From: an uncultured Myxococcales bacterium
GTDB lineage: Bacteria; Myxococcota_A; UBA9042
NCBI GenBank assembly: GCA_937910235.1
Contig: CALENB010000101.1
Coordinates: 2,098 to 66,097, forward strand
Direction of reading: 5' to 3'
DNA length: 64,000 nt
A program made the translations under genes and the position numbers. The notes beneath the pieces were generated by a model, which was not told the DNA's origin, made no database searches, and saw only the letters and a program-made list of their open reading frames with translations. Within the stretch, counting starts at the first letter, position 1. Every line of letters starts with the position of its first letter. Shown here one piece after another: positions 1 through 64,000 of the stretch.

Positions 1-1367
1 CGAAATGGGCGACCTGGAAGCATTTTCGGGAGTTGGAGGCGAAGGGGCTGATCATGTTTGGCCAGATGACGGCAGGATCGTGGATCTACATCGGCACCCA
101 AGGCATCGTTCAGGGCACCTATGAGACGTTTGCCGCGGCTGGCCGCGTCCATTATGGCGACGCACCCGGCTTCGACCCCAAGCTGCCCCTGCGTGGCAAG
201 CTCGTCGTCACGGCGGGGCTCGGTGGGATGGGCGGCGCGCAGCCTCTGGCCGCCGTGTTGGCGGGCGCCGCGTTTCTGGCCGCAGAGGTTGATCCGGTGC
301 GCTTGCAGCGCCGCTTGGCCACGCAGTACCTCGATGAGGTCGCAGACAGCATCGACGGCGCGATCGATCTGGCCTTGGCGTACAAGGCCGCCGGCGCTGG
401 CAAGAGCGTCGGCGTGTGCTGCACCGCCATCGATCTGCTGCGGCGCATGGCTGAGCGTGGCCTCGACCCCGATCTGCTGACCGATCAGACCTCAGCGCAC
501 GACCCCATGGTCGGCTATCACCCGCAGGGCCTCAGCTTGGCGGAGGCTGAGGCGCTGCGCACGAGCAGCCCCACGGGCTTCGTCACCCGCGTCCGCAACG
601 ACATTGTGCGGCACGTGCGGCTCATGGCCGAGGCGGTCAAGCGCGGCGTGCACGTCGTCGACTACGGCAACAACCTGCGCGGGGAGGCGGTGCTCGGCGG
701 GCTGAGTGAAGACGTCGCGTTCTCCTTCCCTGGATTTGTGCCGGCGTACATCCGACCGCGATTTTGCCGCGGCGAGGGGCCCTTTCGCTGGGTGGCCCTG
801 AGCGGCGATCCAGAGGACATCTTCGCCACCGATCGCGCCATCGCCGCGCTGTTTCCCGACAACGCTGGCGTGCAGCAATGGCTGAGCGAAGGCGCGCCGC
901 GCATCGCGTTCCAGGGGCTGCCGGCGCGGATCTGCTGGTTGGGGCTCGGCGAGCGCGCAAAAGCGGGGCTAAAGTTCAACGAGATGGTGGCCTCCGGCGA
1001 GCTCAAGGCGCCGATCGCCATCGGTCGGGATCACCTCGACACAGGCAGCGTGGCGTCGCCCAACCGTGAGACCGAGGCGATGAAAGACGGCTCCGATGCC
1101 ATCAGTGATTGGGTGTTTCTCAACGCCTTGGCAAACGCCGCGAGCGGGGCGACGTGGGTGAGCGTGCACCACGGCGGCGGCGTCGGCATGGGCTATTCGC
1201 AGCATTCAGGCGTGGTGATCGTGGCAGACGGCACCGAAGCCGCGGCCAAGCGACTGCAGCGTGTGCTGACCAACGATCCGACCGTGGGGGTGATCCGGCA
1301 CGCCGACGCCGGCTATGAGCTGGCGCAGCAGACCGCGGCAGAGCGCGGTGTGGACTTGGCGCGATGA
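1..1367 (+). CDS. hutU: Urocanate hydratase, 5'-truncated at the window edge
   Basis: The reading frame runs from the window start: [43 protein letters not shown]... This is the conserved urocanase core and C-terminus. It ends with an ATGA overlap into hutI. Confidence 0.9.
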
Positions 1368-2656
1368 TCCAAGCGCAACCCGAACGCCTCCGGCTCACCG
1401 GCGTCGGCTGGCTGCTGACGGGCGACGGTCCTGAACGGGGACCTGTGCGCGACTGGCACGCGCTCGGGCTGCGTGGCCCCTGCGAGCTGCTGCTGGGACG
1501 CTCGCCGCGACCGCCTGCGGGCGTCCAAGCGCCGTGGATCCTCGCGGGTATCGCAGATCCGGGCGGTTTCTCGGCGACCCCAACCCAGCGCACCGTAGAT
1601 CTAGGCGGTCTGGGCCTCACGCCAGCGTGGGTCGACGCTCACACGCACGCTGTGTTCGCTGGCGACCGCGCCGCAGAGTTCAACCAGCGGCTCGCCGGTC
1701 GCAGCTACGCCGAGATCGCCGCGGAGGGCGGCGGCATCCTGCGCACAATGCAGGCGACACGCGCCGCGTCCGTGCACGAGCTCGTGGCAGCGGCCACCCC
1801 GCGGCTGCGCGAGATGATGGATTGGGGTTGTCGGGTCGTCGAGATCAAGACCGGCTATGGCCTCGACGGCGCCAGCGAGGTGCGGCTGCTGCGCGCCATC
1901 GGGCGGCTCGCGCAGCAGTTCGCCGGCGCGCTGCAGATCATCGCGACGGCGATGCCCGCCCACGCCGTGCCGCCTGAGTTCAAGGCCGATCCCGACCGGT
2001 ATGTGTCGGTGGTCTGCGAAGAGATCTTGCCGGCGATGGCCGCTGAGGGCGTGCCTTGCCCCTTCGTCGACGTGTTTGTGGAGGGCGGCTACTTCAACGT
2101 CGCGCAGGCCGATCGCATCGCCGACGCCGGCGCGGCGCTGGGCATGGCGCTCAAAGCCCACGTCGACGAGTTCGCCGACATCGGCGGCGTTCGCTGGGCC
2201 GTGGCGCGCGGTGCGACCAGCGTGGAGCACCTGCTGGTGAGCGGACCGGCCGCCATCGCCGCGCTCGCTGCCAGCGACACTGTGGCGGTGTGCCTGCCGC
2301 TAACGAGCGTGTTTCTGCGCGAAGGCTACGCACCTATGCGGGCCATGGTGGACGCAGGCTGTCGCGTCGCGGTGGCCACCGACTGCAACCCTGGCTCGGC
2401 GATGAGCACCAACCTGCACCTCGCCATGCAGCTGGCCGTGCTCGGCGGTCACCTCACCCCGCAGGAGGCCATGCGAGGCGTCACGCGCGGCGGCGCGGCG
2501 GCGCTGGGTGGCGACGCGGGGCCACTGGCCTGGGATGGGCGGCTGCGGATCGGCGGCGCCTTTCGCGCGACGGCGCTGGCCATCGATGGGCCAGACCGGC
2601 TGTTTTACGAGCTAGGCGCGCCGCCGCGGGCGCGGCCATTGCCCCATTTCGGCTAA
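1364..2656 (+). CDS. hutI: Imidazolonepropionase
   Basis: 430 aa with amidohydrolase metal ligands ([13 protein letters not shown]..., HVDEFAD). Start is translationally coupled to hutU (ATGA overlap). Confidence 0.88.
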
Positions 2657-2669
2657 CCCACGCGCGCGC

Positions 2670-4325
<1,656 letters not shown>

Positions 4326-4378
4326 GGCGGGGCTCCTCTGGTGGGGGGCGAGAGGTTAGTCGCTCGTCGGCGCCCCGG

Positions 4379-5725
4379 CTAGATCGGCGCCAGATCGGCG
4401 CTAAAGTGCCGAAGGGCAGCGGGTGCGCGGGTGATCTGGTAGCCCGGCAACGTGCTCGCCCGGGTCACGACGCGCTCGGCGACCTCGATGACATAGTCGA
4501 CGTGCGCTTGGGTATAGACCCGCCGCGGCATCGCCAAGCGCACGAGCTCGCGCGGGCTTCCGGGGAACATCAACGAGCCCAGCTCCACGGCGCGCACGCC
4601 CCCCTCGAGGTACAGGGCGTTGATCAGGCTGATGCCCGGAAAGGTGTCGGCGGCGAGGTGCGGCAGCAGCAGGTGGGCGTCGATGTAGACCGCGTGGCCA
4701 CCGGGCGGCATCACGACCGGTACACCGACGGCCTGCAGCCGCTCTGCGAAGTAGGCGATGGTGCGGGTGCGATAGTGCAAATAGTCCTCGTCGAGCGCCT
4801 CGAGCAGCCCGACCGCGAGCGCCTCCAGGTCGCGACCGGCGAGGCCGCCATAGGTGGGGAAGCCTTCCGTCAAGATCAGCTCGTTTTTCATCTGCTGGTG
4901 CCAGTCGGGATCTTTCACCGCGAGCAGGCCGCCGATGTTGACGATGCCGTCCTTCTTGGCGCTCATGGTGAAGCCGTCGGCGTAGCTGAACATCTCGCGC
5001 ACGATCGACTCAAGGTCGCGGTCGCCGTAGCCGGGATCGCGCTGCTTGATGAACCAAGCGTTCTCTGCGAAGCGGGCCGCGTCGAGAAAAAACGGCACGT
5101 TTGCGGCGTCGCAGCGCTCCCGGACCGCGCGCAGGTTGGTCATGCTGACGGGCTGACCACCGACGGCGTTGTTGGTCACCGTGACCATCACCATCGCCAC
5201 AAGCGGCACCGCCCGGGCGGCGTCTTCGGCCAAAGCGGCGTCGAGCGCGTCGAGGTCCATGTCCCCCGCGAAGTCACCGCCGCTGCCCACCGGCAAGTCG
5301 ATAGCGACGGCGCCGACGGCCTCAAAGTTCGCGCGCGTCGTGTCGAAGTGCGTGTTGTTGAGGATGATCTGACCCGGCTTGATCACCGTGCGCGACAGGA
5401 TGCGCTCTGCGGCGCGGCCCTGATGGCAGGGAAAGACGTTGGTGAAGCCCGTGAGGCGCTCGACCACGGTCTGCAGCGCGAAGTACGAGTTGGAGCCGGC
5501 GTAGCTCTCATCGCCCCGCATCAGCGCCGCCCACTGCGCGCTGCTCATGGCGCCGGTGCCGGAGTCGGTCAACAGATCGATGGTCACCGCGGCGGCGGGC
5601 AGCTTGAACAGGTTGTACGCCGCGGTCTTCAGCGCGACTTCCCGCTCGGGGCGGGTCAGGATCGGGATCGCCTCAACCGACTTGATGCGAAACGGCTCAA
5701 TGATCGTCTTGAAGTCCCAAGTCAT
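4379..5725 (-). CDS. tnaA: Tryptophanase / tyrosine phenol-lyase family (PLP beta-eliminating lyase)
   Basis: Near full-length match to the E. coli TnaA pattern (MTWDFKTIIEPFRIKSVE..., DLLTDSGTGAMS, SAKKDGIVNIGGLL). I chose the start at MTWDFK. The ORF extends in frame to 5881 and there is an alternative ATG at 5749. Confidence 0.85.
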   Translation of the reverse strand: MTWDFKTIIEPFRIKSVEAIPILTRPEREVALKTAAYNLFKLPAAAVTIDLLTDSGTGAMSSAQWAALMRGDESYAGSNSYFALQTVVERLTGFTNVFPCHQGRAAERILSRTVIKPGQIILNNTHFDTTRANFEAVGAVAIDLPVGSGGDFAGDMDLDALDAALAEDAARAVPLVAMVMVTVTNNAVGGQPVSMTNLRAVRERCDAANVPFFLDAARFAENAWFIKQRDPGYGDRDLESIVREMFSYADGFTMSAKKDGIVNIGGLLAVKDPDWHQQMKNELILTEGFPTYGGLAGRDLEALAVGLLEALDEDYLHYRTRTIAYFAERLQAVGVPVVMPPGGHAVYIDAHLLLPHLAADTFPGISLINALYLEGGVRAVELGSLMFPGSPRELVRLAMPRRVYTQAHVDYVIEVAERVVTRASTLPGYQITRAPAALRHFSADLAPI

Positions 5726-5844
5726 GCTCCTCCCGCGGCGGCCTGACATCGGCCGATCTTGGCGAGAAGATAGTTTTGCGGCGCACGATTTCTGAAAACT
5801 CTCGCCAAGACCGCAAAAAACCGCAAAACCGACGTCATTGGACG

Positions 5845-7671
5845 CTACCAGACCGGCGCTTTGGACCACGCCTCGGGCCACGGCTCGCCGCGATTTCCGG
5901 GGATATCCGCGCCGCTGGCGCCCGTGACGAAGTTGGCGGCGTCGGCGAACGCGCGCTCGGTGGAGGTGCGCTCACCGCGCTGCCTGAGCCCGGCGAGCTG
6001 ACCACCGACGCGGACCCGCACCACCTCATGCGGCGCGGCGCGCAGGTCGACCAGGGCGCCCTTGCGCTTGGCGTTCATCAGCTGCTCTTCGTTGCCGATG
6101 GGGTCGGCGACGGTCTTGGCCTTCAGCGTCCAGATCAACAGGCTCGTCGGCGCCTCGTTGGGGTACGTCGTGGCGAGCAGGTCGGCGTGATCATAGAACT
6201 GCTTGCCGATGTCGTTCTGATTGACTGGGCCCGCCATCAGGCAGATGCCGGCCAGCAGATCGCAAGCGTCGGGGACGTCCACGACGCCCATAAACTCGGC
6301 GTACAGCGCGCCGCGGGCCGCCGCAGCACCACAGGCTTGCAGCGCCAACTCCCAGTCCAGCCCAGCCCGCGACAAGGCGCGCCGGGACACGCCGGTGATG
6401 TAGACCCGCTGGCCCACCAACGCGAACGCCTTGCGGCTCTTCTCGGCGTTTCTCGTAAAGATCCGCCCCGCCGGCAGGTCGATCCACTTTGGCATGAACT
6501 TGATGACCTGATCCGTCACCGCGCTCAGCATGGCGCTCAGCTGCTGCAGTCGCTCGTTGCCACCCGCCGACAGGACGTCGATGCGATCGAGCAGCAGCAC
6601 CTCCTTGGCGACCTCACGGGAGAGCCCGGTCCAATGGGCGAAGGCGTTGTAGGCGGCGCGACCGGCCTGCACCGTCAGCTCGTCGGGTACATCCATGCCC
6701 TGCGATTGCTGGTAGGGCTCGGGCGCTTTCGGCTCGGCGTTGACCCCAGGCAGCACCCGCTCCGAGCGAAACGCGATCAGGTTGGCGGCGATCTTTCGCG
6801 CGCTGTCGGCCGGAAAATCCAGGCGCTGCGCGGCGGCGACCTGGCCCACCTGGGCGACGAGGCTGATGCGCCAACCGAGGGCTTTGTCCTCCAGCCGCAG
6901 GCCGCACAGCTCCTCCAAGCCCCGGATCATGGGCCGATTGCCCGCCCGCGGCGCACCACAGAAGGGCGCCATAAAGATCTGCGCGCGGCGCCGCCCGTTC
7001 GAGGCCAACACGGCGGCGCGCTCCATGGCGTCCGCCAAGATGCCGAGGTGCAGGTTGCGCAGGTAGCCGATGGTCGGGATGTCGTCGACGTGGCGCGTGC
7101 GTTTGTTCCACAGCCGCCACGGCACGGTGAGCAAGCTCGCCACGGGTTTGTGGCCAACCAGCGTGAGCAGCGCGGTGAAGGGGGTGCGGTAGGGGCGGGT
7201 CATCACCACGTGGGTCATCTGCGCGTCATCGAGGACCTCGGCTTCCCGCTGGTCGAGGCCGCGCAGCAGGTGCGCGATGCGGCGGCTGTCTTCCGGGCCG
7301 AAGGTGACCTGCTTCTGGCCACGAAAGTTGGTGGACTGCCGCGCCGACAGCACGCCGAGGCTCGCCTCTTCAAACAGCTCGCGCTCCAAGATCGGCGCGG
7401 CCGGCTCAAACGCGGTGGGTCGATCGAGCGCCAGCAGCTGCAGCGCGGCGGCGGCCTCGGGCTGGGTCAGCGGGACCCGGGTGCGATAGCCCACGGGCGA
7501 CCCGGACTGTAGTGAAGTGGGGAGGTGATAGCGGTTGCGCTTCTCGCCCTCGGGCGCGAAGTCAGCGTCGCGGCGCCGTTGCAGCGACGGCGCTGGCGGC
7601 TCGATCGTGACCACCTCCAGGTGCTTCGGCGCGGCCTCTGGTGCGTACGGACGAGGGGTTTTGATGACCAT
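5845..7671 (-). CDS. Conserved hypothetical protein (608 aa), no recognisable domain
   Basis: Long ORF with GC-biased codon usage. It lies upstream of tnaA on the same strand and is divergent from the PHP-domain gene. I see no catalytic motifs. Confidence 0.5.
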   Translation of the reverse strand: MVIKTPRPYAPEAAPKHLEVVTIEPPAPSLQRRRDADFAPEGEKRNRYHLPTSLQSGSPVGYRTRVPLTQPEAAAALQLLALDRPTAFEPAAPILERELFEEASLGVLSARQSTNFRGQKQVTFGPEDSRRIAHLLRGLDQREAEVLDDAQMTHVVMTRPYRTPFTALLTLVGHKPVASLLTVPWRLWNKRTRHVDDIPTIGYLRNLHLGILADAMERAAVLASNGRRRAQIFMAPFCGAPRAGNRPMIRGLEELCGLRLEDKALGWRISLVAQVGQVAAAQRLDFPADSARKIAANLIAFRSERVLPGVNAEPKAPEPYQQSQGMDVPDELTVQAGRAAYNAFAHWTGLSREVAKEVLLLDRIDVLSAGGNERLQQLSAMLSAVTDQVIKFMPKWIDLPAGRIFTRNAEKSRKAFALVGQRVYITGVSRRALSRAGLDWELALQACGAAAARGALYAEFMGVVDVPDACDLLAGICLMAGPVNQNDIGKQFYDHADLLATTYPNEAPTSLLIWTLKAKTVADPIGNEEQLMNAKRKGALVDLRAAPHEVVRVRVGGQLAGLRQRGERTSTERAFADAANFVTGASGADIPGNRGEPWPEAWSKAPVW

Positions 7672-7935
7672 GAAGCTGCTCCGGCGAACGACGGCTAGGG
7701 TGGCTACGTCATCGCGTGAAGCGACGGATAAGGCCCTAGATCGTGGGATGTGGCGGATCGCATAGCACAGGCGGTGGTGGTGCGGTCAAGCGGCTCCAAA
7801 TCCGATACTGTGGTGCGGACTTGGAGGTCGTTCATGGTCGCAACCCATCTAGCCCCGCACGAAAATCGCCCTGCCGCGGTTCAGTCGCGTAGACCGGCCG
7901 CCCGGGTCTGCGGCGTCAACCTCGCCGCGGTCGCG

Positions 7936-10617
7936 ATGTTATCGCTAAATCTACTGGTTTTATCGGCCTCGTCGGCCGGCTGCAGCGAGCCCGTGGACGA
8001 CGGTGTTGGCGCCTTCGACGTCTCAACGACTGGCGGCTGCGTCGGCGCCTTCTGCCTCGATGACGTTCAGGCCGGCGACGCCACCCGCTCGGGCGACACG
8101 GCGGGCGCGCTGCCGACCGCGCGCTGCCCAGGCACACCGGTCTGCGCGGTGCGTTTTGGCCTCACCGACGACGACAACCCCTGGTTTCGTGGGCCGCTAG
8201 CGGCGGTGGGAGGGTCGCCGGAAGACGTGATCTTGACCAATGGGCTGGCGCGCTACGTCATCCGCGGCGCGGCGAAAGGCGCGGCGATGTACGGCACCAC
8301 GGGTGGCAACCTCGTCGACGTCGGCCGCATCGCCTACCAGTCCTTCACCGGAGCGCCCATCGCGCCGGTCGATCCGCTGCGCGAGATCGTCCTGACGGTG
8401 GGTATGCACCTGGTGCGGGCCGACAAGATCGAGATCGTCGACGATGGCAGCAAGGGCGAGGCGCGGGTGCGGGTCAGCGGGCCGCTCGTCGCCTTTCCGA
8501 CGCTCGAGGAGGCGCTCAGCCTGCCCTTGCCGAAGCTGAAGGTGACTCACGAATACGTGCTCCGGGCCGGCACCACCGCGCTCGAGGTGCGCACGACGCT
8601 GGTGCCCGACGGCGTCGAGACCGAGACGGCCCTGATCGCGGACATCATGTTCTGGGGCGGCGAGGTCGGGCTGTATCTGCCGGGCTTCGGCGACCAAGCG
8701 CTGCCGACGACGAGCCAGAGCGACACCATCGGGTTCACGCCGCGACGGACGGCGCTTGTGCAGAACAATACGGTGTTTTCGTGTGCGATCAGCGCGAAGA
8801 AGAAGATGTCGACCATCGACGCGGGCGCGATCAAGGCGTTTTTGCACGGCAACGTCGTCGTAACGGCGGCGGGGCTGACGATCACGCGCTACCTGGCCTG
8901 TGGCGGCCGGGACGGCAGGGATCTAGCGGCGGCGATGGCGGAAGCCCGCGGGGCCGTCGCGCCCGGGGTAGCGACCAAACAGGTGAAGGGGTTCACGCTC
9001 ACCCCGTTGGGCGGTGTCGTCGTCGAGGTGCTGGACGCCAAGCACAAGCGCCTGACGCGCTGTGACGTGACCCAATCTGGCGATTTCAGCTGCCCGGTTC
9101 CAACCGGGGCCGTCGAGCTGGCGACCGGCTGGCTGGGCGACGGCGATCTGGGCCTCGACAGCGGCGGTCAGCCCGCGCTGGGCGAACCCGCGCCGACCGA
9201 TTCGCAGAGCCTGAAGCCGCCGAATCCGGCGCGCCTCAAGATCAAGGCGACCCGCGGCGGCGCGCTGATCCCGGTGCGCGTGACGCTGCGACCGACCGAG
9301 GCGAGCGCGGACAAGCTGCGGCGGCGGTTTTTTGCCGACACCGACGGCGAGGCGACCCACCTCATGCCACCCGGCACCTACGACCTCTACCTCAACGCTG
9401 GGCCCCTCGCGGCGATGCACCATGAGCAGGTGACGCTCAAGGCCGACAAACTCGTGACGGTGACGGCCGAGCTGCCGCTGGTGGTCCAGGCGCCGGGCTG
9501 GATCGCTGCAGACCTGCACGTGCACGCCGAGCCCTCCTCGGACAGCTCGGTGCCCGTGGACCGGCGGCTCGCTGGCGCGGTGGTCGAGCGGGTCGACTAC
9601 GTGGTGGCTACCGACCACGACACGCCGACGGACTATCGCGACTGGATCGGCATCAACGATCGCGTGAAGAAGGGCGCGGGCAGCTGCATCGGCGTCGGCG
9701 CGCTCGGCGCGCAGGTGTTGCCGGCGATCGGCGAGGAGGTCTCCACCCTCAAGACCGGCCACTTCAACGTCTGGCCCATGCAAGCCGGCCCAGACGGCGC
9801 CGTCGCATGGTTCGAGCTCGGCCCCGAGGCGCTGCTCAAGGCGGTGCATGGCGGCGACCCGAACCGTGTCGTGCAGTGCAATCACCCGCGCTTCGAGAGC
9901 TTCTCGTACTTCAAGGCGATCGGCTTTCAGGCCGAGACGACGGCGAAAAAGCTGCTGCAATGCGATCTGATCGAGGTGATCAACGGCATCGGTCACCAGG
10001 AGACGCCCCAGGTCATCGTCGACTGGCTCGGCCTGCTGGCGCGGGGTATTCGCATCACGGCGACGGGCACGAGCGACTGCCACGGCACGTCGGACTTCAT
10101 CGGCAACCCACGCACCTGGGTCTTTGTCGGCGAGGCGGCGGCCGAGGCCCTGTGCACCGGCGGCGCCACCGTCGTCGACAAGGCCTTGGTCGCTGGCCGC
10201 GCGGTGGCGAGCGCCGGGCCGATGTTGACGGTGAAGGTGACCCGCAACGCGGACGTGGCGACGATCGGCGGGCTGCTGCCAGCGTCGACTGGTGGCATGG
10301 ACAACGCGGCGACCATTGAGGTTCGTATCGCGGCACCCGACTGGCTGCCGCTCGGCACGGTGGAGGTCTACGTCGGCCAGAAGAAGGTGAAGAGCGAAGA
10401 CGTGAGCGCCGCCGTGGTGAAGGACGGCGCGCGGGAGGTGGCGCTCAGCCTGCCGATGGCGACGACGCTGACCGACACGACCGTGGTGGCGGTGCATGTG
10501 CCGAAGCCGGGGGCTGACGGTTGGCCGGGGATCCATCGGCCGGCGTGGGCGGTGACCAACCCGGTGCTGATCGACGGCGACGGCGACGGCAAGTGGTTCG
10601 GCCAGGCGCAGCCCTAG
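7936..10617 (+). CDS. Secreted lipoprotein with C-terminal PHP-type metal-dependent phosphoesterase domain (CehA/McbA-like)
   Basis: Signal peptide with lipobox (MLSLNLLVLSASSAGC). PHP motifs DLHVHAEPSSDS, VATDHD and CNHPRF are present. The ORF extends upstream to 7750 but the signal peptide begins at 7936. Confidence 0.6.
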   Translation: MLSLNLLVLSASSAGCSEPVDDGVGAFDVSTTGGCVGAFCLDDVQAGDATRSGDTAGALPTARCPGTPVCAVRFGLTDDDNPWFRGPLAAVGGSPEDVILTNGLARYVIRGAAKGAAMYGTTGGNLVDVGRIAYQSFTGAPIAPVDPLREIVLTVGMHLVRADKIEIVDDGSKGEARVRVSGPLVAFPTLEEALSLPLPKLKVTHEYVLRAGTTALEVRTTLVPDGVETETALIADIMFWGGEVGLYLPGFGDQALPTTSQSDTIGFTPRRTALVQNNTVFSCAISAKKKMSTIDAGAIKAFLHGNVVVTAAGLTITRYLACGGRDGRDLAAAMAEARGAVAPGVATKQVKGFTLTPLGGVVVEVLDAKHKRLTRCDVTQSGDFSCPVPTGAVELATGWLGDGDLGLDSGGQPALGEPAPTDSQSLKPPNPARLKIKATRGGALIPVRVTLRPTEASADKLRRRFFADTDGEATHLMPPGTYDLYLNAGPLAAMHHEQVTLKADKLVTVTAELPLVVQAPGWIAADLHVHAEPSSDSSVPVDRRLAGAVVERVDYVVATDHDTPTDYRDWIGINDRVKKGAGSCIGVGALGAQVLPAIGEEVSTLKTGHFNVWPMQAGPDGAVAWFELGPEALLKAVHGGDPNRVVQCNHPRFESFSYFKAIGFQAETTAKKLLQCDLIEVINGIGHQETPQVIVDWLGLLARGIRITATGTSDCHGTSDFIGNPRTWVFVGEAAAEALCTGGATVVDKALVAGRAVASAGPMLTVKVTRNADVATIGGLLPASTGGMDNAATIEVRIAAPDWLPLGTVEVYVGQKKVKSEDVSAAVVKDGAREVALSLPMATTLTDTTVVAVHVPKPGADGWPGIHRPAWAVTNPVLIDGDGDGKWFGQAQP

Positions 10618-10657
10618 GCGTTGCGCGCTAGGCGGCCGGGTTTCGGCGGTGCGCGGG

Positions 10658-11758
10658 CTACTTCGCGGCGGCGACCATGGCGGCCAAGTCCACCGCAAAG
10701 GGCCACCGCGCGACCCCCTGCTCGGTGATGATCGCGGTCACCAGCGCCGCCGGCGTCACGTCAAAAGCGGGGTTCTCGATGCCGATGCCGGCGGGCGCCA
10801 CCTGCAACGGCGGCAGCAGCTCCGCGGGCGCCCAACCACCGACGTGGCTGACCTCTCGGGGCGTGCGCTGCTCGATCGGGATCTCTTTGCCGGTCGGGCA
10901 CGCCAGATCGACCGTCGAGGTCGGCGCCGCGACGTAAAACGGGATGCCGTGGTGTTTGCAGAGCACCGCTACGGCGTAGGTGCCGATCTTGTTGGCGACG
11001 TCGCCGTTCGCCGCGATGCGGTCCGAGCCGACGATCGCCGCGGCGATCCGGCCTTGCTGCATCATCCAGCCCGCCATGTTGTCGGTGATCAGCGTCGCCG
11101 GCAGCTTGTCTTGCACGCACTCCCACGCCGTCAGCCGGGCGCCTTGGAGGAACGGGCGGGTCTCGTCGACCCAGATGTGCAGGTCCTTGCCCGCCGCCAA
11201 GGCCGTGCGCAGCACCCCGAGCGCCGTACCGATGCCACCTGTCGCCAGCGCGCCGGTGTTGCAGTGGTGCAGCACACCGCCCGAATCAGGCAACAACGCA
11301 GCGCCGAAGCGACCCATGGCGGCGCAGGCGGCGCGATCTTCGCTGTGGATCGCCTCAGCCTCGTCTAAAAGCCCGGCCGCACGGCCTGCATCGTCGGTCA
11401 GACCCGCGTCGCGCGCTTGGCGTGCGGCGAGGCGATCGATCGCCCAGAACAGGTTGACCGCGGTCGGTCGCGTCGCGGCAAACCGGGCGCTCCAGTGTCG
11501 CCAGGCTGCGTCCCACGCCTCGCCGGCGGCGACGGCGCGCTGCATCGCTTGGGCGAGCCCGTAGGCCGCCGTGACGCCGATCGCCGGCGCGCCGCGCACC
11601 ACCATGTCGGTGATCGCCTGGGCCACGCGCTCCGGATCGGTGAGGTCGCGCCAGAGCTCCTGCGTCGGCAGCAAGCGCTGGTCGATCAGACGCACCACGA
11701 TGTGACCGGTCGCGTCGGTGTGACAGCTGACCGCCTCGATCTGGGTCGTCGCTTCCAT
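10658..11758 (-). CDS. mtnA: S-methyl-5-thioribose-1-phosphate isomerase
   Basis: 366 aa in the eIF2B/MtnA family (VRGAPAIGVTAAYGLA, CNTGALAT..., GADRIAANGDVANKIGTY). Confidence 0.85.
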   Translation of the reverse strand: MEATTQIEAVSCHTDATGHIVVRLIDQRLLPTQELWRDLTDPERVAQAITDMVVRGAPAIGVTAAYGLAQAMQRAVAAGEAWDAAWRHWSARFAATRPTAVNLFWAIDRLAARQARDAGLTDDAGRAAGLLDEAEAIHSEDRAACAAMGRFGAALLPDSGGVLHHCNTGALATGGIGTALGVLRTALAAGKDLHIWVDETRPFLQGARLTAWECVQDKLPATLITDNMAGWMMQQGRIAAAIVGSDRIAANGDVANKIGTYAVAVLCKHHGIPFYVAAPTSTVDLACPTGKEIPIEQRTPREVSHVGGWAPAELLPPLQVAPAGIGIENPAFDVTPAALVTAIITEQGVARWPFAVDLAAMVAAAK

Positions 11759-11796
11759 GGCCGGCTCCTTTCGCGTGATTCAATGGTTGGCCACGT

Positions 11797-14700
11797 CTAG
11801 CGCACGACCAGCTTGCCGAGCGTGACCCGATTGTCGTTGTGACGGACGATGCCGGGGCCGCTCGCCGACTTGATGATGAGGCGCTTGTCGTTCAACGGGT
11901 TGAACAGGCCCATGATGATGTCGTGGCTCCCCGCGGCCGTGCCCAGCGGCACCTCCTGCTCGATCACGACGCTGACGATGTCGCCCTTCAGCCAATGATT
12001 GGTCTGGAAACAACCCGTACAGCGCTTGCCCTCGCGGTCACTCTGCGGATGGATCGCGCCCGGCCACAGATCGCGGTGCAGCGGATGGGGGTGCATGAAG
12101 ATCATGTAGCTCGACGCCAGCCCCTTGCGCACCTCGAAAAACACGGTCAGCTTGTACTTCTGCGCCCGCCGCACCGTCGGCTTGGCGAGGCGATAGCCGA
12201 CGATAAAGAGCTTGTCATCGAAGTTCACCTCAGTGCGCAGCACGCCTTTGAGGCTGTCAAACGTCGCCCGCGTCAGCACCTGCTTGCCGAGCCAGGAGTC
12301 GTCCGGCTGGCCTTGGGTGAGGTGCGTCGCCGTCAGCACGAGGCGGGAGGAGCGCGCGTCGATCACTTGGATGTGACGACCCGCGTTGGCGCGGCGGAAG
12401 TGGAAGTTCAGCTCCGAGAAGCTGTCTTTGGGCACCACAACGAAACGCTGCACTGGGCGCATGGCCGAGGCGTTGGCGTCGACCTTGCCGGCCGCGACCG
12501 CGCTGGGCTTCGCGGTCTCGAGCGCGAAGCTGCCGCGGTTGGGGTCGGCGGGGCTCAGCGGCACCTCGTCGACCAGATGCACGGCGTTGTCGTTGCTGCT
12601 CGCGACGACGCTCTTCTGGCCGCGGCCGTTGTAGAGCGTCGCGCCCTTCCACTGACCGGGCTCCCAACCCGGAGAATCGGACTGCACGCGCTTGGCACCG
12701 GTCCGTGTCGCGATGCCAAACCAAGCTTTGTGGTCGCGTTTACCGTCTTTGTCGGCGTCGTTACTGGGGTTCCAGCCCGGCACGGCGAGGTCGAGCGAGC
12801 GGCTCTCTGGGCCGAAATCGGAGACCCGCGCCGCGACGTTCTTGCCACCGAGCAAGGCGACCGCGGCGGCCTGATCCCCGAGCGTCGGCATCGTCTGGGT
12901 GTAGAAGTTGCTCGCGATCGTGTGGCGCCCACCAGGGGCGTATTTGAAGACCCGCGGCAGGCCATCGCTGTCGAGCGCGGCCCCCGCGTCACCCGCGGCG
13001 ACGCCGGTGCGCTCGAGCAGGTGCTTCTGCGAGAAGTGCAGGCTGAGTTCGGGTAGCAAGCCAAATGCGTAGCCACCCGTCATGACGATCGCCGCCAGCA
13101 TCGGCAGCGCCGTGGCGATCCGAGGCCGCTCGATGAGCGCGGCGATCTCGAGGCCGGTGTAGCGCAGCAGGTCCATGACAACCGAGGTCCGCGCCAGATG
13201 ATTGGCCAGCGCGAGCACCAGGAGGCCGACCCACAGCGCGCTGTCGGGCGACGCGATCAGGACACGCGCGAGGTAGCGCGCGCCGTCGGGCGCCAGCGGT
13301 TGCAGGCGCACGGCCAGCGCCGTCGCCAGGCTTCCCGCCACGACCAGCCCGACCGCGAACGCGCCCAAGGCCCAGCTGCCGCGATCCGAGCGCGCGCGAC
13401 CACCGATGACGAGCACAACGGCCAAGGCCAGCGCCCATGTGGCGGCGAGGAAACCGTACGACCAGGTGCCAGCGGCTTGGCTCGCGGCGATGCCGATGCC
13501 GCCCAGGGCGACCAAGCCAGCGACCCCGACGACGAGGGTCAGGCCGCCGCTCAAGCTGCTCGCGATCCCAGAAAACAGGCTGCCGGACGTCTCTGCGACG
13601 CCGAGTTCACCGGCCGCAGCGGCGGCGGCCTCCCGTGCGGCGCGGCGGGTCGCCCACCAGCAGTCGAGCCCCCCGACCAGCGCGACTAGGGCCGGCAAGG
13701 CAAACGGCGCCGACGTCAGCCCGACCGTGAGGCCGCCGCCAACGCCGCCAGGGTGTTGCTGCGTCCAGACCAACAGGCCGGCGATCAGCTGGGCGACGCT
13801 TGCTGCAGCCACCAAGCCCAGGGCGACAGCGCGGTGCTGCACGACCGAGCTCAGCGCCGCGAGCCACGCCCACGGACGCCGCTGCGCGCGCGCGGACGAA
13901 GCCAGCGCCGCGCCGACGACGAGCGCGACAAACGCAAAAGCGCCAGCGATCACCTCGGGGCGCGTCGTCTGGATCGCCGTCCACATGCGGTCGTAGGTGT
14001 ACCCGGTGCGAAGGGCCTCGGCGCGAAGCAACACGTCGGTGCGCGTGCCGAGGCTGATCAGCACGTCGAGCGCCCAGATGCTGGCGAGCCCGCCGAGCAG
14101 CCACGCGGTCGCCGAAACACGCTCGAAGCGCGCGACGCTGCGGCGCATCCAGGCCACGGGTCGCGACAAACCGAGGGCGAACGCGAAGACACTCAGAAAA
14201 GCGATGGCGCGCAGGCCACGGTTCATCTTCAGCTCTTGCGGCCACTGATAGACCGCTGAGTCGCCGCCAAAGGGTGGATCCCAGGCCAGCCAGCGCACGA
14301 GCGTCGACGCCTCTTTGCCGATCTCGCGATGCAGCAACAGGGTCGGGATGACGATCAGCAGGGTGAGCACCGGCCCACCCGCGCGGCCCAGACGAATGTC
14401 GCGCAGCAGCGTCGCCGTGACCGCCGCGACGACCGCGGCGACGGGCACGACGAGCTGGTGAAACTCCGGTAGCAGCGCCACCACGACAACCAGCGGCGCG
14501 CCAAATCCCATGACCAGCGCGAGACGCGCGCGTTCAAGTGCCGGACCGTCGTCCGTGGCGCCGCTCGCGCCAGCCATCGGCGCGGCGCCGCTGTTGGCGA
14601 CCAGGAGGCGCCCGATGGCGACGAGAAACAGCGCGCCCCACGGATAGAGCGAGAAACCCACCATGCCGATCACGACGGAGAAATCGCGGCGGGATTCGGG

Positions 14701-15972
14701 CAACCCGCCGCCGAAGGGGATCTGGGTGAACCGGAAGCTGCGCAGCAGGGCGCCAGCGTCATCGCTCAGCACGAGCGCGCTGGCGAGGCCCAAGGCGAGC
14801 AGGGCGCCGATCGCGGCGAGCACCGGGCCACGACGCAGGTCCGCCGAGACGAGCACGTAGCCGACGCAGATCGCCACGCCCATCGTCAGCCCGCCAAGAC
14901 CGCGGCCGAGAAACAGCACCACAAGCCCCGCGACCACCCAGAGCGCCCACGCCCGTGCCTTGCCGCCGATCGCCGCGCCTGAGCCCTCGCCGCCCGCCAC
15001 ACCAAGGGCGAGGCCGAACGTCGTGAGCGCCACCCCGAGCGGCGCGGTCTGCGCGAGCGTCACCATCCGCGCGTTGCCGATCATGAGCGGTAGGGTCAGG
15101 TAGACGATCAGCGCCATCCACGCCGCTTCCAGGCCGAGCAGCCGGGCCATCGCGATGAAGAGCAGCAACCCCGTGAGCGCGGCGAGCACGGCGCCTGGGA
15201 GTCGAGCGGCGGTCTCGCTCGAGCCCAACAGCTTCAAGCTCAGCGCGACCAGCCACGTGTCGAGCAGCGGCGCTTGCACGGACTGTTTGTTGACCTTGTG
15301 CTGCACGCGCGCCCAGGGCGACGGCACCTCGGCGAGCAGGGTAGAGGCGGCCGCGGTGCGGGCGACGATGCGCTCCGTACCAGCGAGCAGGGCGCTCAAC
15401 GCCTCGGGGTGTTTGTCGGGCACGCCATGGCGCCAAAAACCACCCTGCATAGCGCGGTGCAGCCCACGCGCGCGGCCCTCTGCGACTCGCTGCGCGATCA
15501 CGGCGGGTGTGCGTGCGTCACTCACGAGCAGCATCAACACACCCCGATTCTCCTGGCGCACCCGGTCGAGCTGGGTGGCGACACGATCCCACGTCGGATG
15601 GTCGTCGCGCTGACCAATCACCGCGTCCACGTCAACAACGAGGGCGTGGGTGAGACGATCGCCCATCTGGCCAGCCGCCACCCGCAGCCCCTGCGCGGCA
15701 GCGGAATCGACGCGATGCAGCGACAAATCAGGCGCTTTTACGGCCAGATCACGCAGTAACTTGCCGCCATCGTCCACCACCAGCACTTGGGCGTTGCTCG
15801 CGATCCGGCGGGCGGTGGCGGCGCGCTCCATCTCCCAAGGATCGAGCAGGCCGCTGCCACCAAGGCCGGGCAGCACCACGATCAGCACAAGGGCGACGGC
15901 GGCGATCAGATGCAACAAGCGGGTCATGTGCGCGCGTCTCCGAGAGGGCGACGCCGCAGCAAGCGACGTCAA
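11797..15972 (-). CDS. Large polytopic membrane protein, GT-C (ArnT/PMT-like) glycosyltransferase fold with long C-terminal extracytoplasmic domain
   Basis: 1391 aa with more than 12 predicted TM helices. It has an ArnT-like N-terminal membrane segment (WLVALSLKLLGSSETAARLPGAVLAALTGLLLF) and a soluble C-terminal domain of about 450 aa with no clear motif. Confidence 0.45.
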   Translation of the reverse strand: MTSLAAASPSRRRAHMTRLLHLIAAVALVLIVVLPGLGGSGLLDPWEMERAATARRIASNAQVLVVDDGGKLLRDLAVKAPDLSLHRVDSAAAQGLRVAAGQMGDRLTHALVVDVDAVIGQRDDHPTWDRVATQLDRVRQENRGVLMLLVSDARTPAVIAQRVAEGRARGLHRAMQGGFWRHGVPDKHPEALSALLAGTERIVARTAAASTLLAEVPSPWARVQHKVNKQSVQAPLLDTWLVALSLKLLGSSETAARLPGAVLAALTGLLLFIAMARLLGLEAAWMALIVYLTLPLMIGNARMVTLAQTAPLGVALTTFGLALGVAGGEGSGAAIGGKARAWALWVVAGLVVLFLGRGLGGLTMGVAICVGYVLVSADLRRGPVLAAIGALLALGLASALVLSDDAGALLRSFRFTQIPFGGGLPESRRDFSVVIGMVGFSLYPWGALFLVAIGRLLVANSGAAPMAGASGATDDGPALERARLALVMGFGAPLVVVVALLPEFHQLVVPVAAVVAAVTATLLRDIRLGRAGGPVLTLLIVIPTLLLHREIGKEASTLVRWLAWDPPFGGDSAVYQWPQELKMNRGLRAIAFLSVFAFALGLSRPVAWMRRSVARFERVSATAWLLGGLASIWALDVLISLGTRTDVLLRAEALRTGYTYDRMWTAIQTTRPEVIAGAFAFVALVVGAALASSARAQRRPWAWLAALSSVVQHRAVALGLVAAASVAQLIAGLLVWTQQHPGGVGGGLTVGLTSAPFALPALVALVGGLDCWWATRRAAREAAAAAAGELGVAETSGSLFSGIASSLSGGLTLVVGVAGLVALGGIGIAASQAAGTWSYGFLAATWALALAVVLVIGGRARSDRGSWALGAFAVGLVVAGSLATALAVRLQPLAPDGARYLARVLIASPDSALWVGLLVLALANHLARTSVVMDLLRYTGLEIAALIERPRIATALPMLAAIVMTGGYAFGLLPELSLHFSQKHLLERTGVAAGDAGAALDSDGLPRVFKYAPGGRHTIASNFYTQTMPTLGDQAAAVALLGGKNVAARVSDFGPESRSLDLAVPGWNPSNDADKDGKRDHKAWFGIATRTGAKRVQSDSPGWEPGQWKGATLYNGRGQKSVVASSNDNAVHLVDEVPLSPADPNRGSFALETAKPSAVAAGKVDANASAMRPVQRFVVVPKDSFSELNFHFRRANAGRHIQVIDARSSRLVLTATHLTQGQPDDSWLGKQVLTRATFDSLKGVLRTEVNFDDKLFIVGYRLAKPTVRRAQKYKLTVFFEVRKGLASSYMIFMHPHPLHRDLWPGAIHPQSDREGKRCTGCFQTNHWLKGDIVSVVIEQEVPLGTAAGSHDIIMGLFNPLNDKRLIIKSASGPGIVRHNDNRVTLGKLVVR

Positions 15973-16033
15973 GGGCGCGAGACCTTAGCAGAAGGGAATC
16001 AGGGGGCAAGACAAGGTCCTGGAAGACTTTACC

Positions 16034-16063
16034 TTGACACGGCCTCTGAGCCACCTATAAAAT
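16034..16063 (+). promoter_or_regulatory. Sigma70-like promoter TTGACA-N16-TATAAAAT upstream of dnaG-rpoD
   Basis: Near-consensus -35 and -10 hexamers in an AT-rich island, unusual in this high-GC DNA, about 190 bp upstream of the dnaG start. Confidence 0.5.
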
Positions 16064-16251
16064 ATTTGCCCTTCAGGCCCGTACTGGATGAAGGCTCCGC
16101 AAGTTCGTGATCGCTGCTGCATGTAACGACGGCGCCCCACACCCGCGGGCGGTCTTTGTGCACACGACGCAAGCCCGGCTCCCATCATGAATCGCAGGTC
16201 GTCGTCCACCTGACGCGCCCTCGTGACGTTCGTTTGTGACGTCCCTCTTGT

Positions 16252-18237
16252 GTGAGCAGCATGGTCAGCAGGATCTCGCAACAAGTCATCCGTGAGGTCA
16301 TCGCGCGCACCGACATGCGCGCGGTGGTGAGCGAAGCTGTGCGTCTCAGCAAGGCCGGCGGCGGCTCATTGAAGGGGCTGTGTCCGTTTCACAATGAGAA
16401 GACCCCATCGTTCACGATCAATCTGTCTCAGCGCGTCTACTACTGTCACGGCTGTGGCGCGGGCGGTGACGTGATCTCGTTTGTGCGCGAGACCCGCGGT
16501 CTGCACTTCGGTGAGGCGGTCGAGTGGCTGGCGGATCGGGCCGGTGTGCGGATCGAACACGAAGATCTCTCGCCCGCCGACCAGCGGCGCCGACGCCAAG
16601 AGCGCAGTGAGCGATCGCGCCTGCTCGATCTGAACGCAGCGGCGCTGGCCTGGTTTCAACGTCAGCTTGAGGGCCCGGCGGGCGGCTCGGCGCGGGCTTA
16701 TTTGCGGGAGCGTGGCCTCAGCGACGAGACCGTCGCGCGCTTCGGCGTCGGCTGCGCGCCAGACAGCTGGGACGGCCTGAGCAACGACCTGATGAGCCGC
16801 GGCTTTGGGGCCAATGAGCTGCTGCAGCTAGGTTTATCGGCGCCGCGACGCAGCGGTGACGGCATCTACGACAGGTTCCGCGATCGCCTGATGTTTCCGG
16901 TCTACTCGGCCATGGGCGACCTCATCGCCTTCGGTGGCCGCGACCTGGGTGGCACGAGCAACGCCAAGTACATGAACTCACCCGAGAGCGAGCTGCTCAG
17001 CCAGCGGGCGCCGGGCACGCAGGGCGGCAAGAAGTTCTACAAGAAGAGCCACGAGGTCTACGGCCTCAGCGTCGCGCGCAAAGGTATCCGCACGTCGGGG
17101 GTCGCCGTGTTGGTGGAGGGCAACCTCGACGTGATGATGCTGCATCAATACGGGGTCACCAACGCGGTCTGCCCCATGGGGACGGCGCTGACGGTCGAGC
17201 AGCTCGCGGCGATCAAGCGTTTCGGCGACCGCGTCGCGCTGGTGTTTGACGGCGACAAGGCCGGGCGCGCCGCGATGATGAAGGCCGTGCCACGCTGCCT
17301 CGAAGCTGGGCTGGACGGCGTGTATGTGGTGCTGCCCGACGGTGAAGACCCGGACAGTCTGCTGCGCACGCAAGGGCTGGAGGCTTGGGACCAGCTGCTG
17401 CACAAGGCCACGAATCTGATCACGGGCTGGGTCGACGCGATGGTGCAGCAGTGGGATGGCACGATCCGCGGTAAGGCCGAGATCCTCGAGCAGGTCGGAC
17501 CTATCCTGGCGACGATTCACGAACCGATCAGCCGGCAGATGGCGCAGGATTACCTGGGCACGCGGCTGCTCAGCAGCGACATCGAAGACAACCTCCGGCC
17601 GATGCGGGACTACCTGTCAAAGACACGGCCGCCGCGCAGCGCCGCGCTGATCGAACGCCCCGCCCCGGTCGCCGGGCCGCCTGTGCCGCCTGCGGAGCTT
17701 GAGCTGGCCCGCGCGATGATGTGGTATCCGCACCTGCTGGCCGATCTGGCAAGGGTCCAAGCGCTTGATCTCGTCACCCACGTCGGAATGCGCGAGGCGC
17801 TGCAGCACCTCTGTAGCCACGCGGCGGCGGTCGGTGAGGTGCACTCGACGGATCTTCCGGGCTGGCTCACGCAGCTGCCTGACGACGCAGCGCGCCGCGG
17901 TTTACGTGCCGCGCTGGCCCAGCCACCGCGGGTCAACATGGAAGACAGTGTCACGTATCTGGAACACGTCATCGATAGACTGGAGATCGCTGATCTTCAG
18001 GCGTACAAGCTGTCGCTCGATGCGCAGGTTCGTCGCGCCTCGGATGACACTGAGTTGATCGCGCTGTCCGAGAAGATGCAAGCCGTGGTCCGCCGTATTC
18101 GCGAATTGAACCGCGAGATGATCGCACCCAACGCCACCGACGCCGATGCCTCCGCGCCGGCGGAAGTCTCGTCTGTACCCGCCCCGTCCGCCTCTCCAGG
18201 CGGCGGTGCCACCCACGAAGGAAGTGTCCATGTTTGA
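16252..18237 (+). CDS. dnaG: DNA primase
   Basis: CHC2 zinc finger ([30 protein letters not shown]), a Toprim core ([22 protein letters not shown]), and rpoD immediately downstream. Confidence 0.92.
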
Positions 18238-20968
18238 GCAAATCGACAAAGCAGCGCTGCTAGCCCTGGTCGAGCGAGGCCACAAGCGGGGTTGTGTGTC
18301 CCTCGACGAGGTCGAGGCGGTCGTCGGACCCGATTGTGATCGACCGATGATCGATGACGTCGTGGAGATCATCTACGGCAACCACATCGCGTTGGTGGAG
18401 AACCGGGTTGGACAGCGCGAGGGCACGCTCAACGCGCTGCGCACGTTCAATCAGGCCGCGGCGCTGACGCAGTCGGACAAGGACGACGAGTACACGGACG
18501 AGCCGTACTTGCGCACCAACGATCCGGTGCGCATGTACCTGCGCAAAATGGGCTCCGTAGCGCTGTTGACGCGCGAGGGCGAGATCGAGATCGCCAAGCG
18601 CATCGAGACGGGAGAGCACGACGTGCTCGCCGCGATGTTGCTGATGGACCGCAATCTGGCCGCGTTCCTCGAGCTGCGTGAGCGGGCGCGAGAGATGATC
18701 GTGTTCGTCAAGAAGGACCGGGTGATCCGCAAGAAGATCACCGAAGCCGAGCAAGCGGGCAAAGAGACGAGCCTGCGCGACAGCAAGCGCGGCGGTGATC
18801 GTCCGCCCTTCTCGCTCAAGGACCTGGTCAAGAGCATCGACGACCGCATCGGCGGCACCGATGAGATCGTCATCTGTAAGAACGTCATCGACGACCTCGA
18901 CACGCTTGAGAAGTACAACAACGACTCTGTCGAGTTCATGGCGAAGCTGACCACCACGCGCACCGAGGGCGGCAAGCGCAAGCTGGTACAGGAGTTCTTG
19001 GAGGAGCAGGTCCAGCAGGCCTACTTCGCCGAGGTGTGCGCCGATACGCTGGAGAAGATGACCCTCGGTCGGGCTCATCTGCGCGAGGTGGTGGCGCTTT
19101 CGCCGGCGCGGGTGCGCCGCGTGCCGACGCCCGAAGAGACGATGGAGGGCATGGGCGCGCTGGTGCGCGTGGTGCGTTTGTACCGCAAGCGCGTGCGTAG
19201 CGACGATCCGGCTGAGGCCGCGCGCGACGATCTGGCTCGCAAGAAGCGCGTTCGGCAGGTGCCGGATCTGATGCAGGCGATCTTCGACGACCCGGCGGCC
19301 CTCAAGGCGTTGGTTGTCCAGCTCAAGGCCTTCCAGGAGATCGACGACGAGATGCCGCTTGAGGACCTGATCGACGGCCTGCCCAAGAAGGTGACCAAGG
19401 TGCAGCGCGCACAGTATCGGGCGTCCGCGAAAGCGACGTTCGACGCGATCATCCCGCCGCTGGTGAAGCTCGCGAAGGTGCGCCAGCAGGTGATCTTCGG
19501 TTCGGCTCGGGACGCGGAGTTCCATGCTGATCTCGCGGACCGAGATGAGCTTGAGTCGGACCTGCGCCACCAGATCGTGGACGCGCTGATGTGGGTGCCA
19601 CGCAAGCTGCCGAAAAAAGACAGCGACCTGCCTGAGCGTCCTGAGCGCGAGATGGACGAGGAGAACGCCCGCTTGATGGCGGCGGAAGACGGCGGTCACC
19701 ACAACTACGTGACCATCTCGCCAGATTGGCTGCAGAAGCCAATCTTCGTGGCGGCCGTCGAGGTCATGATGGACCTGCCCGTGTCCTACCGTTTGATCGC
19801 CACGATCAGCCGGCGCGCGGTGCTGGAGCGCCTGCTCGACGTCAACCTGCATCGCAAGCAGTACGACAAGGTGATCGAGGACGGCAAGCTGATCATCCGC
19901 GACATGTTGGACGCGGACTACCAGATTCAGCGGCAGGAGATGCGGTTGGCGGACCTAGCCCATGGCCGTCTCAAGGCGACGGGCAAGCGCAATCCTGAGC
20001 CGTGTTTCGACTACAAGACGGTCATCAGCTTAGCGCGGGACTACCGCAAAGCCGACGCGGCGACGCTGCGGCGGATGGAGCGCAAGCTCGGCGTCACGAA
20101 GCCGGAGATCCTGGAGGCCCACCGCATCATCCGAGACAACAAGAAGATCCTCGACGACGCCTGCAAGCTGGCCGGTCACAAGCCTGAGGATCTGCGCAAA
20201 CGCTACGAGATGATCGCGCGTGGCGAGCGTATTTCGACCAAGGCCAAGAGCGAGCTGGTGGAGGCCAACCTCCGCCTCGTGGTCTCGATCGCGAAGAAAT
20301 ACACCAACCGTGGCCTGCAGTTTCTCGACCTGATTCAGGAGGGCAACATCGGCCTGATGAAGGCGGTCGACAAGTTTGAGTACCGGCGCGGCTACAAGTT
20401 CTCGACGTACGCGACGTGGTGGATTCGCCAGGCGATCACACGCGCTATCGCCGACCAAGCCCGCACGATCCGCATCCCGGTCCACATGATCGAGACGATC
20501 AACAAGCTGATCCGCACCAGCCGCTACCTGCAGCAGGAGCTCGCCCGCGAGCCGACGCCCGAAGAGGTCGCGGCCAAGATGCAGATGCCGATCGACAAGG
20601 TGCGCAAAGTCCTCAAAATCGCCAAGGAGCCGATCAGCCTCGAGACGCCGATTGGTGAGGAAGAGGACAGCCATCTCGGCGACTTCATCAAGGACGACAA
20701 GGCCGTCAGCCCGGTCGACGCCGTGACGATGGCCGCGCTGGAAGAGAAGGTGCGCAAGAGCTTGGCGTGCCTGGCGCCGCGCGAAGAGAAGGTCATCCGC
20801 ATGCGCTTTGGCATCGGCGAGCGCAGTGATCACACGCTGGAAGAGGTCGGGCAGCAGTTCGGCGTCACCCGCGAGCGGATCCGGCAGATCGAGGCGAAGG
20901 CGTTGCGCAAGCTGCGACATGCGACCCGCGCCAAGATCCTCAAGCCCTTCAACGAGACCGGCAAATAG
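18230..20968 (+). CDS. rpoD: RNA polymerase sigma-70 (primary sigma factor), long form of about 912 aa
   Basis: Regions 1.2-4.2 are conserved ([67 protein letters not shown]..., [29 protein letters not shown]). There is a long acidic non-conserved insertion. Start chosen at MFEQIDK; the ORF is open from 18146. Confidence 0.92.
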
Positions 20969-21118
20969 CGGCGGTGAAGCGGACGGGTTTCTGCCACGAG
21001 GCGTGCAAGTGACGTTTCGACGGGTGCACGTCTTGACAAGCGCCGGCTGTGGTCCCAAAACGGCAACCGGATCGCACCGTTGGGCTCTGCCGCTCCCGGG
21101 CTGCGATCCAGGCACTAA

Positions 21119-21194
21119 GGGCCTATAGCTCAGCGGTTAGAGCTACCGGCTCATAACCGGTTGGTCCCAGGTTCAAATCCTGGTGGGCCCACCA
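21119..21194 (+). tRNA. tRNA with CAU anticodon (Met elongator, or Ile2 if lysidinylated), encoded CCA
   Basis: GGGCCTATAGCTCAGCGGTTAGAGCTACCGGCTCATAACCGGTTGGTCCCAGGTTCAAATCCTGGTGGGCCCACCA. It folds with a 7-bp acceptor stem, a CAT anticodon and a T-loop GGTTCAAATCC. Confidence 0.85.
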
Positions 21195-21282
21195 CGCCAC
21201 GCAAGGGCTAGCGCCGGGTCCACTCGATTGAGTCGGCCCGTGCGCAGCCCCGATCACGCTTTACAAGCGGCGGAGATGCACC

Positions 21283-22038
21283 ATGGCAGTTGTCACTGAT
21301 CCACGTCAGGTTTTAGACGTCCTGCGCAAACTGCAGGCCATCGATGACGAGATTCACGACGTGCGCGAGAGCCGGTCGTCGATGATCGGAAATCTAGCGC
21401 GCCTGAACACCGTGCTGACCCAGCGTGGCAATCAGCTCGTCGAGATGCGCGCGAAGCTGGGTGAAGCGGAGACTTGGTTCGCCAAGAAGTCGCTCGATCT
21501 GGAGCTTGAGCGCGAGAAGCTGACGAAGGCCAAGGCGAAGATGACCGTGGTGTCTCGCAGCCGAGAGTACGTGGCTGTGAACCGCGAGCTCGACAATATT
21601 CGCAAGAATATTGGCCATCGTGAGGACGAAGTTGAGCGTCTGAGCACGGCGATCGCCGAGTTCCGCACGACCATCGAGTCCGAGGACGAAAAAGTGCGGG
21701 ACATGCGGGCCTTGGCTGAGACCGAAGAGTCCAGCAGCCGTGAGTCGCTCGCCGAGATGGAGAGCAAGATCGCCGAGGTCAACACGCGCCGCAACAAGAT
21801 CGCCAGCCAGATCGACAGCAAGCTCGTGCGCCGCTACGAGAAGATCTTCAAGGCCCGCGAAGGCAGCGCCGTTGTGCCGATTATCGGTGACGCATGCGGC
21901 GGCTGCCAGATGAACGCGCCGCCGCGCTTGGTCGAGCAGATCATGCGCAGCTCCAGCTTGATTCAGTGCCCGTACTGCAACCGGTACATGTACCAGGACA
22001 CGGCGCACAACGAAGACGGCGACGTCGTCTCGGTCTAG
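21283..22038 (+). CDS. Coiled-coil / C4 zinc-ribbon protein (COG1579 family)
   Basis: 251 aa with a long coiled coil and a C-terminal CGGC...CPYC zinc ribbon. Confidence 0.7.
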   Translation: MAVVTDPRQVLDVLRKLQAIDDEIHDVRESRSSMIGNLARLNTVLTQRGNQLVEMRAKLGEAETWFAKKSLDLELEREKLTKAKAKMTVVSRSREYVAVNRELDNIRKNIGHREDEVERLSTAIAEFRTTIESEDEKVRDMRALAETEESSSRESLAEMESKIAEVNTRRNKIASQIDSKLVRRYEKIFKAREGSAVVPIIGDACGGCQMNAPPRLVEQIMRSSSLIQCPYCNRYMYQDTAHNEDGDVVSV

Positions 22039-22149
22039 GCCGCGTCGCCGGCTCGACCGCCCTCCCGTAGCCGAACAACGCGCAGCCGATCCTGTGGCCG
22101 GTGGTCTGGCGGATCGACACGCCGCTGACGGGCCGGCACTCTCGCCGGC

Positions 22150-23418
22150 ATGAACGTCGCTTTTCTCCTCATCGTCCTCGCCTCTGTCGTCTTCGCTGCC
22201 ATCACTGGCACCGCCGACGCCGTGGGTATGGCGGCCCTTGGCGGCGCCAAAGCTGCCGTGGAGCTGGTCCTCTCGCTGGCCGGATCGATCACGTTTTTTC
22301 TTGGGTTGACCGCGATTGTGGAAGAGGCCGGCGGGCTCAAGCTGATGGCCAAGGTCATTCGGCCGGTGATGCGCCGGCTGTTCCCCGAGATCCCAGCCGA
22401 TCACCCCGCGATGGGCGCCATGGTGATGAACCTCGCCGCCAACGCCCTCGGGTTAGGCAACGCGGCGACGCCCTTCGGTCTCAAGGCCATGAAGGAGCTG
22501 GCCAAGATCGCGCCGCGCAAGGGTGAGGCCAGCGACGCCATGTGCCTGTTCCTCGCGATCAACACCAGCGGTCTCGCCATCTTGCCGACCGGGATCATCG
22601 CGCTGCGGGCAGGGCTCGGCTCAACCGACCCGGCGGCGATCCTGCCGAGCACGCTCCTGGCCACCGGCGCGTCGACGTGTGTCGGCGTGACGGCGGCGCT
22701 GCTCCTGCGACGGCTGCCCCTCTTCGCCGCGTCACCGGCCGATCCGGACGCCACGCACGCCGCGCACGCGGCCGTGGCATGGCCTGAGCCGGCCGATGCG
22801 GGCGACGGCGCTCCCGAACCTCCCGCAGACTCATGGTGGCCGCTCATCGGCGTCCTGGCGACTCTGGGCGGCCTCGTCGCGGCGGTGCACGTCTGGGGCT
22901 CCGCGGCCAGCGCCTGGATCCTGCCAGCGCTGATCGCCGGCATGGTCGGCTTCGGTGCGGTGCGCGGGGTCAAGGTCTACGAAGCTTTTCTGGTCGGCGC
23001 AAAAGAGGGCTTTCAGTTGGCGCTGGGCATCATCCCGTACCTCGTCGCCGTGCTTGCGGTGGTGTCGATGCTGCGCGCGTCAGGAGGCATCGACGCGCTC
23101 GTAGGCGGAGTTGGCGGGGTTTTTGCGGCCATCGGCTTCCCAGCGGAGGTGCTGCCGCTCGCCTTGCTGCGCCCGCTCACAGGCTCAGGCGCGTTCGCGA
23201 TCACCGCCGACCTCGCTAAGACCCACGGCGTCGACAGCGCCATCGGCTTGATCGCGACCACCATGAACGGGTCCACCGAGACGACCTTCTACGTGCTGGC
23301 GGTGTACTTCGGCTCGGTCGGCGTGACCCGCGCACGCTATGCCGTGGCGGCCGGGTTGGCGGCCGACATCGCCGGCGCGGTGGTGAGCGTCATCGCCGTC
23401 AACTGGTTGCTGCTGTAG
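22150..23418 (+). CDS. Nucleoside-recognition (Gate) domain membrane protein, SpmA/SpmB-like fusion
   Basis: 422 aa polytopic protein with two Gate-domain halves (VELVLSLAGSITFFLGL..., FGLKAMKELA...). Confidence 0.65.
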   Translation: MNVAFLLIVLASVVFAAITGTADAVGMAALGGAKAAVELVLSLAGSITFFLGLTAIVEEAGGLKLMAKVIRPVMRRLFPEIPADHPAMGAMVMNLAANALGLGNAATPFGLKAMKELAKIAPRKGEASDAMCLFLAINTSGLAILPTGIIALRAGLGSTDPAAILPSTLLATGASTCVGVTAALLLRRLPLFAASPADPDATHAAHAAVAWPEPADAGDGAPEPPADSWWPLIGVLATLGGLVAAVHVWGSAASAWILPALIAGMVGFGAVRGVKVYEAFLVGAKEGFQLALGIIPYLVAVLAVVSMLRASGGIDALVGGVGGVFAAIGFPAEVLPLALLRPLTGSGAFAITADLAKTHGVDSAIGLIATTMNGSTETTFYVLAVYFGSVGVTRARYAVAAGLAADIAGAVVSVIAVNWLLL

Positions 23419-23421
23419 CGC

Positions 23422-26400
23422 TTAGATGCAGGTGTTCACCTTGCCGGGTGTACCCAGCTCGCGCAGCACACACTTCGGCTTGCCGGTTGCGCCGATGCGG
23501 AACAAGAAGCCGCCCTCGTACTCCAGCGAGAGCTTCAAGCACTTCGAGCCTGGCCAAGTCTTGCAGTTGGCGTCTGATCCACAGTCTGGCTGGCCCCAAT
23601 CGGTCTTGCTCTGGTCGAGGTTGCCTTGCCCAGCGAGCGCGCCATACGGGCACGTCGCCGCGACCCAGCAGTCGGCCTTGTCGTTGTCGAGGGTGGTCAG
23701 GCACGTCGGCTTGAGCATCATCGAGCCGCCAGCGGTCCACGGGCCATTGAGGGTCACCGAGTCGATCATTTTACCCACACCGTTGAGCAGCGAGATCGGC
23801 GTGCCGACCTTCGCCGCGATGTCGAAGAGTCCGCCCTGCGCGACGTCCTTCCAACCATAGCTCGCGCCGATGTCATTGCTCTGACTCGCCACACCGCGCG
23901 CCGCCACGACCGCATAGCCTTTCGCCGGAACCACGACGGCGCTGTACAGGCCTCCGCTCGTGATCTTGTGGCTCTTGGCGCCGCTCACCAACGTCCAGCC
24001 GTTGAGATCGACCGGCTGCGTCGTTGGGTTGTAGAGCTCAAACCACTGCCCGTCGCCGTCTTTCAGCGCCGTCGCGTCGGGCTGGATCTCGCTGAAGAGC
24101 ACGGTGCCAACCGGCGGAGCGATCGCCTCCTTCTTGCAAGCGTCGGTGCAGCCGTCGCCGGACTGCTTGTTGCCATCGTCGCACTCCTCACCGAGATTGG
24201 CCTCGACGAGACCGTTGCCGCACCCGGGCTTAGCCACACACACCTGACTCTTGCACCACATGCCGGTCGGCCCGCCGCCACAGACGGTATCGTCGGCCTT
24301 ACCCTTGCACGGATTGACACAGCTCGGGTTCGGTCCACCGGGCGAGCCAAAATCCCCCAAACCAAAGGTTTTCGCGCCGACGCACCACGCCGCCGGGTCG
24401 TCGTTGCCAATGCTGCTGTGGCTCTCTGAGGACAGGCTCATCGACTTGCCGGCCTGCACCGGATACGTCTTGGGGTCCCACTTGACCGCGTCGATCGTCG
24501 CGCCGGCCCAGAGCAGCGCGAGGTCGTCACCGAACGTAGGTGACAGCTGGATGTCCAGGCTCGCCACCTTGCCCTGGTACGCGTACGTCGCGGTCACACC
24601 GCCGTTCTGGGCTAGGTCGGTGCTGTACGCCATCACCAAGTACCCTTTCGACGGGACGATCAGCGCGCCAGCGGCGGTGATCTTGTGGACCTCGATGCCC
24701 GTGTTCTTGAGCGTCCAGCCGTTGATGTCGATGGCCTTGTCCGTGGTGTTGTAGACCTCAATCCACTGTCCCATCAGCCCAAACGCCTTCTGCGGCGACA
24801 ACATCAACTCGGTGAAGATGATCGACCCTGAGCCGTAGAACTCCTTCTTGCACTGGGCGTCGCAACCATCCCCCGGCAGCTTGTTGCCGTCGTCGCAGCC
24901 CTCGAAGGCGTCGAGCTTGTTGTTGCCACAGTCCTTGCTGTCGCACGCATCGCCGATGCCGTTGGTGTCCGCGTCCTTCTGGTCCGAATTCGGCACCTCT
25001 GGGCAGTTGTCGCAGGCGTCGCCAACCCCGTCGTAGTCGCTGTCCGCTTGACTCGGATCGGCCTTGAGCGGGCACACATCACAGGCGTCGCCGAGCTTGT
25101 CACCGTCCGTGTCGGTCTGCGCTTGATTGGCGAGGAAGGGGCAGTTGTCGACCGCGTTCATCACTTGGTCGTTGTCCTTGTCGCCGGTGGGCGGCACGCA
25201 GCTGGTGTTGGGCTGCCCGGGGGTGCCGTACAGCCCGGAGCTGCCAGCCATCGCTGACTGCGCATCGCACCAAAATGCGGCGTTGTTGTTGGCGAGCGTG
25301 TGCAATTTCGTCGGATCCAGCTGCCTGGAGAGGCCCTTCTGCGTGGTCGCGTTCCACGTCCACGTCACCCGATCGACCACGGCGTTGCTCAGCGGGTCGA
25401 TCAGCGTGACCGCGTCCGCTGTGAGGTCAAACGTCACCGACGGCTTGCCCGTGGCGGTGAAGGCATACTTCGGCGCGACCCCGCCATTGCTGGCGACGTT
25501 GCTGCTGTTGGCGAGCACCAAGTAGCCTTTCGCCGGCACCAAGAGCGCGCCGGCGACGCTGATCGTGTGCGAGAGTCCGGCGCCATTGGCCGCCTTGTCG
25601 ACCTTGATCTGCCAGCCGTTGATGCTCACATCGAACGAGCCCGGGTTGTAGAGCTCGATCCACTGCGGTGTCGCGGCGCTCGACCAGATCATCACCTCGC
25701 TGATCACGACGTTGCCCGCCTTCGGGAGCGCGGGTTGGCAGTTCTCGCAGCCATCGCCCGTGAGCTGATTGCCGTCATCGCACAGCTCGCCGAGGTCGAG
25801 CTCGCCATCGCTGCACACCGCCGGATCGCAGACGTCGCCCGAACCATCCCCGTCCTCGTCTTTCTGGTCGGGGTTGGCGAGGAGCTTACAGTTGTCGCAG
25901 ACGTCACCCAACGAGTCCTTGTCGCTGTCGGCTTGGTCTTTGTTCGCCACCTTCGGGCAGTTGTCGACGTCATCGAGCACCCCGTCGCCGTCGGCGTCCG
26001 GCGGCTTGGTGCAGGCCGTGTTGACCTTGCCTGGCGTGCCCTTATCGCCGCCAGGCAAGGGGGCGTCGGCGAGGCAGTAGTTCGCCCGATCGTCGTTGCC
26101 CGTCGTCGAGGTCTGCGTCGCGTCGAGGCTCAGCGCCCGACCAGCCGCGCCGTTGATGTCCCAGCTGGCGTCCCACAGCACCTGGTCGAGCACGATGGTC
26201 TGGCCGCTATACGTCACCTGCAGGATGACGGAGTCGCCAAAGTTGTTGAGCCCGAACTTCTTGTAGACGTAGTCGAGCTTCACGCCGCCGTTCACAGCCT
26301 GATCGCCGTTGTTGCCGAGCACCACGACGCCCTGGGGCGGCACTGTCAGCGGCGCGCAAGGGTGGATGACGTGCTTGTCGACGCCGGACACCTCGGCGAG

Positions 26401-26994
26401 CTCGAGACCGGCGAGGTTGATGACGGCGTCGCTCATGTTGCGCACCTCAAACCACTCCCCGACGTCATCTGCGACCGCGTTGGGGTTGATGAGCAGCTCG
26501 GTGATGACGAGATCGCCGACTTTGAGGCCGGGTTGCGGCGCTGGTGGCGCGCCCGTCGGCTCACAGCTCGGGACGCAGGCGCCGCTTGCGTTCGGTGCCG
26601 TCCCCGCGACGCAGCCGCAGGTGTGGCCGCCGTTGCCGTCCGCCGTACACACCGTCTTGTTCACAGCGGTGCAGGGATTGGGGCTGCACGGTCCGACCGC
26701 GTCCGCGACCGCCACGTCGGTGGTGGTCACGTCGAGCCCGCCGCTGTCGGAGAGACCCGCGTCGGCGCCACCGTCCAGCGCCGCGTCCGTGCCAGGGCCG
26801 GTGTCCGTAAAGAACGTCGGGACGTCTGCGTTCGCCCACGGGTTGAGGGGATCTTGGCCAGTCGTCGGCGCTGGCGTGCACGCGCCCAGCAGCAAGAGCA
26901 GCGCGAGGCCAAGCGCCAAAGTGCTGGCGCGGCAGGGACGCACGTCCTCACCGACCTGGGGATGCGAGGCAGCCATGTGTGGGCGGAAGTTCAC
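23422..26994 (-). CDS. Giant secreted lipoprotein with 3 lamin-tail domains, thrombospondin type-3 repeats and Myxococcus cysteine-rich repeats
   Basis: 1190 aa with a lipoprotein signal (LLLLLGAC). Three LTD modules are present (VVISEVMIWSSAATPQWIELYNPG; IIFTELMLSPQ...WIEVYNTT; VLFSEIQPDA...WFELYNPT). TSP3 D-x-D calcium motifs (DADGDGVLDDVDNCPKVANKDQADSD) and CDDGN..GDGC repeats are also present. Confidence 0.8.
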   Translation of the reverse strand: MNFRPHMAASHPQVGEDVRPCRASTLALGLALLLLLGACTPAPTTGQDPLNPWANADVPTFFTDTGPGTDAALDGGADAGLSDSGGLDVTTTDVAVADAVGPCSPNPCTAVNKTVCTADGNGGHTCGCVAGTAPNASGACVPSCEPTGAPPAPQPGLKVGDLVITELLINPNAVADDVGEWFEVRNMSDAVINLAGLELAEVSGVDKHVIHPCAPLTVPPQGVVVLGNNGDQAVNGGVKLDYVYKKFGLNNFGDSVILQVTYSGQTIVLDQVLWDASWDINGAAGRALSLDATQTSTTGNDDRANYCLADAPLPGGDKGTPGKVNTACTKPPDADGDGVLDDVDNCPKVANKDQADSDKDSLGDVCDNCKLLANPDQKDEDGDGSGDVCDPAVCSDGELDLGELCDDGNQLTGDGCENCQPALPKAGNVVISEVMIWSSAATPQWIELYNPGSFDVSINGWQIKVDKAANGAGLSHTISVAGALLVPAKGYLVLANSSNVASNGGVAPKYAFTATGKPSVTFDLTADAVTLIDPLSNAVVDRVTWTWNATTQKGLSRQLDPTKLHTLANNNAAFWCDAQSAMAGSSGLYGTPGQPNTSCVPPTGDKDNDQVMNAVDNCPFLANQAQTDTDGDKLGDACDVCPLKADPSQADSDYDGVGDACDNCPEVPNSDQKDADTNGIGDACDSKDCGNNKLDAFEGCDDGNKLPGDGCDAQCKKEFYGSGSIIFTELMLSPQKAFGLMGQWIEVYNTTDKAIDINGWTLKNTGIEVHKITAAGALIVPSKGYLVMAYSTDLAQNGGVTATYAYQGKVASLDIQLSPTFGDDLALLWAGATIDAVKWDPKTYPVQAGKSMSLSSESHSSIGNDDPAAWCVGAKTFGLGDFGSPGGPNPSCVNPCKGKADDTVCGGGPTGMWCKSQVCVAKPGCGNGLVEANLGEECDDGNKQSGDGCTDACKKEAIAPPVGTVLFSEIQPDATALKDGDGQWFELYNPTTQPVDLNGWTLVSGAKSHKITSGGLYSAVVVPAKGYAVVAARGVASQSNDIGASYGWKDVAQGGLFDIAAKVGTPISLLNGVGKMIDSVTLNGPWTAGGSMMLKPTCLTTLDNDKADCWVAATCPYGALAGQGNLDQSKTDWGQPDCGSDANCKTWPGSKCLKLSLEYEGGFLFRIGATGKPKCVLRELGTPGKVNTCI

Positions 26995-27027
26995 GCGCGC
27001 TCCGTTTTGAGCTGAAAGACTGGTTTT

Positions 27028-28815
27028 TCAGCGTTTTCGCCGCGCCTTTGGGCGGCGATGTGGCGTTGCTTTGCCGGTCTTGGCTTTCCTGGTCGACGCC
27101 TTGCCGCGTCCCGTCGCCCCCACCCGGGCGGGGTGCCGCTTCGGCGGCTTCTTGGGCTTCACGTTGCCTTTCGGCGGCGGCGGCGTCAGCTTGCCAGTCG
27201 GGTCGAGCAGATACGTCAGAAACTTGTCGTGCACCCGGCGGTACAGATAGGCAGGTCGTTTGACCTGATTGTAAAACAGCGCGAAGGCGTACCGGTGCCC
27301 CTCACCGCCGGCTCCCTTGCTGATGGCGTACCCAGCCAGCGCCGTGACATCATCCAAAGTGCCTGTCTTCGCGAAGATTTTTCCTCTCGTCGCCGGCGTC
27401 TTCAGGCGCCGTCGCAGTGTACCGTCCACGCCTCCGATCGCAAGCGTGCGCCGCCAGAGGTCGCCTTGTTTGCCGGCTTTGGCCATGGCTTGCAACAGCG
27501 CCACCACAGCGCTCGTCGTGACGCGGTTGACGTGGTAGAGCCCGGAACCATTACCAAGTCGCACCGTCTTCCAGTCGATGCCAGCGCCGCTGAGCGTCTG
27601 CTGCACCGCCGCTTCGCCCTTCGCACAGGTTCCCGGCGCGCCCTTGATGCGCTGACCGGCGAGCTTGAAGAAGGTCTCGGCGTAGCCATTGTGTGAGAAC
27701 TTGTTGCAGAAGCTCATCAGGTCAAAAACCGACTTCGAGGTGTGGCTCGCCACGACGCGCAGCGGCGCTTTTGGCGTGGCCGCCGGCAGCGAGCCAAAAC
27801 TCACCTTGCCGACGTCAACGCCGCGATCGCGCAGCATCCGCGCAAACGCGTGACCAGCGTGGAAGGCGGCGTTGTTGACGCGGCGACGACCGGCGACGAT
27901 CCGCTTACGCTGCAGGCCCATGACGCCGCGCACCACGACGATGGTCTTCTTGTTGGGGCCATCCTTGGTGGCGACCGTCAGCCCCCGCGCCTTGCCCTTC
28001 ACCATCTTGGCGGTGTTGTCGATCTCGATCGCGGCGCTCGGCGGCGTGATCACAACGGTGGGTCGTGCCCCCACCGCCGCGCCGCGCTCCACGCTGATGA
28101 CGATGGTGCCCTGGTCGACGTTCAGCGCGTCGATGGGCGCGCGATAGCTGGCGTCGGTGTGTTTCTCGGCGAAACCGCGCGGTAACAGGTTGTCGAAGAG
28201 CGAGCTGTCGACGATCAGATGAGATGCGCGCTTGACGCCGGCGTTCGCCACGCCATCCGCGAGCCGACCGAGGTCGGTCTTGTTGAGCGACGGATCACCC
28301 GCACCGACGATAATGAGGCGTTTGACCCGGCCAGACTTGACCGGCGTGGCGTGCACCCGGGTGACGAGGGTCTCAGCAAACGACAGCGCGTGCGCCGCGG
28401 CGGCGGTCGCAAAGAGCTTGCTGACCGACGCCGGCGTGAGGCCCTGAGCGCCGCTGAGGTCGAAGACCACGACGCCCGTATCCAGGTCGAGCACGGTGCC
28501 AAAGGCGACGTAGGTGCCGGGCGCGCTCGTGAGGATGGCCTTGAGCTTCGCCGCCGTTGGGGAGGCGACGACGACGTCATCCGTCCGTGGCTTGGGCGAG
28601 ACGGCGGGCGCCTGCGCGAGACCGACGTTGGGCGCCAGCAGGCCGACAACCAGGAGCCCGACCACCAGCAGCCCGGTCACCAGCGGTGCGACCACCCGCG
28701 GCGCGACGGGGCCGAGAAAGCGGCCTAGCAGCCGCGTCGTCGTAGAGACCGTCGATGGGTTTTTGCACTGCATCACACCTCGCAACCGACCCAACGCCGG
28801 CGTGTCGCTGCGCAT
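27028..28815 (-). CDS. dacB: D-alanyl-D-alanine carboxypeptidase/endopeptidase, PBP4 family (peptidase S13)
   Basis: SxxK active-site motif (PASVSKLF) and PBP4 architecture, with a basic KR-rich C-terminal tail. Confidence 0.8.
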   Translation of the reverse strand: MRSDTPALGRLRGVMQCKNPSTVSTTTRLLGRFLGPVAPRVVAPLVTGLLVVGLLVVGLLAPNVGLAQAPAVSPKPRTDDVVVASPTAAKLKAILTSAPGTYVAFGTVLDLDTGVVVFDLSGAQGLTPASVSKLFATAAAAHALSFAETLVTRVHATPVKSGRVKRLIIVGAGDPSLNKTDLGRLADGVANAGVKRASHLIVDSSLFDNLLPRGFAEKHTDASYRAPIDALNVDQGTIVISVERGAAVGARPTVVITPPSAAIEIDNTAKMVKGKARGLTVATKDGPNKKTIVVVRGVMGLQRKRIVAGRRRVNNAAFHAGHAFARMLRDRGVDVGKVSFGSLPAATPKAPLRVVASHTSKSVFDLMSFCNKFSHNGYAETFFKLAGQRIKGAPGTCAKGEAAVQQTLSGAGIDWKTVRLGNGSGLYHVNRVTTSAVVALLQAMAKAGKQGDLWRRTLAIGGVDGTLRRRLKTPATRGKIFAKTGTLDDVTALAGYAISKGAGGEGHRYAFALFYNQVKRPAYLYRRVHDKFLTYLLDPTGKLTPPPPKGNVKPKKPPKRHPARVGATGRGKASTRKAKTGKATPHRRPKARRKR

Positions 28816-28899
28816 GCTACCCGACGTCGGCGGGTGGAGGTAATTGTTGCGCGTTGTGCACCAGGGCGCACTGGGCGGCCACGGCGAACGCTGCGGCGA

Positions 28900-30801
28900 C
28901 TAGACCGCCCGTGTGCGCACCTCGACGGAGCCCGCGCGGGCCATCTCCACCAGGGTCGCCTGCAGACTGACGTTGCCCTGATAGTGGTTGGCCTCCAACC
29001 GACAGACGACATCGACGAGGTCGCCCGCCTGTGCGCCGCACGCCAGCAGACGCGCATCGCCAAATCCACCGACCCCGCGACGTCCCCACAGCGGCCGGTC
29101 ACTGTCACCCTCGACCAGCTTCGCCTTCAGCCATGCGCCACCCTCACCCACACGCCGCGCCTCCGCCAGAACGACACCGCGAAGCAAGAAGAGCGGCTTG
29201 CGGTTGCCCTTCCCGAAGGGCTCGAGCGCGTGCACCGCATCGACGAGATCGATGTGAAGCTCGGCGACGTTCAACTCAGCGTCGATCTGCAGCTCACGAA
29301 CACGCTCGGCCGGGGGCAAGACGTCGGCGACATGAGCCACCAACGCCGCTCGAAACGCGTCGATCCGGTCGGCGGGCAAGGTCAGGCCGGCGGCGAAGTA
29401 GTGGCCTCCGTAGCGGGTGAACAGACCGCCCGTGACTGCAGCGTCAACCGCGTCGAGCCCCGCCACGAGGTCGTATCCTGGGATCGATCGCCCCGAGCCG
29501 CGTGCGACGCCGGCGTCTATCCCCAGCACAAACGTCGGCACGTGGTAGCGATCCTTAAGGCGCGCGGCGACAATGCCGACCACGCCGCTGTGCCAGCCAT
29601 CGCCAACCACGACGACGGCGTGCTCCGTGCCGACCTGGCGCGCGGCTTCGGCCAAAGCGGCCTCCACGACTTCGCCCTGAATGCGACGACGTTTACCGTT
29701 CTCAAGCTCAACGCGCTCCGCCAATTCGGCCGCGTGTGTCGGGTCTTCAGTGGTCAACAGATCAAAAGCCGCGCGCGCGCTGGCGACCCGACCCGCGGCG
29801 TTGATGCGCGGTCCGAGCGCGAAGCCGACGTGGTCAGCGGCGACCTTGCCCTGCAGCCGGGCGCGCGTCGCTAAGGCCCGCACGCCGGGGCGTGTCGACT
29901 CACCCAGACGCCGCAGCCCATGCCACGCAAAGATCCGGTTCACGTGGCGCAGCGGCACCATGTCCGCGATGGTGCCCAACGCGGCGAGCTGCAGCAGATC
30001 GCCGAACCCAGGCACCGTCTCACGGGAGCTGTGACCAGCGGCCACCAGGGCGCGGCGCAGCGCTTGCACCAGCACCGTGGCCACACCCACGGCGCAGAGG
30101 CCGTCGTCGGGATAGTCACAGTCCTCGCGCCGCGGGTTCAGCAACGCCGTCACATCGGGCCGCTCGGCGCCGAGCAAGTGATGGTCGACGACGATGAAGT
30201 CGATGCCGCGCGCGCGCACCGCCGCGATGGCGGCGACGGCCTTGCTGCCACAGTCCACGCTGATGAAGAGCTGCACGCCCGCGTCGCAGAGCTCCTGCAG
30301 CCGCTCAGCGTGAAGACCATAGCCGTCGCGAAACCGGTCCGGCAGAAACACGGTCGGCGTTGCGCCAACACGGCGCAGATAGTCATGCATGAGCGCGGCC
30401 GCGCTGACCCCGTCCACGTCGTAATCACCGTAGACGCAGATCTGCTCACCGTCGATGACGGCGCGTGCGATGCGCTCGGCGGCGACACGCGCGTCGGCCA
30501 TCAACCAGGGATCTGGCAAGGAGGCGAGGCTCGGTTTGAGAAACCGGCGCGCCTCGTCGACGTCGCCGATGCCGCGATTTGCCAGCAATCGCGCGACCAA
30601 CGTCATGATCCCGCAGCCGGCAGCCAGCGTCTCGACCAACCCCGGCTCTGGCGCCAGCAGGATCCACTCGCTCAGGGCCAGTCCGGCAACGCCAGGCGCC
30701 GTGGTCACTGGCGCTGTGGCCACTGGCGCTATCGCACGTCGCACCACCGTCGCCGGCGGTGCACTACCAGGGCCGCCCAACCAGGGCTCATTTATCGTCA
30801 T
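28900..30801 (-). CDS. recJ: Single-stranded-DNA-specific exonuclease RecJ
   Basis: DHH motifs (ICVYGDYDVDGVSAAALM, FIVVDHH) and a DHHA1 region. Confidence 0.9.
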   Translation of the reverse strand: MTINEPWLGGPGSAPPATVVRRAIAPVATAPVTTAPGVAGLALSEWILLAPEPGLVETLAAGCGIMTLVARLLANRGIGDVDEARRFLKPSLASLPDPWLMADARVAAERIARAVIDGEQICVYGDYDVDGVSAAALMHDYLRRVGATPTVFLPDRFRDGYGLHAERLQELCDAGVQLFISVDCGSKAVAAIAAVRARGIDFIVVDHHLLGAERPDVTALLNPRREDCDYPDDGLCAVGVATVLVQALRRALVAAGHSSRETVPGFGDLLQLAALGTIADMVPLRHVNRIFAWHGLRRLGESTRPGVRALATRARLQGKVAADHVGFALGPRINAAGRVASARAAFDLLTTEDPTHAAELAERVELENGKRRRIQGEVVEAALAEAARQVGTEHAVVVVGDGWHSGVVGIVAARLKDRYHVPTFVLGIDAGVARGSGRSIPGYDLVAGLDAVDAAVTGGLFTRYGGHYFAAGLTLPADRIDAFRAALVAHVADVLPPAERVRELQIDAELNVAELHIDLVDAVHALEPFGKGNRKPLFLLRGVVLAEARRVGEGGAWLKAKLVEGDSDRPLWGRRGVGGFGDARLLACGAQAGDLVDVVCRLEANHYQGNVSLQATLVEMARAGSVEVRTRAV

Positions 30802-30981
30802 GTCGCCTCCTCACGCACGAATCCAGGTACAGGGCCCATAGGACGGGCTGTGACCATGCCAGCAACGGCGCGTGACGACAGCAGCCAAAAATGCGACCGG
30901 CCGACACCCAACGAGGGGCGCCGGCCGATGGCGCGAATCAACCTTGGCGGACAGGCGAGGCCTGCGGCCGAGGTGGCGATC

Positions 30982-32328
30982 CTAGGATCGAGCCAGCGTG
31001 GCCTCTGAGGCCTCCGTCTCAGCCTTTCGCTTCTCGAACGCGTTGTGCAACGTCAAGAAGAGCGGGCTAGCCACGAAGATCGAAGAGTACGTTCCGACGA
31101 CCACACCGATGCACATGGCGAAGGCGAAATCGCGAATCAGGCCGCCACCGAGCAGGAAGATGCTGATGACCGCGAGCAACGTCGTGACCGAGGTCAAGAT
31201 CGTGCGGCTCAGGGTGTTGCTGATGGCGTGGTTGATCACCGCCGTCATGGGCGCGTGGGGGTACTTGGCGATGGTCTCGCGAATGCGGTCGAAGACAACG
31301 ATGGTGTCATTGATCGAGTAACCCGCGATGGTCAGCACCGCCGCGATGATGGGCATCGTGAACTTGATCTGCGCAAGCGAGAAGCAGCCAATCACGACGA
31401 GCACGTCATGAGTCAAGGCGATGATGGCGCCAGGTGCGTAGCGCACGTCGAAACGCATCGTGATGTAGACGATGATGCCGAGCAGCGCGTAGAGGATGGC
31501 GACGAGGCCCTGGTTCATCATGTTGCCGGCGACGGATGGGCTGACCGAGGTCGACGACTGCACCGCGATGAACTTCTCGCCGTACTTCACCTTCATGACG
31601 GCCTCAAGCTTCGTCTTGAACTCCTCGATCGTCACCGTGTAGCGGGTGTCTGAGCGCTTCGCGAGCTCCTTGTCCATCTGGGCGGTGGCGTTGGCCTCGC
31701 GCTGCTTGATGACGTCGTCAGCGATGTCACCCTCTTCAGCTTCAAACATCTGCAGCGCGCGGAAGTTGTTGACCTCGATCTGGCGCTGGATGTCGGAGCT
31801 GCGCTTGAACTGGGGGTAACCAGCCGTCGTGAACAGCGTGTCGAGCTTCGTGTAGGTCTCGGTGATCTTGGCCGGCTCATTCAAGACGACGAAGAAGCGG
31901 TCCTCGCCCTCCTTGGCAACGTCCACCTGAGCGCCCGGAAAGGCGGTCTTCAGCTTGGTGATCAGCTCGTTCTTCTTGGCGTCGCTCACCAAGGACGTCA
32001 GCTCTGTGAGCAGCAAGAAGTCCTGTCGCTCGGCCGACGCGCCCGCGCCAGGATCGAAGTCCTGCACCTCGATCTGGCCTGCGTCGCTCAGCCCAGTCTC
32101 CTTCGTGACGAAGTCGTTGAGCAGCTCCCGCAGCTCCGCGCGCGCGATCTTGGCGTCCGGCTTGAACGCCACCACGATCTTCGTGCCGCCCTTAAAATCG
32201 ATGCCGCGGTTGAAACCGAGCACGGCGATCGAGATCAGGCTGATCAGGACGACCGTCGCGCTCAGACCGAAGAAGATCTGGCGGCGACCGATGAAATCAA
32301 TTGTGAGACCGGGCTTGATGAACTCCAT
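30982..32328 (-). CDS. secF: Protein translocase subunit SecF (extended form)
   Basis: N-terminal SecF signature (IDFIGRRQIFFGLSATVVLISLISIAV..GIDFKGGT) and the C-terminal SecD/F TM domain. It lies immediately downstream of secD. Confidence 0.88.
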   Translation of the reverse strand: MEFIKPGLTIDFIGRRQIFFGLSATVVLISLISIAVLGFNRGIDFKGGTKIVVAFKPDAKIARAELRELLNDFVTKETGLSDAGQIEVQDFDPGAGASAERQDFLLLTELTSLVSDAKKNELITKLKTAFPGAQVDVAKEGEDRFFVVLNEPAKITETYTKLDTLFTTAGYPQFKRSSDIQRQIEVNNFRALQMFEAEEGDIADDVIKQREANATAQMDKELAKRSDTRYTVTIEEFKTKLEAVMKVKYGEKFIAVQSSTSVSPSVAGNMMNQGLVAILYALLGIIVYITMRFDVRYAPGAIIALTHDVLVVIGCFSLAQIKFTMPIIAAVLTIAGYSINDTIVVFDRIRETIAKYPHAPMTAVINHAISNTLSRTILTSVTTLLAVISIFLLGGGLIRDFAFAMCIGVVVGTYSSIFVASPLFLTLHNAFEKRKAETEASEATLARS

Positions 32329-32475
32329 CTCGCGGCTCCTGTGTTGCTGGTGCGGGCCATGTGGCCGCTCACACCGCGGTGCGCCCCGAAGGGCTGGGTC
32401 TGAGGGTGTCGGCGCTTGTGTGCCGAAGCCTGTGACCGCTCACATCGGAGCGGCCGAGAAACGTACGAGCCGGGC

Positions 32476-34284
32476 CTAGATGGACAGTTCGTTGGTGATC
32501 TTGCCGCTGTCCAACAACCACGTGTAAATCATGCGCGTGACAACGATCGACGTGAACATCGAGCAGCCGATGCCGATGAGCAGGGTGACAGCGAAACCGT
32601 AGATGGGCCCGGTGGCGTACTGCATCAACACGAAACCAGCGATGGCGGTGGTGAGCTGGGCATCAAAGATGGTCCAGAACGCCTTGCCGTAGCCCAAGTC
32701 CAGCGCGTTGCGGACCGACTTGCCGCTGCGCAGCTCCTCTCGCACACGCTCGAAGATGAGCACGTTGGCGTCGAGCGCCATACCCACCGTCAACACGATG
32801 CCGGCCATGCCAGGCAGCGTCAGCGCGGCGTTGAAGCTCACCAAGCAGGCCAGGACCAAGGTCAAGTTGAAGAGCAACGCGACGTTGGCGATGATGCCTG
32901 CCTGACGGTAGTACACAATCATGAACAAGAACGCGAGGATGAAGCCAAGCGCGATGGAGAGGTAACCGGAGCGAACCGCGTCGCGGCCGAGGCTCGGGCC
33001 AACCGCGACGTCGTGCACCTTAATGACCGGGGCCTTGTATGCGCCGTTGTTCAGGACCGTCACAAGCGCGCGGGCCTCTTCCATCTGCTGCGCGACGCTC
33101 TGACCACCACCGAGGGTGATCTGCGCGCGACCGCCGCCGATTCGCTCATTGATGCGCGGCGCGCTGGAGACGTCACCGTCGAGCATGATCGCCATCAGGT
33201 TGCCGACGTTCTTCTCCGTCAGGTCGCCGAAGATGCTGGCGCCGCGGCTGTCGAACTCGAGGTTCACGACAGGCTCGCCTTTGTCGCCGTAGCCGAGGTT
33301 GGCGCGGGTGAGGTTGTCGCCCGTCAGCGGCGCGTTGGCCTGCAGGTTGTACGTGCGGTAGTAGCGATCCTTGATGGCGCCCGTTGACGGGTCCTTCTCC
33401 TCGACGAACTCGTAGCCGACCATGACGTCGTCAGGCAGCTTCACCGTCTTCACGAAGTTGATGATCTCGCTCTTACGCTGGCTACGCAGGAACGCACCAC
33501 GGCTGTCCGCGACCCACTCGAGGGTCTTCGCTTTGGCGACGTTGTCCTTCTTGTACTGCGCGACGGCGTCGCCCTGGGTGTCAAAGACCTTGGACTCCAG
33601 AACGACCATGCGGAACGTCAGCTGCGCGGCTTGGCCGATCTTCTCGCGGACCGTCTTCATCTGACGCTCGCTCAGGCCTGGCATCTGCACGTCAACGTCG
33701 GCATCACCGCTGCGGCGCACGTCAGGCTCAACGAGACCGAACGCGTCAACACGCTTGCGGATCACGTCGAGCGTCTGGTTGACGACCTCGGCCTTGATCT
33801 CCGCGACCGCCTTGTCCGAGAGGAACAAGGTCGCTTTCAGGCCGTCTTTCCGCAGCTGAAAGCGCGGATCGATGGTCTCGACCACAGTCGTGTCGAGCAG
33901 CGCTGCGTCAGCGGCGTCCTTGAACGTCACCTCCAAGGTCGTGAACAGCGTGCGCTTGACGTCGAACCGAGTCCGAGCGGCGAGGCGCTCCTCTTTGGTC
34001 AACGCAGCGGCGTCCTTGCCTTGCTTCTCGGCCCACTTGTCCACCAACCGCGAGCGCAACGTGTCGCGCAGCTTGTTGGTGTTGTCGTTGATCGCCTTCT
34101 TGTAATCGACCGTGTACTTCAGCTCCAAACCACCTTTAAGGTCGAGGCCGTAGTTAAGTTGATTGCTGAAGATTGAGGTGTAGGCGTCCGGCAGTCCGGG
34201 CACGAAGGTCGGGAGGACCTGTAGTACCGCGAGCACCGCGAGGCCAATCACCAGCCAGGTCTTCCAGTCACGCTTGTTGTTCAT
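32476..34284 (-). CDS. secD: Protein translocase subunit SecD
   Basis: 602 aa with the SecD periplasmic domain and C-terminal 6-TM region (NVALLFNLTLVLACL...). Confidence 0.9.
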   Translation of the reverse strand: MNNKRDWKTWLVIGLAVLAVLQVLPTFVPGLPDAYTSIFSNQLNYGLDLKGGLELKYTVDYKKAINDNTNKLRDTLRSRLVDKWAEKQGKDAAALTKEERLAARTRFDVKRTLFTTLEVTFKDAADAALLDTTVVETIDPRFQLRKDGLKATLFLSDKAVAEIKAEVVNQTLDVIRKRVDAFGLVEPDVRRSGDADVDVQMPGLSERQMKTVREKIGQAAQLTFRMVVLESKVFDTQGDAVAQYKKDNVAKAKTLEWVADSRGAFLRSQRKSEIINFVKTVKLPDDVMVGYEFVEEKDPSTGAIKDRYYRTYNLQANAPLTGDNLTRANLGYGDKGEPVVNLEFDSRGASIFGDLTEKNVGNLMAIMLDGDVSSAPRINERIGGGRAQITLGGGQSVAQQMEEARALVTVLNNGAYKAPVIKVHDVAVGPSLGRDAVRSGYLSIALGFILAFLFMIVYYRQAGIIANVALLFNLTLVLACLVSFNAALTLPGMAGIVLTVGMALDANVLIFERVREELRSGKSVRNALDLGYGKAFWTIFDAQLTTAIAGFVLMQYATGPIYGFAVTLLIGIGCSMFTSIVVTRMIYTWLLDSGKITNELSI

Positions 34285-34311
34285 CTCGGGAGTCTCCCAG
34301 GGATCTATTTG

Positions 34312-34386
34312 GCTGCGACCACTGTTGCTGCGACCACTGTTGCTGCGACCACTGCTGCGGCGATCACGGTTGCGGTGATCGACGTT
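34312..34386. repeat. 15-bp tandem repeat (GCTGCGACCACTGTT x3 plus 2 degenerate copies) in the yajC-secD intergenic region
   Basis: Direct reading. Three near-identical copies are followed by GCGGCGATCACGGTT and GCGGTGATCGACGTT. Confidence 0.8.
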
Positions 34387-34443
34387 CTACAGGTCGATCG
34401 TTCTTGAGCGGTCCGAGTGGGGCGCGCTCGATCGTTCATGTGC

Positions 34444-34862
34444 CTAGCGGGCACCAGCGCTGGCGACTGCGTCTACCGCGTCGCCTTCTACGCCAGCGAC
34501 CTGGCTCTTCAGCACCTTGATGACCACCTTAGGGGCGATCTCCAGTTTCACTGCCTTGTCTTCGAGCGCGGTGATCGTGCCGTAGATCCCGCTCGACGTG
34601 ACGACCTTGGTGCCGATCTTCAACGTCTCGAGGAACCCTGTGTGCTCCTTCGCCTTCTTCTGCTGAGGACGGAGGATGAGCAGCCAAAACACGAGGAAGA
34701 TCGCGCCAAAGATGAGCAGCTGCTCAACAAAGGCGCCGGTGCCCCCAGATTTCGCCTCGCCGCCCGCCGCCGCAGCCACGCCGCCCTTGCCGGACGCCGC
34801 CGGTGCGGTCTGTGCGATGCGCAGTAGCGTACCGCCGAGGTTGGTGATGCCCATGCTCATGC
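34444..34862 (-). CDS. yajC: Preprotein translocase subunit YajC
   Basis: Single TM plus conserved YajC core (LLIFGAIFLVFWLLILRPQQKKAKEHTGFLETLKIGTKVVTSSGIYGTI). The longer ORF extension to 34959 is probably non-coding. Confidence 0.8.
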
Positions 34863-35122
34863 GCTGCACTCTCCCTGCCGCCTGGCCCCGCGCGTCGCCC
34901 CCCTTAGGAAGCCCTTGCGAGGTGCCGCTCCCACGAGGATGGCCCGGGTTGGGACGCATTCAAGTCGTGGGAATCATTATAGTTCAGCCCTTGCGCCATG
35001 CGCCAGAGGGTCTTGGAGCATGGGCTTGTAGCAGACGACTGCTTTCGGGTCAATGAATCCCGAGGCTTAGATCCGAGCGTCGCGGGCCCGTTGCGTCTGG
35101 TCGAATATGCCGTTGCGGTCCT

Positions 35123-36298
35123 TCAGCGCGCCGTTTGCAGCCGGAGGACGAAGGTCGCGCCGCGGGCTGGGACGGCCGCGCCAACGCGCTCGTCGTGTGC
35201 ATCATCGGGCGCTAGGTGCAGCTGCCCGCCGGCGGCCTGGGCCAACCGGCGACTCACCGCGAGGCCGAGACCGGAGCCGACCCCGTCGGGTTTGGTCGTG
35301 AAGAAGGGGTCGAAGATCTGGGCCCGCACCGACTCGGGTACGCCCGGGCCGTCGTCGCTGACGCTCACGAACACGGCGGTATCGGCCAGCGAGAGCCGCA
35401 CCGTGACCGCGCCCTGATTCGCCGTCGCGTCCGCGGCGTTGATGAGGAGGTTCAGCACGATCTGCTCCAGATGCCGCGGCGCGATGGCCGCGGTCGCCTC
35501 GCCGACCGCGTCGCCACCGACGAGTGTAAGGGCGACGCGGCGGCACTTCTGGTGCAACCGGGCGAGCGCGATCGTGGCTTGCACGGTCTGCCGGACTCGG
35601 GTGACTTCGAGCCGAGCGATTCCGACGCCACCGGCGGCGGCGCGCTGCGCCGGCAGGCCAAAGGCGTTGAGCTCGCGCACGATGGCATCGACCCGAGACA
35701 GGGCCTCGTCGATCTGGTCGACGTAGCGCGCTGCGGCGGCCCCGGTCTCGGCCGCACCGACCCCGTCGGCCGCTAGCGCTGCGACGACGCCATAGCGAAG
35801 GCTATCGACACAGGCCACCGCGATCGCGAGGGGGGAGCCCAGCTCGTGTGCCGCGCCGAGGGCGAGCTGGCCGGTCAACGAGAGCCGGTCGGCGGCGGCG
35901 AGGCCATCGGCGGCGTGGTCGAGCAGCGCTTGGATGGCATCGAGACGACCGCCACGATCGAGGTCGGCTTCACGCGCGCGTTGCCGCAACGTCTGCAGGC
36001 TGTGGCGCAAGATGCTGATCTCTTCGGCGCCCGCGTCGCCGGTGTCCCGCGCGAGCTGCTCCAGCGGGGCGACGAGCCACACCCGCGAAGCCACCCCGCC
36101 GACGCCGACGCCCAACGCCGCGATCGCGGCCGCGGTCAGCCAGAGCAGACGCTGCGCCGCGACGACCGTGATGGCCATGTCAGCGGGCGCCGCGGCGGCG
36201 ACTTCGCGCAGCAGCCCGGCAGCGACGACACCGATCGCGACCACCACGCCGAGCAGCAGCGCACCGAGCAGCAACAGCACGCGGTGCCGCAAACGCAT
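35123..36298 (-). CDS. Sensor histidine kinase (2 TM, HisKA + HATPase_c)
   Basis: H-box [11 protein letters not shown] and N/G boxes ([33 protein letters not shown]). Confidence 0.8.
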
Positions 36299-36301
36299 GG
36301 G

Positions 36302-37171
36302 CTAATAGCCCCCGAAATAAGGCGCCAAGACGGGTGCGAGCTGGCGATGCAAGAGCAGGTACTCCAGCCCGCCAAGCACCAAAAACGGGCCGAACGGCAG
36401 GGCGACATGCCGCATCGACGCCAAACCGCGGCGCGCGGCGAGACCATCGGCGGCCTTGGGCGTGAGGAGGGCAGCGCCCGCGGCGAAGAGCAGCCCTTGC
36501 AGGCTGGCCGCGAGCAGAACGGCGGGCAAGGAGCGCAAGCCGAGCCACGCGCCGAGACCAGCGAGCAGCTTGATGTCACCGGTCCCCAGCCCCTCGCGTC
36601 CGGTGATCGCCGCGTAGCCCCACTGCACGGCCAGCAGGCCACCGCCGGCCACAAACGCCGCCGCGGCCGCGTCCTGCCACTGCACGCCGCGCTCTTCGCC
36701 CAGCACGACGGCCACGGCGATGCCAAGCAGCGGCAGCGGTAGACTCATGACGTCGGGGATGATGAAGGTGTCGGCGTCGATCAAGGCGATGCTGATGCAC
36801 GTGAAGAGGAAGACATGCTCTGCGCCCATCCCCAACGCCGCGCGCCAGGGCTCCAGATCGCCGCTCGCCCAGCCTTGCAGCCAGGGCATGGAGACGGCCA
36901 ACGCCAGCGCCGCCGTGACCGCTTCCACGGCCGGGTAGCGGGCCGAGATCGCGACTTTGCAGTAATAACACCGACCACCGAGCCAGGCCCAGCCGAGCAC
37001 CGGCACGTTCTGCCACCACGCCAACCCGTGTCCACACTTAGGGCAGTGGCTCGGCGGGCTGACGACGCTCATGCCGGCCGGCACCCGCCAGATCACGACG
37101 TTGAGAAACGAGCCCCAGATGGCGCCCCAAGCGAGCACGAACATCGTCGCGATGATGATCAACGGATCCAT
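36302..37171 (-). CDS. pilD: Type IV prepilin leader peptidase (A24 family)
   Basis: N-terminal CPKCGH...CYYC zinc motif and A24 membrane core, 289 aa. Confidence 0.8.
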   Translation of the reverse strand: MDPLIIIATMFVLAWGAIWGSFLNVVIWRVPAGMSVVSPPSHCPKCGHGLAWWQNVPVLGWAWLGGRCYYCKVAISARYPAVEAVTAALALAVSMPWLQGWASGDLEPWRAALGMGAEHVFLFTCISIALIDADTFIIPDVMSLPLPLLGIAVAVVLGEERGVQWQDAAAAAFVAGGGLLAVQWGYAAITGREGLGTGDIKLLAGLGAWLGLRSLPAVLLAASLQGLLFAAGAALLTPKAADGLAARRGLASMRHVALPFGPFLVLGGLEYLLLHRQLAPVLAPYFGGY

Positions 37172-37176
37172 GACGC

Positions 37177-38559
37177 CTACACCTTGAGACCGGCGGCCCG
37201 ATAGATCACGTCGACCTCGGCCGGCCAGTCGGCCTCAGCGCCAAGCTGCGCCAAAATGGAGTTCAGACCGAAGTTGATCCGATGGAGAAACACCGACCCT
37301 GGGCGTTTGGTGTCGAAGATGCCGACCTTGAAGATCTTCTTCGCCACCAGCAGCTTCATCTCAGCGGTGCGCGTCGCCAAACGACCCGTATAATCGCGGC
37401 TGTAGCGGTAGGGCTGCGGCGCGAGCAGCGGCTCGAAACTCAGGTACAGGTAGTCCTCGAACGCCTGCCACAGCTCGTCGTCTGCCTCGCGCGGCAGGCC
37501 GTACGCGTCGATAGCCGCCTCGCGAAACGCAGCGCCGCGCGTTCCGGCGTGGGCGAGGTTCCGCACGTGGGCGAAACGCTCGAGTGAGGCGCGATCGTAG
37601 GTCTGCACGCAGCCAAAATCGAGGAACGCCACCTTGCCGTCCGGCAAGAAGAGGTAGTTGCCGGGGTGTGGGTCACCATTGAACCGGCCGTGCACGTACA
37701 TGCTGTGAAAGACAAACCGAAAGATCGCCAGCCCATAGGCGGAGCGCTGCGCGGCGTCGGTGCTCAGCAGCATCTCATCCCATCGCTGACCGTCGATGAA
37801 CTCGCTCGTCAGCACCCTAGGTCCACACAGCGACGGGATCACCCGCGGCACCGCCATCTGCGGGTCATCGCGCCACGCCTCGGCGAACGCCTGCTGATGG
37901 CCCATCTCGGCGACGTAGTCACACTCTTCGAGCACCCGCGACGACACGTCTTGCAGACTCTGCTCGATGTCCATCTTCGGTAGGGCGAGCTTGAACGCGC
38001 GGACGAGGCTGTCCATGTTCTTGAGATCGCTCTTCACCGCGTCGGCGATGCCGGGGTACTGCACTTTCACCGCGACCGGCAGGCCTCTGAGCGCGACGTC
38101 CGGAAAATCAGCCGGCAGCTGGGCGCGATACACTTGCCCGATCGACGCCGCGGCGATGGGCTCGCGGTCAAATGCGTCGAACAGCGCGTCGGGAGGCGCG
38201 CCGAGGTCTTCATGCATCATCGCTTCGATGCTCTCCCACAGCATCGGACGGCTCCGCACCTGCAGCTCTCGCAGCGTCTCGCGGTAGGTGTCGCGATGCT
38301 CCGGTGGGATGAAGTCGTCGATGTAGCTGAGCAGCTGGCCGAGCTTCATCGGTAGCCCTTTCATCTCACCGAGATGCCGCGCCAGCGTCTTGCTCACCCC
38401 CCTGTGCAGCGTGACCGAGGCGGCGTCCGCGCTCGCGCTCGTGGCCAACCGGCCAGCGGCGGTCGCTGCGTTACCCGCCAAGCGGGCGGCCATCCCACCG
38501 AGCATAGCGACACGACCGAGTCGGCTGGAGCGGACCTTCTTGGCTGGATCGTCGTTCAT
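37177..38559 (-). CDS. ubiB: ABC1/UbiB-family atypical protein kinase
   Basis: ABC1 motifs (VAVKVQYPGIADAVKSDLKNM, HGDPHPGNYLFLPDGKVAFLDFG). Confidence 0.8.
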   Translation of the reverse strand: MNDDPAKKVRSSRLGRVAMLGGMAARLAGNAATAAGRLATSASADAASVTLHRGVSKTLARHLGEMKGLPMKLGQLLSYIDDFIPPEHRDTYRETLRELQVRSRPMLWESIEAMMHEDLGAPPDALFDAFDREPIAAASIGQVYRAQLPADFPDVALRGLPVAVKVQYPGIADAVKSDLKNMDSLVRAFKLALPKMDIEQSLQDVSSRVLEECDYVAEMGHQQAFAEAWRDDPQMAVPRVIPSLCGPRVLTSEFIDGQRWDEMLLSTDAAQRSAYGLAIFRFVFHSMYVHGRFNGDPHPGNYLFLPDGKVAFLDFGCVQTYDRASLERFAHVRNLAHAGTRGAAFREAAIDAYGLPREADDELWQAFEDYLYLSFEPLLAPQPYRYSRDYTGRLATRTAEMKLLVAKKIFKVGIFDTKRPGSVFLHRINFGLNSILAQLGAEADWPAEVDVIYRAAGLKV

Positions 38560-38605
38560 GCACCCCCGCTGCGGCTGGCGGCGAGCCTAGCACGGCGCCG
38601 CGCCG

Positions 38606-39547
38606 CTACCGAGCCTGCAGGGCTTGATGAGTTGCCGCAGCGAGACGGCGTCCCAGCTCGCCATGCGCGCGCAGCAAATCCGACCACTGCGGCGCGACCT
38701 GCATCGACGCCGCGAGCCGCTGCCGCAGTCGGGTCCCATCCACAAGCTCGTCGGCGCCGCTGTGTGGACCACGCCAGTCAGCATCCGGATGCGGGCGTCG
38801 CTGCGTCGGCAGCCCGGCCCCCGTGAGCAGCGCCGCCACCAGCGTGTCGAGCCGCGGCTGAACCGGCGGGGCGACTTGGAAGCGCTCGATCGGCGCGGCC
38901 ACGCTGGTGGCCGTGGCTGCGTCGCCTGCCAGCGCCACCATCACCGTCGCGGCGTCGTCGGCCGTGATGACGCAGGGTCGCTGCTGTCCATCGCCCGCCA
39001 GCTGAGCGTGCCCCAACCGCTGCGCGTCATCGAGATAGCGCCGTTCGCGCGCGTCGCGGTCGTCCGTCGCCAAGACTTGGGGGAGCAGCAGCGTGATCAC
39101 GTGGGCGCCCAGCGCTGAGAGCCCGGTCTCCGCGCTGGTCCGGGCGGCGCGTTTGCCCAGACCATAGGCGTCTGAGGGGGGCGGCTCGTGTGCGAGCCCA
39201 ATCTGTGGGTCGATCGGCGTCGCCCACCGCGCCGGGCTTCGTTCGGCCAGTGACGACGCCAAGATCAGCAACCGAGGCCGCCGCGCGCAGGCCGCCCAGG
39301 CCCGCACCAAGGCGTCGCTGTCGGGCGCCTCAAAGGCACAGAGATCGATGATCACGTCCGCGCCATCGAGCAGCCGCAACAACGCAGCGTGGTCGCGACG
39401 GTCGGCCTGCACAAAATCAGCCCAGGTGGCGCTGTCCACGGGCGCATGACGCGCCAAGCCGCGCAGCGCGGCGCACCCGACCCGCCGCTGTAGCGCGCGA
39501 CCGATCCGGCCGGTGGCGCCGATCACGACGAGGCGCAGCTCAGGCAC
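38606..39547 (-). CDS. NAD(P)-binding epimerase/dehydratase (NmrA/SDR-extended family)
   Basis: N-terminal Rossmann VVIGATGRIGRAL. It overlaps the asd end by 8 nt. Confidence 0.6.
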   Translation of the reverse strand: MPELRLVVIGATGRIGRALQRRVGCAALRGLARHAPVDSATWADFVQADRRDHAALLRLLDGADVIIDLCAFEAPDSDALVRAWAACARRPRLLILASSLAERSPARWATPIDPQIGLAHEPPPSDAYGLGKRAARTSAETGLSALGAHVITLLLPQVLATDDRDARERRYLDDAQRLGHAQLAGDGQQRPCVITADDAATVMVALAGDAATATSVAAPIERFQVAPPVQPRLDTLVAALLTGAGLPTQRRPHPDADWRGPHSGADELVDGTRLRQRLAASMQVAPQWSDLLRAHGELGRRLAAATHQALQAR

Positions 39548-40670
39548 CCAGCTGTTCCCGCAAGATCCGAAGGGTGCGGCGCATCGGCTCGGCCGCGCCC
39601 CAGAGCAGCTGATCGCCGACGGTGAACGCCGTCAGGAACTGGGGGCCCATACGCAGCTTGCGGACGCGGCCGACCGGCACCGTGAGGGTGCCGCTGACCG
39701 CGGCGGGCGTCAGCTGCGCCAAGCTCACCGCCTTGTCGTTTGGCACCAGCTGCGTCCACGGCGTCGTCGCCGCGATCACCGCCTCAATATCGGCGAGCGG
39801 CACGTCGCGCGTCAGCTTGATCGTCAGGGCTTGCGCGTGACTCCGCATGGCACCAACACGCACACAGATGCCATCGATCGGCACCTCGGGGTTGAGACCG
39901 AGGATCTTGTTGGCCTCCACGTGCCCCTTCCACTCCTCACGCGTCGCGCCATCGGGCTGCAGGGTGTCGATCCACGGCAACACCGAGGCGGCGAGCGGCG
40001 CGCCGAAGTTCGTGGTCGGAAAGGCGGAGCCGCGCACCGTGTCGGTCACCTGCTGGTCCAGCGCCAGCGCCGCAGACGCCGGCGAGTCGAGCAACCTGGC
40101 GGCATCGTCACCGATCGCGCGCATCTGAGCGACCAGCTCTCGCATAGTCTTCGCCCCGCCGCCCGACGCGGCTTGGTAGGTCATCGACGTCATCCACTCG
40201 ACCCAGCCCTGCTGAAACAGGCCGCCCAAGCCCATGAGCATCAGGCTGACCGTGCAGTTGCCGCCCACCCAGGTCGTGCAACCAGCGCTGAAGGCGGCGT
40301 CCATCACGGCGCGATTGAGCGGATCCAGCACGATCACGGCGTCATCGGCCATCCGCAGCGCGCTCGCGGCGTCGAGCCAGTGGCCCCGCCAGCCAGCCGC
40401 GCGCAGCTTCGGGTACATCTCGTTGGTCCAAGCGCCGCCCTGGCAGGTCACGACGATGTCGAGCCCCTTGAGCGCGGCCACATCGCCTGCGTCCTGCAAG
40501 ATCGAGGGACCCTGCCCCACATCTGGCGCCGGCTGTCCGGCCTGAGATGTCGAGAAAAAGACGGGTTCAACCCCGACCCAATCACCTTCGGCGGCCATGC
40601 GTTGCAGCAGGACGGAGCCGACCATGCCCCGCCACCCAACCAACCCAACTCGCAGTGTGTGTGTACTCAT
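39540..40670 (-). CDS. asd: Aspartate-semialdehyde dehydrogenase
   Basis: Collinear with E. coli Asd (VGLVGWRGMVGSVLLQRM, VFFSTSQAG, GGNCTVSLMLMGLGGLF, CVRVGAMRSHAQALTIKL). Confidence 0.92.
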   Translation of the reverse strand: MSTHTLRVGLVGWRGMVGSVLLQRMAAEGDWVGVEPVFFSTSQAGQPAPDVGQGPSILQDAGDVAALKGLDIVVTCQGGAWTNEMYPKLRAAGWRGHWLDAASALRMADDAVIVLDPLNRAVMDAAFSAGCTTWVGGNCTVSLMLMGLGGLFQQGWVEWMTSMTYQAASGGGAKTMRELVAQMRAIGDDAARLLDSPASAALALDQQVTDTVRGSAFPTTNFGAPLAASVLPWIDTLQPDGATREEWKGHVEANKILGLNPEVPIDGICVRVGAMRSHAQALTIKLTRDVPLADIEAVIAATTPWTQLVPNDKAVSLAQLTPAAVSGTLTVPVGRVRKLRMGPQFLTAFTVGDQLLWGAAEPMRRTLRILREQLGA

Positions 40671-40694
40671 GCGCCGTTTGTACGGGCTACCGAA

Positions 40695-41510
40695 TCACTC
40701 GGCAAGTCGCGCTTCGATCGCTTTACGCAACGCCGGCAAGTCGAGCCCCTCAATGCGCGCGGCCTGCTTCTTGTCGCGACCAAACACCAACACATAGGGC
40801 AGCGTGTTGACGTCGGCGAGGTGCTTCTTGGCGAACGGCGAGCTCCAGTCACCGATGTCGATGCGGCGCAGGGCGAGGTTCTTGTGCTTGAGCAGCTGCG
40901 CGTACATCTCGCGGTCGACCTGGCGGCACGGCCCACACCAGGTCGCGCCATAGTCGACCACGGTGACCTTGCCGGCGACGGCGAGGCTGGCGATGGCGAG
41001 ATCGGGCGACGGCGAGACGACCTGCTGCACGTCCATCCCAGCGTCGAAGACGACATGCTTCTTGTAAGAGCCCGCGCCGCCACCCACCACCGCCCGGTAG
41101 CCCGCGGCTTGAATGCGTCGGACGACCTCACCTGGCGACACCCGCGTCCGGTCGTAGCGCACGCGCAGCTCAGCCTTGGGTCGATCGACCGTGGCGGAGA
41201 TCACCCCCGGCGTCGCCTTCGCAGCGGTGGCGGAGGTGTTGGCGCAGCTGCTGCACGTGATGTCCTGCAACGAGATCGTCGTCGTAGCTTGATTTTCCGG
41301 CGCAATCGCGGCGCCACCGCAGGATGCGCTGATCAGCACGAGCGCTCCGAGAAGGCCGAGGTTGGCGAGACCCGGCCAGACGAGGCTCGGGCTGGCGAGA
41401 CCCTTCGTTCGGGTGCGTGACGGCTGACGACTGCGCAGCCTTAGGCGACCGTGTCCCCGCGCTCGAGTCTGCTGACAGGGCGGTGGCGACGCGCGCTCGA
41501 TCTTGCTCAT
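40695..41510 (-). CDS. Secreted lipoprotein fusing an HMA (CxxC heavy-metal-binding) domain to a thioredoxin-like domain
   Basis: Lipobox (LVLISASCGG), an HMA-like ITCSSC...VVRRIQAAGYRA segment, and a thioredoxin WCGPC motif at the C-terminus. Confidence 0.6.
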   Translation of the reverse strand: MSKIERASPPPCQQTRARGHGRLRLRSRQPSRTRTKGLASPSLVWPGLANLGLLGALVLISASCGGAAIAPENQATTTISLQDITCSSCANTSATAAKATPGVISATVDRPKAELRVRYDRTRVSPGEVVRRIQAAGYRAVVGGGAGSYKKHVVFDAGMDVQQVVSPSPDLAIASLAVAGKVTVVDYGATWCGPCRQVDREMYAQLLKHKNLALRRIDIGDWSSPFAKKHLADVNTLPYVLVFGRDKKQAARIEGLDLPALRKAIEARLAE

Positions 41511-42031
41511 CGTGACGCTCCTGAGGCGGGCTTAGCGCCGCGCTGCTTCGGCACCCACGCCCAGACCATCTCACACACGATCGGCTCCCGCCCGCTCTCG
41601 TCTGTGACCGTCACCGCGACGACCGTCTCGCCCTTCTCCAGCGTCCGAATCTGCTCCTGCTGCGCCACCGTCAGCGTCGCCACCGCGCGCATCGCGCCTT
41701 GGCTGCGCCGCACAAAATCGGTGTGAATCGTCTTGACGACTGGCACGCTGGTGTCCGGCGTGTTCATCCCGACCAAGATCCCGGTCGCGGTCTCGGCCAG
41801 CAACACCATCGCGCCTGCGTGCACCTGGCCGATGTGGTTACGCGCCGGGCGTCGATTCGCGAGCGATGTCTCGACGCGGCTGACGGTGCACACCTCAAAT
41901 CGAACGCCGGTGGTGCCGATGTAGGGCACAACCGTGCGAAACAGCGTGGTCAGCGCGCGACTGCGCAATCGGGCCGGCAACGGGTCGAGTCTGCCGACCA
42001 TAGCGGCGAGACGGTTGGCGTGCTGAGGCAT
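41507..42031 (-). CDS. Hotdog-fold thioesterase-like protein (DUF4442/YiiD_C-like)
   Basis: The RNHIGQVHAGAMVLLAETATGILVG core is typical of this family. Start chosen at MPQHANRLA; the ORF is open up to 42280 but that extension contains DNA tandem repeats. Confidence 0.5.
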   Translation of the reverse strand: MPQHANRLAAMVGRLDPLPARLRSRALTTLFRTVVPYIGTTGVRFEVCTVSRVETSLANRRPARNHIGQVHAGAMVLLAETATGILVGMNTPDTSVPVVKTIHTDFVRRSQGAMRAVATLTVAQQEQIRTLEKGETVVAVTVTDESGREPIVCEMVWAWVPKQRGAKPASGASR

Positions 42032-42175
42032 GAAAACGCTCCGATAGCGCGTGGCGACGACGCGGCCAGTTTCCAACAAGACAGCCCCAAACGCGCCCCC
42101 ACATCGCGCCGCGGACGAAACACAGGGCGACGCAGGGTCGTTCGTCGAAGGGTCGTTCGTCGCAGGCTGAGGCAA

Positions 42176-42192
42176 TTGACGCATTGCGTCAA
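42176..42192. promoter_or_regulatory. Perfect 17-bp palindrome TTGACGCATTGCGTCAA in the divergent promoter region
   Basis: Direct reading. It sits between the divergently transcribed thioesterase-like gene and the acyl-CoA ligase gene, next to two 13-bp direct repeats GGGTCGTTCGTCG (42135-42147 and 42150-42162). Confidence 0.5.
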
Positions 42193-42297
42193 CCACGCGA
42201 ACCAAGGCTTCGGCAATGGTGGGGCTTTTGCAGATTTTTCGCTCGCGTAACGTTCGTCGTCGCTGTACGCTGCGCGCCACCTAACCAGGAGGGACCC

Positions 42298-43962
42298 GTG
42301 AGCGCTCAGAAGCTGTTGCTGGACTATGTGTACGAAAACGAGATCAAGAACGCCGACCGCGTCTACCTGACGCAGCCCCTCGAGGGCGGCCGCGTCGTGG
42401 ATTACACGTGGAAAGAGACGCTCGATCGGGCCCGACGCATGGCGACCTATCTGCAAGCCCAGGGCCTGGAGCGCGGCGATCGTGTCGGCATCATCTCCAA
42501 GAACTGCGCGCACTTCATCATGGCGGAGCTAGCGATCTGGATGGCGGGGTACGTCACGGTCGCGCTGTACCCGACCATCAACGGCGACTCGGTCAAGTAC
42601 ATCCTCGACCACAGCGGCGCGAAGCTGCTGTTCATCGGCAAGCTCGATACGTGGGACGAGATCAAGACGGGGATTGCGGACGACCTGCCCTGCGTCGCGA
42701 TGCCGCTCGCGCCAAAGACGGACTACGTGACGTTCGACAGCGTCGTCGCGAGCACGGAGCCGCTGGCCGGCAAGCCCGCGCGCACGGCGGATGAGCTCGG
42801 TATTCTCATCTACACGTCGGGCTCCACGGGTACGCCGAAGGGCGTGATGCATGGTTTTGGCCAGATGTCGGCGGCGGCCGAGGGCATCGTCAAGGCGTTG
42901 GAGATCAACGCTGAGGATCGCTGCCTGAGCTACCTGCCTCTCGCCCACGTGTTCGAGCGGGCCTACATCGAGACGGCCTCGTTCATCGCGGCGACGCACA
43001 TCTTCTTCGCCGAGTCCCTGACGACGTTTGTGCAAGATCTGAACCGCGCCCGACCGACCGTGTTCATCTCGGTGCCGCGCCTCTGGCTGAAGTTCCAGCT
43101 CGGCGTGTTCAAGAAGCAGCCGCCCAAGAAGCTGGCGATGCTCATGAAGATCCCGATCCTCGGCGGCATCATCAAGAAGAAGGTGCTCACGGGCTTGGGT
43201 CTCGACCAGGTCCGACTCGCCGGCAGTGGCTCCGCGCCGATCCCGGCCGAGCTCATCGCTTGGTACCGCGACTTGGGGCTCAACCTGATCGAGGGTTACG
43301 CCATGAGCGAGGACTTCGCCTACTCGCACTTGTCGCGCGCTGGCTTCGCGGAGCCCGGATACGTGGGTATTCCGTACGACGGTGTCGAAGTGAAGATCAG
43401 CGACGAGGGCGAGATCTTGATCAAGTCCCCTGGCTGCATGCAGGGCTACTTCAACGCGCCCGAGCAGACGGCGGAGAGCTTCACGGAAGACGGCTTCTTC
43501 AAGACCGGCGACCGCGGTGAGCGCAAGCCCAACGGCATGCTCAAGATCACCGGCCGCACCAAGGAGCTGTTCAAGACCTCCAAGGGCAAGTACGTCGCGC
43601 CGGCGCCGATCGAGAACCTGATCAACGTCGACAACAGCATCGAGGCGTCCATGGTCACCGGTTCAGGCCAGCCACAGGCGTGTGCGCTCGTCGTGCTGAA
43701 TGAAGATCTGCGCGCCAAGGCCGGTGACGCCGCCACCCGCGAGCGACTGACGGCAGAGTTCGCCGCGCTGCTGAGCGACGTGAACAGCAAAGTCGAGCAT
43801 CACGAGCACCTGCAGTTTATCGCGGTCATCTCCGACGAGTGGACGATCGAGAGCGGCATGCTGACGCCGACCATGAAGATCCGCCGATCCGCCGTCGAAG
43901 ACGCCTATCACGCGCAGATCGAGGGCTGGTACGAGAGCAAGAGCAAGGTCGTCTGGGCCTGA
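42298..43962 (+). CDS. Long-chain acyl-CoA synthetase (AMP-dependent synthetase/ligase)
   Basis: AMP-binding motif IYTSGSTGTPKGV and the FACS layout. A GTG start is preceded by AGGAGG; the ORF is open from 42184. Confidence 0.8.
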   Translation: MSAQKLLLDYVYENEIKNADRVYLTQPLEGGRVVDYTWKETLDRARRMATYLQAQGLERGDRVGIISKNCAHFIMAELAIWMAGYVTVALYPTINGDSVKYILDHSGAKLLFIGKLDTWDEIKTGIADDLPCVAMPLAPKTDYVTFDSVVASTEPLAGKPARTADELGILIYTSGSTGTPKGVMHGFGQMSAAAEGIVKALEINAEDRCLSYLPLAHVFERAYIETASFIAATHIFFAESLTTFVQDLNRARPTVFISVPRLWLKFQLGVFKKQPPKKLAMLMKIPILGGIIKKKVLTGLGLDQVRLAGSGSAPIPAELIAWYRDLGLNLIEGYAMSEDFAYSHLSRAGFAEPGYVGIPYDGVEVKISDEGEILIKSPGCMQGYFNAPEQTAESFTEDGFFKTGDRGERKPNGMLKITGRTKELFKTSKGKYVAPAPIENLINVDNSIEASMVTGSGQPQACALVVLNEDLRAKAGDAATRERLTAEFAALLSDVNSKVEHHEHLQFIAVISDEWTIESGMLTPTMKIRRSAVEDAYHAQIEGWYESKSKVVWA

Positions 43963-44786
43963 TGCGACCCGTGCGCGCCGGACGCCGCCAAGCGGGCCGG
44001 AGACACGCCCGAACCCGCGTCGCCGGCCTCCTAGGCGCGGCGCTGGTCGGACCGTGGCTGATGGGCGCGATGGCGGCGTCGCCAACCGACCAAGTCGAGC
44101 TGTCGGGTCAGACCGGCCAATACGTCTTCACGCCGGTGTGTAGCTCCCGCGCCATGCAGGTGCGCCACAGCGAAGCGCAGGTCCGCTGGACCCACCGCAC
44201 CCAACCGGACACGGCGTTGGGCGCCACCGTCGTGACGCACCTCGATCTCTATGCCAGCCGCGCCATCAAGCAAGAGCAGGACAACGCCAACGGCCGCGAA
44301 GAGCTGGAGCTCTGGCTGATGCTGCGCGGTCAGGTCGGGCTCGATTGGTCGTGGTTCGGTTTTCGGCTTGGGCTCGGTGGCGGCGGCCTCTGGGACGACG
44401 CTGAGAACGCCGAGCGAGCGAGCGACGACACCTCGACGACGACGGGGACAACGAAGATGGACTGGCAGTGGGTGATCCCCGCGGTGTCCCTGCGCGTCGG
44501 GCCGCAACGCCTCCACGTTCGGCTCGCGATCGCGGATGGGACGTGGCAGCTGCGACCGACCGACCTGACCCTTGGCGTAGGGATCGGCGACGGTGGCGAC
44601 GATCCGGAGGCGCCACGGGATCTCCGAGGGTATCTGGGTGTGGGCGGTGATCTGCGCGACAGCTCGAGCGATCCGTTCTTCTACGCCGGCGCGCGCATGA
44701 ACCTCGTGACGATCAACGTCGGTCTGCAGGGCCGCGTGGGACCAGACGGCTGGTCAGGCGGGCTGTGGCTAGGCCTGCCGCTCTAG
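43963..44786 (+). CDS. Secreted hypothetical protein (possible small beta-barrel)
   Basis: Its start is coupled to the ligase stop (TGATG). It has a signal peptide and G/D-rich alternating segments, with no known motif. Confidence 0.45.
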
Positions 44787-44873
44787 TCGATCTCGCACAC
44801 CGACGGGGTGGTCGAAGACGCCCCAGCAGCCTATCTTGCCGGCAGGTTTTAGCCGCCAGCACACGGAGTCGCC

Positions 44874-45140
44874 ATGCCCCAGGATGCCCTACACGCCAGC
44901 GCCAAAGCCCTCAGCGAGGCGCTAGACGAGAACGACGCGGCGCTCAGCGTGGAGGAGCGCGCGCAGCTCGTCGCGCTGCGAGACGCCCTGACTCAGAAGC
45001 TGGACCGCAAGGATATGGCGCCGGCGCCGGAGCTCACCGGCATCATCGAGCGCGCGATCGCGACGCTCGAGGGATCGCACCCGGACCTCACCGCCGCCCT
45101 CGGAGTCCTGGCGGAGACGCTGAGCGAGCTGGGGATCTGA
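44874..45140 (+). CDS. Small helical protein (88 aa), hypothetical
   Basis: Compact ORF between two co-oriented genes, predicted all-helical. Confidence 0.4.
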   Translation: MPQDALHASAKALSEALDENDAALSVEERAQLVALRDALTQKLDRKDMAPAPELTGIIERAIATLEGSHPDLTAALGVLAETLSELGI

Positions 45141-45145
45141 GCGCC

Positions 45146-46231
45146 ATGACCGCACCCAGCCGATCCACGCACGCCCAGTCCAAATACACGCCGTCCACGC
45201 ACCACCATCGGCCTCTCCTGTGGGCGCTGCTCAGCCTAACGGTCGCCTGCAGCAGCGGCGCAACCGACGCGAACAGCGGCGCTCTTGCCAGGCGAAGCGG
45301 CGACACGGCGCAGGTCTGGGAGGTTGGTGACGGGAGCGGCGACACCACGGCTGGCCTAGTGGATACGGGGCTGACGGACGCGGCTCTGGCCGACTCAGCG
45401 CCCTCCAAGGCGGACGCCGACCCAGATGCGGCCGGGCGCGCGAGTGGCGGCGACGGTTCAGCGGCGACGGCGCTGTGCAGTCACGGCACCGTGATCGTGC
45501 AATGCAGCTACAAGACGGAGGTCCTCAGCATCGGTTTTCCGCTCGATTCGCAGCGCAGCGTGCATTGGCAGCTGCCCCTCGGCGAGGCCCCGACCGGCGG
45601 TTGGCCGTGGGTGCTGATCTTTCAGGGCTCGTTCTTCTCCGCCGACCAAGCCTGGACCGCGACCCCGCTGTCGGCGTTCGGAGCGTTGTATCTGGTCGAG
45701 ACGATCGAGGCGCTACTGGGGGCCGGATACGCCGTGCTGACGCCCGAGGCCGCCGCGAGCGGCACCACATTCTGGAACACCAACGTCATGCCGTGGCGCG
45801 CCGCTTGGTCCAGCTCACCCGACGCCGCCTTGATGAAGGTGCTGTTCGCAGCCGTACAGGCCGGCAAATTCGGGCCGTTGGACCCCAAGCGGCGATTTGC
45901 CGCAGGCGCCTCAAGTGGCGGGTACATGACGAGCCGCATGGCGATCGCCTACCCCGGCACGTTCCGCGCGCTGGCCATCATCGCGGCGGCCTACGCGACT
46001 TGCGCTGGTTCGCTCTGCCTAGTGCCGTCGTTACCGGCCGACCATCCGCCTACGCTGTTCATGCACGGTCAGCTCGACTTGGTGGTGCCACAATGGACCG
46101 CGGAGCTCTACAAGGGCGCTCTGGACAAGCAAGGCACGCCGACGTCCCTGATCAGTGATCCGCTTGGGGGGCACAGCTGGCCGGCGACCGGCGCCAAGGC
46201 GATCCTCGAATTCTTCGGCGAGCATCCGTAG
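45146..46231 (+). CDS. Secreted alpha/beta-hydrolase esterase, LpqC/PHB-depolymerase-like
   Basis: Lipobox (LSLTVACSSG) and a nucleophile elbow GASSGGYM in a secreted esterase layout. The ORF is open from 44765 but the signal peptide starts at 45146. Confidence 0.55.
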   Translation: MTAPSRSTHAQSKYTPSTHHHRPLLWALLSLTVACSSGATDANSGALARRSGDTAQVWEVGDGSGDTTAGLVDTGLTDAALADSAPSKADADPDAAGRASGGDGSAATALCSHGTVIVQCSYKTEVLSIGFPLDSQRSVHWQLPLGEAPTGGWPWVLIFQGSFFSADQAWTATPLSAFGALYLVETIEALLGAGYAVLTPEAAASGTTFWNTNVMPWRAAWSSSPDAALMKVLFAAVQAGKFGPLDPKRRFAAGASSGGYMTSRMAIAYPGTFRALAIIAAAYATCAGSLCLVPSLPADHPPTLFMHGQLDLVVPQWTAELYKGALDKQGTPTSLISDPLGGHSWPATGAKAILEFFGEHP

Positions 46232-46265
46232 CCAAGTCTGCAGACGCGCGAGCGCAGCCGCAATT

Positions 46266-46281
46266 TTGTGCAGCGCAACAA
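46266..46281. promoter_or_regulatory. Predicted PhaR operator copy A: TTGTGCAGCGCAACAA, directly upstream of a TTGACA -35 element
   Basis: Palindromic TTGTGC-N3-GCAACAA. The same motif recurs at 46376, 56621 and 57783. Confidence 0.5.
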
Positions 46282-46375
46282 TTCACAATTGACAGCAGTT
46301 GTTCGGAGAACTACCGTGTCGTCGGCGTTTGAGGACTTGTCTTCTCGCGTCGACAACCACGGTGTCGCGTCCATT

Positions 46376-46390
46376 TTGTGCAGCGCACCA
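46376..46390. promoter_or_regulatory. Predicted PhaR operator copy B: TTGTGCAGCGCACCA, between the putative promoter and the SDR start
   Basis: Half-site TTGTGC-N3-GCAC, 30-50 bp upstream of the SDR start codon. Confidence 0.45.
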
Positions 46391-46438
46391 TAGCCCTCTC
46401 AAGCTGGTTAGCGCCGCTTGGGCGGTCGGAGCAACGAC

Positions 46439-47185
46439 ATGGATTTGAAAGACCTGAAGGTCATCGTCACGGGCGCCGCTAATGGCATGGGCACACATTT
46501 TGCCAATCAGCTCGCGGCCGCAGGTGCCTCCGTCGCGGCGGGGGACATCGACGTTGCCGGACTCGAGCGGCTCGCGCCCGGGATCCACACCCGCCGCCTC
46601 GACGTGACCGACGATGCAGACCTAACGGCCTTTGTTGACTGGGCGGCGGCGCAGATGGGGGGCCTCAATGGCCTCATCAACAACGCGGGCATCATCCGCG
46701 ACGGGTTGTTGGTGCGGAGAGACCGCAAATCTGGCGAGATCACCAAACTGTCGCGGCAGTTTTGGGACGACGTGCTCGCGGTCAACCTCACCGGCGCGAC
46801 CATGATGGTGCGCGAGACGATCGCCAAGATGATCGAGATCGAGCAATTTCCCGGCGTGATCGTCACCCTGTCGTCGATCTCAAGGCACGGCAACGCGGGG
46901 CAGAGCAACTACGTCGCGGCCAAGGCGGCGCTCGCGGCCAACACGCTGACGTGGGCACGGGAGTTCTCGCGATATGGCATCCGCTTTGGCGCGATCGCGC
47001 CAGGGATGGTGGCGACGCCGATGACGGCCGGCATGAATGAGAAGGCGCTCGCGGCGCTGACGGCCCGCATCCCGGTTGGTCGCATCGGGTTGCCTGAGGA
47101 CATCTGGCAAGCGATCCGGTTCGTGCTGGAGTGCGACTATTTCAACGGTCGCACCATCGATGTAGACGGCGGCCTGTCGATGTAG
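46439..47185 (+). CDS. Short-chain dehydrogenase/reductase (FabG/PhaB-like 3-ketoacyl reductase)
   Basis: TGAANGMG Rossmann motif and a YxxxK catalytic segment (NYVAAKAA). Possible acetoacetyl-CoA reductase role given the PHA gene context. An alternative start lies at 46418. Confidence 0.7.
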   Translation: MDLKDLKVIVTGAANGMGTHFANQLAAAGASVAAGDIDVAGLERLAPGIHTRRLDVTDDADLTAFVDWAAAQMGGLNGLINNAGIIRDGLLVRRDRKSGEITKLSRQFWDDVLAVNLTGATMMVRETIAKMIEIEQFPGVIVTLSSISRHGNAGQSNYVAAKAALAANTLTWAREFSRYGIRFGAIAPGMVATPMTAGMNEKALAALTARIPVGRIGLPEDIWQAIRFVLECDYFNGRTIDVDGGLSM

Positions 47186-47201
47186 GGGTCGCCGGGGGTG
47201 A

Positions 47202-48233
47202 TCAGCGGGCGTCGCGCGCAGCCCACCAGCCCGACAGCGCCGGCCACAAGCCCTGAGAAGCTGGCCGCGACACGACCCCGCCGACGTGACTGCCGGGGAG
47301 CTTCCAGACCGCCTTGTCCGTCGACGCCACGACGCCTTCAATGCAGGCGCAATCCTGCCACGGCGCGATGGCGTCCTGCTCAAACACCACGGCGAGGAGG
47401 GGGCAGGCGATCCGACCGAGGTGCACTGGGTTGCCGGTGATGGCCAGCGTGCCCGCCATCAAGGCGTTCTGCCGATAGAGCTCGTCGAGGTACCGCTTGA
47501 AGAAGTGGCCGGGCAGCGAGACGTTGTCGCTCGACCAGGTCTCCAGGGCGAGATACCCGGCCAAGAACCGGTCATTCCAAGCCCTGTCGATCAGGTTGAC
47601 GGCCTTGGCTAGCTTGAGCGTGGGTCGCAGCATCTGAAAGCTCCCCTCGAGCAGTTGCCACGGCATCAGACCAAAAGCGGCGGTGATGGCTCCCACGTCA
47701 AAATCCGGCGAGCGCGTCCATGCGCCCAACAACCCGTCGCCGTGAAATTGCATCGGCGCGGCGAGGTTGCAGACCGAGGCGACATGGGTCGCGTCGAGCG
47801 CGGCCTGGATGACGGTGAAGATGCCACCCATGCAGTACCCCAGCAGGTGGGTTTGGCGCCGGGCGCTGCTGCGGGCGACGATGCGCACGCATCGGGGCAG
47901 ATAGACGCCGCAGAGCTCGTCAAAATCAACAAACCGATCCTCGGCCTGCGGGGTGCCCCAGTCGATGATCCAGACGTCATGGCCCGCCGCAACAAGGAAC
48001 TCGACGAAGCTCTTGCCTGGCATCAAATCCAGGATGTAGTGGCGGTTGATGAGCGAGGGCACCAGCAAAATCGGCGTGGCGAAGGCGAGTCCTTCGGGCC
48101 GCGGGCGGTAACGCAGCAGGCGCAGCTTGTTCTCGCGGTGGATCACGTCCGACGGGGTGCCGCCCACGTGGGGCTTGGGTCGCCGCTTCAAAGTGACTAG
48201 GTTTTTCAGCCGCGCAAAGCCCTTGTCGCCCAC
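47202..48233 (-). CDS. phaC: PHA synthase catalytic subunit, class III/IV-like paralog (PhaC2)
   Basis: Shares ILLVPSLINRHYILDL, AGHDVWIIDWG and the GYCMGG lipase-box (Cys nucleophile) motifs with the PhaC at 58367. Confidence 0.7.
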   Translation of the reverse strand: MGDKGFARLKNLVTLKRRPKPHVGGTPSDVIHRENKLRLLRYRPRPEGLAFATPILLVPSLINRHYILDLMPGKSFVEFLVAAGHDVWIIDWGTPQAEDRFVDFDELCGVYLPRCVRIVARSSARRQTHLLGYCMGGIFTVIQAALDATHVASVCNLAAPMQFHGDGLLGAWTRSPDFDVGAITAAFGLMPWQLLEGSFQMLRPTLKLAKAVNLIDRAWNDRFLAGYLALETWSSDNVSLPGHFFKRYLDELYRQNALMAGTLAITGNPVHLGRIACPLLAVVFEQDAIAPWQDCACIEGVVASTDKAVWKLPGSHVGGVVSRPASQGLWPALSGWWAARDAR

Positions 48234-48256
48234 AACCTGCCTCCGAGTAGCCAGCG

Positions 48257-49951
48257 TTACGCGTACATCGCCGCAAACGTCTCGGCAAACATCTGATGAA
48301 CCTGCCGGCGCCTCACCTTGAGCGTCGCCGTCAGCAGCCCAGACTCGATCGTCAGCGGGCTGTGGATCACCTCAAAGCGCTTAATGGTCTCGTGACGCGC
48401 CAGCCCGGCGTTCACGGCCGCGATGCGCCGCTCGACCTCTTCTCGCAGCAGCGCTCGGACCTGGGCTTCGGACAGGTCGACCGGCTTTGCGCCCCGAAAT
48501 GCGGCCTCTGCGAGCGGATCGAGCCAGACGCCAGCCGTCAGAAAACGCCGACCGTCGCCGAAGAGCACGAGGTGTCCGACCAGATCGTCGTCCGCAAAAC
48601 GCAGCTCCACATTCGCCGGCGGCACGTTCTTGCCGCTCGCGAGCACAAAGATGTCCTTCTTTCGGTCGATGATCTGAAGAAAACCGTCCTCGGTGAACCG
48701 CCCCACGTCGCCCGTGCACAGCCAGCCATCGTCGGTGAACGCTGCGGCCGTCGCCTCCGGGTCCTTGTGGTAACCCGCGAAGATGTTGGGTCCGCGCGCC
48801 AAGATCTCGCCATCGTCGGCGAGGCGGAGCGCCACCGACGGCAGCGGCCGCCCCACCGAATCGAAACGGAACGCGTCTGGCCGGTTGAGCGTCAGCGTCG
48901 GCGACGCCTCGGTGAGACCGTACCCTTCGATGATCAGCAGACCGTTGCGATGAAAGAACTGCTTCACCGCGACGCTCAGCCCTGCGCCACCCGAGAGCAG
49001 AAAGTGGAAGCGACCACCGGTCAGCTCGCCGAGCCGCTGCGCTTGGGCCGCCTCGTCGCCCGCCTTCATCGCAAACGACGCGAGCTTCTCGAAGACCGCC
49101 GGCACGCTCATGAAGACGGTGGGCCGCACTTCGGGCAGGTGCTTGAAGAGGTCAATCGGCTCACACAGCCAGGTCTCGAAGCCCAACGTGTTGCCCAGGC
49201 ACGCCTCGCCAAAGCCGAAGATATGGCTCATCGGCAGCCACAGCAGATCGACATCGGGGGCCTCGCCATCGGGATCAGCGAGCATCGTGGCGTTGCACTG
49301 CAACCAGTCTCGGCCGTTGCTCGCGACGTTGAGGTGGGTCAGGGGCACGCCCTTGGGTAGCCCCGAGGTGCCCGACGTGTAGAGCATCACGGCGCCGTCC
49401 TCGAGGGAGATGGCGTCGAGGAGCCGGCCGATAGCGCCTGTGTCCTCGCCGTGCAGCGCCGCGCCGATCTCAAGCGCTTCGGAGAGGTTGTGCGCCGCCA
49501 GGGCGGGGCCGGTGGCGGCGCCGTCGAAACGCACCACCTGTGGCGGCGTGGGCAGCGGCGCCAGCGCCTCGTGCAGCTTGTCGGCGAGCGGGTCCGTCGC
49601 CACAAACACAAAACTGGCGTCGCTATGACCCACCACGTGCCGCACCTGCTCAGCGGTGCAGCTCGCATACACCGGCACCATCACGCCACCCGCTGCCTGG
49701 ATAGCCAGCGCGGCCGTCATCCATTGCACGCTGTTTGGCGCCAAAATCGCCGCCCGATCACCCCGCTGCAGGCCCGCTGCGCGCAGCCAGAGGGCGAGAT
49801 GCTGAATGTCTGCGGCGAAGGCCCCCCAGGTCACGTCGCGCCAGCCATCGCCGTCGGGGACGTGAAAACGCACCCGTTCGCTGCGGGAGGGCAGCGCGTC
49901 AAAGACGATGCAAGGCGCCGGCTTGGGGGCGAGGTAGGGCGTAGGATCCAT
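48257..49951 (-). CDS. AMP-dependent acyl-CoA synthetase/ligase embedded in the PhaC2 operon
   Basis: LYTSGTSGLPKGV AMP-binding motif. Gaps of 3 nt and 23 nt to its flanking genes imply one transcript. Confidence 0.75.
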   Translation of the reverse strand: MDPTPYLAPKPAPCIVFDALPSRSERVRFHVPDGDGWRDVTWGAFAADIQHLALWLRAAGLQRGDRAAILAPNSVQWMTAALAIQAAGGVMVPVYASCTAEQVRHVVGHSDASFVFVATDPLADKLHEALAPLPTPPQVVRFDGAATGPALAAHNLSEALEIGAALHGEDTGAIGRLLDAISLEDGAVMLYTSGTSGLPKGVPLTHLNVASNGRDWLQCNATMLADPDGEAPDVDLLWLPMSHIFGFGEACLGNTLGFETWLCEPIDLFKHLPEVRPTVFMSVPAVFEKLASFAMKAGDEAAQAQRLGELTGGRFHFLLSGGAGLSVAVKQFFHRNGLLIIEGYGLTEASPTLTLNRPDAFRFDSVGRPLPSVALRLADDGEILARGPNIFAGYHKDPEATAAAFTDDGWLCTGDVGRFTEDGFLQIIDRKKDIFVLASGKNVPPANVELRFADDDLVGHLVLFGDGRRFLTAGVWLDPLAEAAFRGAKPVDLSEAQVRALLREEVERRIAAVNAGLARHETIKRFEVIHSPLTIESGLLTATLKVRRRQVHQMFAETFAAMYA

Positions 49952-49954
49952 CGC

Positions 49955-50422
49955 TCAAAGCTCCTTGCTGCGCTTCTTGGAGGCCGGTTTTGCGGCCGGT
50001 TTTGCCGTCGGTTGGGCGTCAGGCTGTGCGGTCGGCTGTGCGGTCGGCTGTGCCGCCGCTGTGACGGCTCGCACCGTCTGCAGGGCCTCGATCAGCACCG
50101 CGTCGCGCTCGGCTAAGGCGCTGACCAAGGTTCGGATCTCGTCTCGCTGCACCGCGAGCTGCTCCTCCAAGTCCATCATCCGGCTGCCGAGCTGATGCAC
50201 CTCGTGCAGCATCCGCTCCTGGTCCCGCTTCACGGCCACGCCCGCCTGCCCCCACAGGGTCGCCGATTGGTGGTCGGCCTTGGCCTTGGCCTTCGCAGCC
50301 GCGGTGAGCATGGCGCCAGCGGGGCCGAGCAACATGGGGCTCTTCATCACCTGTTCCATCCACGTCGCCGTAGCGTTCTCCCATGCGTCGAAGCCGCCTT
50401 TCCAGGTTTTCCAGGTGTCCAT
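49955..50422 (-). CDS. Small Trp-rich/coiled-coil protein, putative PHA synthase partner subunit (PhaE/PhaR-subunit-like) or phasin
   Basis: 155 aa. The N-terminal W-x2-W-x6-W segment and C-terminal coiled coil resemble the 147-aa protein upstream of phaC at 57924. It is the first gene of the PhaC2 operon. Confidence 0.4.
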   Translation of the reverse strand: MDTWKTWKGGFDAWENATATWMEQVMKSPMLLGPAGAMLTAAAKAKAKADHQSATLWGQAGVAVKRDQERMLHEVHQLGSRMMDLEEQLAVQRDEIRTLVSALAERDAVLIEALQTVRAVTAAAQPTAQPTAQPDAQPTAKPAAKPASKKRSKEL

Positions 50423-50522
50423 GTTCGCTCCTTGTGGCTAGTAGTCGTCGGTGAACGGGTGTCGTCGGTGCTGTCTTGTTGTCGGTGATGGCTTGTCGTC
50501 GCGGTGTAAAACCAAGTGCCTG

Positions 50523-50568
50523 GCGCCGCCCTCAGCCGCCAGCTCGCGCTCACAAGCTGAGGCGGCGC
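50523..50568 (-). terminator. GC-rich hairpin (13-bp stem, 19-nt loop) overlapping the 3' end of the lipoprotein gene
   Basis: GCGCCGCCCTCAGC ... GCTGAGGCGGCGC. It separates the 5-gene operon from the PhaE-like operon. Confidence 0.35.
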
Positions 50569-51473
50569 AGCTCCGAGGCGGTCTCAAAGTCAGCTTTCGT
50601 CTCATTTCTCAGGCTCGTGGCCCGCGCCACCTCCCCGAGGCACTCGAATAGAAACGACACCTGCTGCTCGGTGATCGTCGGCCCGATCGCGGGCGTGATG
50701 GTCAGCTTGGTCCGCACGCGGAGGGTCTGGGTCAATGTCAGGTCCGGTAGCTCGAGCCGGCCGGTGGCGTCGACCGAGACCTCGTACGTGTCCTCGCCGA
50801 TCCACGGCAGACCGTAGAGCTTGCCGTTCGACACCTTGCCCTTCGAGGTCCAGGAGCGCCCTTTCTCGAGCGGAAAGCGCAGCACAGCCACGGGCTGCTG
50901 GTACACGAGCAGCGACTGGCCATCAGCCGGCGACTCCTCGCGGGAGGCCGTGCCCAGCAACCACAAGCCCTGAACATCGCGGCGGTAGACGGCGTCGAAG
51001 CGGCCGCCCGCATCCAGCCCTACGGTGAAGGCGTCCGCGGCGAAGTGCGCTGCGTACCAGCGCCCAGAGACCGGCGTCGCGGTGAAGCTCGCGAGTCGAT
51101 CGGTGCTGCTGCGTTCAGACCAATCCCACACCTGCTGGCCTTTGTCGTTGACGAAGCCCTTGAGGTCGACGGGCACGTGCAGCTCCGCCGGGCTGACCCG
51201 AAACCTCGCCGGGATCCCCATGGCGGCGACGAGCTCGGAGGCGTCGATGTGCCCGTCGAGGTTCGGAATGCAGGCGGGCCCGTTCCCCACCGCGGGCACA
51301 TACGGCAACAGCGGCCCGGCTTGCCCATTCTCGGCGGCACAGGCACAGGCGATGAGGCACCCCAGGGCGACCGCGACGCGGGAGCGCGCCGCCACGCCGC
51401 GATCGAGCCGGATTTGCGGGCTGTTGGCGGGTCGCGACCGCTGCGGGTTTATCATCAGGGGCTCGTGGCGCAT
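50550..51473 (-). CDS. Lipoprotein, paralog of 53991-55043, conserved C-terminal DFETASELRRL tail
   Basis: Lipobox (ALGCLIACAC). Aligns along its length with the other lipoprotein. An alternative longer start at 51521 would overlap the upstream gene. Confidence 0.55.
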   Translation of the reverse strand: MRHEPLMINPQRSRPANSPQIRLDRGVAARSRVAVALGCLIACACAAENGQAGPLLPYVPAVGNGPACIPNLDGHIDASELVAAMGIPARFRVSPAELHVPVDLKGFVNDKGQQVWDWSERSSTDRLASFTATPVSGRWYAAHFAADAFTVGLDAGGRFDAVYRRDVQGLWLLGTASREESPADGQSLLVYQQPVAVLRFPLEKGRSWTSKGKVSNGKLYGLPWIGEDTYEVSVDATGRLELPDLTLTQTLRVRTKLTITPAIGPTITEQQVSFLFECLGEVARATSLRNETKADFETASELRRLSL

Positions 51474-51484
51474 CGATCGTTCCC

Positions 51485-53086
51485 TCAGAAAGTGTACTGC
51501 AGCGTCAGCCGCGCCAACCACGCAGACTTGGCTTGTAGCCCAGCGGCTGGATTATCCAGGCCCGACAGTGGCAGCAGCCACGCGCCCTGGAGTGCGGCGA
51601 TGAAGCCGTCACGGCTCTCGTAACGGATGGTGGGATCGATCTCGACACCCAAGGGTCGTGTGCCGCCCGGCGTCGATTGGGCCTCGACCGCCCAGGCCGC
51701 GACGGCAGCGAGGTCGAGCTGCAACGTGCCCGCGCCGAAGTCTGCGACGCGGTGATGCACGTGCGGCCGCAGGTAGATCGCGTCGGTCACGCGCCCGAGC
51801 AGCTCGCGGAACAGGATGCGATCGACGCGGTAGTCCGAGTGAAAGCGAAAGTTGTCGATCCGCGTGTCCGCCGGCGGGCTCGCCTGGGGACCGTCGAGCT
51901 CGCCCGGCTGCGGGTAGCCTGCGCCCACGGGCTGGGCCGCGCCGAACCCCGGGGCCGGGTCGCCGCTGGCGTAGCCTGCGTCCAGCCCGCCACCGAAACC
52001 CTGCTTCGGGTCGCCGAAGTCGGTCTGGAGCGCCGCGCCGATCTGCAGCGACTCGACGGGATCCCGATAGAGGGCGCCCGGCAGGAGCGTGCCCTGCTCA
52101 ACGGTGCCGGAGAGCACCGCGGCTTCGACCTCGACGCGAAACCGCGCGCCGCGCCATCGCAACCAGAGGTCACCGGCGAGCGCCGAGAAGTTGCGCGGCA
52201 CCACCGAGGCCGAGGTCAGCGCGCCCGACGCGGACTGGCTCGGGTCGACGTTCGGCAGCCAGCTCGCCGGTACATCCAGCTCCTGGGTGCGGCGCGACAG
52301 CCACAACCCAGCGTCGAGGGTGGTGCGGCCAGCCCGAGCTCGACGCGCGAACGTGGTCTCATCGGCGAAACGCAGCACGGCGAACGTGATGGTTCGCACG
52401 TCATCCCGAGGATCGAGGTCGATGGTGCGGCCGGGCGCGGTCCGCGCGACCTGCGGTCCCGTCGCCGAGAAGTCGTAGGCGAGCGCCCAGATGAGCCCGG
52501 CGATGGGGGTCACAAACGCGATGCGGTCGGCGGCGTCTCCCGTGTCGCTCTCCATGCCATCGCCGCCGTGGGTCAAGATCCCCAGCCCCCAATGGCTGCC
52601 CATGCGCCCCGCAGCCAGCACGCCGAACGGGGTGACGGTCTCGGCCCACACGCGACGAAGCCGGATCTGCGCGCTCTCAGGCGCCTGCCCCGTTGCGCCG
52701 AGCGGCGCGCCGTCAGGGCTGGCGCCGAGGCCCGTGCCGTCCATGACGTCCAGCCGCATGTGAATGGCCAGACCGCCGCGCGGCGCGAAGATCGACAAGT
52801 CCGTGCGCAGCCGCATGTCGGCGTGGGTCAGCATCGCGGCTGTGGGGTCGGACAGCGGCACGGGGAAGAACATGCGCCCAGAGGGGGTCGGTCCGCGGTC
52901 CAGATCCAGGTTGTTGAGCGCTTCGCCCCGCAGCCGCAGCGCGCCATGCACCTCGACAGCGGTCGTCGCGCGATCGTGCAGGCCTTGTCCTAGCTGCGTG
53001 AAGGTCTCTGCGGCGGTCGCAGGCGCCACGATGCCGCTCGCCAGCAAGGTTGTAGACGCCCAGAGCGCCAGCGTTGTCGCCCTCAT
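51485..53086 (-). CDS. Outer-membrane beta-barrel protein (FadL/porin-like), hypothetical
   Basis: Signal peptide (TLLASGIVAPATAAE), alternating beta-strand pattern and a C-terminal aromatic residue (LTLQYTF). Start overlaps the hydrolase stop by 4 nt. Confidence 0.5.
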   Translation of the reverse strand: MRATTLALWASTTLLASGIVAPATAAETFTQLGQGLHDRATTAVEVHGALRLRGEALNNLDLDRGPTPSGRMFFPVPLSDPTAAMLTHADMRLRTDLSIFAPRGGLAIHMRLDVMDGTGLGASPDGAPLGATGQAPESAQIRLRRVWAETVTPFGVLAAGRMGSHWGLGILTHGGDGMESDTGDAADRIAFVTPIAGLIWALAYDFSATGPQVARTAPGRTIDLDPRDDVRTITFAVLRFADETTFARRARAGRTTLDAGLWLSRRTQELDVPASWLPNVDPSQSASGALTSASVVPRNFSALAGDLWLRWRGARFRVEVEAAVLSGTVEQGTLLPGALYRDPVESLQIGAALQTDFGDPKQGFGGGLDAGYASGDPAPGFGAAQPVGAGYPQPGELDGPQASPPADTRIDNFRFHSDYRVDRILFRELLGRVTDAIYLRPHVHHRVADFGAGTLQLDLAAVAAWAVEAQSTPGGTRPLGVEIDPTIRYESRDGFIAALQGAWLLPLSGLDNPAAGLQAKSAWLARLTLQYTF

Positions 53087-53994
53087 CTCGCGCCTTCCTG
53101 CAGAAAGGACCGCAAGTCCGCCGTGGAGGCCGCCGCCGCTTCGATCATGGGGAAGTGTCCGCAGCGCGGGTAGAACTTCAGCCGCGCTTGGGGCAGGTCG
53201 GACGCGAGACGCCGGGCAAATCGCGGCATCGAGATGCGGTCATCCCGCCCCCAGAGCAGCAGCACGGGCTTCTGGATGCGGCGATAGGCGGGCTGCATCT
53301 CGGCGAAATGCTGACCCCGCACCGCCGCCAGCGCCGCCGCCCGGGTGCCTGGTCGCTTGAGGGCGAGCTGCAGCTCATCGACAAACGCCTCGGTGAGAAT
53401 GGATGGATCAAAGAAGCCCGTCGCCAGCCGCTCCTCCGCGCGTTCGGTGTAAAAGAGCCGAAAAATCGCCTCGCCGAGGCCACCCACGGCGGCCCAACGG
53501 AAGAACGCTGGGATCTGGTCGTCGTAGACCCAAGCGTCATACAGCGCCACGCGCTCGACCCGATCCGGGGCAGCGATCGCCAACGCCAGCGCCACCGAGG
53601 ACCCCCAGGAGTGGGCGACGACGGCGAAGCGCTTCACGCCCCTGGCATCGAGCAGCTTGAGCACCAAGCGCGCCTGCGCCTGGGGGCTGTAATCACCCGC
53701 TGGCCGGTCGCTCCAACCAAACCCCTTGAGATCCAATGACAGCACGCGGTGGGTGCCGCGCAAGGCCTCGTCGACCCCAACCCAGGTCTCGAGCGCCGAG
53801 GCGAAGCCGTGAAGCAGCACCACCGCCGGTCCCTGCCCGCGGTCGGTGTACCGCACACGCACGCCGTCGATGCGCTGCCAAGCCGCGTTCTTCGGCTCGC
53901 CGCGCATGGCGCCCTGATGAAAGGACAAGCAACCGCTCGCCGACAGCGTCAGCAGGCCCAGCAGCGCGACTATGGGGTACGCGTGACGCTTCAC
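53083..53994 (-). CDS. Secreted alpha/beta-fold hydrolase lipoprotein
   Basis: A GTG start gives a lipoprotein signal (VKRHAYPIVALLGLLTLSASGC). HGF oxyanion motif (VVLLHGFAS) and nucleophile elbow AHSWGS. The GTGA overlap with the upstream gene stop suggests translational coupling. Confidence 0.65.
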   Translation of the reverse strand: MKRHAYPIVALLGLLTLSASGCLSFHQGAMRGEPKNAAWQRIDGVRVRYTDRGQGPAVVLLHGFASALETWVGVDEALRGTHRVLSLDLKGFGWSDRPAGDYSPQAQARLVLKLLDARGVKRFAVVAHSWGSSVALALAIAAPDRVERVALYDAWVYDDQIPAFFRWAAVGGLGEAIFRLFYTERAEERLATGFFDPSILTEAFVDELQLALKRPGTRAAALAAVRGQHFAEMQPAYRRIQKPVLLLWGRDDRISMPRFARRLASDLPQARLKFYPRCGHFPMIEAAAASTADLRSFLQEGAR

Positions 53995-55043
53995 GGCGTG
54001 AGCCTGCGCAGCTCGGAGGCGGTCTCGAACTCGTCGCTCGTCTCGCCGTCTTTGGACCGCGCGGCGGCGACCGTGCCGAAACACTCGGTGGCGAAGAGGA
54101 ACGAACGCACGGTGGTGGTCAGCAGGCCAATCTGGCGGGTCAGCAGGGTCCGCACACGCAGCGCCGGGAAGTCGCCGAAGGGGGTCTTCACGGTGCCCGA
54201 GGCGTCCACCTCGCTGCCGTAGCTCTCGCTGTAGATCACGATCACGCCCTTGGCGAGGCCACTCACCGACGCCTTAACCTGCCATTTGGCCCCGATCTTC
54301 AGGGGAAAAGCCAGCAGCGGCACGGGTGGGTCGTACACCAAGCGCGTCGCGAACAAGCTGTTGTCCTTCGACACCACGCCGCGCAGGAGCAGGGCCTTAC
54401 CGTTGGCCTCGAACACCCCGAGCAGATCGCCTGAGGGAGCCATCGGCGCGGCATAACTGGCGCCGGGATAGTAGCTAGAAAACCAGAGGTCTTTGACAGG
54501 CAGGGTCTTGACCAGCACGTCTTGGTCGCCAGTCATCTTGCCCGAGAAGTCCCACACCCGCTGGCCCCCGGCGACGATCTCGCCCTTCAAGTCGACGGCG
54601 GTGTTCTCGGCCACCCGGAAGGTCGCGGCCAGGTTGGGGCCATAGGGCGCCTCGGAGGCTGTGATGGTGCCGTCGTGGTTCGGTTTGCACGCGCCAGCCT
54701 GGCCGCCAGTGTCACTCACACCGACATCGGCGGTTGGGAGGCTCGTGTCAGCAGCCGAGCCGGAGCCGTCGGACCCGGAGGCGACGGCGCCATCCTGCCC
54801 CGACGCGGCCCCGTCGCCGGTCTCCCAGCGGGTCGGGAAGCTGCCGTCCGCGGCGTCCGCGACCGACGCCGGCGCGCACGTGCCGTTGGATTGGCAGATG
54901 CTCGACGCACAGTCAGCGTTGACGTTACAGGACGCGATCGCCGTCTCGGCGCCGCAGGCCACGCCGACGACCACGCTCAGCGCGCACGCCGCGGTCACGC
55001 GAAGCCGCCGGAGGGCGGTCGCGCGCGGTGCGCTCATCTTCAT
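53991..55043 (-). CDS. Lipoprotein, paralog of 50550-51473, C-terminal DEFETASELRRL tail
   Basis: Signal MKMSAPRATALRRLRVTAACALSVVVGVACG with a Cys-rich N-terminal segment, then a domain that aligns with the other paralog. Confidence 0.55.
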   Translation of the reverse strand: MKMSAPRATALRRLRVTAACALSVVVGVACGAETAIASCNVNADCASSICQSNGTCAPASVADAADGSFPTRWETGDGAASGQDGAVASGSDGSGSAADTSLPTADVGVSDTGGQAGACKPNHDGTITASEAPYGPNLAATFRVAENTAVDLKGEIVAGGQRVWDFSGKMTGDQDVLVKTLPVKDLWFSSYYPGASYAAPMAPSGDLLGVFEANGKALLLRGVVSKDNSLFATRLVYDPPVPLLAFPLKIGAKWQVKASVSGLAKGVIVIYSESYGSEVDASGTVKTPFGDFPALRVRTLLTRQIGLLTTTVRSFLFATECFGTVAAARSKDGETSDEFETASELRRLTP

Positions 55044-55138
55044 CTTGTTCCAGGCCAACCTCATGTCGCCTCCCTCTCTGCCTGAGTGCGGCTCGCGAGC
55101 CGTGACGCGCCGCTCTTGCCTGGGCGCGGTGCCGATCG

Positions 55139-56437
55139 CTAGCTTGCGGAGGCAGCGTCGCTCGTCACCGGGCCGGTCACGGCGGCGCTGGCTGGATCCA
55201 TCGCTGCGGCCCCGACACGCGCGCGGCTGCCGGTCTCCATCAGCCCCATCGCCGGCACGACGATGAGCAGGTGCGCAAACGCCAACAGCCCGAGCGCCGC
55301 GCTGAAGCCGCCCGCGCCTGCGACCGCGCCCGTGGCCACTGGCAGCAGGAAGCCGCCGAGCTGGCCGACAAGCAGCAGCAGACCGAGCGCCGCGCCGGCT
55401 CGACTGACGCCAACGCCGGGGAGCTCGAGCGGCAAGGTGAGGACCAAGGGCGCAAAACAACCGCCGCCGATCGCGGCTACCGCCAACCACAGCCCCGGAG
55501 ATCCGGGCACGATCGCCATGATACCGAGGGCCGCCGCCGCGAGCATCGCGCCGCCAATGATGAAGGGACGCCGCAGGCCGACCTTGTCCGAGAGCCACGC
55601 GCCGCCCAGGTTCGCGACCCCCGCCACGCCAAGCCACGACGCCACCGCGACGCCTACTTCGGACGCGCTCATGCCCGCGTCGGTGAGCAAGCGCGGCAGC
55701 GAGCCGAGCAGCGCGAGGTAGCCACCAAAGAGCAGCAGCTGAATGCCCGCGACCCGCATCAGTTGGGCGTTCTTGGCCAACTTCAACACATCGGCGAGCC
55801 CTGCATGTCGCGAGAGCGCCGCCCGGTCGCGCACGAGCCACAGCCACAGCAGCCCGGTCAGCACCATCGCCACACCGGCGGCCACCATCGCCATCCGCCA
55901 GCCTCCCAGCATCGGCGCGAGCCAGGTCCGCGCCACCAACACCGTGATGGCGGTGCCAAAGGTGTAGCAGATGAGCGCGATGCCGTTGGCGCGACCCAAG
56001 TTCTGCAGCGGGACGTGGGAAGCCAAGATCTTCGGGATGGCGGGGGCCACAAATCCGACGTGCAAACCAAATCCCAACATGGCGATCGCCATCGTCCACG
56101 GCCCGGTAGCGAGGGCGCGGGAGGCGCAGGCCAACGCCCCTACCATGATCGCGAGCCCGGCGACCCAGCGCGCACCCCAGCGGTCCACGGCCGCGCCGCC
56201 CATGGGCGCCGCCACGGCGATCCCAAACGGCGCCGCGCCCCAAACCACCCCACCCATCGCATGCGAGATCGACAGATCGGCGGCGATGTCGGGCATCAGT
56301 GGCGGCAACAGCGACCACCCCAAACCACCGCCAACACCCTGCATGGCGCCAGCGAGCGCAGTGACCAGCACCGGCCGCGCAGGAGCGCCCTGGAGCACGT
56401 CCTGTATCCCGCTCTCGATCTTCGCTTGCACCGTCAT
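55139..56437 (-). CDS. MFS transporter
   Basis: 12-TM layout with Gly-rich helices. Start chosen at MTVQAKIES; the ORF is open to 56536. It is the first gene of the 5-gene operon and is divergent from phaR. Confidence 0.65.
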   Translation of the reverse strand: MTVQAKIESGIQDVLQGAPARPVLVTALAGAMQGVGGGLGWSLLPPLMPDIAADLSISHAMGGVVWGAAPFGIAVAAPMGGAAVDRWGARWVAGLAIMVGALACASRALATGPWTMAIAMLGFGLHVGFVAPAIPKILASHVPLQNLGRANGIALICYTFGTAITVLVARTWLAPMLGGWRMAMVAAGVAMVLTGLLWLWLVRDRAALSRHAGLADVLKLAKNAQLMRVAGIQLLLFGGYLALLGSLPRLLTDAGMSASEVGVAVASWLGVAGVANLGGAWLSDKVGLRRPFIIGGAMLAAAALGIMAIVPGSPGLWLAVAAIGGGCFAPLVLTLPLELPGVGVSRAGAALGLLLLVGQLGGFLLPVATGAVAGAGGFSAALGLLAFAHLLIVVPAMGLMETGSRARVGAAAMDPASAAVTGPVTSDAASAS

Positions 56438-56620
56438 CGTCGCTCTCCTCGCTGGCCTCGCCGCGCCCTGAACTGCCTCGCCGCGCCCCGAGCGGCCGCG
56501 AGAGGCTACGGTCACCCGGCTGTGTGGGCGCGCCACCGCGTCGCGGATGCGCCACAGCGGCCGGGCGAGTGGGAAGCGAGCAAAAGCTAGGGGCTCGCGG
56601 GGCTCGCGTCAAGCGCTATT

Positions 56621-56635
56621 TTGTGCGCTGCACAA
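56621..56635. promoter_or_regulatory. Predicted PhaR operator copy C: perfect palindrome TTGTGCGCTGCACAA upstream of phaR, divergent from the MFS operon
   Basis: Perfect inverted repeat. A second palindrome GTGCTGCATTCAGCAC lies at 56646-56661. Confidence 0.5.
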
Positions 56636-56939
56636 TACCGCTTTGCGTGCTGCATTCAGCACCAAGTCATCAGGCTGGTCGCGAGCTAAAGGTTCGTGTA
56701 GGCTGGCTTTCGCGGCGTAAATGGTGCGTAGTTTGCGGTGTTCTCCAGACAGAATTCACGCCCAGTCAGACACGACCCGAGACGGAAAACGGCATTGGAT
56801 GCTGCAGACGCGGTGCTGCGACGCTGCGGCGCAACAGTCCGGCGCTCCACCGGCAGAGACCCCCGCTTCAAGATCCACAACGACGACGACACGACGAGAC
56901 ACACCGCACCAACCCGCTGCAGCCAACCAGGGAACCGAC

Positions 56940-57764
56940 ATGATCACCATCAAGAAGTACAGCAATCGTCGTCTCTACGACACCGACCGCAGCAGCTACA
57001 TCACCTTGGAGGACCTCGCCGAGCGCATCTGCAAAGGCGATGACGTGCGGGTGGTCGACGCGTCCACCGGCCGCGACCTGACTCAGGCGACGCTGGTGCA
57101 GATCGTGCTTGAGAGCCGGGGCGCTGCGCGCTTTCTCCCCGCGCCGCTGCTGGTCGCCATGATCCGCATGGGGGATGACGCCCTGGCCGAGTTCCTCGGT
57201 CGCTACATGAGCTGGGCGCTGCAGGTGTACTCGGGTGTGCGGAGTCAGGCGCGCACCATGATAGGCGCTTTTGGGCCGGGTTCATTCATGAACGGCGGCC
57301 CCTTCACGGGCTTCATGGGGGGCACACCATGGCAGGGAGGCGCCGGCGGCCACGGTGGGGCGGGATGGGGTCAAGGTCCGCAGGGCTGGAGCCCACACGG
57401 CGCGGGTGCACAGGGCGGGCAGGGTTGGGCCGCGCAAGGTCAGCCGATGCCTTGGGGGGCGCCCGGTTGGCCCCTTCCGCCACAGCCCGAGCCGCCGCGG
57501 TCTGAGGCCTCGTGGTCGCCGCCGTCGGCGTCCGATGTCCCGCCGCCGGAACCCGTGTCGGCGGCCCAGGCAGCCTCATCCACGCCAGGGTCATCCACGG
57601 CAGGGTCATCCACGGCAGGGTCATCCACGCCAGGGTCATCCACGCCGGCGTCATCCCCTGAAGCCACCGCTCCCGACCCGGCCCGCTCCGAGCTTGCTGC
57701 GCTGCGGCGAGAGTTGGATGAGCTTCGGGATTCATTGAAGGCAGGTGCTCGTTCAAAGAAGTAA
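56940..57764 (+). CDS. phaR: PHA synthesis repressor PhaR (PHB_acc_N DNA-binding domain) with Ser/Thr/Gly-rich C-terminal repeat tail
   Basis: N-terminal MITIKKYSNRRLYDTDRSSYITLEDL signature. The ORF is open from 56721 but the conserved domain starts at 56940. Confidence 0.85.
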   Translation: MITIKKYSNRRLYDTDRSSYITLEDLAERICKGDDVRVVDASTGRDLTQATLVQIVLESRGAARFLPAPLLVAMIRMGDDALAEFLGRYMSWALQVYSGVRSQARTMIGAFGPGSFMNGGPFTGFMGGTPWQGGAGGHGGAGWGQGPQGWSPHGAGAQGGQGWAAQGQPMPWGAPGWPLPPQPEPPRSEASWSPPSASDVPPPEPVSAAQAASSTPGSSTAGSSTAGSSTPGSSTPASSPEATAPDPARSELAALRRELDELRDSLKAGARSKK

Positions 57765-57782
57765 AATTCGTGCCGGCCAAAT

Positions 57783-57798
57783 TTGTGCGGTGCAACAA
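57783..57798. promoter_or_regulatory. Predicted PhaR operator copy D: TTGTGCGGTGCAACAA, immediately upstream of a TTGACG-N17-TAGGTT promoter
   Basis: Same motif and the same operator-then-(-35) arrangement as copy A. It is upstream of the phaE-like/phaC operon. Confidence 0.5.
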
Positions 57799-57923
57799 AA
57801 AACCGCTTGACGCGTGCTGCTCCCGCTCTTAGGTTGCGTGAGCCGACGCCGCAATGGAGCGGCGACCGCAGCCAGCCCAGCATACCAACGACAAGCGCTA
57901 GGGCGGAGAGAGGGACACGACAC

Positions 57924-58367
57924 ATGGCCAACAAGACCGAGACCGGCGCGACGGACACCGCAAACAACACCACGTCGACGAGCGACGCTCCGCAACCGCA
58001 GCAGACCGCCCCCACCTGGCCGGATTGGCGCGCCTTCACTTGGCCGCAGCAGGGCGAGGCGCCGCAGATGTTTCAGATGCCGCAGATGTTCCAGATGCCG
58101 CAGATGCCCGAGATGCCGGGCCACGAGCTGTGGAGCAAGGCGGTTGCTGACAACGTCGCACGCATGGAAGGCCTCGTCGGCGCGCTGCAAGCGCAGTCGC
58201 AGCGCCAGTCGGAGCAGGCTGAGAAGGCCATCGACGAGCTGGCGCGGCTCACCAAGGCCAGTCTCGGTTACGGCCTGGAGCTGCAGGCCCGTGCGCACGG
58301 CATGTTCATGGACAACGCGCGCAAGGCGTCGGCGGCGGCCGCCACCAGCAAGGGCGTGGTGGCCTGA
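57924..58367 (+). CDS. Small PHA synthase partner subunit (PhaE/PhaR-subunit-like) with MFQMPQ repeat and coiled coil
   Basis: 147 aa with a W-rich N-terminus (TWPDWRAFTWP). It is translationally coupled to phaC (TGATG overlap). Confidence 0.45.
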   Translation: MANKTETGATDTANNTTSTSDAPQPQQTAPTWPDWRAFTWPQQGEAPQMFQMPQMFQMPQMPEMPGHELWSKAVADNVARMEGLVGALQAQSQRQSEQAEKAIDELARLTKASLGYGLELQARAHGMFMDNARKASAAAATSKGVVA

Positions 58368-59446
58368 TGTTCGGGCTGAATCTGCGTGAGGGGGCTGCGC
58401 CCTACGACGTCACCATGCGCGACGGCAACAGTCGCCTGCTCCGTTTTCGGACCACGGCCACTGGCGCGGGGCGACCGATTCTGCTTGTGCCGTCGATGAT
58501 CAATCGTTGGTACGTGCTCGATCTCGGCCCCGGCGCCAGCCTCGTCGCCGCGCTGGTGGAGGCGGGCCATGACGTCTGGTGTCTCGACTGGGGTGTGCCT
58601 GGAGACGAAGATCGACATCTGGACTGGGAGGCGGTGACCGCGCGGCTGCAGCGGACGGTGCGCTTTGTGCGGCGGCGTACCGGCGGCGACCCGGTGGGTC
58701 TACTGGGCTACTGCATGGGTGGGACGCTAGCCGCGATTCACACAGCGCTGCATCCGGAGGACGTGGCAGGGCTCGTCAATCTCGCCGGCCCGATCGATTT
58801 TGCCAAGGCCGGCGTGCTGGCGCACTTCGTCGATCCGCAGTGGTTTGATGCCGAAGCCATCGTGCAGGCCGGCAACCTAAGCCCAAAGCAAATGCAGGAC
58901 GGGTTCACCGCGATCTCACCGAGCAAGCAGATCGCCAAGTGGATCATGCTGGCCGACCGCGTGATCAGCGCGACGGATGCCGACGCACGCACAAAGGGCA
59001 TCGGGAGCTTCGCCCGCCTTAACGGGTGGGCGTCGGACAACATCCCGTTCCCGGCCGCCGCGTACACGACGTGGATTCGCGACCTCTACCAGCGCAACGA
59101 CCTAGCGCAGCGGCGCCACCACGTGGGCGGACGGCGGGTGGAGCTTGGCCAGATTGGCTGCCCAGTGCTCGTCATCAGCGCCGCCAACGACGCCATCTGT
59201 CCACCCGAGTCGGCCACGGCGTTGCTTGATCAGGTCGCGTCCACCGACAAGCGTCACGTCCAAGTGCCCGGTGGCCATGTCGGGGCTGTGGTTGGTCGAC
59301 GGGCGGCCAAGCTGCTGTACCCCGCCATCTCGGCGTTCTTCGAAGAGGCGGCACCGTCACGTGCCCCTAGCGCTTATTCGGGGTCACACGACGCACCCGA
59401 CCCTGTCGGCGTGCCATGGTCTGCCGCACACCGCCCGAGCTGTTGA
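58367..59446 (+). CDS. phaC: PHA synthase catalytic subunit, class III/IV type
   Basis: Collinear with class III PhaC (ILLVPSMINRWYVLDL, GHDVWCLDWG, GYCMGG lipase box, ASDNIPFP...IRDLYQRN, active-site His region GGHVG). Confidence 0.8.
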   Translation: MFGLNLREGAAPYDVTMRDGNSRLLRFRTTATGAGRPILLVPSMINRWYVLDLGPGASLVAALVEAGHDVWCLDWGVPGDEDRHLDWEAVTARLQRTVRFVRRRTGGDPVGLLGYCMGGTLAAIHTALHPEDVAGLVNLAGPIDFAKAGVLAHFVDPQWFDAEAIVQAGNLSPKQMQDGFTAISPSKQIAKWIMLADRVISATDADARTKGIGSFARLNGWASDNIPFPAAAYTTWIRDLYQRNDLAQRRHHVGGRRVELGQIGCPVLVISAANDAICPPESATALLDQVASTDKRHVQVPGGHVGAVVGRRAAKLLYPAISAFFEEAAPSRAPSAYSGSHDAPDPVGVPWSAAHRPSC

Positions 59447-62400
59447 CCCTGGGATCGACCACTTCAGCGACCACATCCAAGATCGCCCCGATCTCCCCGC
59501 GCGCGACCTTGAGCAAGTGCTGCAGAATCTCGCGGGTACTCACCAACGGATCGTCGCGCTCGTCGGAGCGCAGGCTGCGCACCAGCACCATCTCGGGCGT
59601 CAGGCGGTACAGCGAGCCACGCTGATTGACCATCGGCAGCAGCTGCTCCCCCTGCAACAAACCCTGAGGATGCAGGGTAAAAGCGACGGCGGCGGGGCCC
59701 TGCTCCACCTTCGACACACCGAGCTCGATGGCCAGCACCCGCAGCTCCAGCGTCGCGATCAGGGCGAGCGCCACCGGTGGCATGCGACCAAAACGATCCA
59801 CCAGACTGTCCGCCTGGTGCTGCAGCTCGTCGGGCGTTCGCACCGCGGCGAGCCGCTTGTAGGCCATCAACCGCTGGCTCGGATCGGGCACCCACGTGTC
59901 GGGCAGGTACGCCGTCACGCTGACCTTGATCTCAGGATCAACCGGCGCGCCCAGCTCGTCGCTGCGCAGCTCACGCACGGCCTCCTCGAGCATCTTGACG
60001 TAGAGATCGTAACCCACCTCCGCGATGTGCCCCGATTGCTTCTCGCCGAGGATGTTGCCCGCGCCACGAATCTCCAGGTCATGCGTGGCGATGTGCACAC
60101 CCGATCCCAGCTCGCTGAAGCGCTCCAGCACCGCCACTCGTTTTGCGCCATCCGCCGTCAGAATCGACCGCTCCGGCACCATCAGGTAGCAGTACGCGCG
60201 CTGCGAGGACCGCCCCACCCGGCCGCGAAGTTGGTAGAGCTGGGCGAGACCGAAAGTGTCGGCGCGCTCGATGAACATGGTGTTTGCGTTCGGAATATCG
60301 AGGCCACTCTCCACGATCGTCGTCGCGACCAGGACGTTGTAGTCGCCGCGCATGAACCCGAGCATCGCCTCTTCGAGCTCCACCTCATTCATCTGACCAT
60401 GCGCCGTGACCGGCCGAACGCCAGGCACCAACTCCTTGAGGTGCTCCGCGATCGCCGCGAGCTCTTTGACCCGATTGCGGATGAAGAAGATCTGCCCACC
60501 CCGCGCCAACTCACGCTCCACGGCGTCTTTGATCAGGTCATCGCTGCCGCGACACACGATCGTGCGCACGGCTTTGCGGTTCTCTGGCGGCGTGGCGATC
60601 AGGCTCAGGTCACGCAGGCCCAGCGTCGCCATCTGCAGGGTCCGCGGGATCGGCGTGGCGGTCAGCACGATGCAATCCACCGTCGCCCGCCAGCGCTGCA
60701 TCTGCTCTTTGTGTTTGACCCCGAAACGATGCTCCTCGTCGATGATCAGCAGCCCCAGGTCCCGAAATTCAACGTCTTTGCTCAACAGCCGATGGGTACC
60801 GATGACGATGTCGAGCTGCCCCTTCGCCAGCCGATCGATGACGTCGTCTTGCTCGATCTTGGTCCGAAACCGCGACAAGCTGTCGATGTTGATCGGGAGG
60901 CCCTGGCAGCGCTTCTCAAAGGTCAGGCGATGTTGCTCCGCCAGCACGGTCGTCGGCACCAGCAGCACGACCTGCTTGCCGTCGAGCGCGACCTTGACCG
61001 CGGCGCGGATCGCGACCTCGGTCTTGCCATAGCCGACGTCGCCACACACCAAGCGCCAGGCCGGCCGCGCGGTGCAGAGATCATCGAGACAATCGTCGAT
61101 GGCGCGCTGCTGGTCGGGCGTCTCCGAGAACGGGAACGTGGCCTCCCACTCCCGATAGAACTCATCCGGCGGGCTGAAGGCGTACCCTGGCAAGGCGTGA
61201 CGCTCGGCATACAGCCGCACCAGCTCCGCGGCGATCTCCGCGGCTGCCTTGCGCGCCTTGCCCTTGATCCGCAGCCAGCGCTCAGTACCCAGGCGGTCGA
61301 GCCCCGGCGATTTTGCGTCGCCACCGGCGTACTTCTGCACCCGATCGAGGCTCGTGACGGGCACGTAGACCTTCTCGTTGCCCTTGTACAGCAGCAGCAG
61401 ATAGTCCTGCTCGATACCCGCGGCCTCCATACGGACCATACGCACATAGCGACCGACGCCGTGGTCGACGTGGACGACAAAATCGCCCTCGCCGAGCTCA
61501 CTGACCTCCCGGATGATCCGGCCCGCCGACGCCTGCTTGTCCTTGTGCTTGCGACGACGACGCGCGACGCGACCCTTGCTGCCAAAGATCTCCTCTTCGT
61601 CGATCACCATCAGATGCAGGGCGTCGATGTGGAAACCCTGACCGCTGCCGCCGAGCACCAGCAGCGCGCCAAGCTCCGAGTTGCCGCGCAGCTCCGCCAT
61701 TTTTGCCGGCACGAGGGGTTCGTCGAAGATCCAGGTGGCGACGCCATAGTGCTGCAAGATCTGCTCAAGGCGCTGCCGACCGCCCTCGCTGTGGGCGGTG
61801 ATCACGACGAGCGTGCCGACCTTGCGGGCTTCGCGAATCCGGCGCGCGAGGGGACGCAGGCCTTGTTCGTCGCGCCGCGCTTGCTCGATCTCCCGGGTCA
61901 CCTCGGCGTTGCTGCCGACGTCCAGCGTGAAGCTCTGCGCCGCGTTGGGACCCTGGCTGTCTTCGGCAAAGACGACCGGCCGCACCAGCAGCTTCACCAT
62001 CTTGGCGAGGCGCTCACGCACGACCTTCGGCGACACATAGAGCTTTGAGGGCTGAAACGCGGGCCGTTCGGCGGCGCGGGCCTCTCGGTAGTGGCCCTGC
62101 GCGGTCTTCCACGCCGCGTCCATGGCGGCCATGCAAGCGTCGGGCCCCTCGAGCACGACGACGGGGCCCTCACGACCGCTCGGGACCAGATCAAGCAGCG
62201 GCGCGAGGCCCGGCGCCACGGCGGGCAACAGCGCCTCCAGGCCAGGCAGCAGATGCCCCGCCTCCAGCTCTTCGGTGAGGGCACGAAGCTCGATGTTGCC
62301 GATGCCTTGGGCGTTGGCGAGATCTGTGACGCGATCGAGGATCGTCGCCATCCGGTCGGGGCTCAAGATCAGCTCGCGCGCTGGCGGCATGATCAGGTCG

Positions 62401-63068
62401 AGGATCTGGCCACCGGAGCTCTGATCTTCCGGATCGAAGAAGCGGATCTCCTCGATGTCATCGCCAAAGAAGTCGATGCGCGCTGGCTGATCGTAGAGCG
62501 GACTCCACACATCGACGACGCCGCCACGAATGCAGAAGGTGCCGGGATCTTCAACGACCGGCACCCGCTCGTAGCCGCCGGCGACGAGCTGCTCGGCCAA
62601 CTCCAGGCGGTCGAGCTCGTCGCCGCGACTCGCGATCGCGGTCACTTGATCGAGCGTGGCAGCGTCAAAGGTCCGCACCAGCAACGCCTCAGCCGGCAAC
62701 ACGATCGCGCTGACCCCAAACCCCTGGCTGATGCGATACGCCGCCGCGACGCGGCCCTGCGCGAGGGCCCGAACCGGCGAGATCTCGTGATAGGCCGAGA
62801 CGTCGTTCGGCTCAAATGACAGCACCGGGTCCATCGCCGGAACCTGCTCTTCCTCAAACGTCGCGAGGCCCTCGACTAGCTGCTGCATACGCTCGATGGT
62901 GGGCACGACGACGATCAGCGGGCGCTCAATGCGGTGCCGGATGGACGCCAAGACAAAGGGCACCACGCCAGCCTCTGCGGTCGCGAGCACCGTCTCCGGT
63001 CGGCCGTGCTCCAGGCAGAGCAGCAAACCCTCAAAGTCGAAGGGGCGGGTTGTGGCCGGGTGCTTCAT
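59367..63068 (-). CDS. mfd: Transcription-repair coupling factor
   Basis: 1233 aa. Contains an RNAP-interaction domain and superfamily 2 helicase motifs (GDVGYGKTEVA, DEEHRFG). Its 3' end overlaps the phaC 3' end by about 80 bp. Confidence 0.9.
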   Translation of the reverse strand: MKHPATTRPFDFEGLLLCLEHGRPETVLATAEAGVVPFVLASIRHRIERPLIVVVPTIERMQQLVEGLATFEEEQVPAMDPVLSFEPNDVSAYHEISPVRALAQGRVAAAYRISQGFGVSAIVLPAEALLVRTFDAATLDQVTAIASRGDELDRLELAEQLVAGGYERVPVVEDPGTFCIRGGVVDVWSPLYDQPARIDFFGDDIEEIRFFDPEDQSSGGQILDLIMPPARELILSPDRMATILDRVTDLANAQGIGNIELRALTEELEAGHLLPGLEALLPAVAPGLAPLLDLVPSGREGPVVVLEGPDACMAAMDAAWKTAQGHYREARAAERPAFQPSKLYVSPKVVRERLAKMVKLLVRPVVFAEDSQGPNAAQSFTLDVGSNAEVTREIEQARRDEQGLRPLARRIREARKVGTLVVITAHSEGGRQRLEQILQHYGVATWIFDEPLVPAKMAELRGNSELGALLVLGGSGQGFHIDALHLMVIDEEEIFGSKGRVARRRRKHKDKQASAGRIIREVSELGEGDFVVHVDHGVGRYVRMVRMEAAGIEQDYLLLLYKGNEKVYVPVTSLDRVQKYAGGDAKSPGLDRLGTERWLRIKGKARKAAAEIAAELVRLYAERHALPGYAFSPPDEFYREWEATFPFSETPDQQRAIDDCLDDLCTARPAWRLVCGDVGYGKTEVAIRAAVKVALDGKQVVLLVPTTVLAEQHRLTFEKRCQGLPINIDSLSRFRTKIEQDDVIDRLAKGQLDIVIGTHRLLSKDVEFRDLGLLIIDEEHRFGVKHKEQMQRWRATVDCIVLTATPIPRTLQMATLGLRDLSLIATPPENRKAVRTIVCRGSDDLIKDAVERELARGGQIFFIRNRVKELAAIAEHLKELVPGVRPVTAHGQMNEVELEEAMLGFMRGDYNVLVATTIVESGLDIPNANTMFIERADTFGLAQLYQLRGRVGRSSQRAYCYLMVPERSILTADGAKRVAVLERFSELGSGVHIATHDLEIRGAGNILGEKQSGHIAEVGYDLYVKMLEEAVRELRSDELGAPVDPEIKVSVTAYLPDTWVPDPSQRLMAYKRLAAVRTPDELQHQADSLVDRFGRMPPVALALIATLELRVLAIELGVSKVEQGPAAVAFTLHPQGLLQGEQLLPMVNQRGSLYRLTPEMVLVRSLRSDERDDPLVSTREILQHLLKVARGEIGAILDVVAEVVDPRVNSSGGVRQTMARRQGRVRRVTPNKR

Positions 63069-63228
63069 GGTCGCGCCAAGGGCTGAGACAGGGTCGCCTG
63101 ACCGGAGGGAAAGGGGCGCCTACCGAGTGAGAAAGAGGGGGGGCCAGCAGCCGCGTAGCACCGACGCGATGCGAGTGGGAACCTGCGGACGAGGAGAGGG
63201 TAGCGGGTGCGGCAGCGAATGTGCGGCC

Positions 63229-63314
63229 AAAAAAGACGTGCGGTCAAAAAGAACGTGTGGCCCAAAAGAACGTGTGGCCCAAAAGAACGTGTGGCCCAAA
63301 AGACGTGCGGCCCC
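63229..63314. repeat. 17-bp tandem repeat array (AAAAGAACGTGTGGCCC x3 flanked by 2 variant copies AAAAGACGTGCGG...)
   Basis: Direct reading. It lies upstream of the mfd start and downstream of tRNA-Pro on the minus strand. Confidence 0.85.
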
Positions 63315-63357
63315 AGACAGGCACAGCTCCGGCACCAGCACGCACAGCAAAACCAAC

Positions 63358-63406
63358 GAAGCCGGCTGAAGAGGGGTGACCATCGGTCAACTCTTCAGCC
63401 GGCTTC
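63358..63406 (-). terminator. Perfect 16-bp stem hairpin immediately 3' of tRNA-Pro
   Basis: GAAGCCGGCTGAAGAG - 17 nt loop - CTCTTCAGCCGGCTTC. A U-rich tract follows on the minus-strand transcript. Confidence 0.55.
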
Positions 63407-63407
63407 T

Positions 63408-63484
63408 GGGTCGGGGAGACAGGATTCGAACCTGCGACATCCTGCTCCCAAAGCAGGCGCGCTACCAGGCTGCGCTACTCCCCG
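63408..63484 (-). tRNA. tRNA-Pro (TGG)
   Basis: Reverse complement reads CGGGGAGTAGCGCAGCCTGGTAGCGCGCCTGCTTTGGGAGCAGGATGTCGCAGGTTCGAATCCTGTCTCCCCGA with anticodon loop TTTGGGA. CCA is not genomically encoded. Confidence 0.85.
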
Positions 63485-63537
63485 AGGACGCGAAGGGTGC
63501 CGATAGTGTTGCCACTCCGTCAACCCTCGTTTTGCGG

Positions 63538-63999
63538 TTATGGCGTCGGGCAGACGGCGTCGTCGCAGGTATTGTCCAGATCACACATCGCACAGTAAAA
63601 CTGGCACGGCAGATACTCATCGTTGCCCGGCATGCAGGGCGGCGTGAACGCACCGATGGACTTGCTTGAGCACGCCAAATACTGCAGCGCTGGGTCGACA
63701 CCGACGCCCGGAATCGAGACCGGCAGGCTGACGAGGCAACCCCAGCAGAGGTCGACCGGATAGGCGATGGTGTTGCTCTCGACCGTCGTCCCGTCCGCCA
63801 TGCGCCCGATGAGCCGCACCTTGACGACCGCCTGCTGCCGCGCCGTGCGACGATCGGCGAAGTCACCAAACTGCTTCTTCATCAGCTGGCCCACGTCCGA
63901 TGGAATCAGCGTGAAAGCGCTGCCGACGAACTGCCCGGCCTCGATCTGCGCGACAAACGGCGTGTACCAGGACGTGCGCCACTTCAGCGCCCCCGTCAC
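63538..63999 (-). CDS. Cysteine-rich hypothetical protein, possibly N-terminally truncated by the window edge
   Basis: C-terminal CWGC and a CMPGNDEYLPCQFYCAMCDLDNTCDDAVC cluster. No known family. Confidence 0.35.
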   Translation of the reverse strand: MTGALKWRTSWYTPFVAQIEAGQFVGSAFTLIPSDVGQLMKKQFGDFADRRTARQQAVVKVRLIGRMADGTTVESNTIAYPVDLCWGCLVSLPVSIPGVGVDPALQYLACSSKSIGAFTPPCMPGNDEYLPCQFYCAMCDLDNTCDDAVCPTP

Positions 64000-64000
64000 C

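Follow-up and report, generated by a model that had tools for sequence, protein, structure and literature searches.

In the FadL/FadD system of Escherichia coli, long-chain fatty acids that have come through an outer-membrane channel are trapped by an acyl-CoA synthetase in the cytoplasm, without the help of a dedicated inner-membrane transporter. FadL is a 14-strand barrel with a hatch domain and a lateral opening. Carboxylate channels of the Occ/OprD type are found in Pseudomonas and Acinetobacter. PlaF of Pseudomonas aeruginosa, which we take to be PDB entry 6i8w and a membrane-anchored periplasmic phospholipase A1, is an alpha/beta hydrolase tethered by an N-terminal transmembrane helix. 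Periplasmic hydrolases and outer-membrane lipoproteins are also standard parts of the secretion of alginate, cellulose, PNAG, and Pel, and SusC/D-type loci of Bacteroidota co-regulate an outer-membrane transporter, lipoproteins, and an envelope hydrolase with cytoplasmic enzymes. Class III PHA synthases combine a PhaC carrying a Cys lipase box with PhaE, and PhaR acts at PhaR-type palindromes.

The locus described here lies in a window of 64,000 nt (the whole stretch of DNA analyzed, from whose first letter all positions are counted). Its gene content and order indicate that it is probably a conserved seven-gene operon (eight with an MFS transporter gene), controlled by PhaR, that links envelope genes with those of a PHA synthase in the order (MFS)-LP1-esterase-OMP-LP2-PhaE-ACS-PhaC1. 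As in class III systems, both PhaC1 and PhaC2 have about 340 to 360 amino acids and a Cys lipase box, each is preceded by a PhaE-like gene, and PhaR contains a PHB_acc_N domain and is accompanied by PhaR-type palindromes. The locus differs from these systems in that both PhaCs score below the class III equivalog cutoff (TIGR01836; 245.8 and 222.3 bits versus 365), PhaE is cut to about 90 to 155 amino acids that cover only the C-terminal part of PF09712, and a CoA ligase lies between PhaE and PhaC. Moreover, these genes stand behind four envelope genes in one putative operon, an arrangement that, to our knowledge, no described pha locus shows.

The likeness to FadL/FadD is the pairing of a channel with a ligase, whereas the barrel here has 18 strands, a charged lumen, and no Toluene_X match, two lipoproteins and a periplasmic hydrolase are added, and the genes share one operon with a PHA synthase instead of a fad regulon. 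No sequence relationship to Occ/OprD channels is detectable; the barrel is about 110 to 160 residues longer, belongs to TIGR04551, and is always paired with lipoproteins. Like PlaF, the hydrolase is predicted to be membrane tethered on the periplasmic side, but through a lipobox Cys. Unlike exopolysaccharide systems (AlgE/AlgK/AlgL, PgaA/B, BcsC/Z), the synthase is cytoplasmic and soluble, the locus lacks a TPR scaffold as well as any synthase or copolymerase of the inner membrane, and the polymer is a polyester normally kept in granules. The locus follows the same logic as the SusC/D-type polysaccharide-utilization loci, but it has neither a TonB-dependent transporter nor a SusD fold, belongs to another phylum, and presumably handles an ester and not a glycan. 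No paper mentioning TIGR04551 and no description of such an envelope-PHA system in the PHA and Myxococcota literature was found, and no Pfam or NCBIfam model matches the LP1/LP2 lipoprotein family. This agrees with the initial annotation, which held the gene combination to be undescribed. A connection of this kind between the envelope and PHA synthesis is apparently undescribed, and it is kept in hundreds of uncultured myxobacterial genomes.

Gene order and its conservation

The five envelope genes reported in the initial annotation at 50550 to 56437 were all recovered on the minus strand with the features given there, and they form the front half of the putative operon. The accessory first gene encodes an MFS transporter (55139 to 56437; 432 amino acids), followed by LP1 (53991 to 55064; 357 amino acids), the alpha/beta-hydrolase lipoprotein (53083 to 53994; 303 amino acids), the outer-membrane beta-barrel OMP (51485 to 53086; 533 amino acids), and LP2 (50550 to 51473; 307 amino acids). 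The tight coupling claimed for the whole row holds for LP1 and the hydrolase, which share GTGA at 53994 to 53991, for the hydrolase and OMP, which share ATGA at 53086 to 53083, and for OMP and LP2, where 11 nt lie between the stop of the one and the ATG of the other. It does not hold for the MFS gene, whose stop (55139) is 74 nt from the LP1 start (55064), so that this gene is not tightly coupled. Beyond LP2, a 127-nt gap in which no convincing terminator was found leads to mini-PhaE (49955 to 50422; 155 amino acids), the acyl-CoA synthetase ACS (48257 to 49951; 564 amino acids), and PhaC1 (47202 to 48233; 343 amino acids), all on the same strand and probably transcribed together with the envelope genes.

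The comparison set consisted of 81 related loci from Myxococcota, all in MAGs and at 45 to 60% amino acid identity. The order LP1-hydrolase-OMP-LP2 was invariant in the 61/61, 69/69, and 74/74 loci whose contigs permit the check, with LP1 upstream of the hydrolase in all 61. Gene order is held in about 80 species-level genomes despite this low identity, and the arrangement is therefore far beyond chance. The proposed five-gene unit is accordingly syntenic for four of its members, whereas an MFS orthologue occurs in only 7 of 59 loci, which means that import by this MFS is no general part of the mechanism. Mini-PhaE follows LP2 in 59 of 65 loci, mostly after 5 to 40 nt and typically after 13 to 30 nt, ACS is present in 59/65 and PhaC1 in 57/65, and the complete PhaE-ACS-PhaC1 series continues after the four-gene module in 57 of the 65. 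The connection to PHA is in this respect stronger than had been proposed from the flanking synthase loci, both of which were confirmed.

Where PhaE-ACS-PhaC1 is not found downstream, a Cys-type PhaC-like gene (GLCQGG, DUF3141-type) often lies directly upstream in the same orientation (loci L081 and L064), and in two loci (L044 and L080) ACS-PhaC is upstream of the module; the linkage to a synthase is thus kept in rearranged loci. Three loci (L009, L013, and L053) have the four-gene module with no PhaE-ACS-PhaC1 after it, and L009 retains PhaR alongside, with a ceramidase-domain gene next to PhaR. The lipoprotein family has 888 representatives among 1.84e9 proteins, and all 81 related loci examined show it in this operon context, to which it appears to be confined.

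Envelope proteins

The OMP matches NCBIfam TIGR04551 at 342.9 bits (cutoff, 300; E = 3.5e-102), with residues 45 to 533 aligned to positions 2 to 519 of a 519-position profile, and its homologues carry the name "TIGR04551 family protein" at NCBI and JGI. This uncharacterized family is apparently restricted to Myxococcota. The sequence presents a signal peptide (ATA/AE) and ends in LQYTF, and the AlphaFold model (pLDDT, 77.6) shows 18 strands with alternating hydrophobic and polar faces, no plug, and a charged lumen. The signal peptide, the closed barrel of amphipathic strands in the model, and the C-terminal aromatic residue identify it as a predicted outer-membrane beta-barrel. Membership in the Occ/OprD family was rejected (7 to 13% identity, no match to Pfam OprD, and no PDB match with the family profile), as was a FadL/Toluene_X channel (no match to PF03349, 18 strands instead of 14, and no plug).

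LP1 consists of a signal peptide ending in VGVAC, a Cys-rich stretch, a low-complexity linker of about 80 amino acids, and a beta-barrel-like domain that has its paralogue in LP2, and has no Pfam match. The paralogy noted before is borne out by 37% identity over 246 residues (E = 4e-38). The domain of LP2 is soluble and beta-barrel-like; it includes an EF-hand-like loop, and Cys68 and Cys278 probably form a disulfide. Its true start may be GTG 51395 rather than ATG 51473: with the GTG, the protein has 281 residues, which fits homologues of 276 to 290 amino acids, and the signal peptide is of normal length, with 19 residues up to Cys45, whereas the Shine-Dalgarno sequence (GAGGG) is better at the ATG. 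Among 20 sequences of the family, Cys45 is conserved without exception. With signal peptides and lipoboxes (LSASG-C in the hydrolase, VGVA-C in LP1, and ACA-C45 in LP2), all three are predicted lipoproteins. The envelope locations assigned initially gain support from these conserved lipoboxes, the conserved Ser/Asp/His of the hydrolase, and the modeled 18-strand barrel.

The hydrolase matches PF00561 at 107.6 bits (cutoff, 25.8; E = 1e-30) and contains the HGF and AHSWGS motifs as well as the LSASGC lipobox. Among 72 hydrolase sequences, conservation reaches 95% or more at HGF, HSxG (Ser129), Asp252, and His280, and nearly all of 71 orthologues have a signal peptide with a Gly-Cys lipobox together with the motif C-[LM]-x-F-H-x-G-P-M-P-G-E-P. 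The family match, the triad, and the oxyanion HG point to a serine hydrolase of the alpha/beta-hydrolase fold, predicted to be a periplasm-facing esterase or lipase. Its nearest solved relative is 6i8w (E = 4.8e-19; residues 41 to 298 on 46 to 304), a similarity that barely exceeds that to meta-cleavage-product (MCP) and epoxide hydrolases, which score almost equally. Assignment to PHA depolymerases or 3HB-oligomer hydrolases was rejected (NF050089, 66 bits versus 300; TIGR02240, 38.9 versus 250), there was no match to the Pfam depolymerase families (Esterase_PHB, PHB_depo_C, and 3HBOH among the models considered), and the best NCBIfam matches are generic (AcoC/PcaD-type). Another esterase lipoprotein, at 45146 to 46231, is specific to this genome.

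The first gene product is a predicted major facilitator superfamily member by its match to PF07690 (135.5 bits; E = 2.8e-39; residues 38 to 366). Its best NCBIfam matches, weak and far below cutoff, are to D-galactonate, PgtP/UhpC, aromatic acid, and lactate transporters.

PHA genes and the control region

ACS matches PF00501 and PF23562. Among NCBIfam models, FadD11 and long-chain-fatty-acid-CoA ligase score best, with every match below cutoff, and in the PDB the enzyme comes nearest to A-domains of carboxylic acid reductases, to FadD13, and to FadD5; it resembles long- or medium-chain ligases and not short-chain ones. Its position between PhaE and PhaC implies a free acid as the feedstock of the synthase. 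Mini-PhaE, a small coiled-coil protein with a PT-repeat tail, would be a minimal PHA synthase subunit; orthologues in two related loci (L008:3708-3980 and L003:10875-11159) match the C-terminal part of PF09712 (PHA_synth_III_E) at 31.3 bits versus a GA of 25.7 (E = 1.7e-7 and 1.6e-4). PhaC1, the predicted class III-like catalytic subunit with a Cys nucleophile, has PHA synthases as its PDB matches (E = 4e-30). PhaC2 (58367 to 59446) is 40% identical to it, and both contain the GYCMGG Cys box. A coiled-coil protein, PhaE2 (57924 to 58367; 147 amino acids), is encoded between PhaR and PhaC2.

PhaR, the putative PHA-responsive repressor, is encoded on the plus strand (56940 to 57764), divergent from the operon and presumably starting at ATG 56940 (MITIKKY). 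It matches PF07879 (PHB_acc_N) at 87.7 bits (cutoff, 25; E = 5.5e-25) and TIGR01848 at 87.5 bits, under the cutoff of 109. The divergent region (56438 to 56939) contains two PhaR-type boxes: the palindrome TTGTGCAGCGCACAA at 56621 to 56635, with the core TGCGCTGCA/TGCAGCGCA at 56624 to 56632, and TGCGGCGCA at 56825 to 56833. TGC-N3-GCA was seen 95 times versus 9 expected in the equivalent intergenic segment of 55 related loci, an enrichment of about 10-fold, with at least one copy in 54 of the 55. This motif fits the experimentally validated palindrome core of Sinorhizobium meliloti PhaR, YGCRNYGCR (PMC12542648). The operon was initially said to share its upstream region with the PhaR box at 56621; with PhaR as the divergent neighbor of the module in 53/59 loci, the link to PhaR is stronger than was proposed there. 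The boxes probably place the operon under PhaR control, although a box between divergent genes could have phaR autoregulation as its sole purpose.

Possible function

We tentatively favor, with a probability of roughly 0.4, a "scavenge-and-store" route that carries exogenous acyl or hydroxyacyl esters into PHA. The 18-strand barrel would be a substrate-specific channel through which an exogenous ester or organic acid enters the periplasm, with LP1 and LP2 working alongside, perhaps as a physical complex; candidate substrates are oligomers from other cells' PHA or lipid-derived esters. The lipid-anchored hydrolase would split ester bonds in the periplasm. The freed (hydroxy)carboxylic acids would pass the inner membrane through the MFS transporter in the minority of genomes having it, and elsewhere unassisted or by an unlinked carrier, as in vectorial acylation of the FadL/FadD type, a mode of uptake that would account for the 52/59 genomes that do without the MFS. 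ACS would trap the acids as CoA thioesters for polymerization by PhaE-PhaC1, where (R)-3-hydroxyacyl-CoA from direct ligation requires no other enzyme, and de novo PHA synthesis would fall to the divergent phaR-phaE2-phaC2(-SDR) unit.

The ester uptake and periplasmic hydrolysis suggested initially would fit the components of the locus, namely, the Occ-like channel fold, the esterase lipoprotein, and the CoA ligase with the synthase. The conserved order, PhaE-ACS-PhaC1 in 57/65 loci, the re-created synthase linkage, the PhaR boxes, the intact hydrolase triad, and the position of the ligase argue for it, as do the weak MFS matches to organic-anion importers where an MFS is present. PHA genes have been reported from Myxococcota MAGs, together with numerous predicted extracellular PHA depolymerases, above all of the mcl type (PMC11821767; bioRxiv 10.1101/2020.05.08.085522), an ecology that also favors scavenging. 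Against it count the hydrolase, which is above threshold in no depolymerase family and is nearest to 6i8w, the resemblance of ACS to long- or medium-chain ligases, and the finding among related loci of neither a secreted depolymerase conserved next to the operon nor a conserved inner-membrane component.

An unlikely alternative is that the cell recycles lipids of its own envelope: a PlaF-like phospholipase or lysophospholipase would act on the cell's membranes, LolA-like lipoproteins and the barrel would handle the products, the ligase would re-activate the fatty acids, and carbon would flow to PHA once PhaR is titrated away. The full-length alignment to 6i8w, the FadD11/long-chain type of the ligase, the ceramidase-domain gene of L009, and the lack of a conserved importer are consistent with such recycling, but the 6i8w similarity stays at the level of the generic fold, with MCP and epoxide hydrolases near-equal, and it is hard to see what a charged 18-strand channel would do in the turnover of internal lipids. 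PhaC does not, moreover, use fatty acyl-CoA directly, and a PhaJ or beta-oxidation gene is absent from the operon. Transport in the outward direction, by which an acylated product, or an oligo- or polyester made by PhaC, would reach the periplasm, the outer membrane, or the cell surface, is very improbable. Co-operonic placement with a polymer synthase would suit an analogue of synthase-dependent exopolysaccharide systems, with their 18-strand AlgE-type barrel, lipoproteins, and trimming or releasing hydrolase, the last two being standard there. However, PhaC and PhaE are soluble, cytoplasmic, and devoid of membrane segments, and the loci share neither a translocon in the inner membrane nor a scaffold spanning the periplasm. 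Uptake channels match the barrel at least as well as AlgE does, and PhaR control and a CoA ligase fit intracellular storage better.

It is also doubtful that the module is an uptake or envelope-maintenance complex of unrelated specificity, placed beside PHA genes for regulatory convenience within a PhaR (carbon-surplus) regulon. The PhaR regulon of S. meliloti does reach well beyond PHA genes and includes many transport functions (PMC12542648), no component carries a PHA-specific family signature, and three loci lack PhaE-ACS-PhaC1 after the module, one of them still with PhaR. Yet the short LP2-PhaE gaps, seen in about 59/65 loci, point to one transcription unit maintained over deep divergence, the lipoprotein family is seemingly confined to this operon type, and rearranged loci regain adjacency to another PhaC-like gene.

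Gene organization of the envelope operon and its PHA neighbors

The region has a G+C content of approximately 68 to 71%, so that long spurious open reading frames are common. Gene calling by reading-frame composition and inspection of start sites retrieved five real genes on the minus strand. These encode an MFS transporter (55139-56437, 432 aa, with GAGGAG ahead of the ATG), the lipoprotein LP1 (53991-55064, 357 aa, with GGGAGG ahead of the ATG), an alpha/beta-hydrolase lipoprotein (53083-53994, 303 aa, with a GTG start), the outer-membrane barrel OMP (51485-53086, 533 aa), and the lipoprotein LP2 (50550-51473, 307 aa). The initial annotation had described them as one tightly coupled operon (50550-56437), and the junctions on which it relied are exact: a GTGA overlap at 53994-53991, an ATGA overlap at 53086-53083, and an 11-nt gap before the ATG of LP2. 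The description does not hold for the MFS gene, which is separated from LP1 by 74 nt and is therefore not tightly coupled. Judging from the sequence, LP2 could instead start at GTG 51395, which gives a homologue-like length and a signal peptide of normal type (19 residues) that ends at the family-invariant Cys45.

The MFS protein matches PF07690, shows weak similarity, below cutoff, to organic-anion transporter subfamilies, and has no match at 1e-3 in the PDB. The hydrolase matches PF00561 and PF12697 and carries a lipobox (LSASG-C) together with the motifs HGF and AHSWGS. OMP scores 342.9 bits against the uncharacterized NCBIfam family TIGR04551 (curated cutoff, 300), with no match in Pfam. 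LP1 and LP2 match no family in Pfam or NCBIfam and are paralogues, with 37% identity across 246 residues (E value of 4e-38).

After LP2, same-strand genes follow at 127 nt, with no convincing terminator in the gap. At the G+C content of the region, the terminator scan (matches at the level of shuffled sequence) and the promoter consensus scan (0 promoters) were uninformative. The downstream genes encode a coiled-coil protein of 155 aa, an acyl-CoA synthetase (ACS) of the kind that acts on long- or medium-chain fatty acids, and the PHA synthase PhaC1. Upstream and divergent lie the repressor PhaR, which probably starts at ATG 56940, a 147-aa coiled-coil protein, and a second synthase, PhaC2. 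Both synthases present the synthase-type Cys box GYCMGG, share 40% identity, and score under the class III equivalog cutoff. The 155-aa protein is regarded as a minimal PhaE because its orthologues match the C-terminal part of PF09712 (PhaE family) above the gathering score; only these orthologues reach PF09712, as the two small proteins of the window have no PhaE match in Pfam, nor any detectable similarity to each other. The C terminus of PhaR (57500-57764) is a long low-complexity tail of GSST/AGSST repeats. There, the metagenome contig L001 and the window differ by approximately 15 nt (98% protein identity), an indication that repeat length is variable among strains.

Just past an SDR/PhaB-like gene (46412-47185) are plus-strand genes for a second acyl-CoA synthetase (42184-43962, 28% identical to the operon ligase), a 274-aa secreted Gly/Trp-rich protein of no family (43962-44786), and a DUF4404 protein (44874-45140), none of which is kept beside the operon in relatives. 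The plus-strand gene at 45146-46231 encodes a 361-aa lipoprotein with an LTVA-C lipobox, a low-complexity linker of approximately 90 aa, and an alpha/beta-hydrolase domain. Its GASSGG nucleophile box and weak matches to Peptidase_S9 and Esterase_PHB suggest a possible secreted esterase or depolymerase. As a conserved secreted PHA depolymerase beside the operon it was rejected, being missing from related loci.

Conservation of the operon and of PhaR-type boxes

A profile built from LP2 homologues retrieved relatives in 332 species-representative genomes, and the 80 loci kept all belong to Myxococcota MAGs; an identical LP2 protein is also present in aquatic metagenome contigs. All window proteins were compared by tblastn with 81 related loci (L003 and L005 to L084), and synteny was counted over the loci whose contig reaches the position in question. 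OMP lies immediately upstream of LP2 in 74/74 loci, the hydrolase upstream of OMP in 69/69, and LP1 upstream of the hydrolase in 61/61. PhaE-ACS-PhaC1 follows immediately downstream of LP2 in 57 of 65 loci, mostly after 5 to 40 nt (typically 13 to 30), and PhaR is adjacent and divergent in 53 of 59. Since protein identity to the window is only 45 to 60%, this synteny has been long maintained and does not reflect recent common descent. The MFS gene, present in 7/59 loci, was discarded as an obligatory inner-membrane step.

The lipoprotein family is small (888 representatives at an E value of ≤1e-3 among 1.84 billion), and the operon context is found in 81/81 of its related loci. Only in L009, L013, and L053 do the 10-kb flanks of the four-gene module LP1-hydrolase-OMP-LP2 contain no linked synthase. 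In L044 and L080, ACS-PhaC lies upstream of the module. In L081 and L064, a different Cys-type PhaC-like gene (470 to 487 aa, GLCQGG, DUF3141/PHB_depo_C; L081:5005-6417 and L064:4384-5847) stands directly upstream of LP1 in place of the downstream PhaE-ACS-PhaC1, and this sub-lineage also carries a large AcrB-family (RND) gene past PhaR. L009 also encodes, on the far side of PhaR (1905-4592, minus strand), a neutral/alkaline ceramidase domain within a protein of 895 aa, a single case that hints at a lipid connection. The 696-aa gene call in L003, an open frame across LP1 and the hydrolase, was dismissed as a sign of physical interaction: the hydrolase part retains a signal peptide and a lipobox of its own (MRRALWLPLFIVLLATGC...), so the call is an overlap read-through, and the arrangement was seen in no other locus.

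Between PhaR and the gene that opens the operon, TGC-N3-GCA occurs 95 times over 55 loci, against an expectation of 9 copies derived from the complete loci; 54 of the 55 contain at least one copy. The most frequent forms (TGCAATGCA, TGCAACGCA, TGCACTGCA, and TGCAGCGCA) are consistent with the palindrome core YGCRNYGCR of Sinorhizobium meliloti PhaR, validated by EMSA and mutation (PMC12542648). Enrichment and fit together support the PhaR box proposed by the initial annotation. In the window, such boxes lie at 56624-56632, within the palindrome TTGTGCAGCGCACAA (56621-56635), and at 56825-56833. They would be compatible with control of the operon as well as with autoregulation of phaR, two functions that are not separable at this level. 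The SDR/PhaB-like gene is closely preceded by two identical TGCAGCGCA boxes (46269-46277 and 46379-46387), and another PhaR-type box (57786-57794) lies upstream of the gene for the 147-aa coiled-coil protein (57924-58367), which suggests that the local PhaR regulon may be wider. Over the whole window, a degenerate PhaR motif occurs 21 times against 13 expected, showing no clear enrichment.

Possible role of the operon in PHA metabolism

What the data establish is that the operon (MFS)-LP1-esterase-OMP-LP2-PhaE-ACS-PhaC1 is conserved, together with a divergent phaR and boxes of the PhaR type. The reading that employs every part, to which we give a probability of about 0.4, is a salvage route from exogenous esters to PHA. 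The channel and lipoproteins would let in an exogenous acyl or hydroxyacyl ester, the tethered esterase would split it, and the freed acid would arrive in the cytoplasm, where the ligase would convert it to a CoA thioester for polymerization by PhaE-PhaC1. The ligase gene lies between those of PhaE and PhaC, which argues for a free acid as the feedstock; (R)-3-hydroxy acids, once ligated, would be direct synthase substrates. In FadL/FadD vectorial acylation, fatty acids are taken up without a conserved inner-membrane carrier, and the operon likewise lacks one. According to published reports, PHA genes occur in Myxococcota MAGs, as do numerous predicted extracellular PHA depolymerases, the mcl type above all (PMC11821767; bioRxiv 10.1101/2020.05.08.085522), which makes the salvage route ecologically plausible.

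Several findings count against salvage. Neither the hydrolase nor the ligase bears a PHA-specific signature, and no conserved secreted depolymerase lies beside the operon in related loci. The nearest solved structure to the hydrolase is 6i8w (E value of 4.8e-19), which we take to be Pseudomonas aeruginosa PlaF, and generic hydrolases score almost equally. We consider recycling of the cell's own lipids unlikely; it is likewise doubtful that the genes are co-regulated with no metabolic coupling. OMP is modeled as an 18-strand barrel (pLDDT of 77.6) in which a hydrophobic face alternates with a charged face carrying the invariant residues R51, R53, D90, R92, R94, D96, R440, and H442. On the model, the pattern is more in keeping with a polar pore that selects its substrates than with a lipid conduit of the FadL type. 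The OMP family profile finds nothing in the PDB at an E value of ≤1, and the channel fold is equally close to an exporter and to importers. This lack of preference for importers also weighs against salvage. Outward transport of a polyester-derived product appears highly improbable.

It is improbable, to a lesser degree, that the module is the envelope arm of a new polyester pathway and not a nutrient importer, in either of two forms. PhaC-derived 3-hydroxyalkanoate oligomers could be placed on or beyond the outer membrane by a synthase-linked system, made up of a barrel resembling AlgE, the lipoproteins, and a hydrolase that trims the product. Alternatively, in a predator, (R)-3-hydroxyacyl chains stripped from the lipid A or PHA of its prey could be ligated straight to CoA and re-polymerized, bypassing central metabolism.

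PHA metabolism is usually pictured as wholly cytoplasmic, comprising synthase, phasins, depolymerase, and PhaR, whereas here, across relatives in uncultured Myxococcota, the synthase operon includes genes for a channel of the outer membrane, a predicted periplasmic esterase, and two lipoproteins whose family has no name. Each of the parts falls into a broad class already known (porin-like barrel, lipoproteins, alpha/beta hydrolase, MFS, class III-like synthase, and PhaR), and we rate the arrangement as the fusion of a locus for substrate acquisition with a storage-polymer operon; the chance that it is something less ordinary is modest. Literature searches on TIGR04551, on PHA with myxobacteria, and on Myxococcota MAGs with PHA retrieved no account of the system or of envelope genes within a pha operon. 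If the coupling is metabolic, extracellular esters would here have their first dedicated path into stored polyester, and TIGR04551 and a lipoprotein family without a Pfam or NCBIfam model would gain a first functional context. Such a path would bear on carbon turnover by myxobacteria that are abundant in freshwater, soil, and activated sludge, on the degradation and re-use of bioplastics, and on the engineering of cells to re-polymerize PHA breakdown products. The carriers are uncultured Myxococcota, and the hypotheses are open to direct test with recombinant proteins.

Conserved features of the hydrolase and lipoproteins

The catalytic residues and lipobox of the hydrolase are conserved in approximately 70 orthologues. 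From the lipid-anchored Cys on (53890-53930), nearly all of 71 orthologues share the motif C-[LM]-x-F-H-x-G-P-M-P-G-E-P, a conservation unusual for a lipoprotein tether, which makes this stretch a candidate docking segment.

LP2 is modeled as a 13-strand beta-barrel-like domain (pLDDT of 85.8), with weaker matches to the DUF1849-family protein 6ntr (presumably Brucella EipB), YmcC, and LolA-type carriers. The lipoprotein family conserves a Cys pair (Cys68 and Cys278) and a loop, C-x-P-N-L-D-G-x-I-D-x-x-E, at residues 68 to 80 of LP2 (approximately 51236-51272) and 126 to 138 of LP1. Against the PDB, the lipoprotein profiles gave a weak EF-hand/lanmodulin match (6mi5, E value of 0.003) over one loop only. 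The conserved loop resembles a metal-binding EF-hand loop: position 2 is Pro, a feature shared with lanmodulin, and the usual Asp is missing from position 1. In the N-terminal region of LP1 (54700-55010), the lipobox is followed by a Cys-rich stretch (CNVNADCASSICQSNGTC) and then, ahead of the barrel domain, by a Gly/Ser/Asp/Ala-rich linker of approximately 80 residues, which by analogy may be of the kind of the long tethers of surface-exposed lipoproteins. Two other members of the family, P0241 (789 aa) and P0244 (892 aa), each contain three tandem LP domains.
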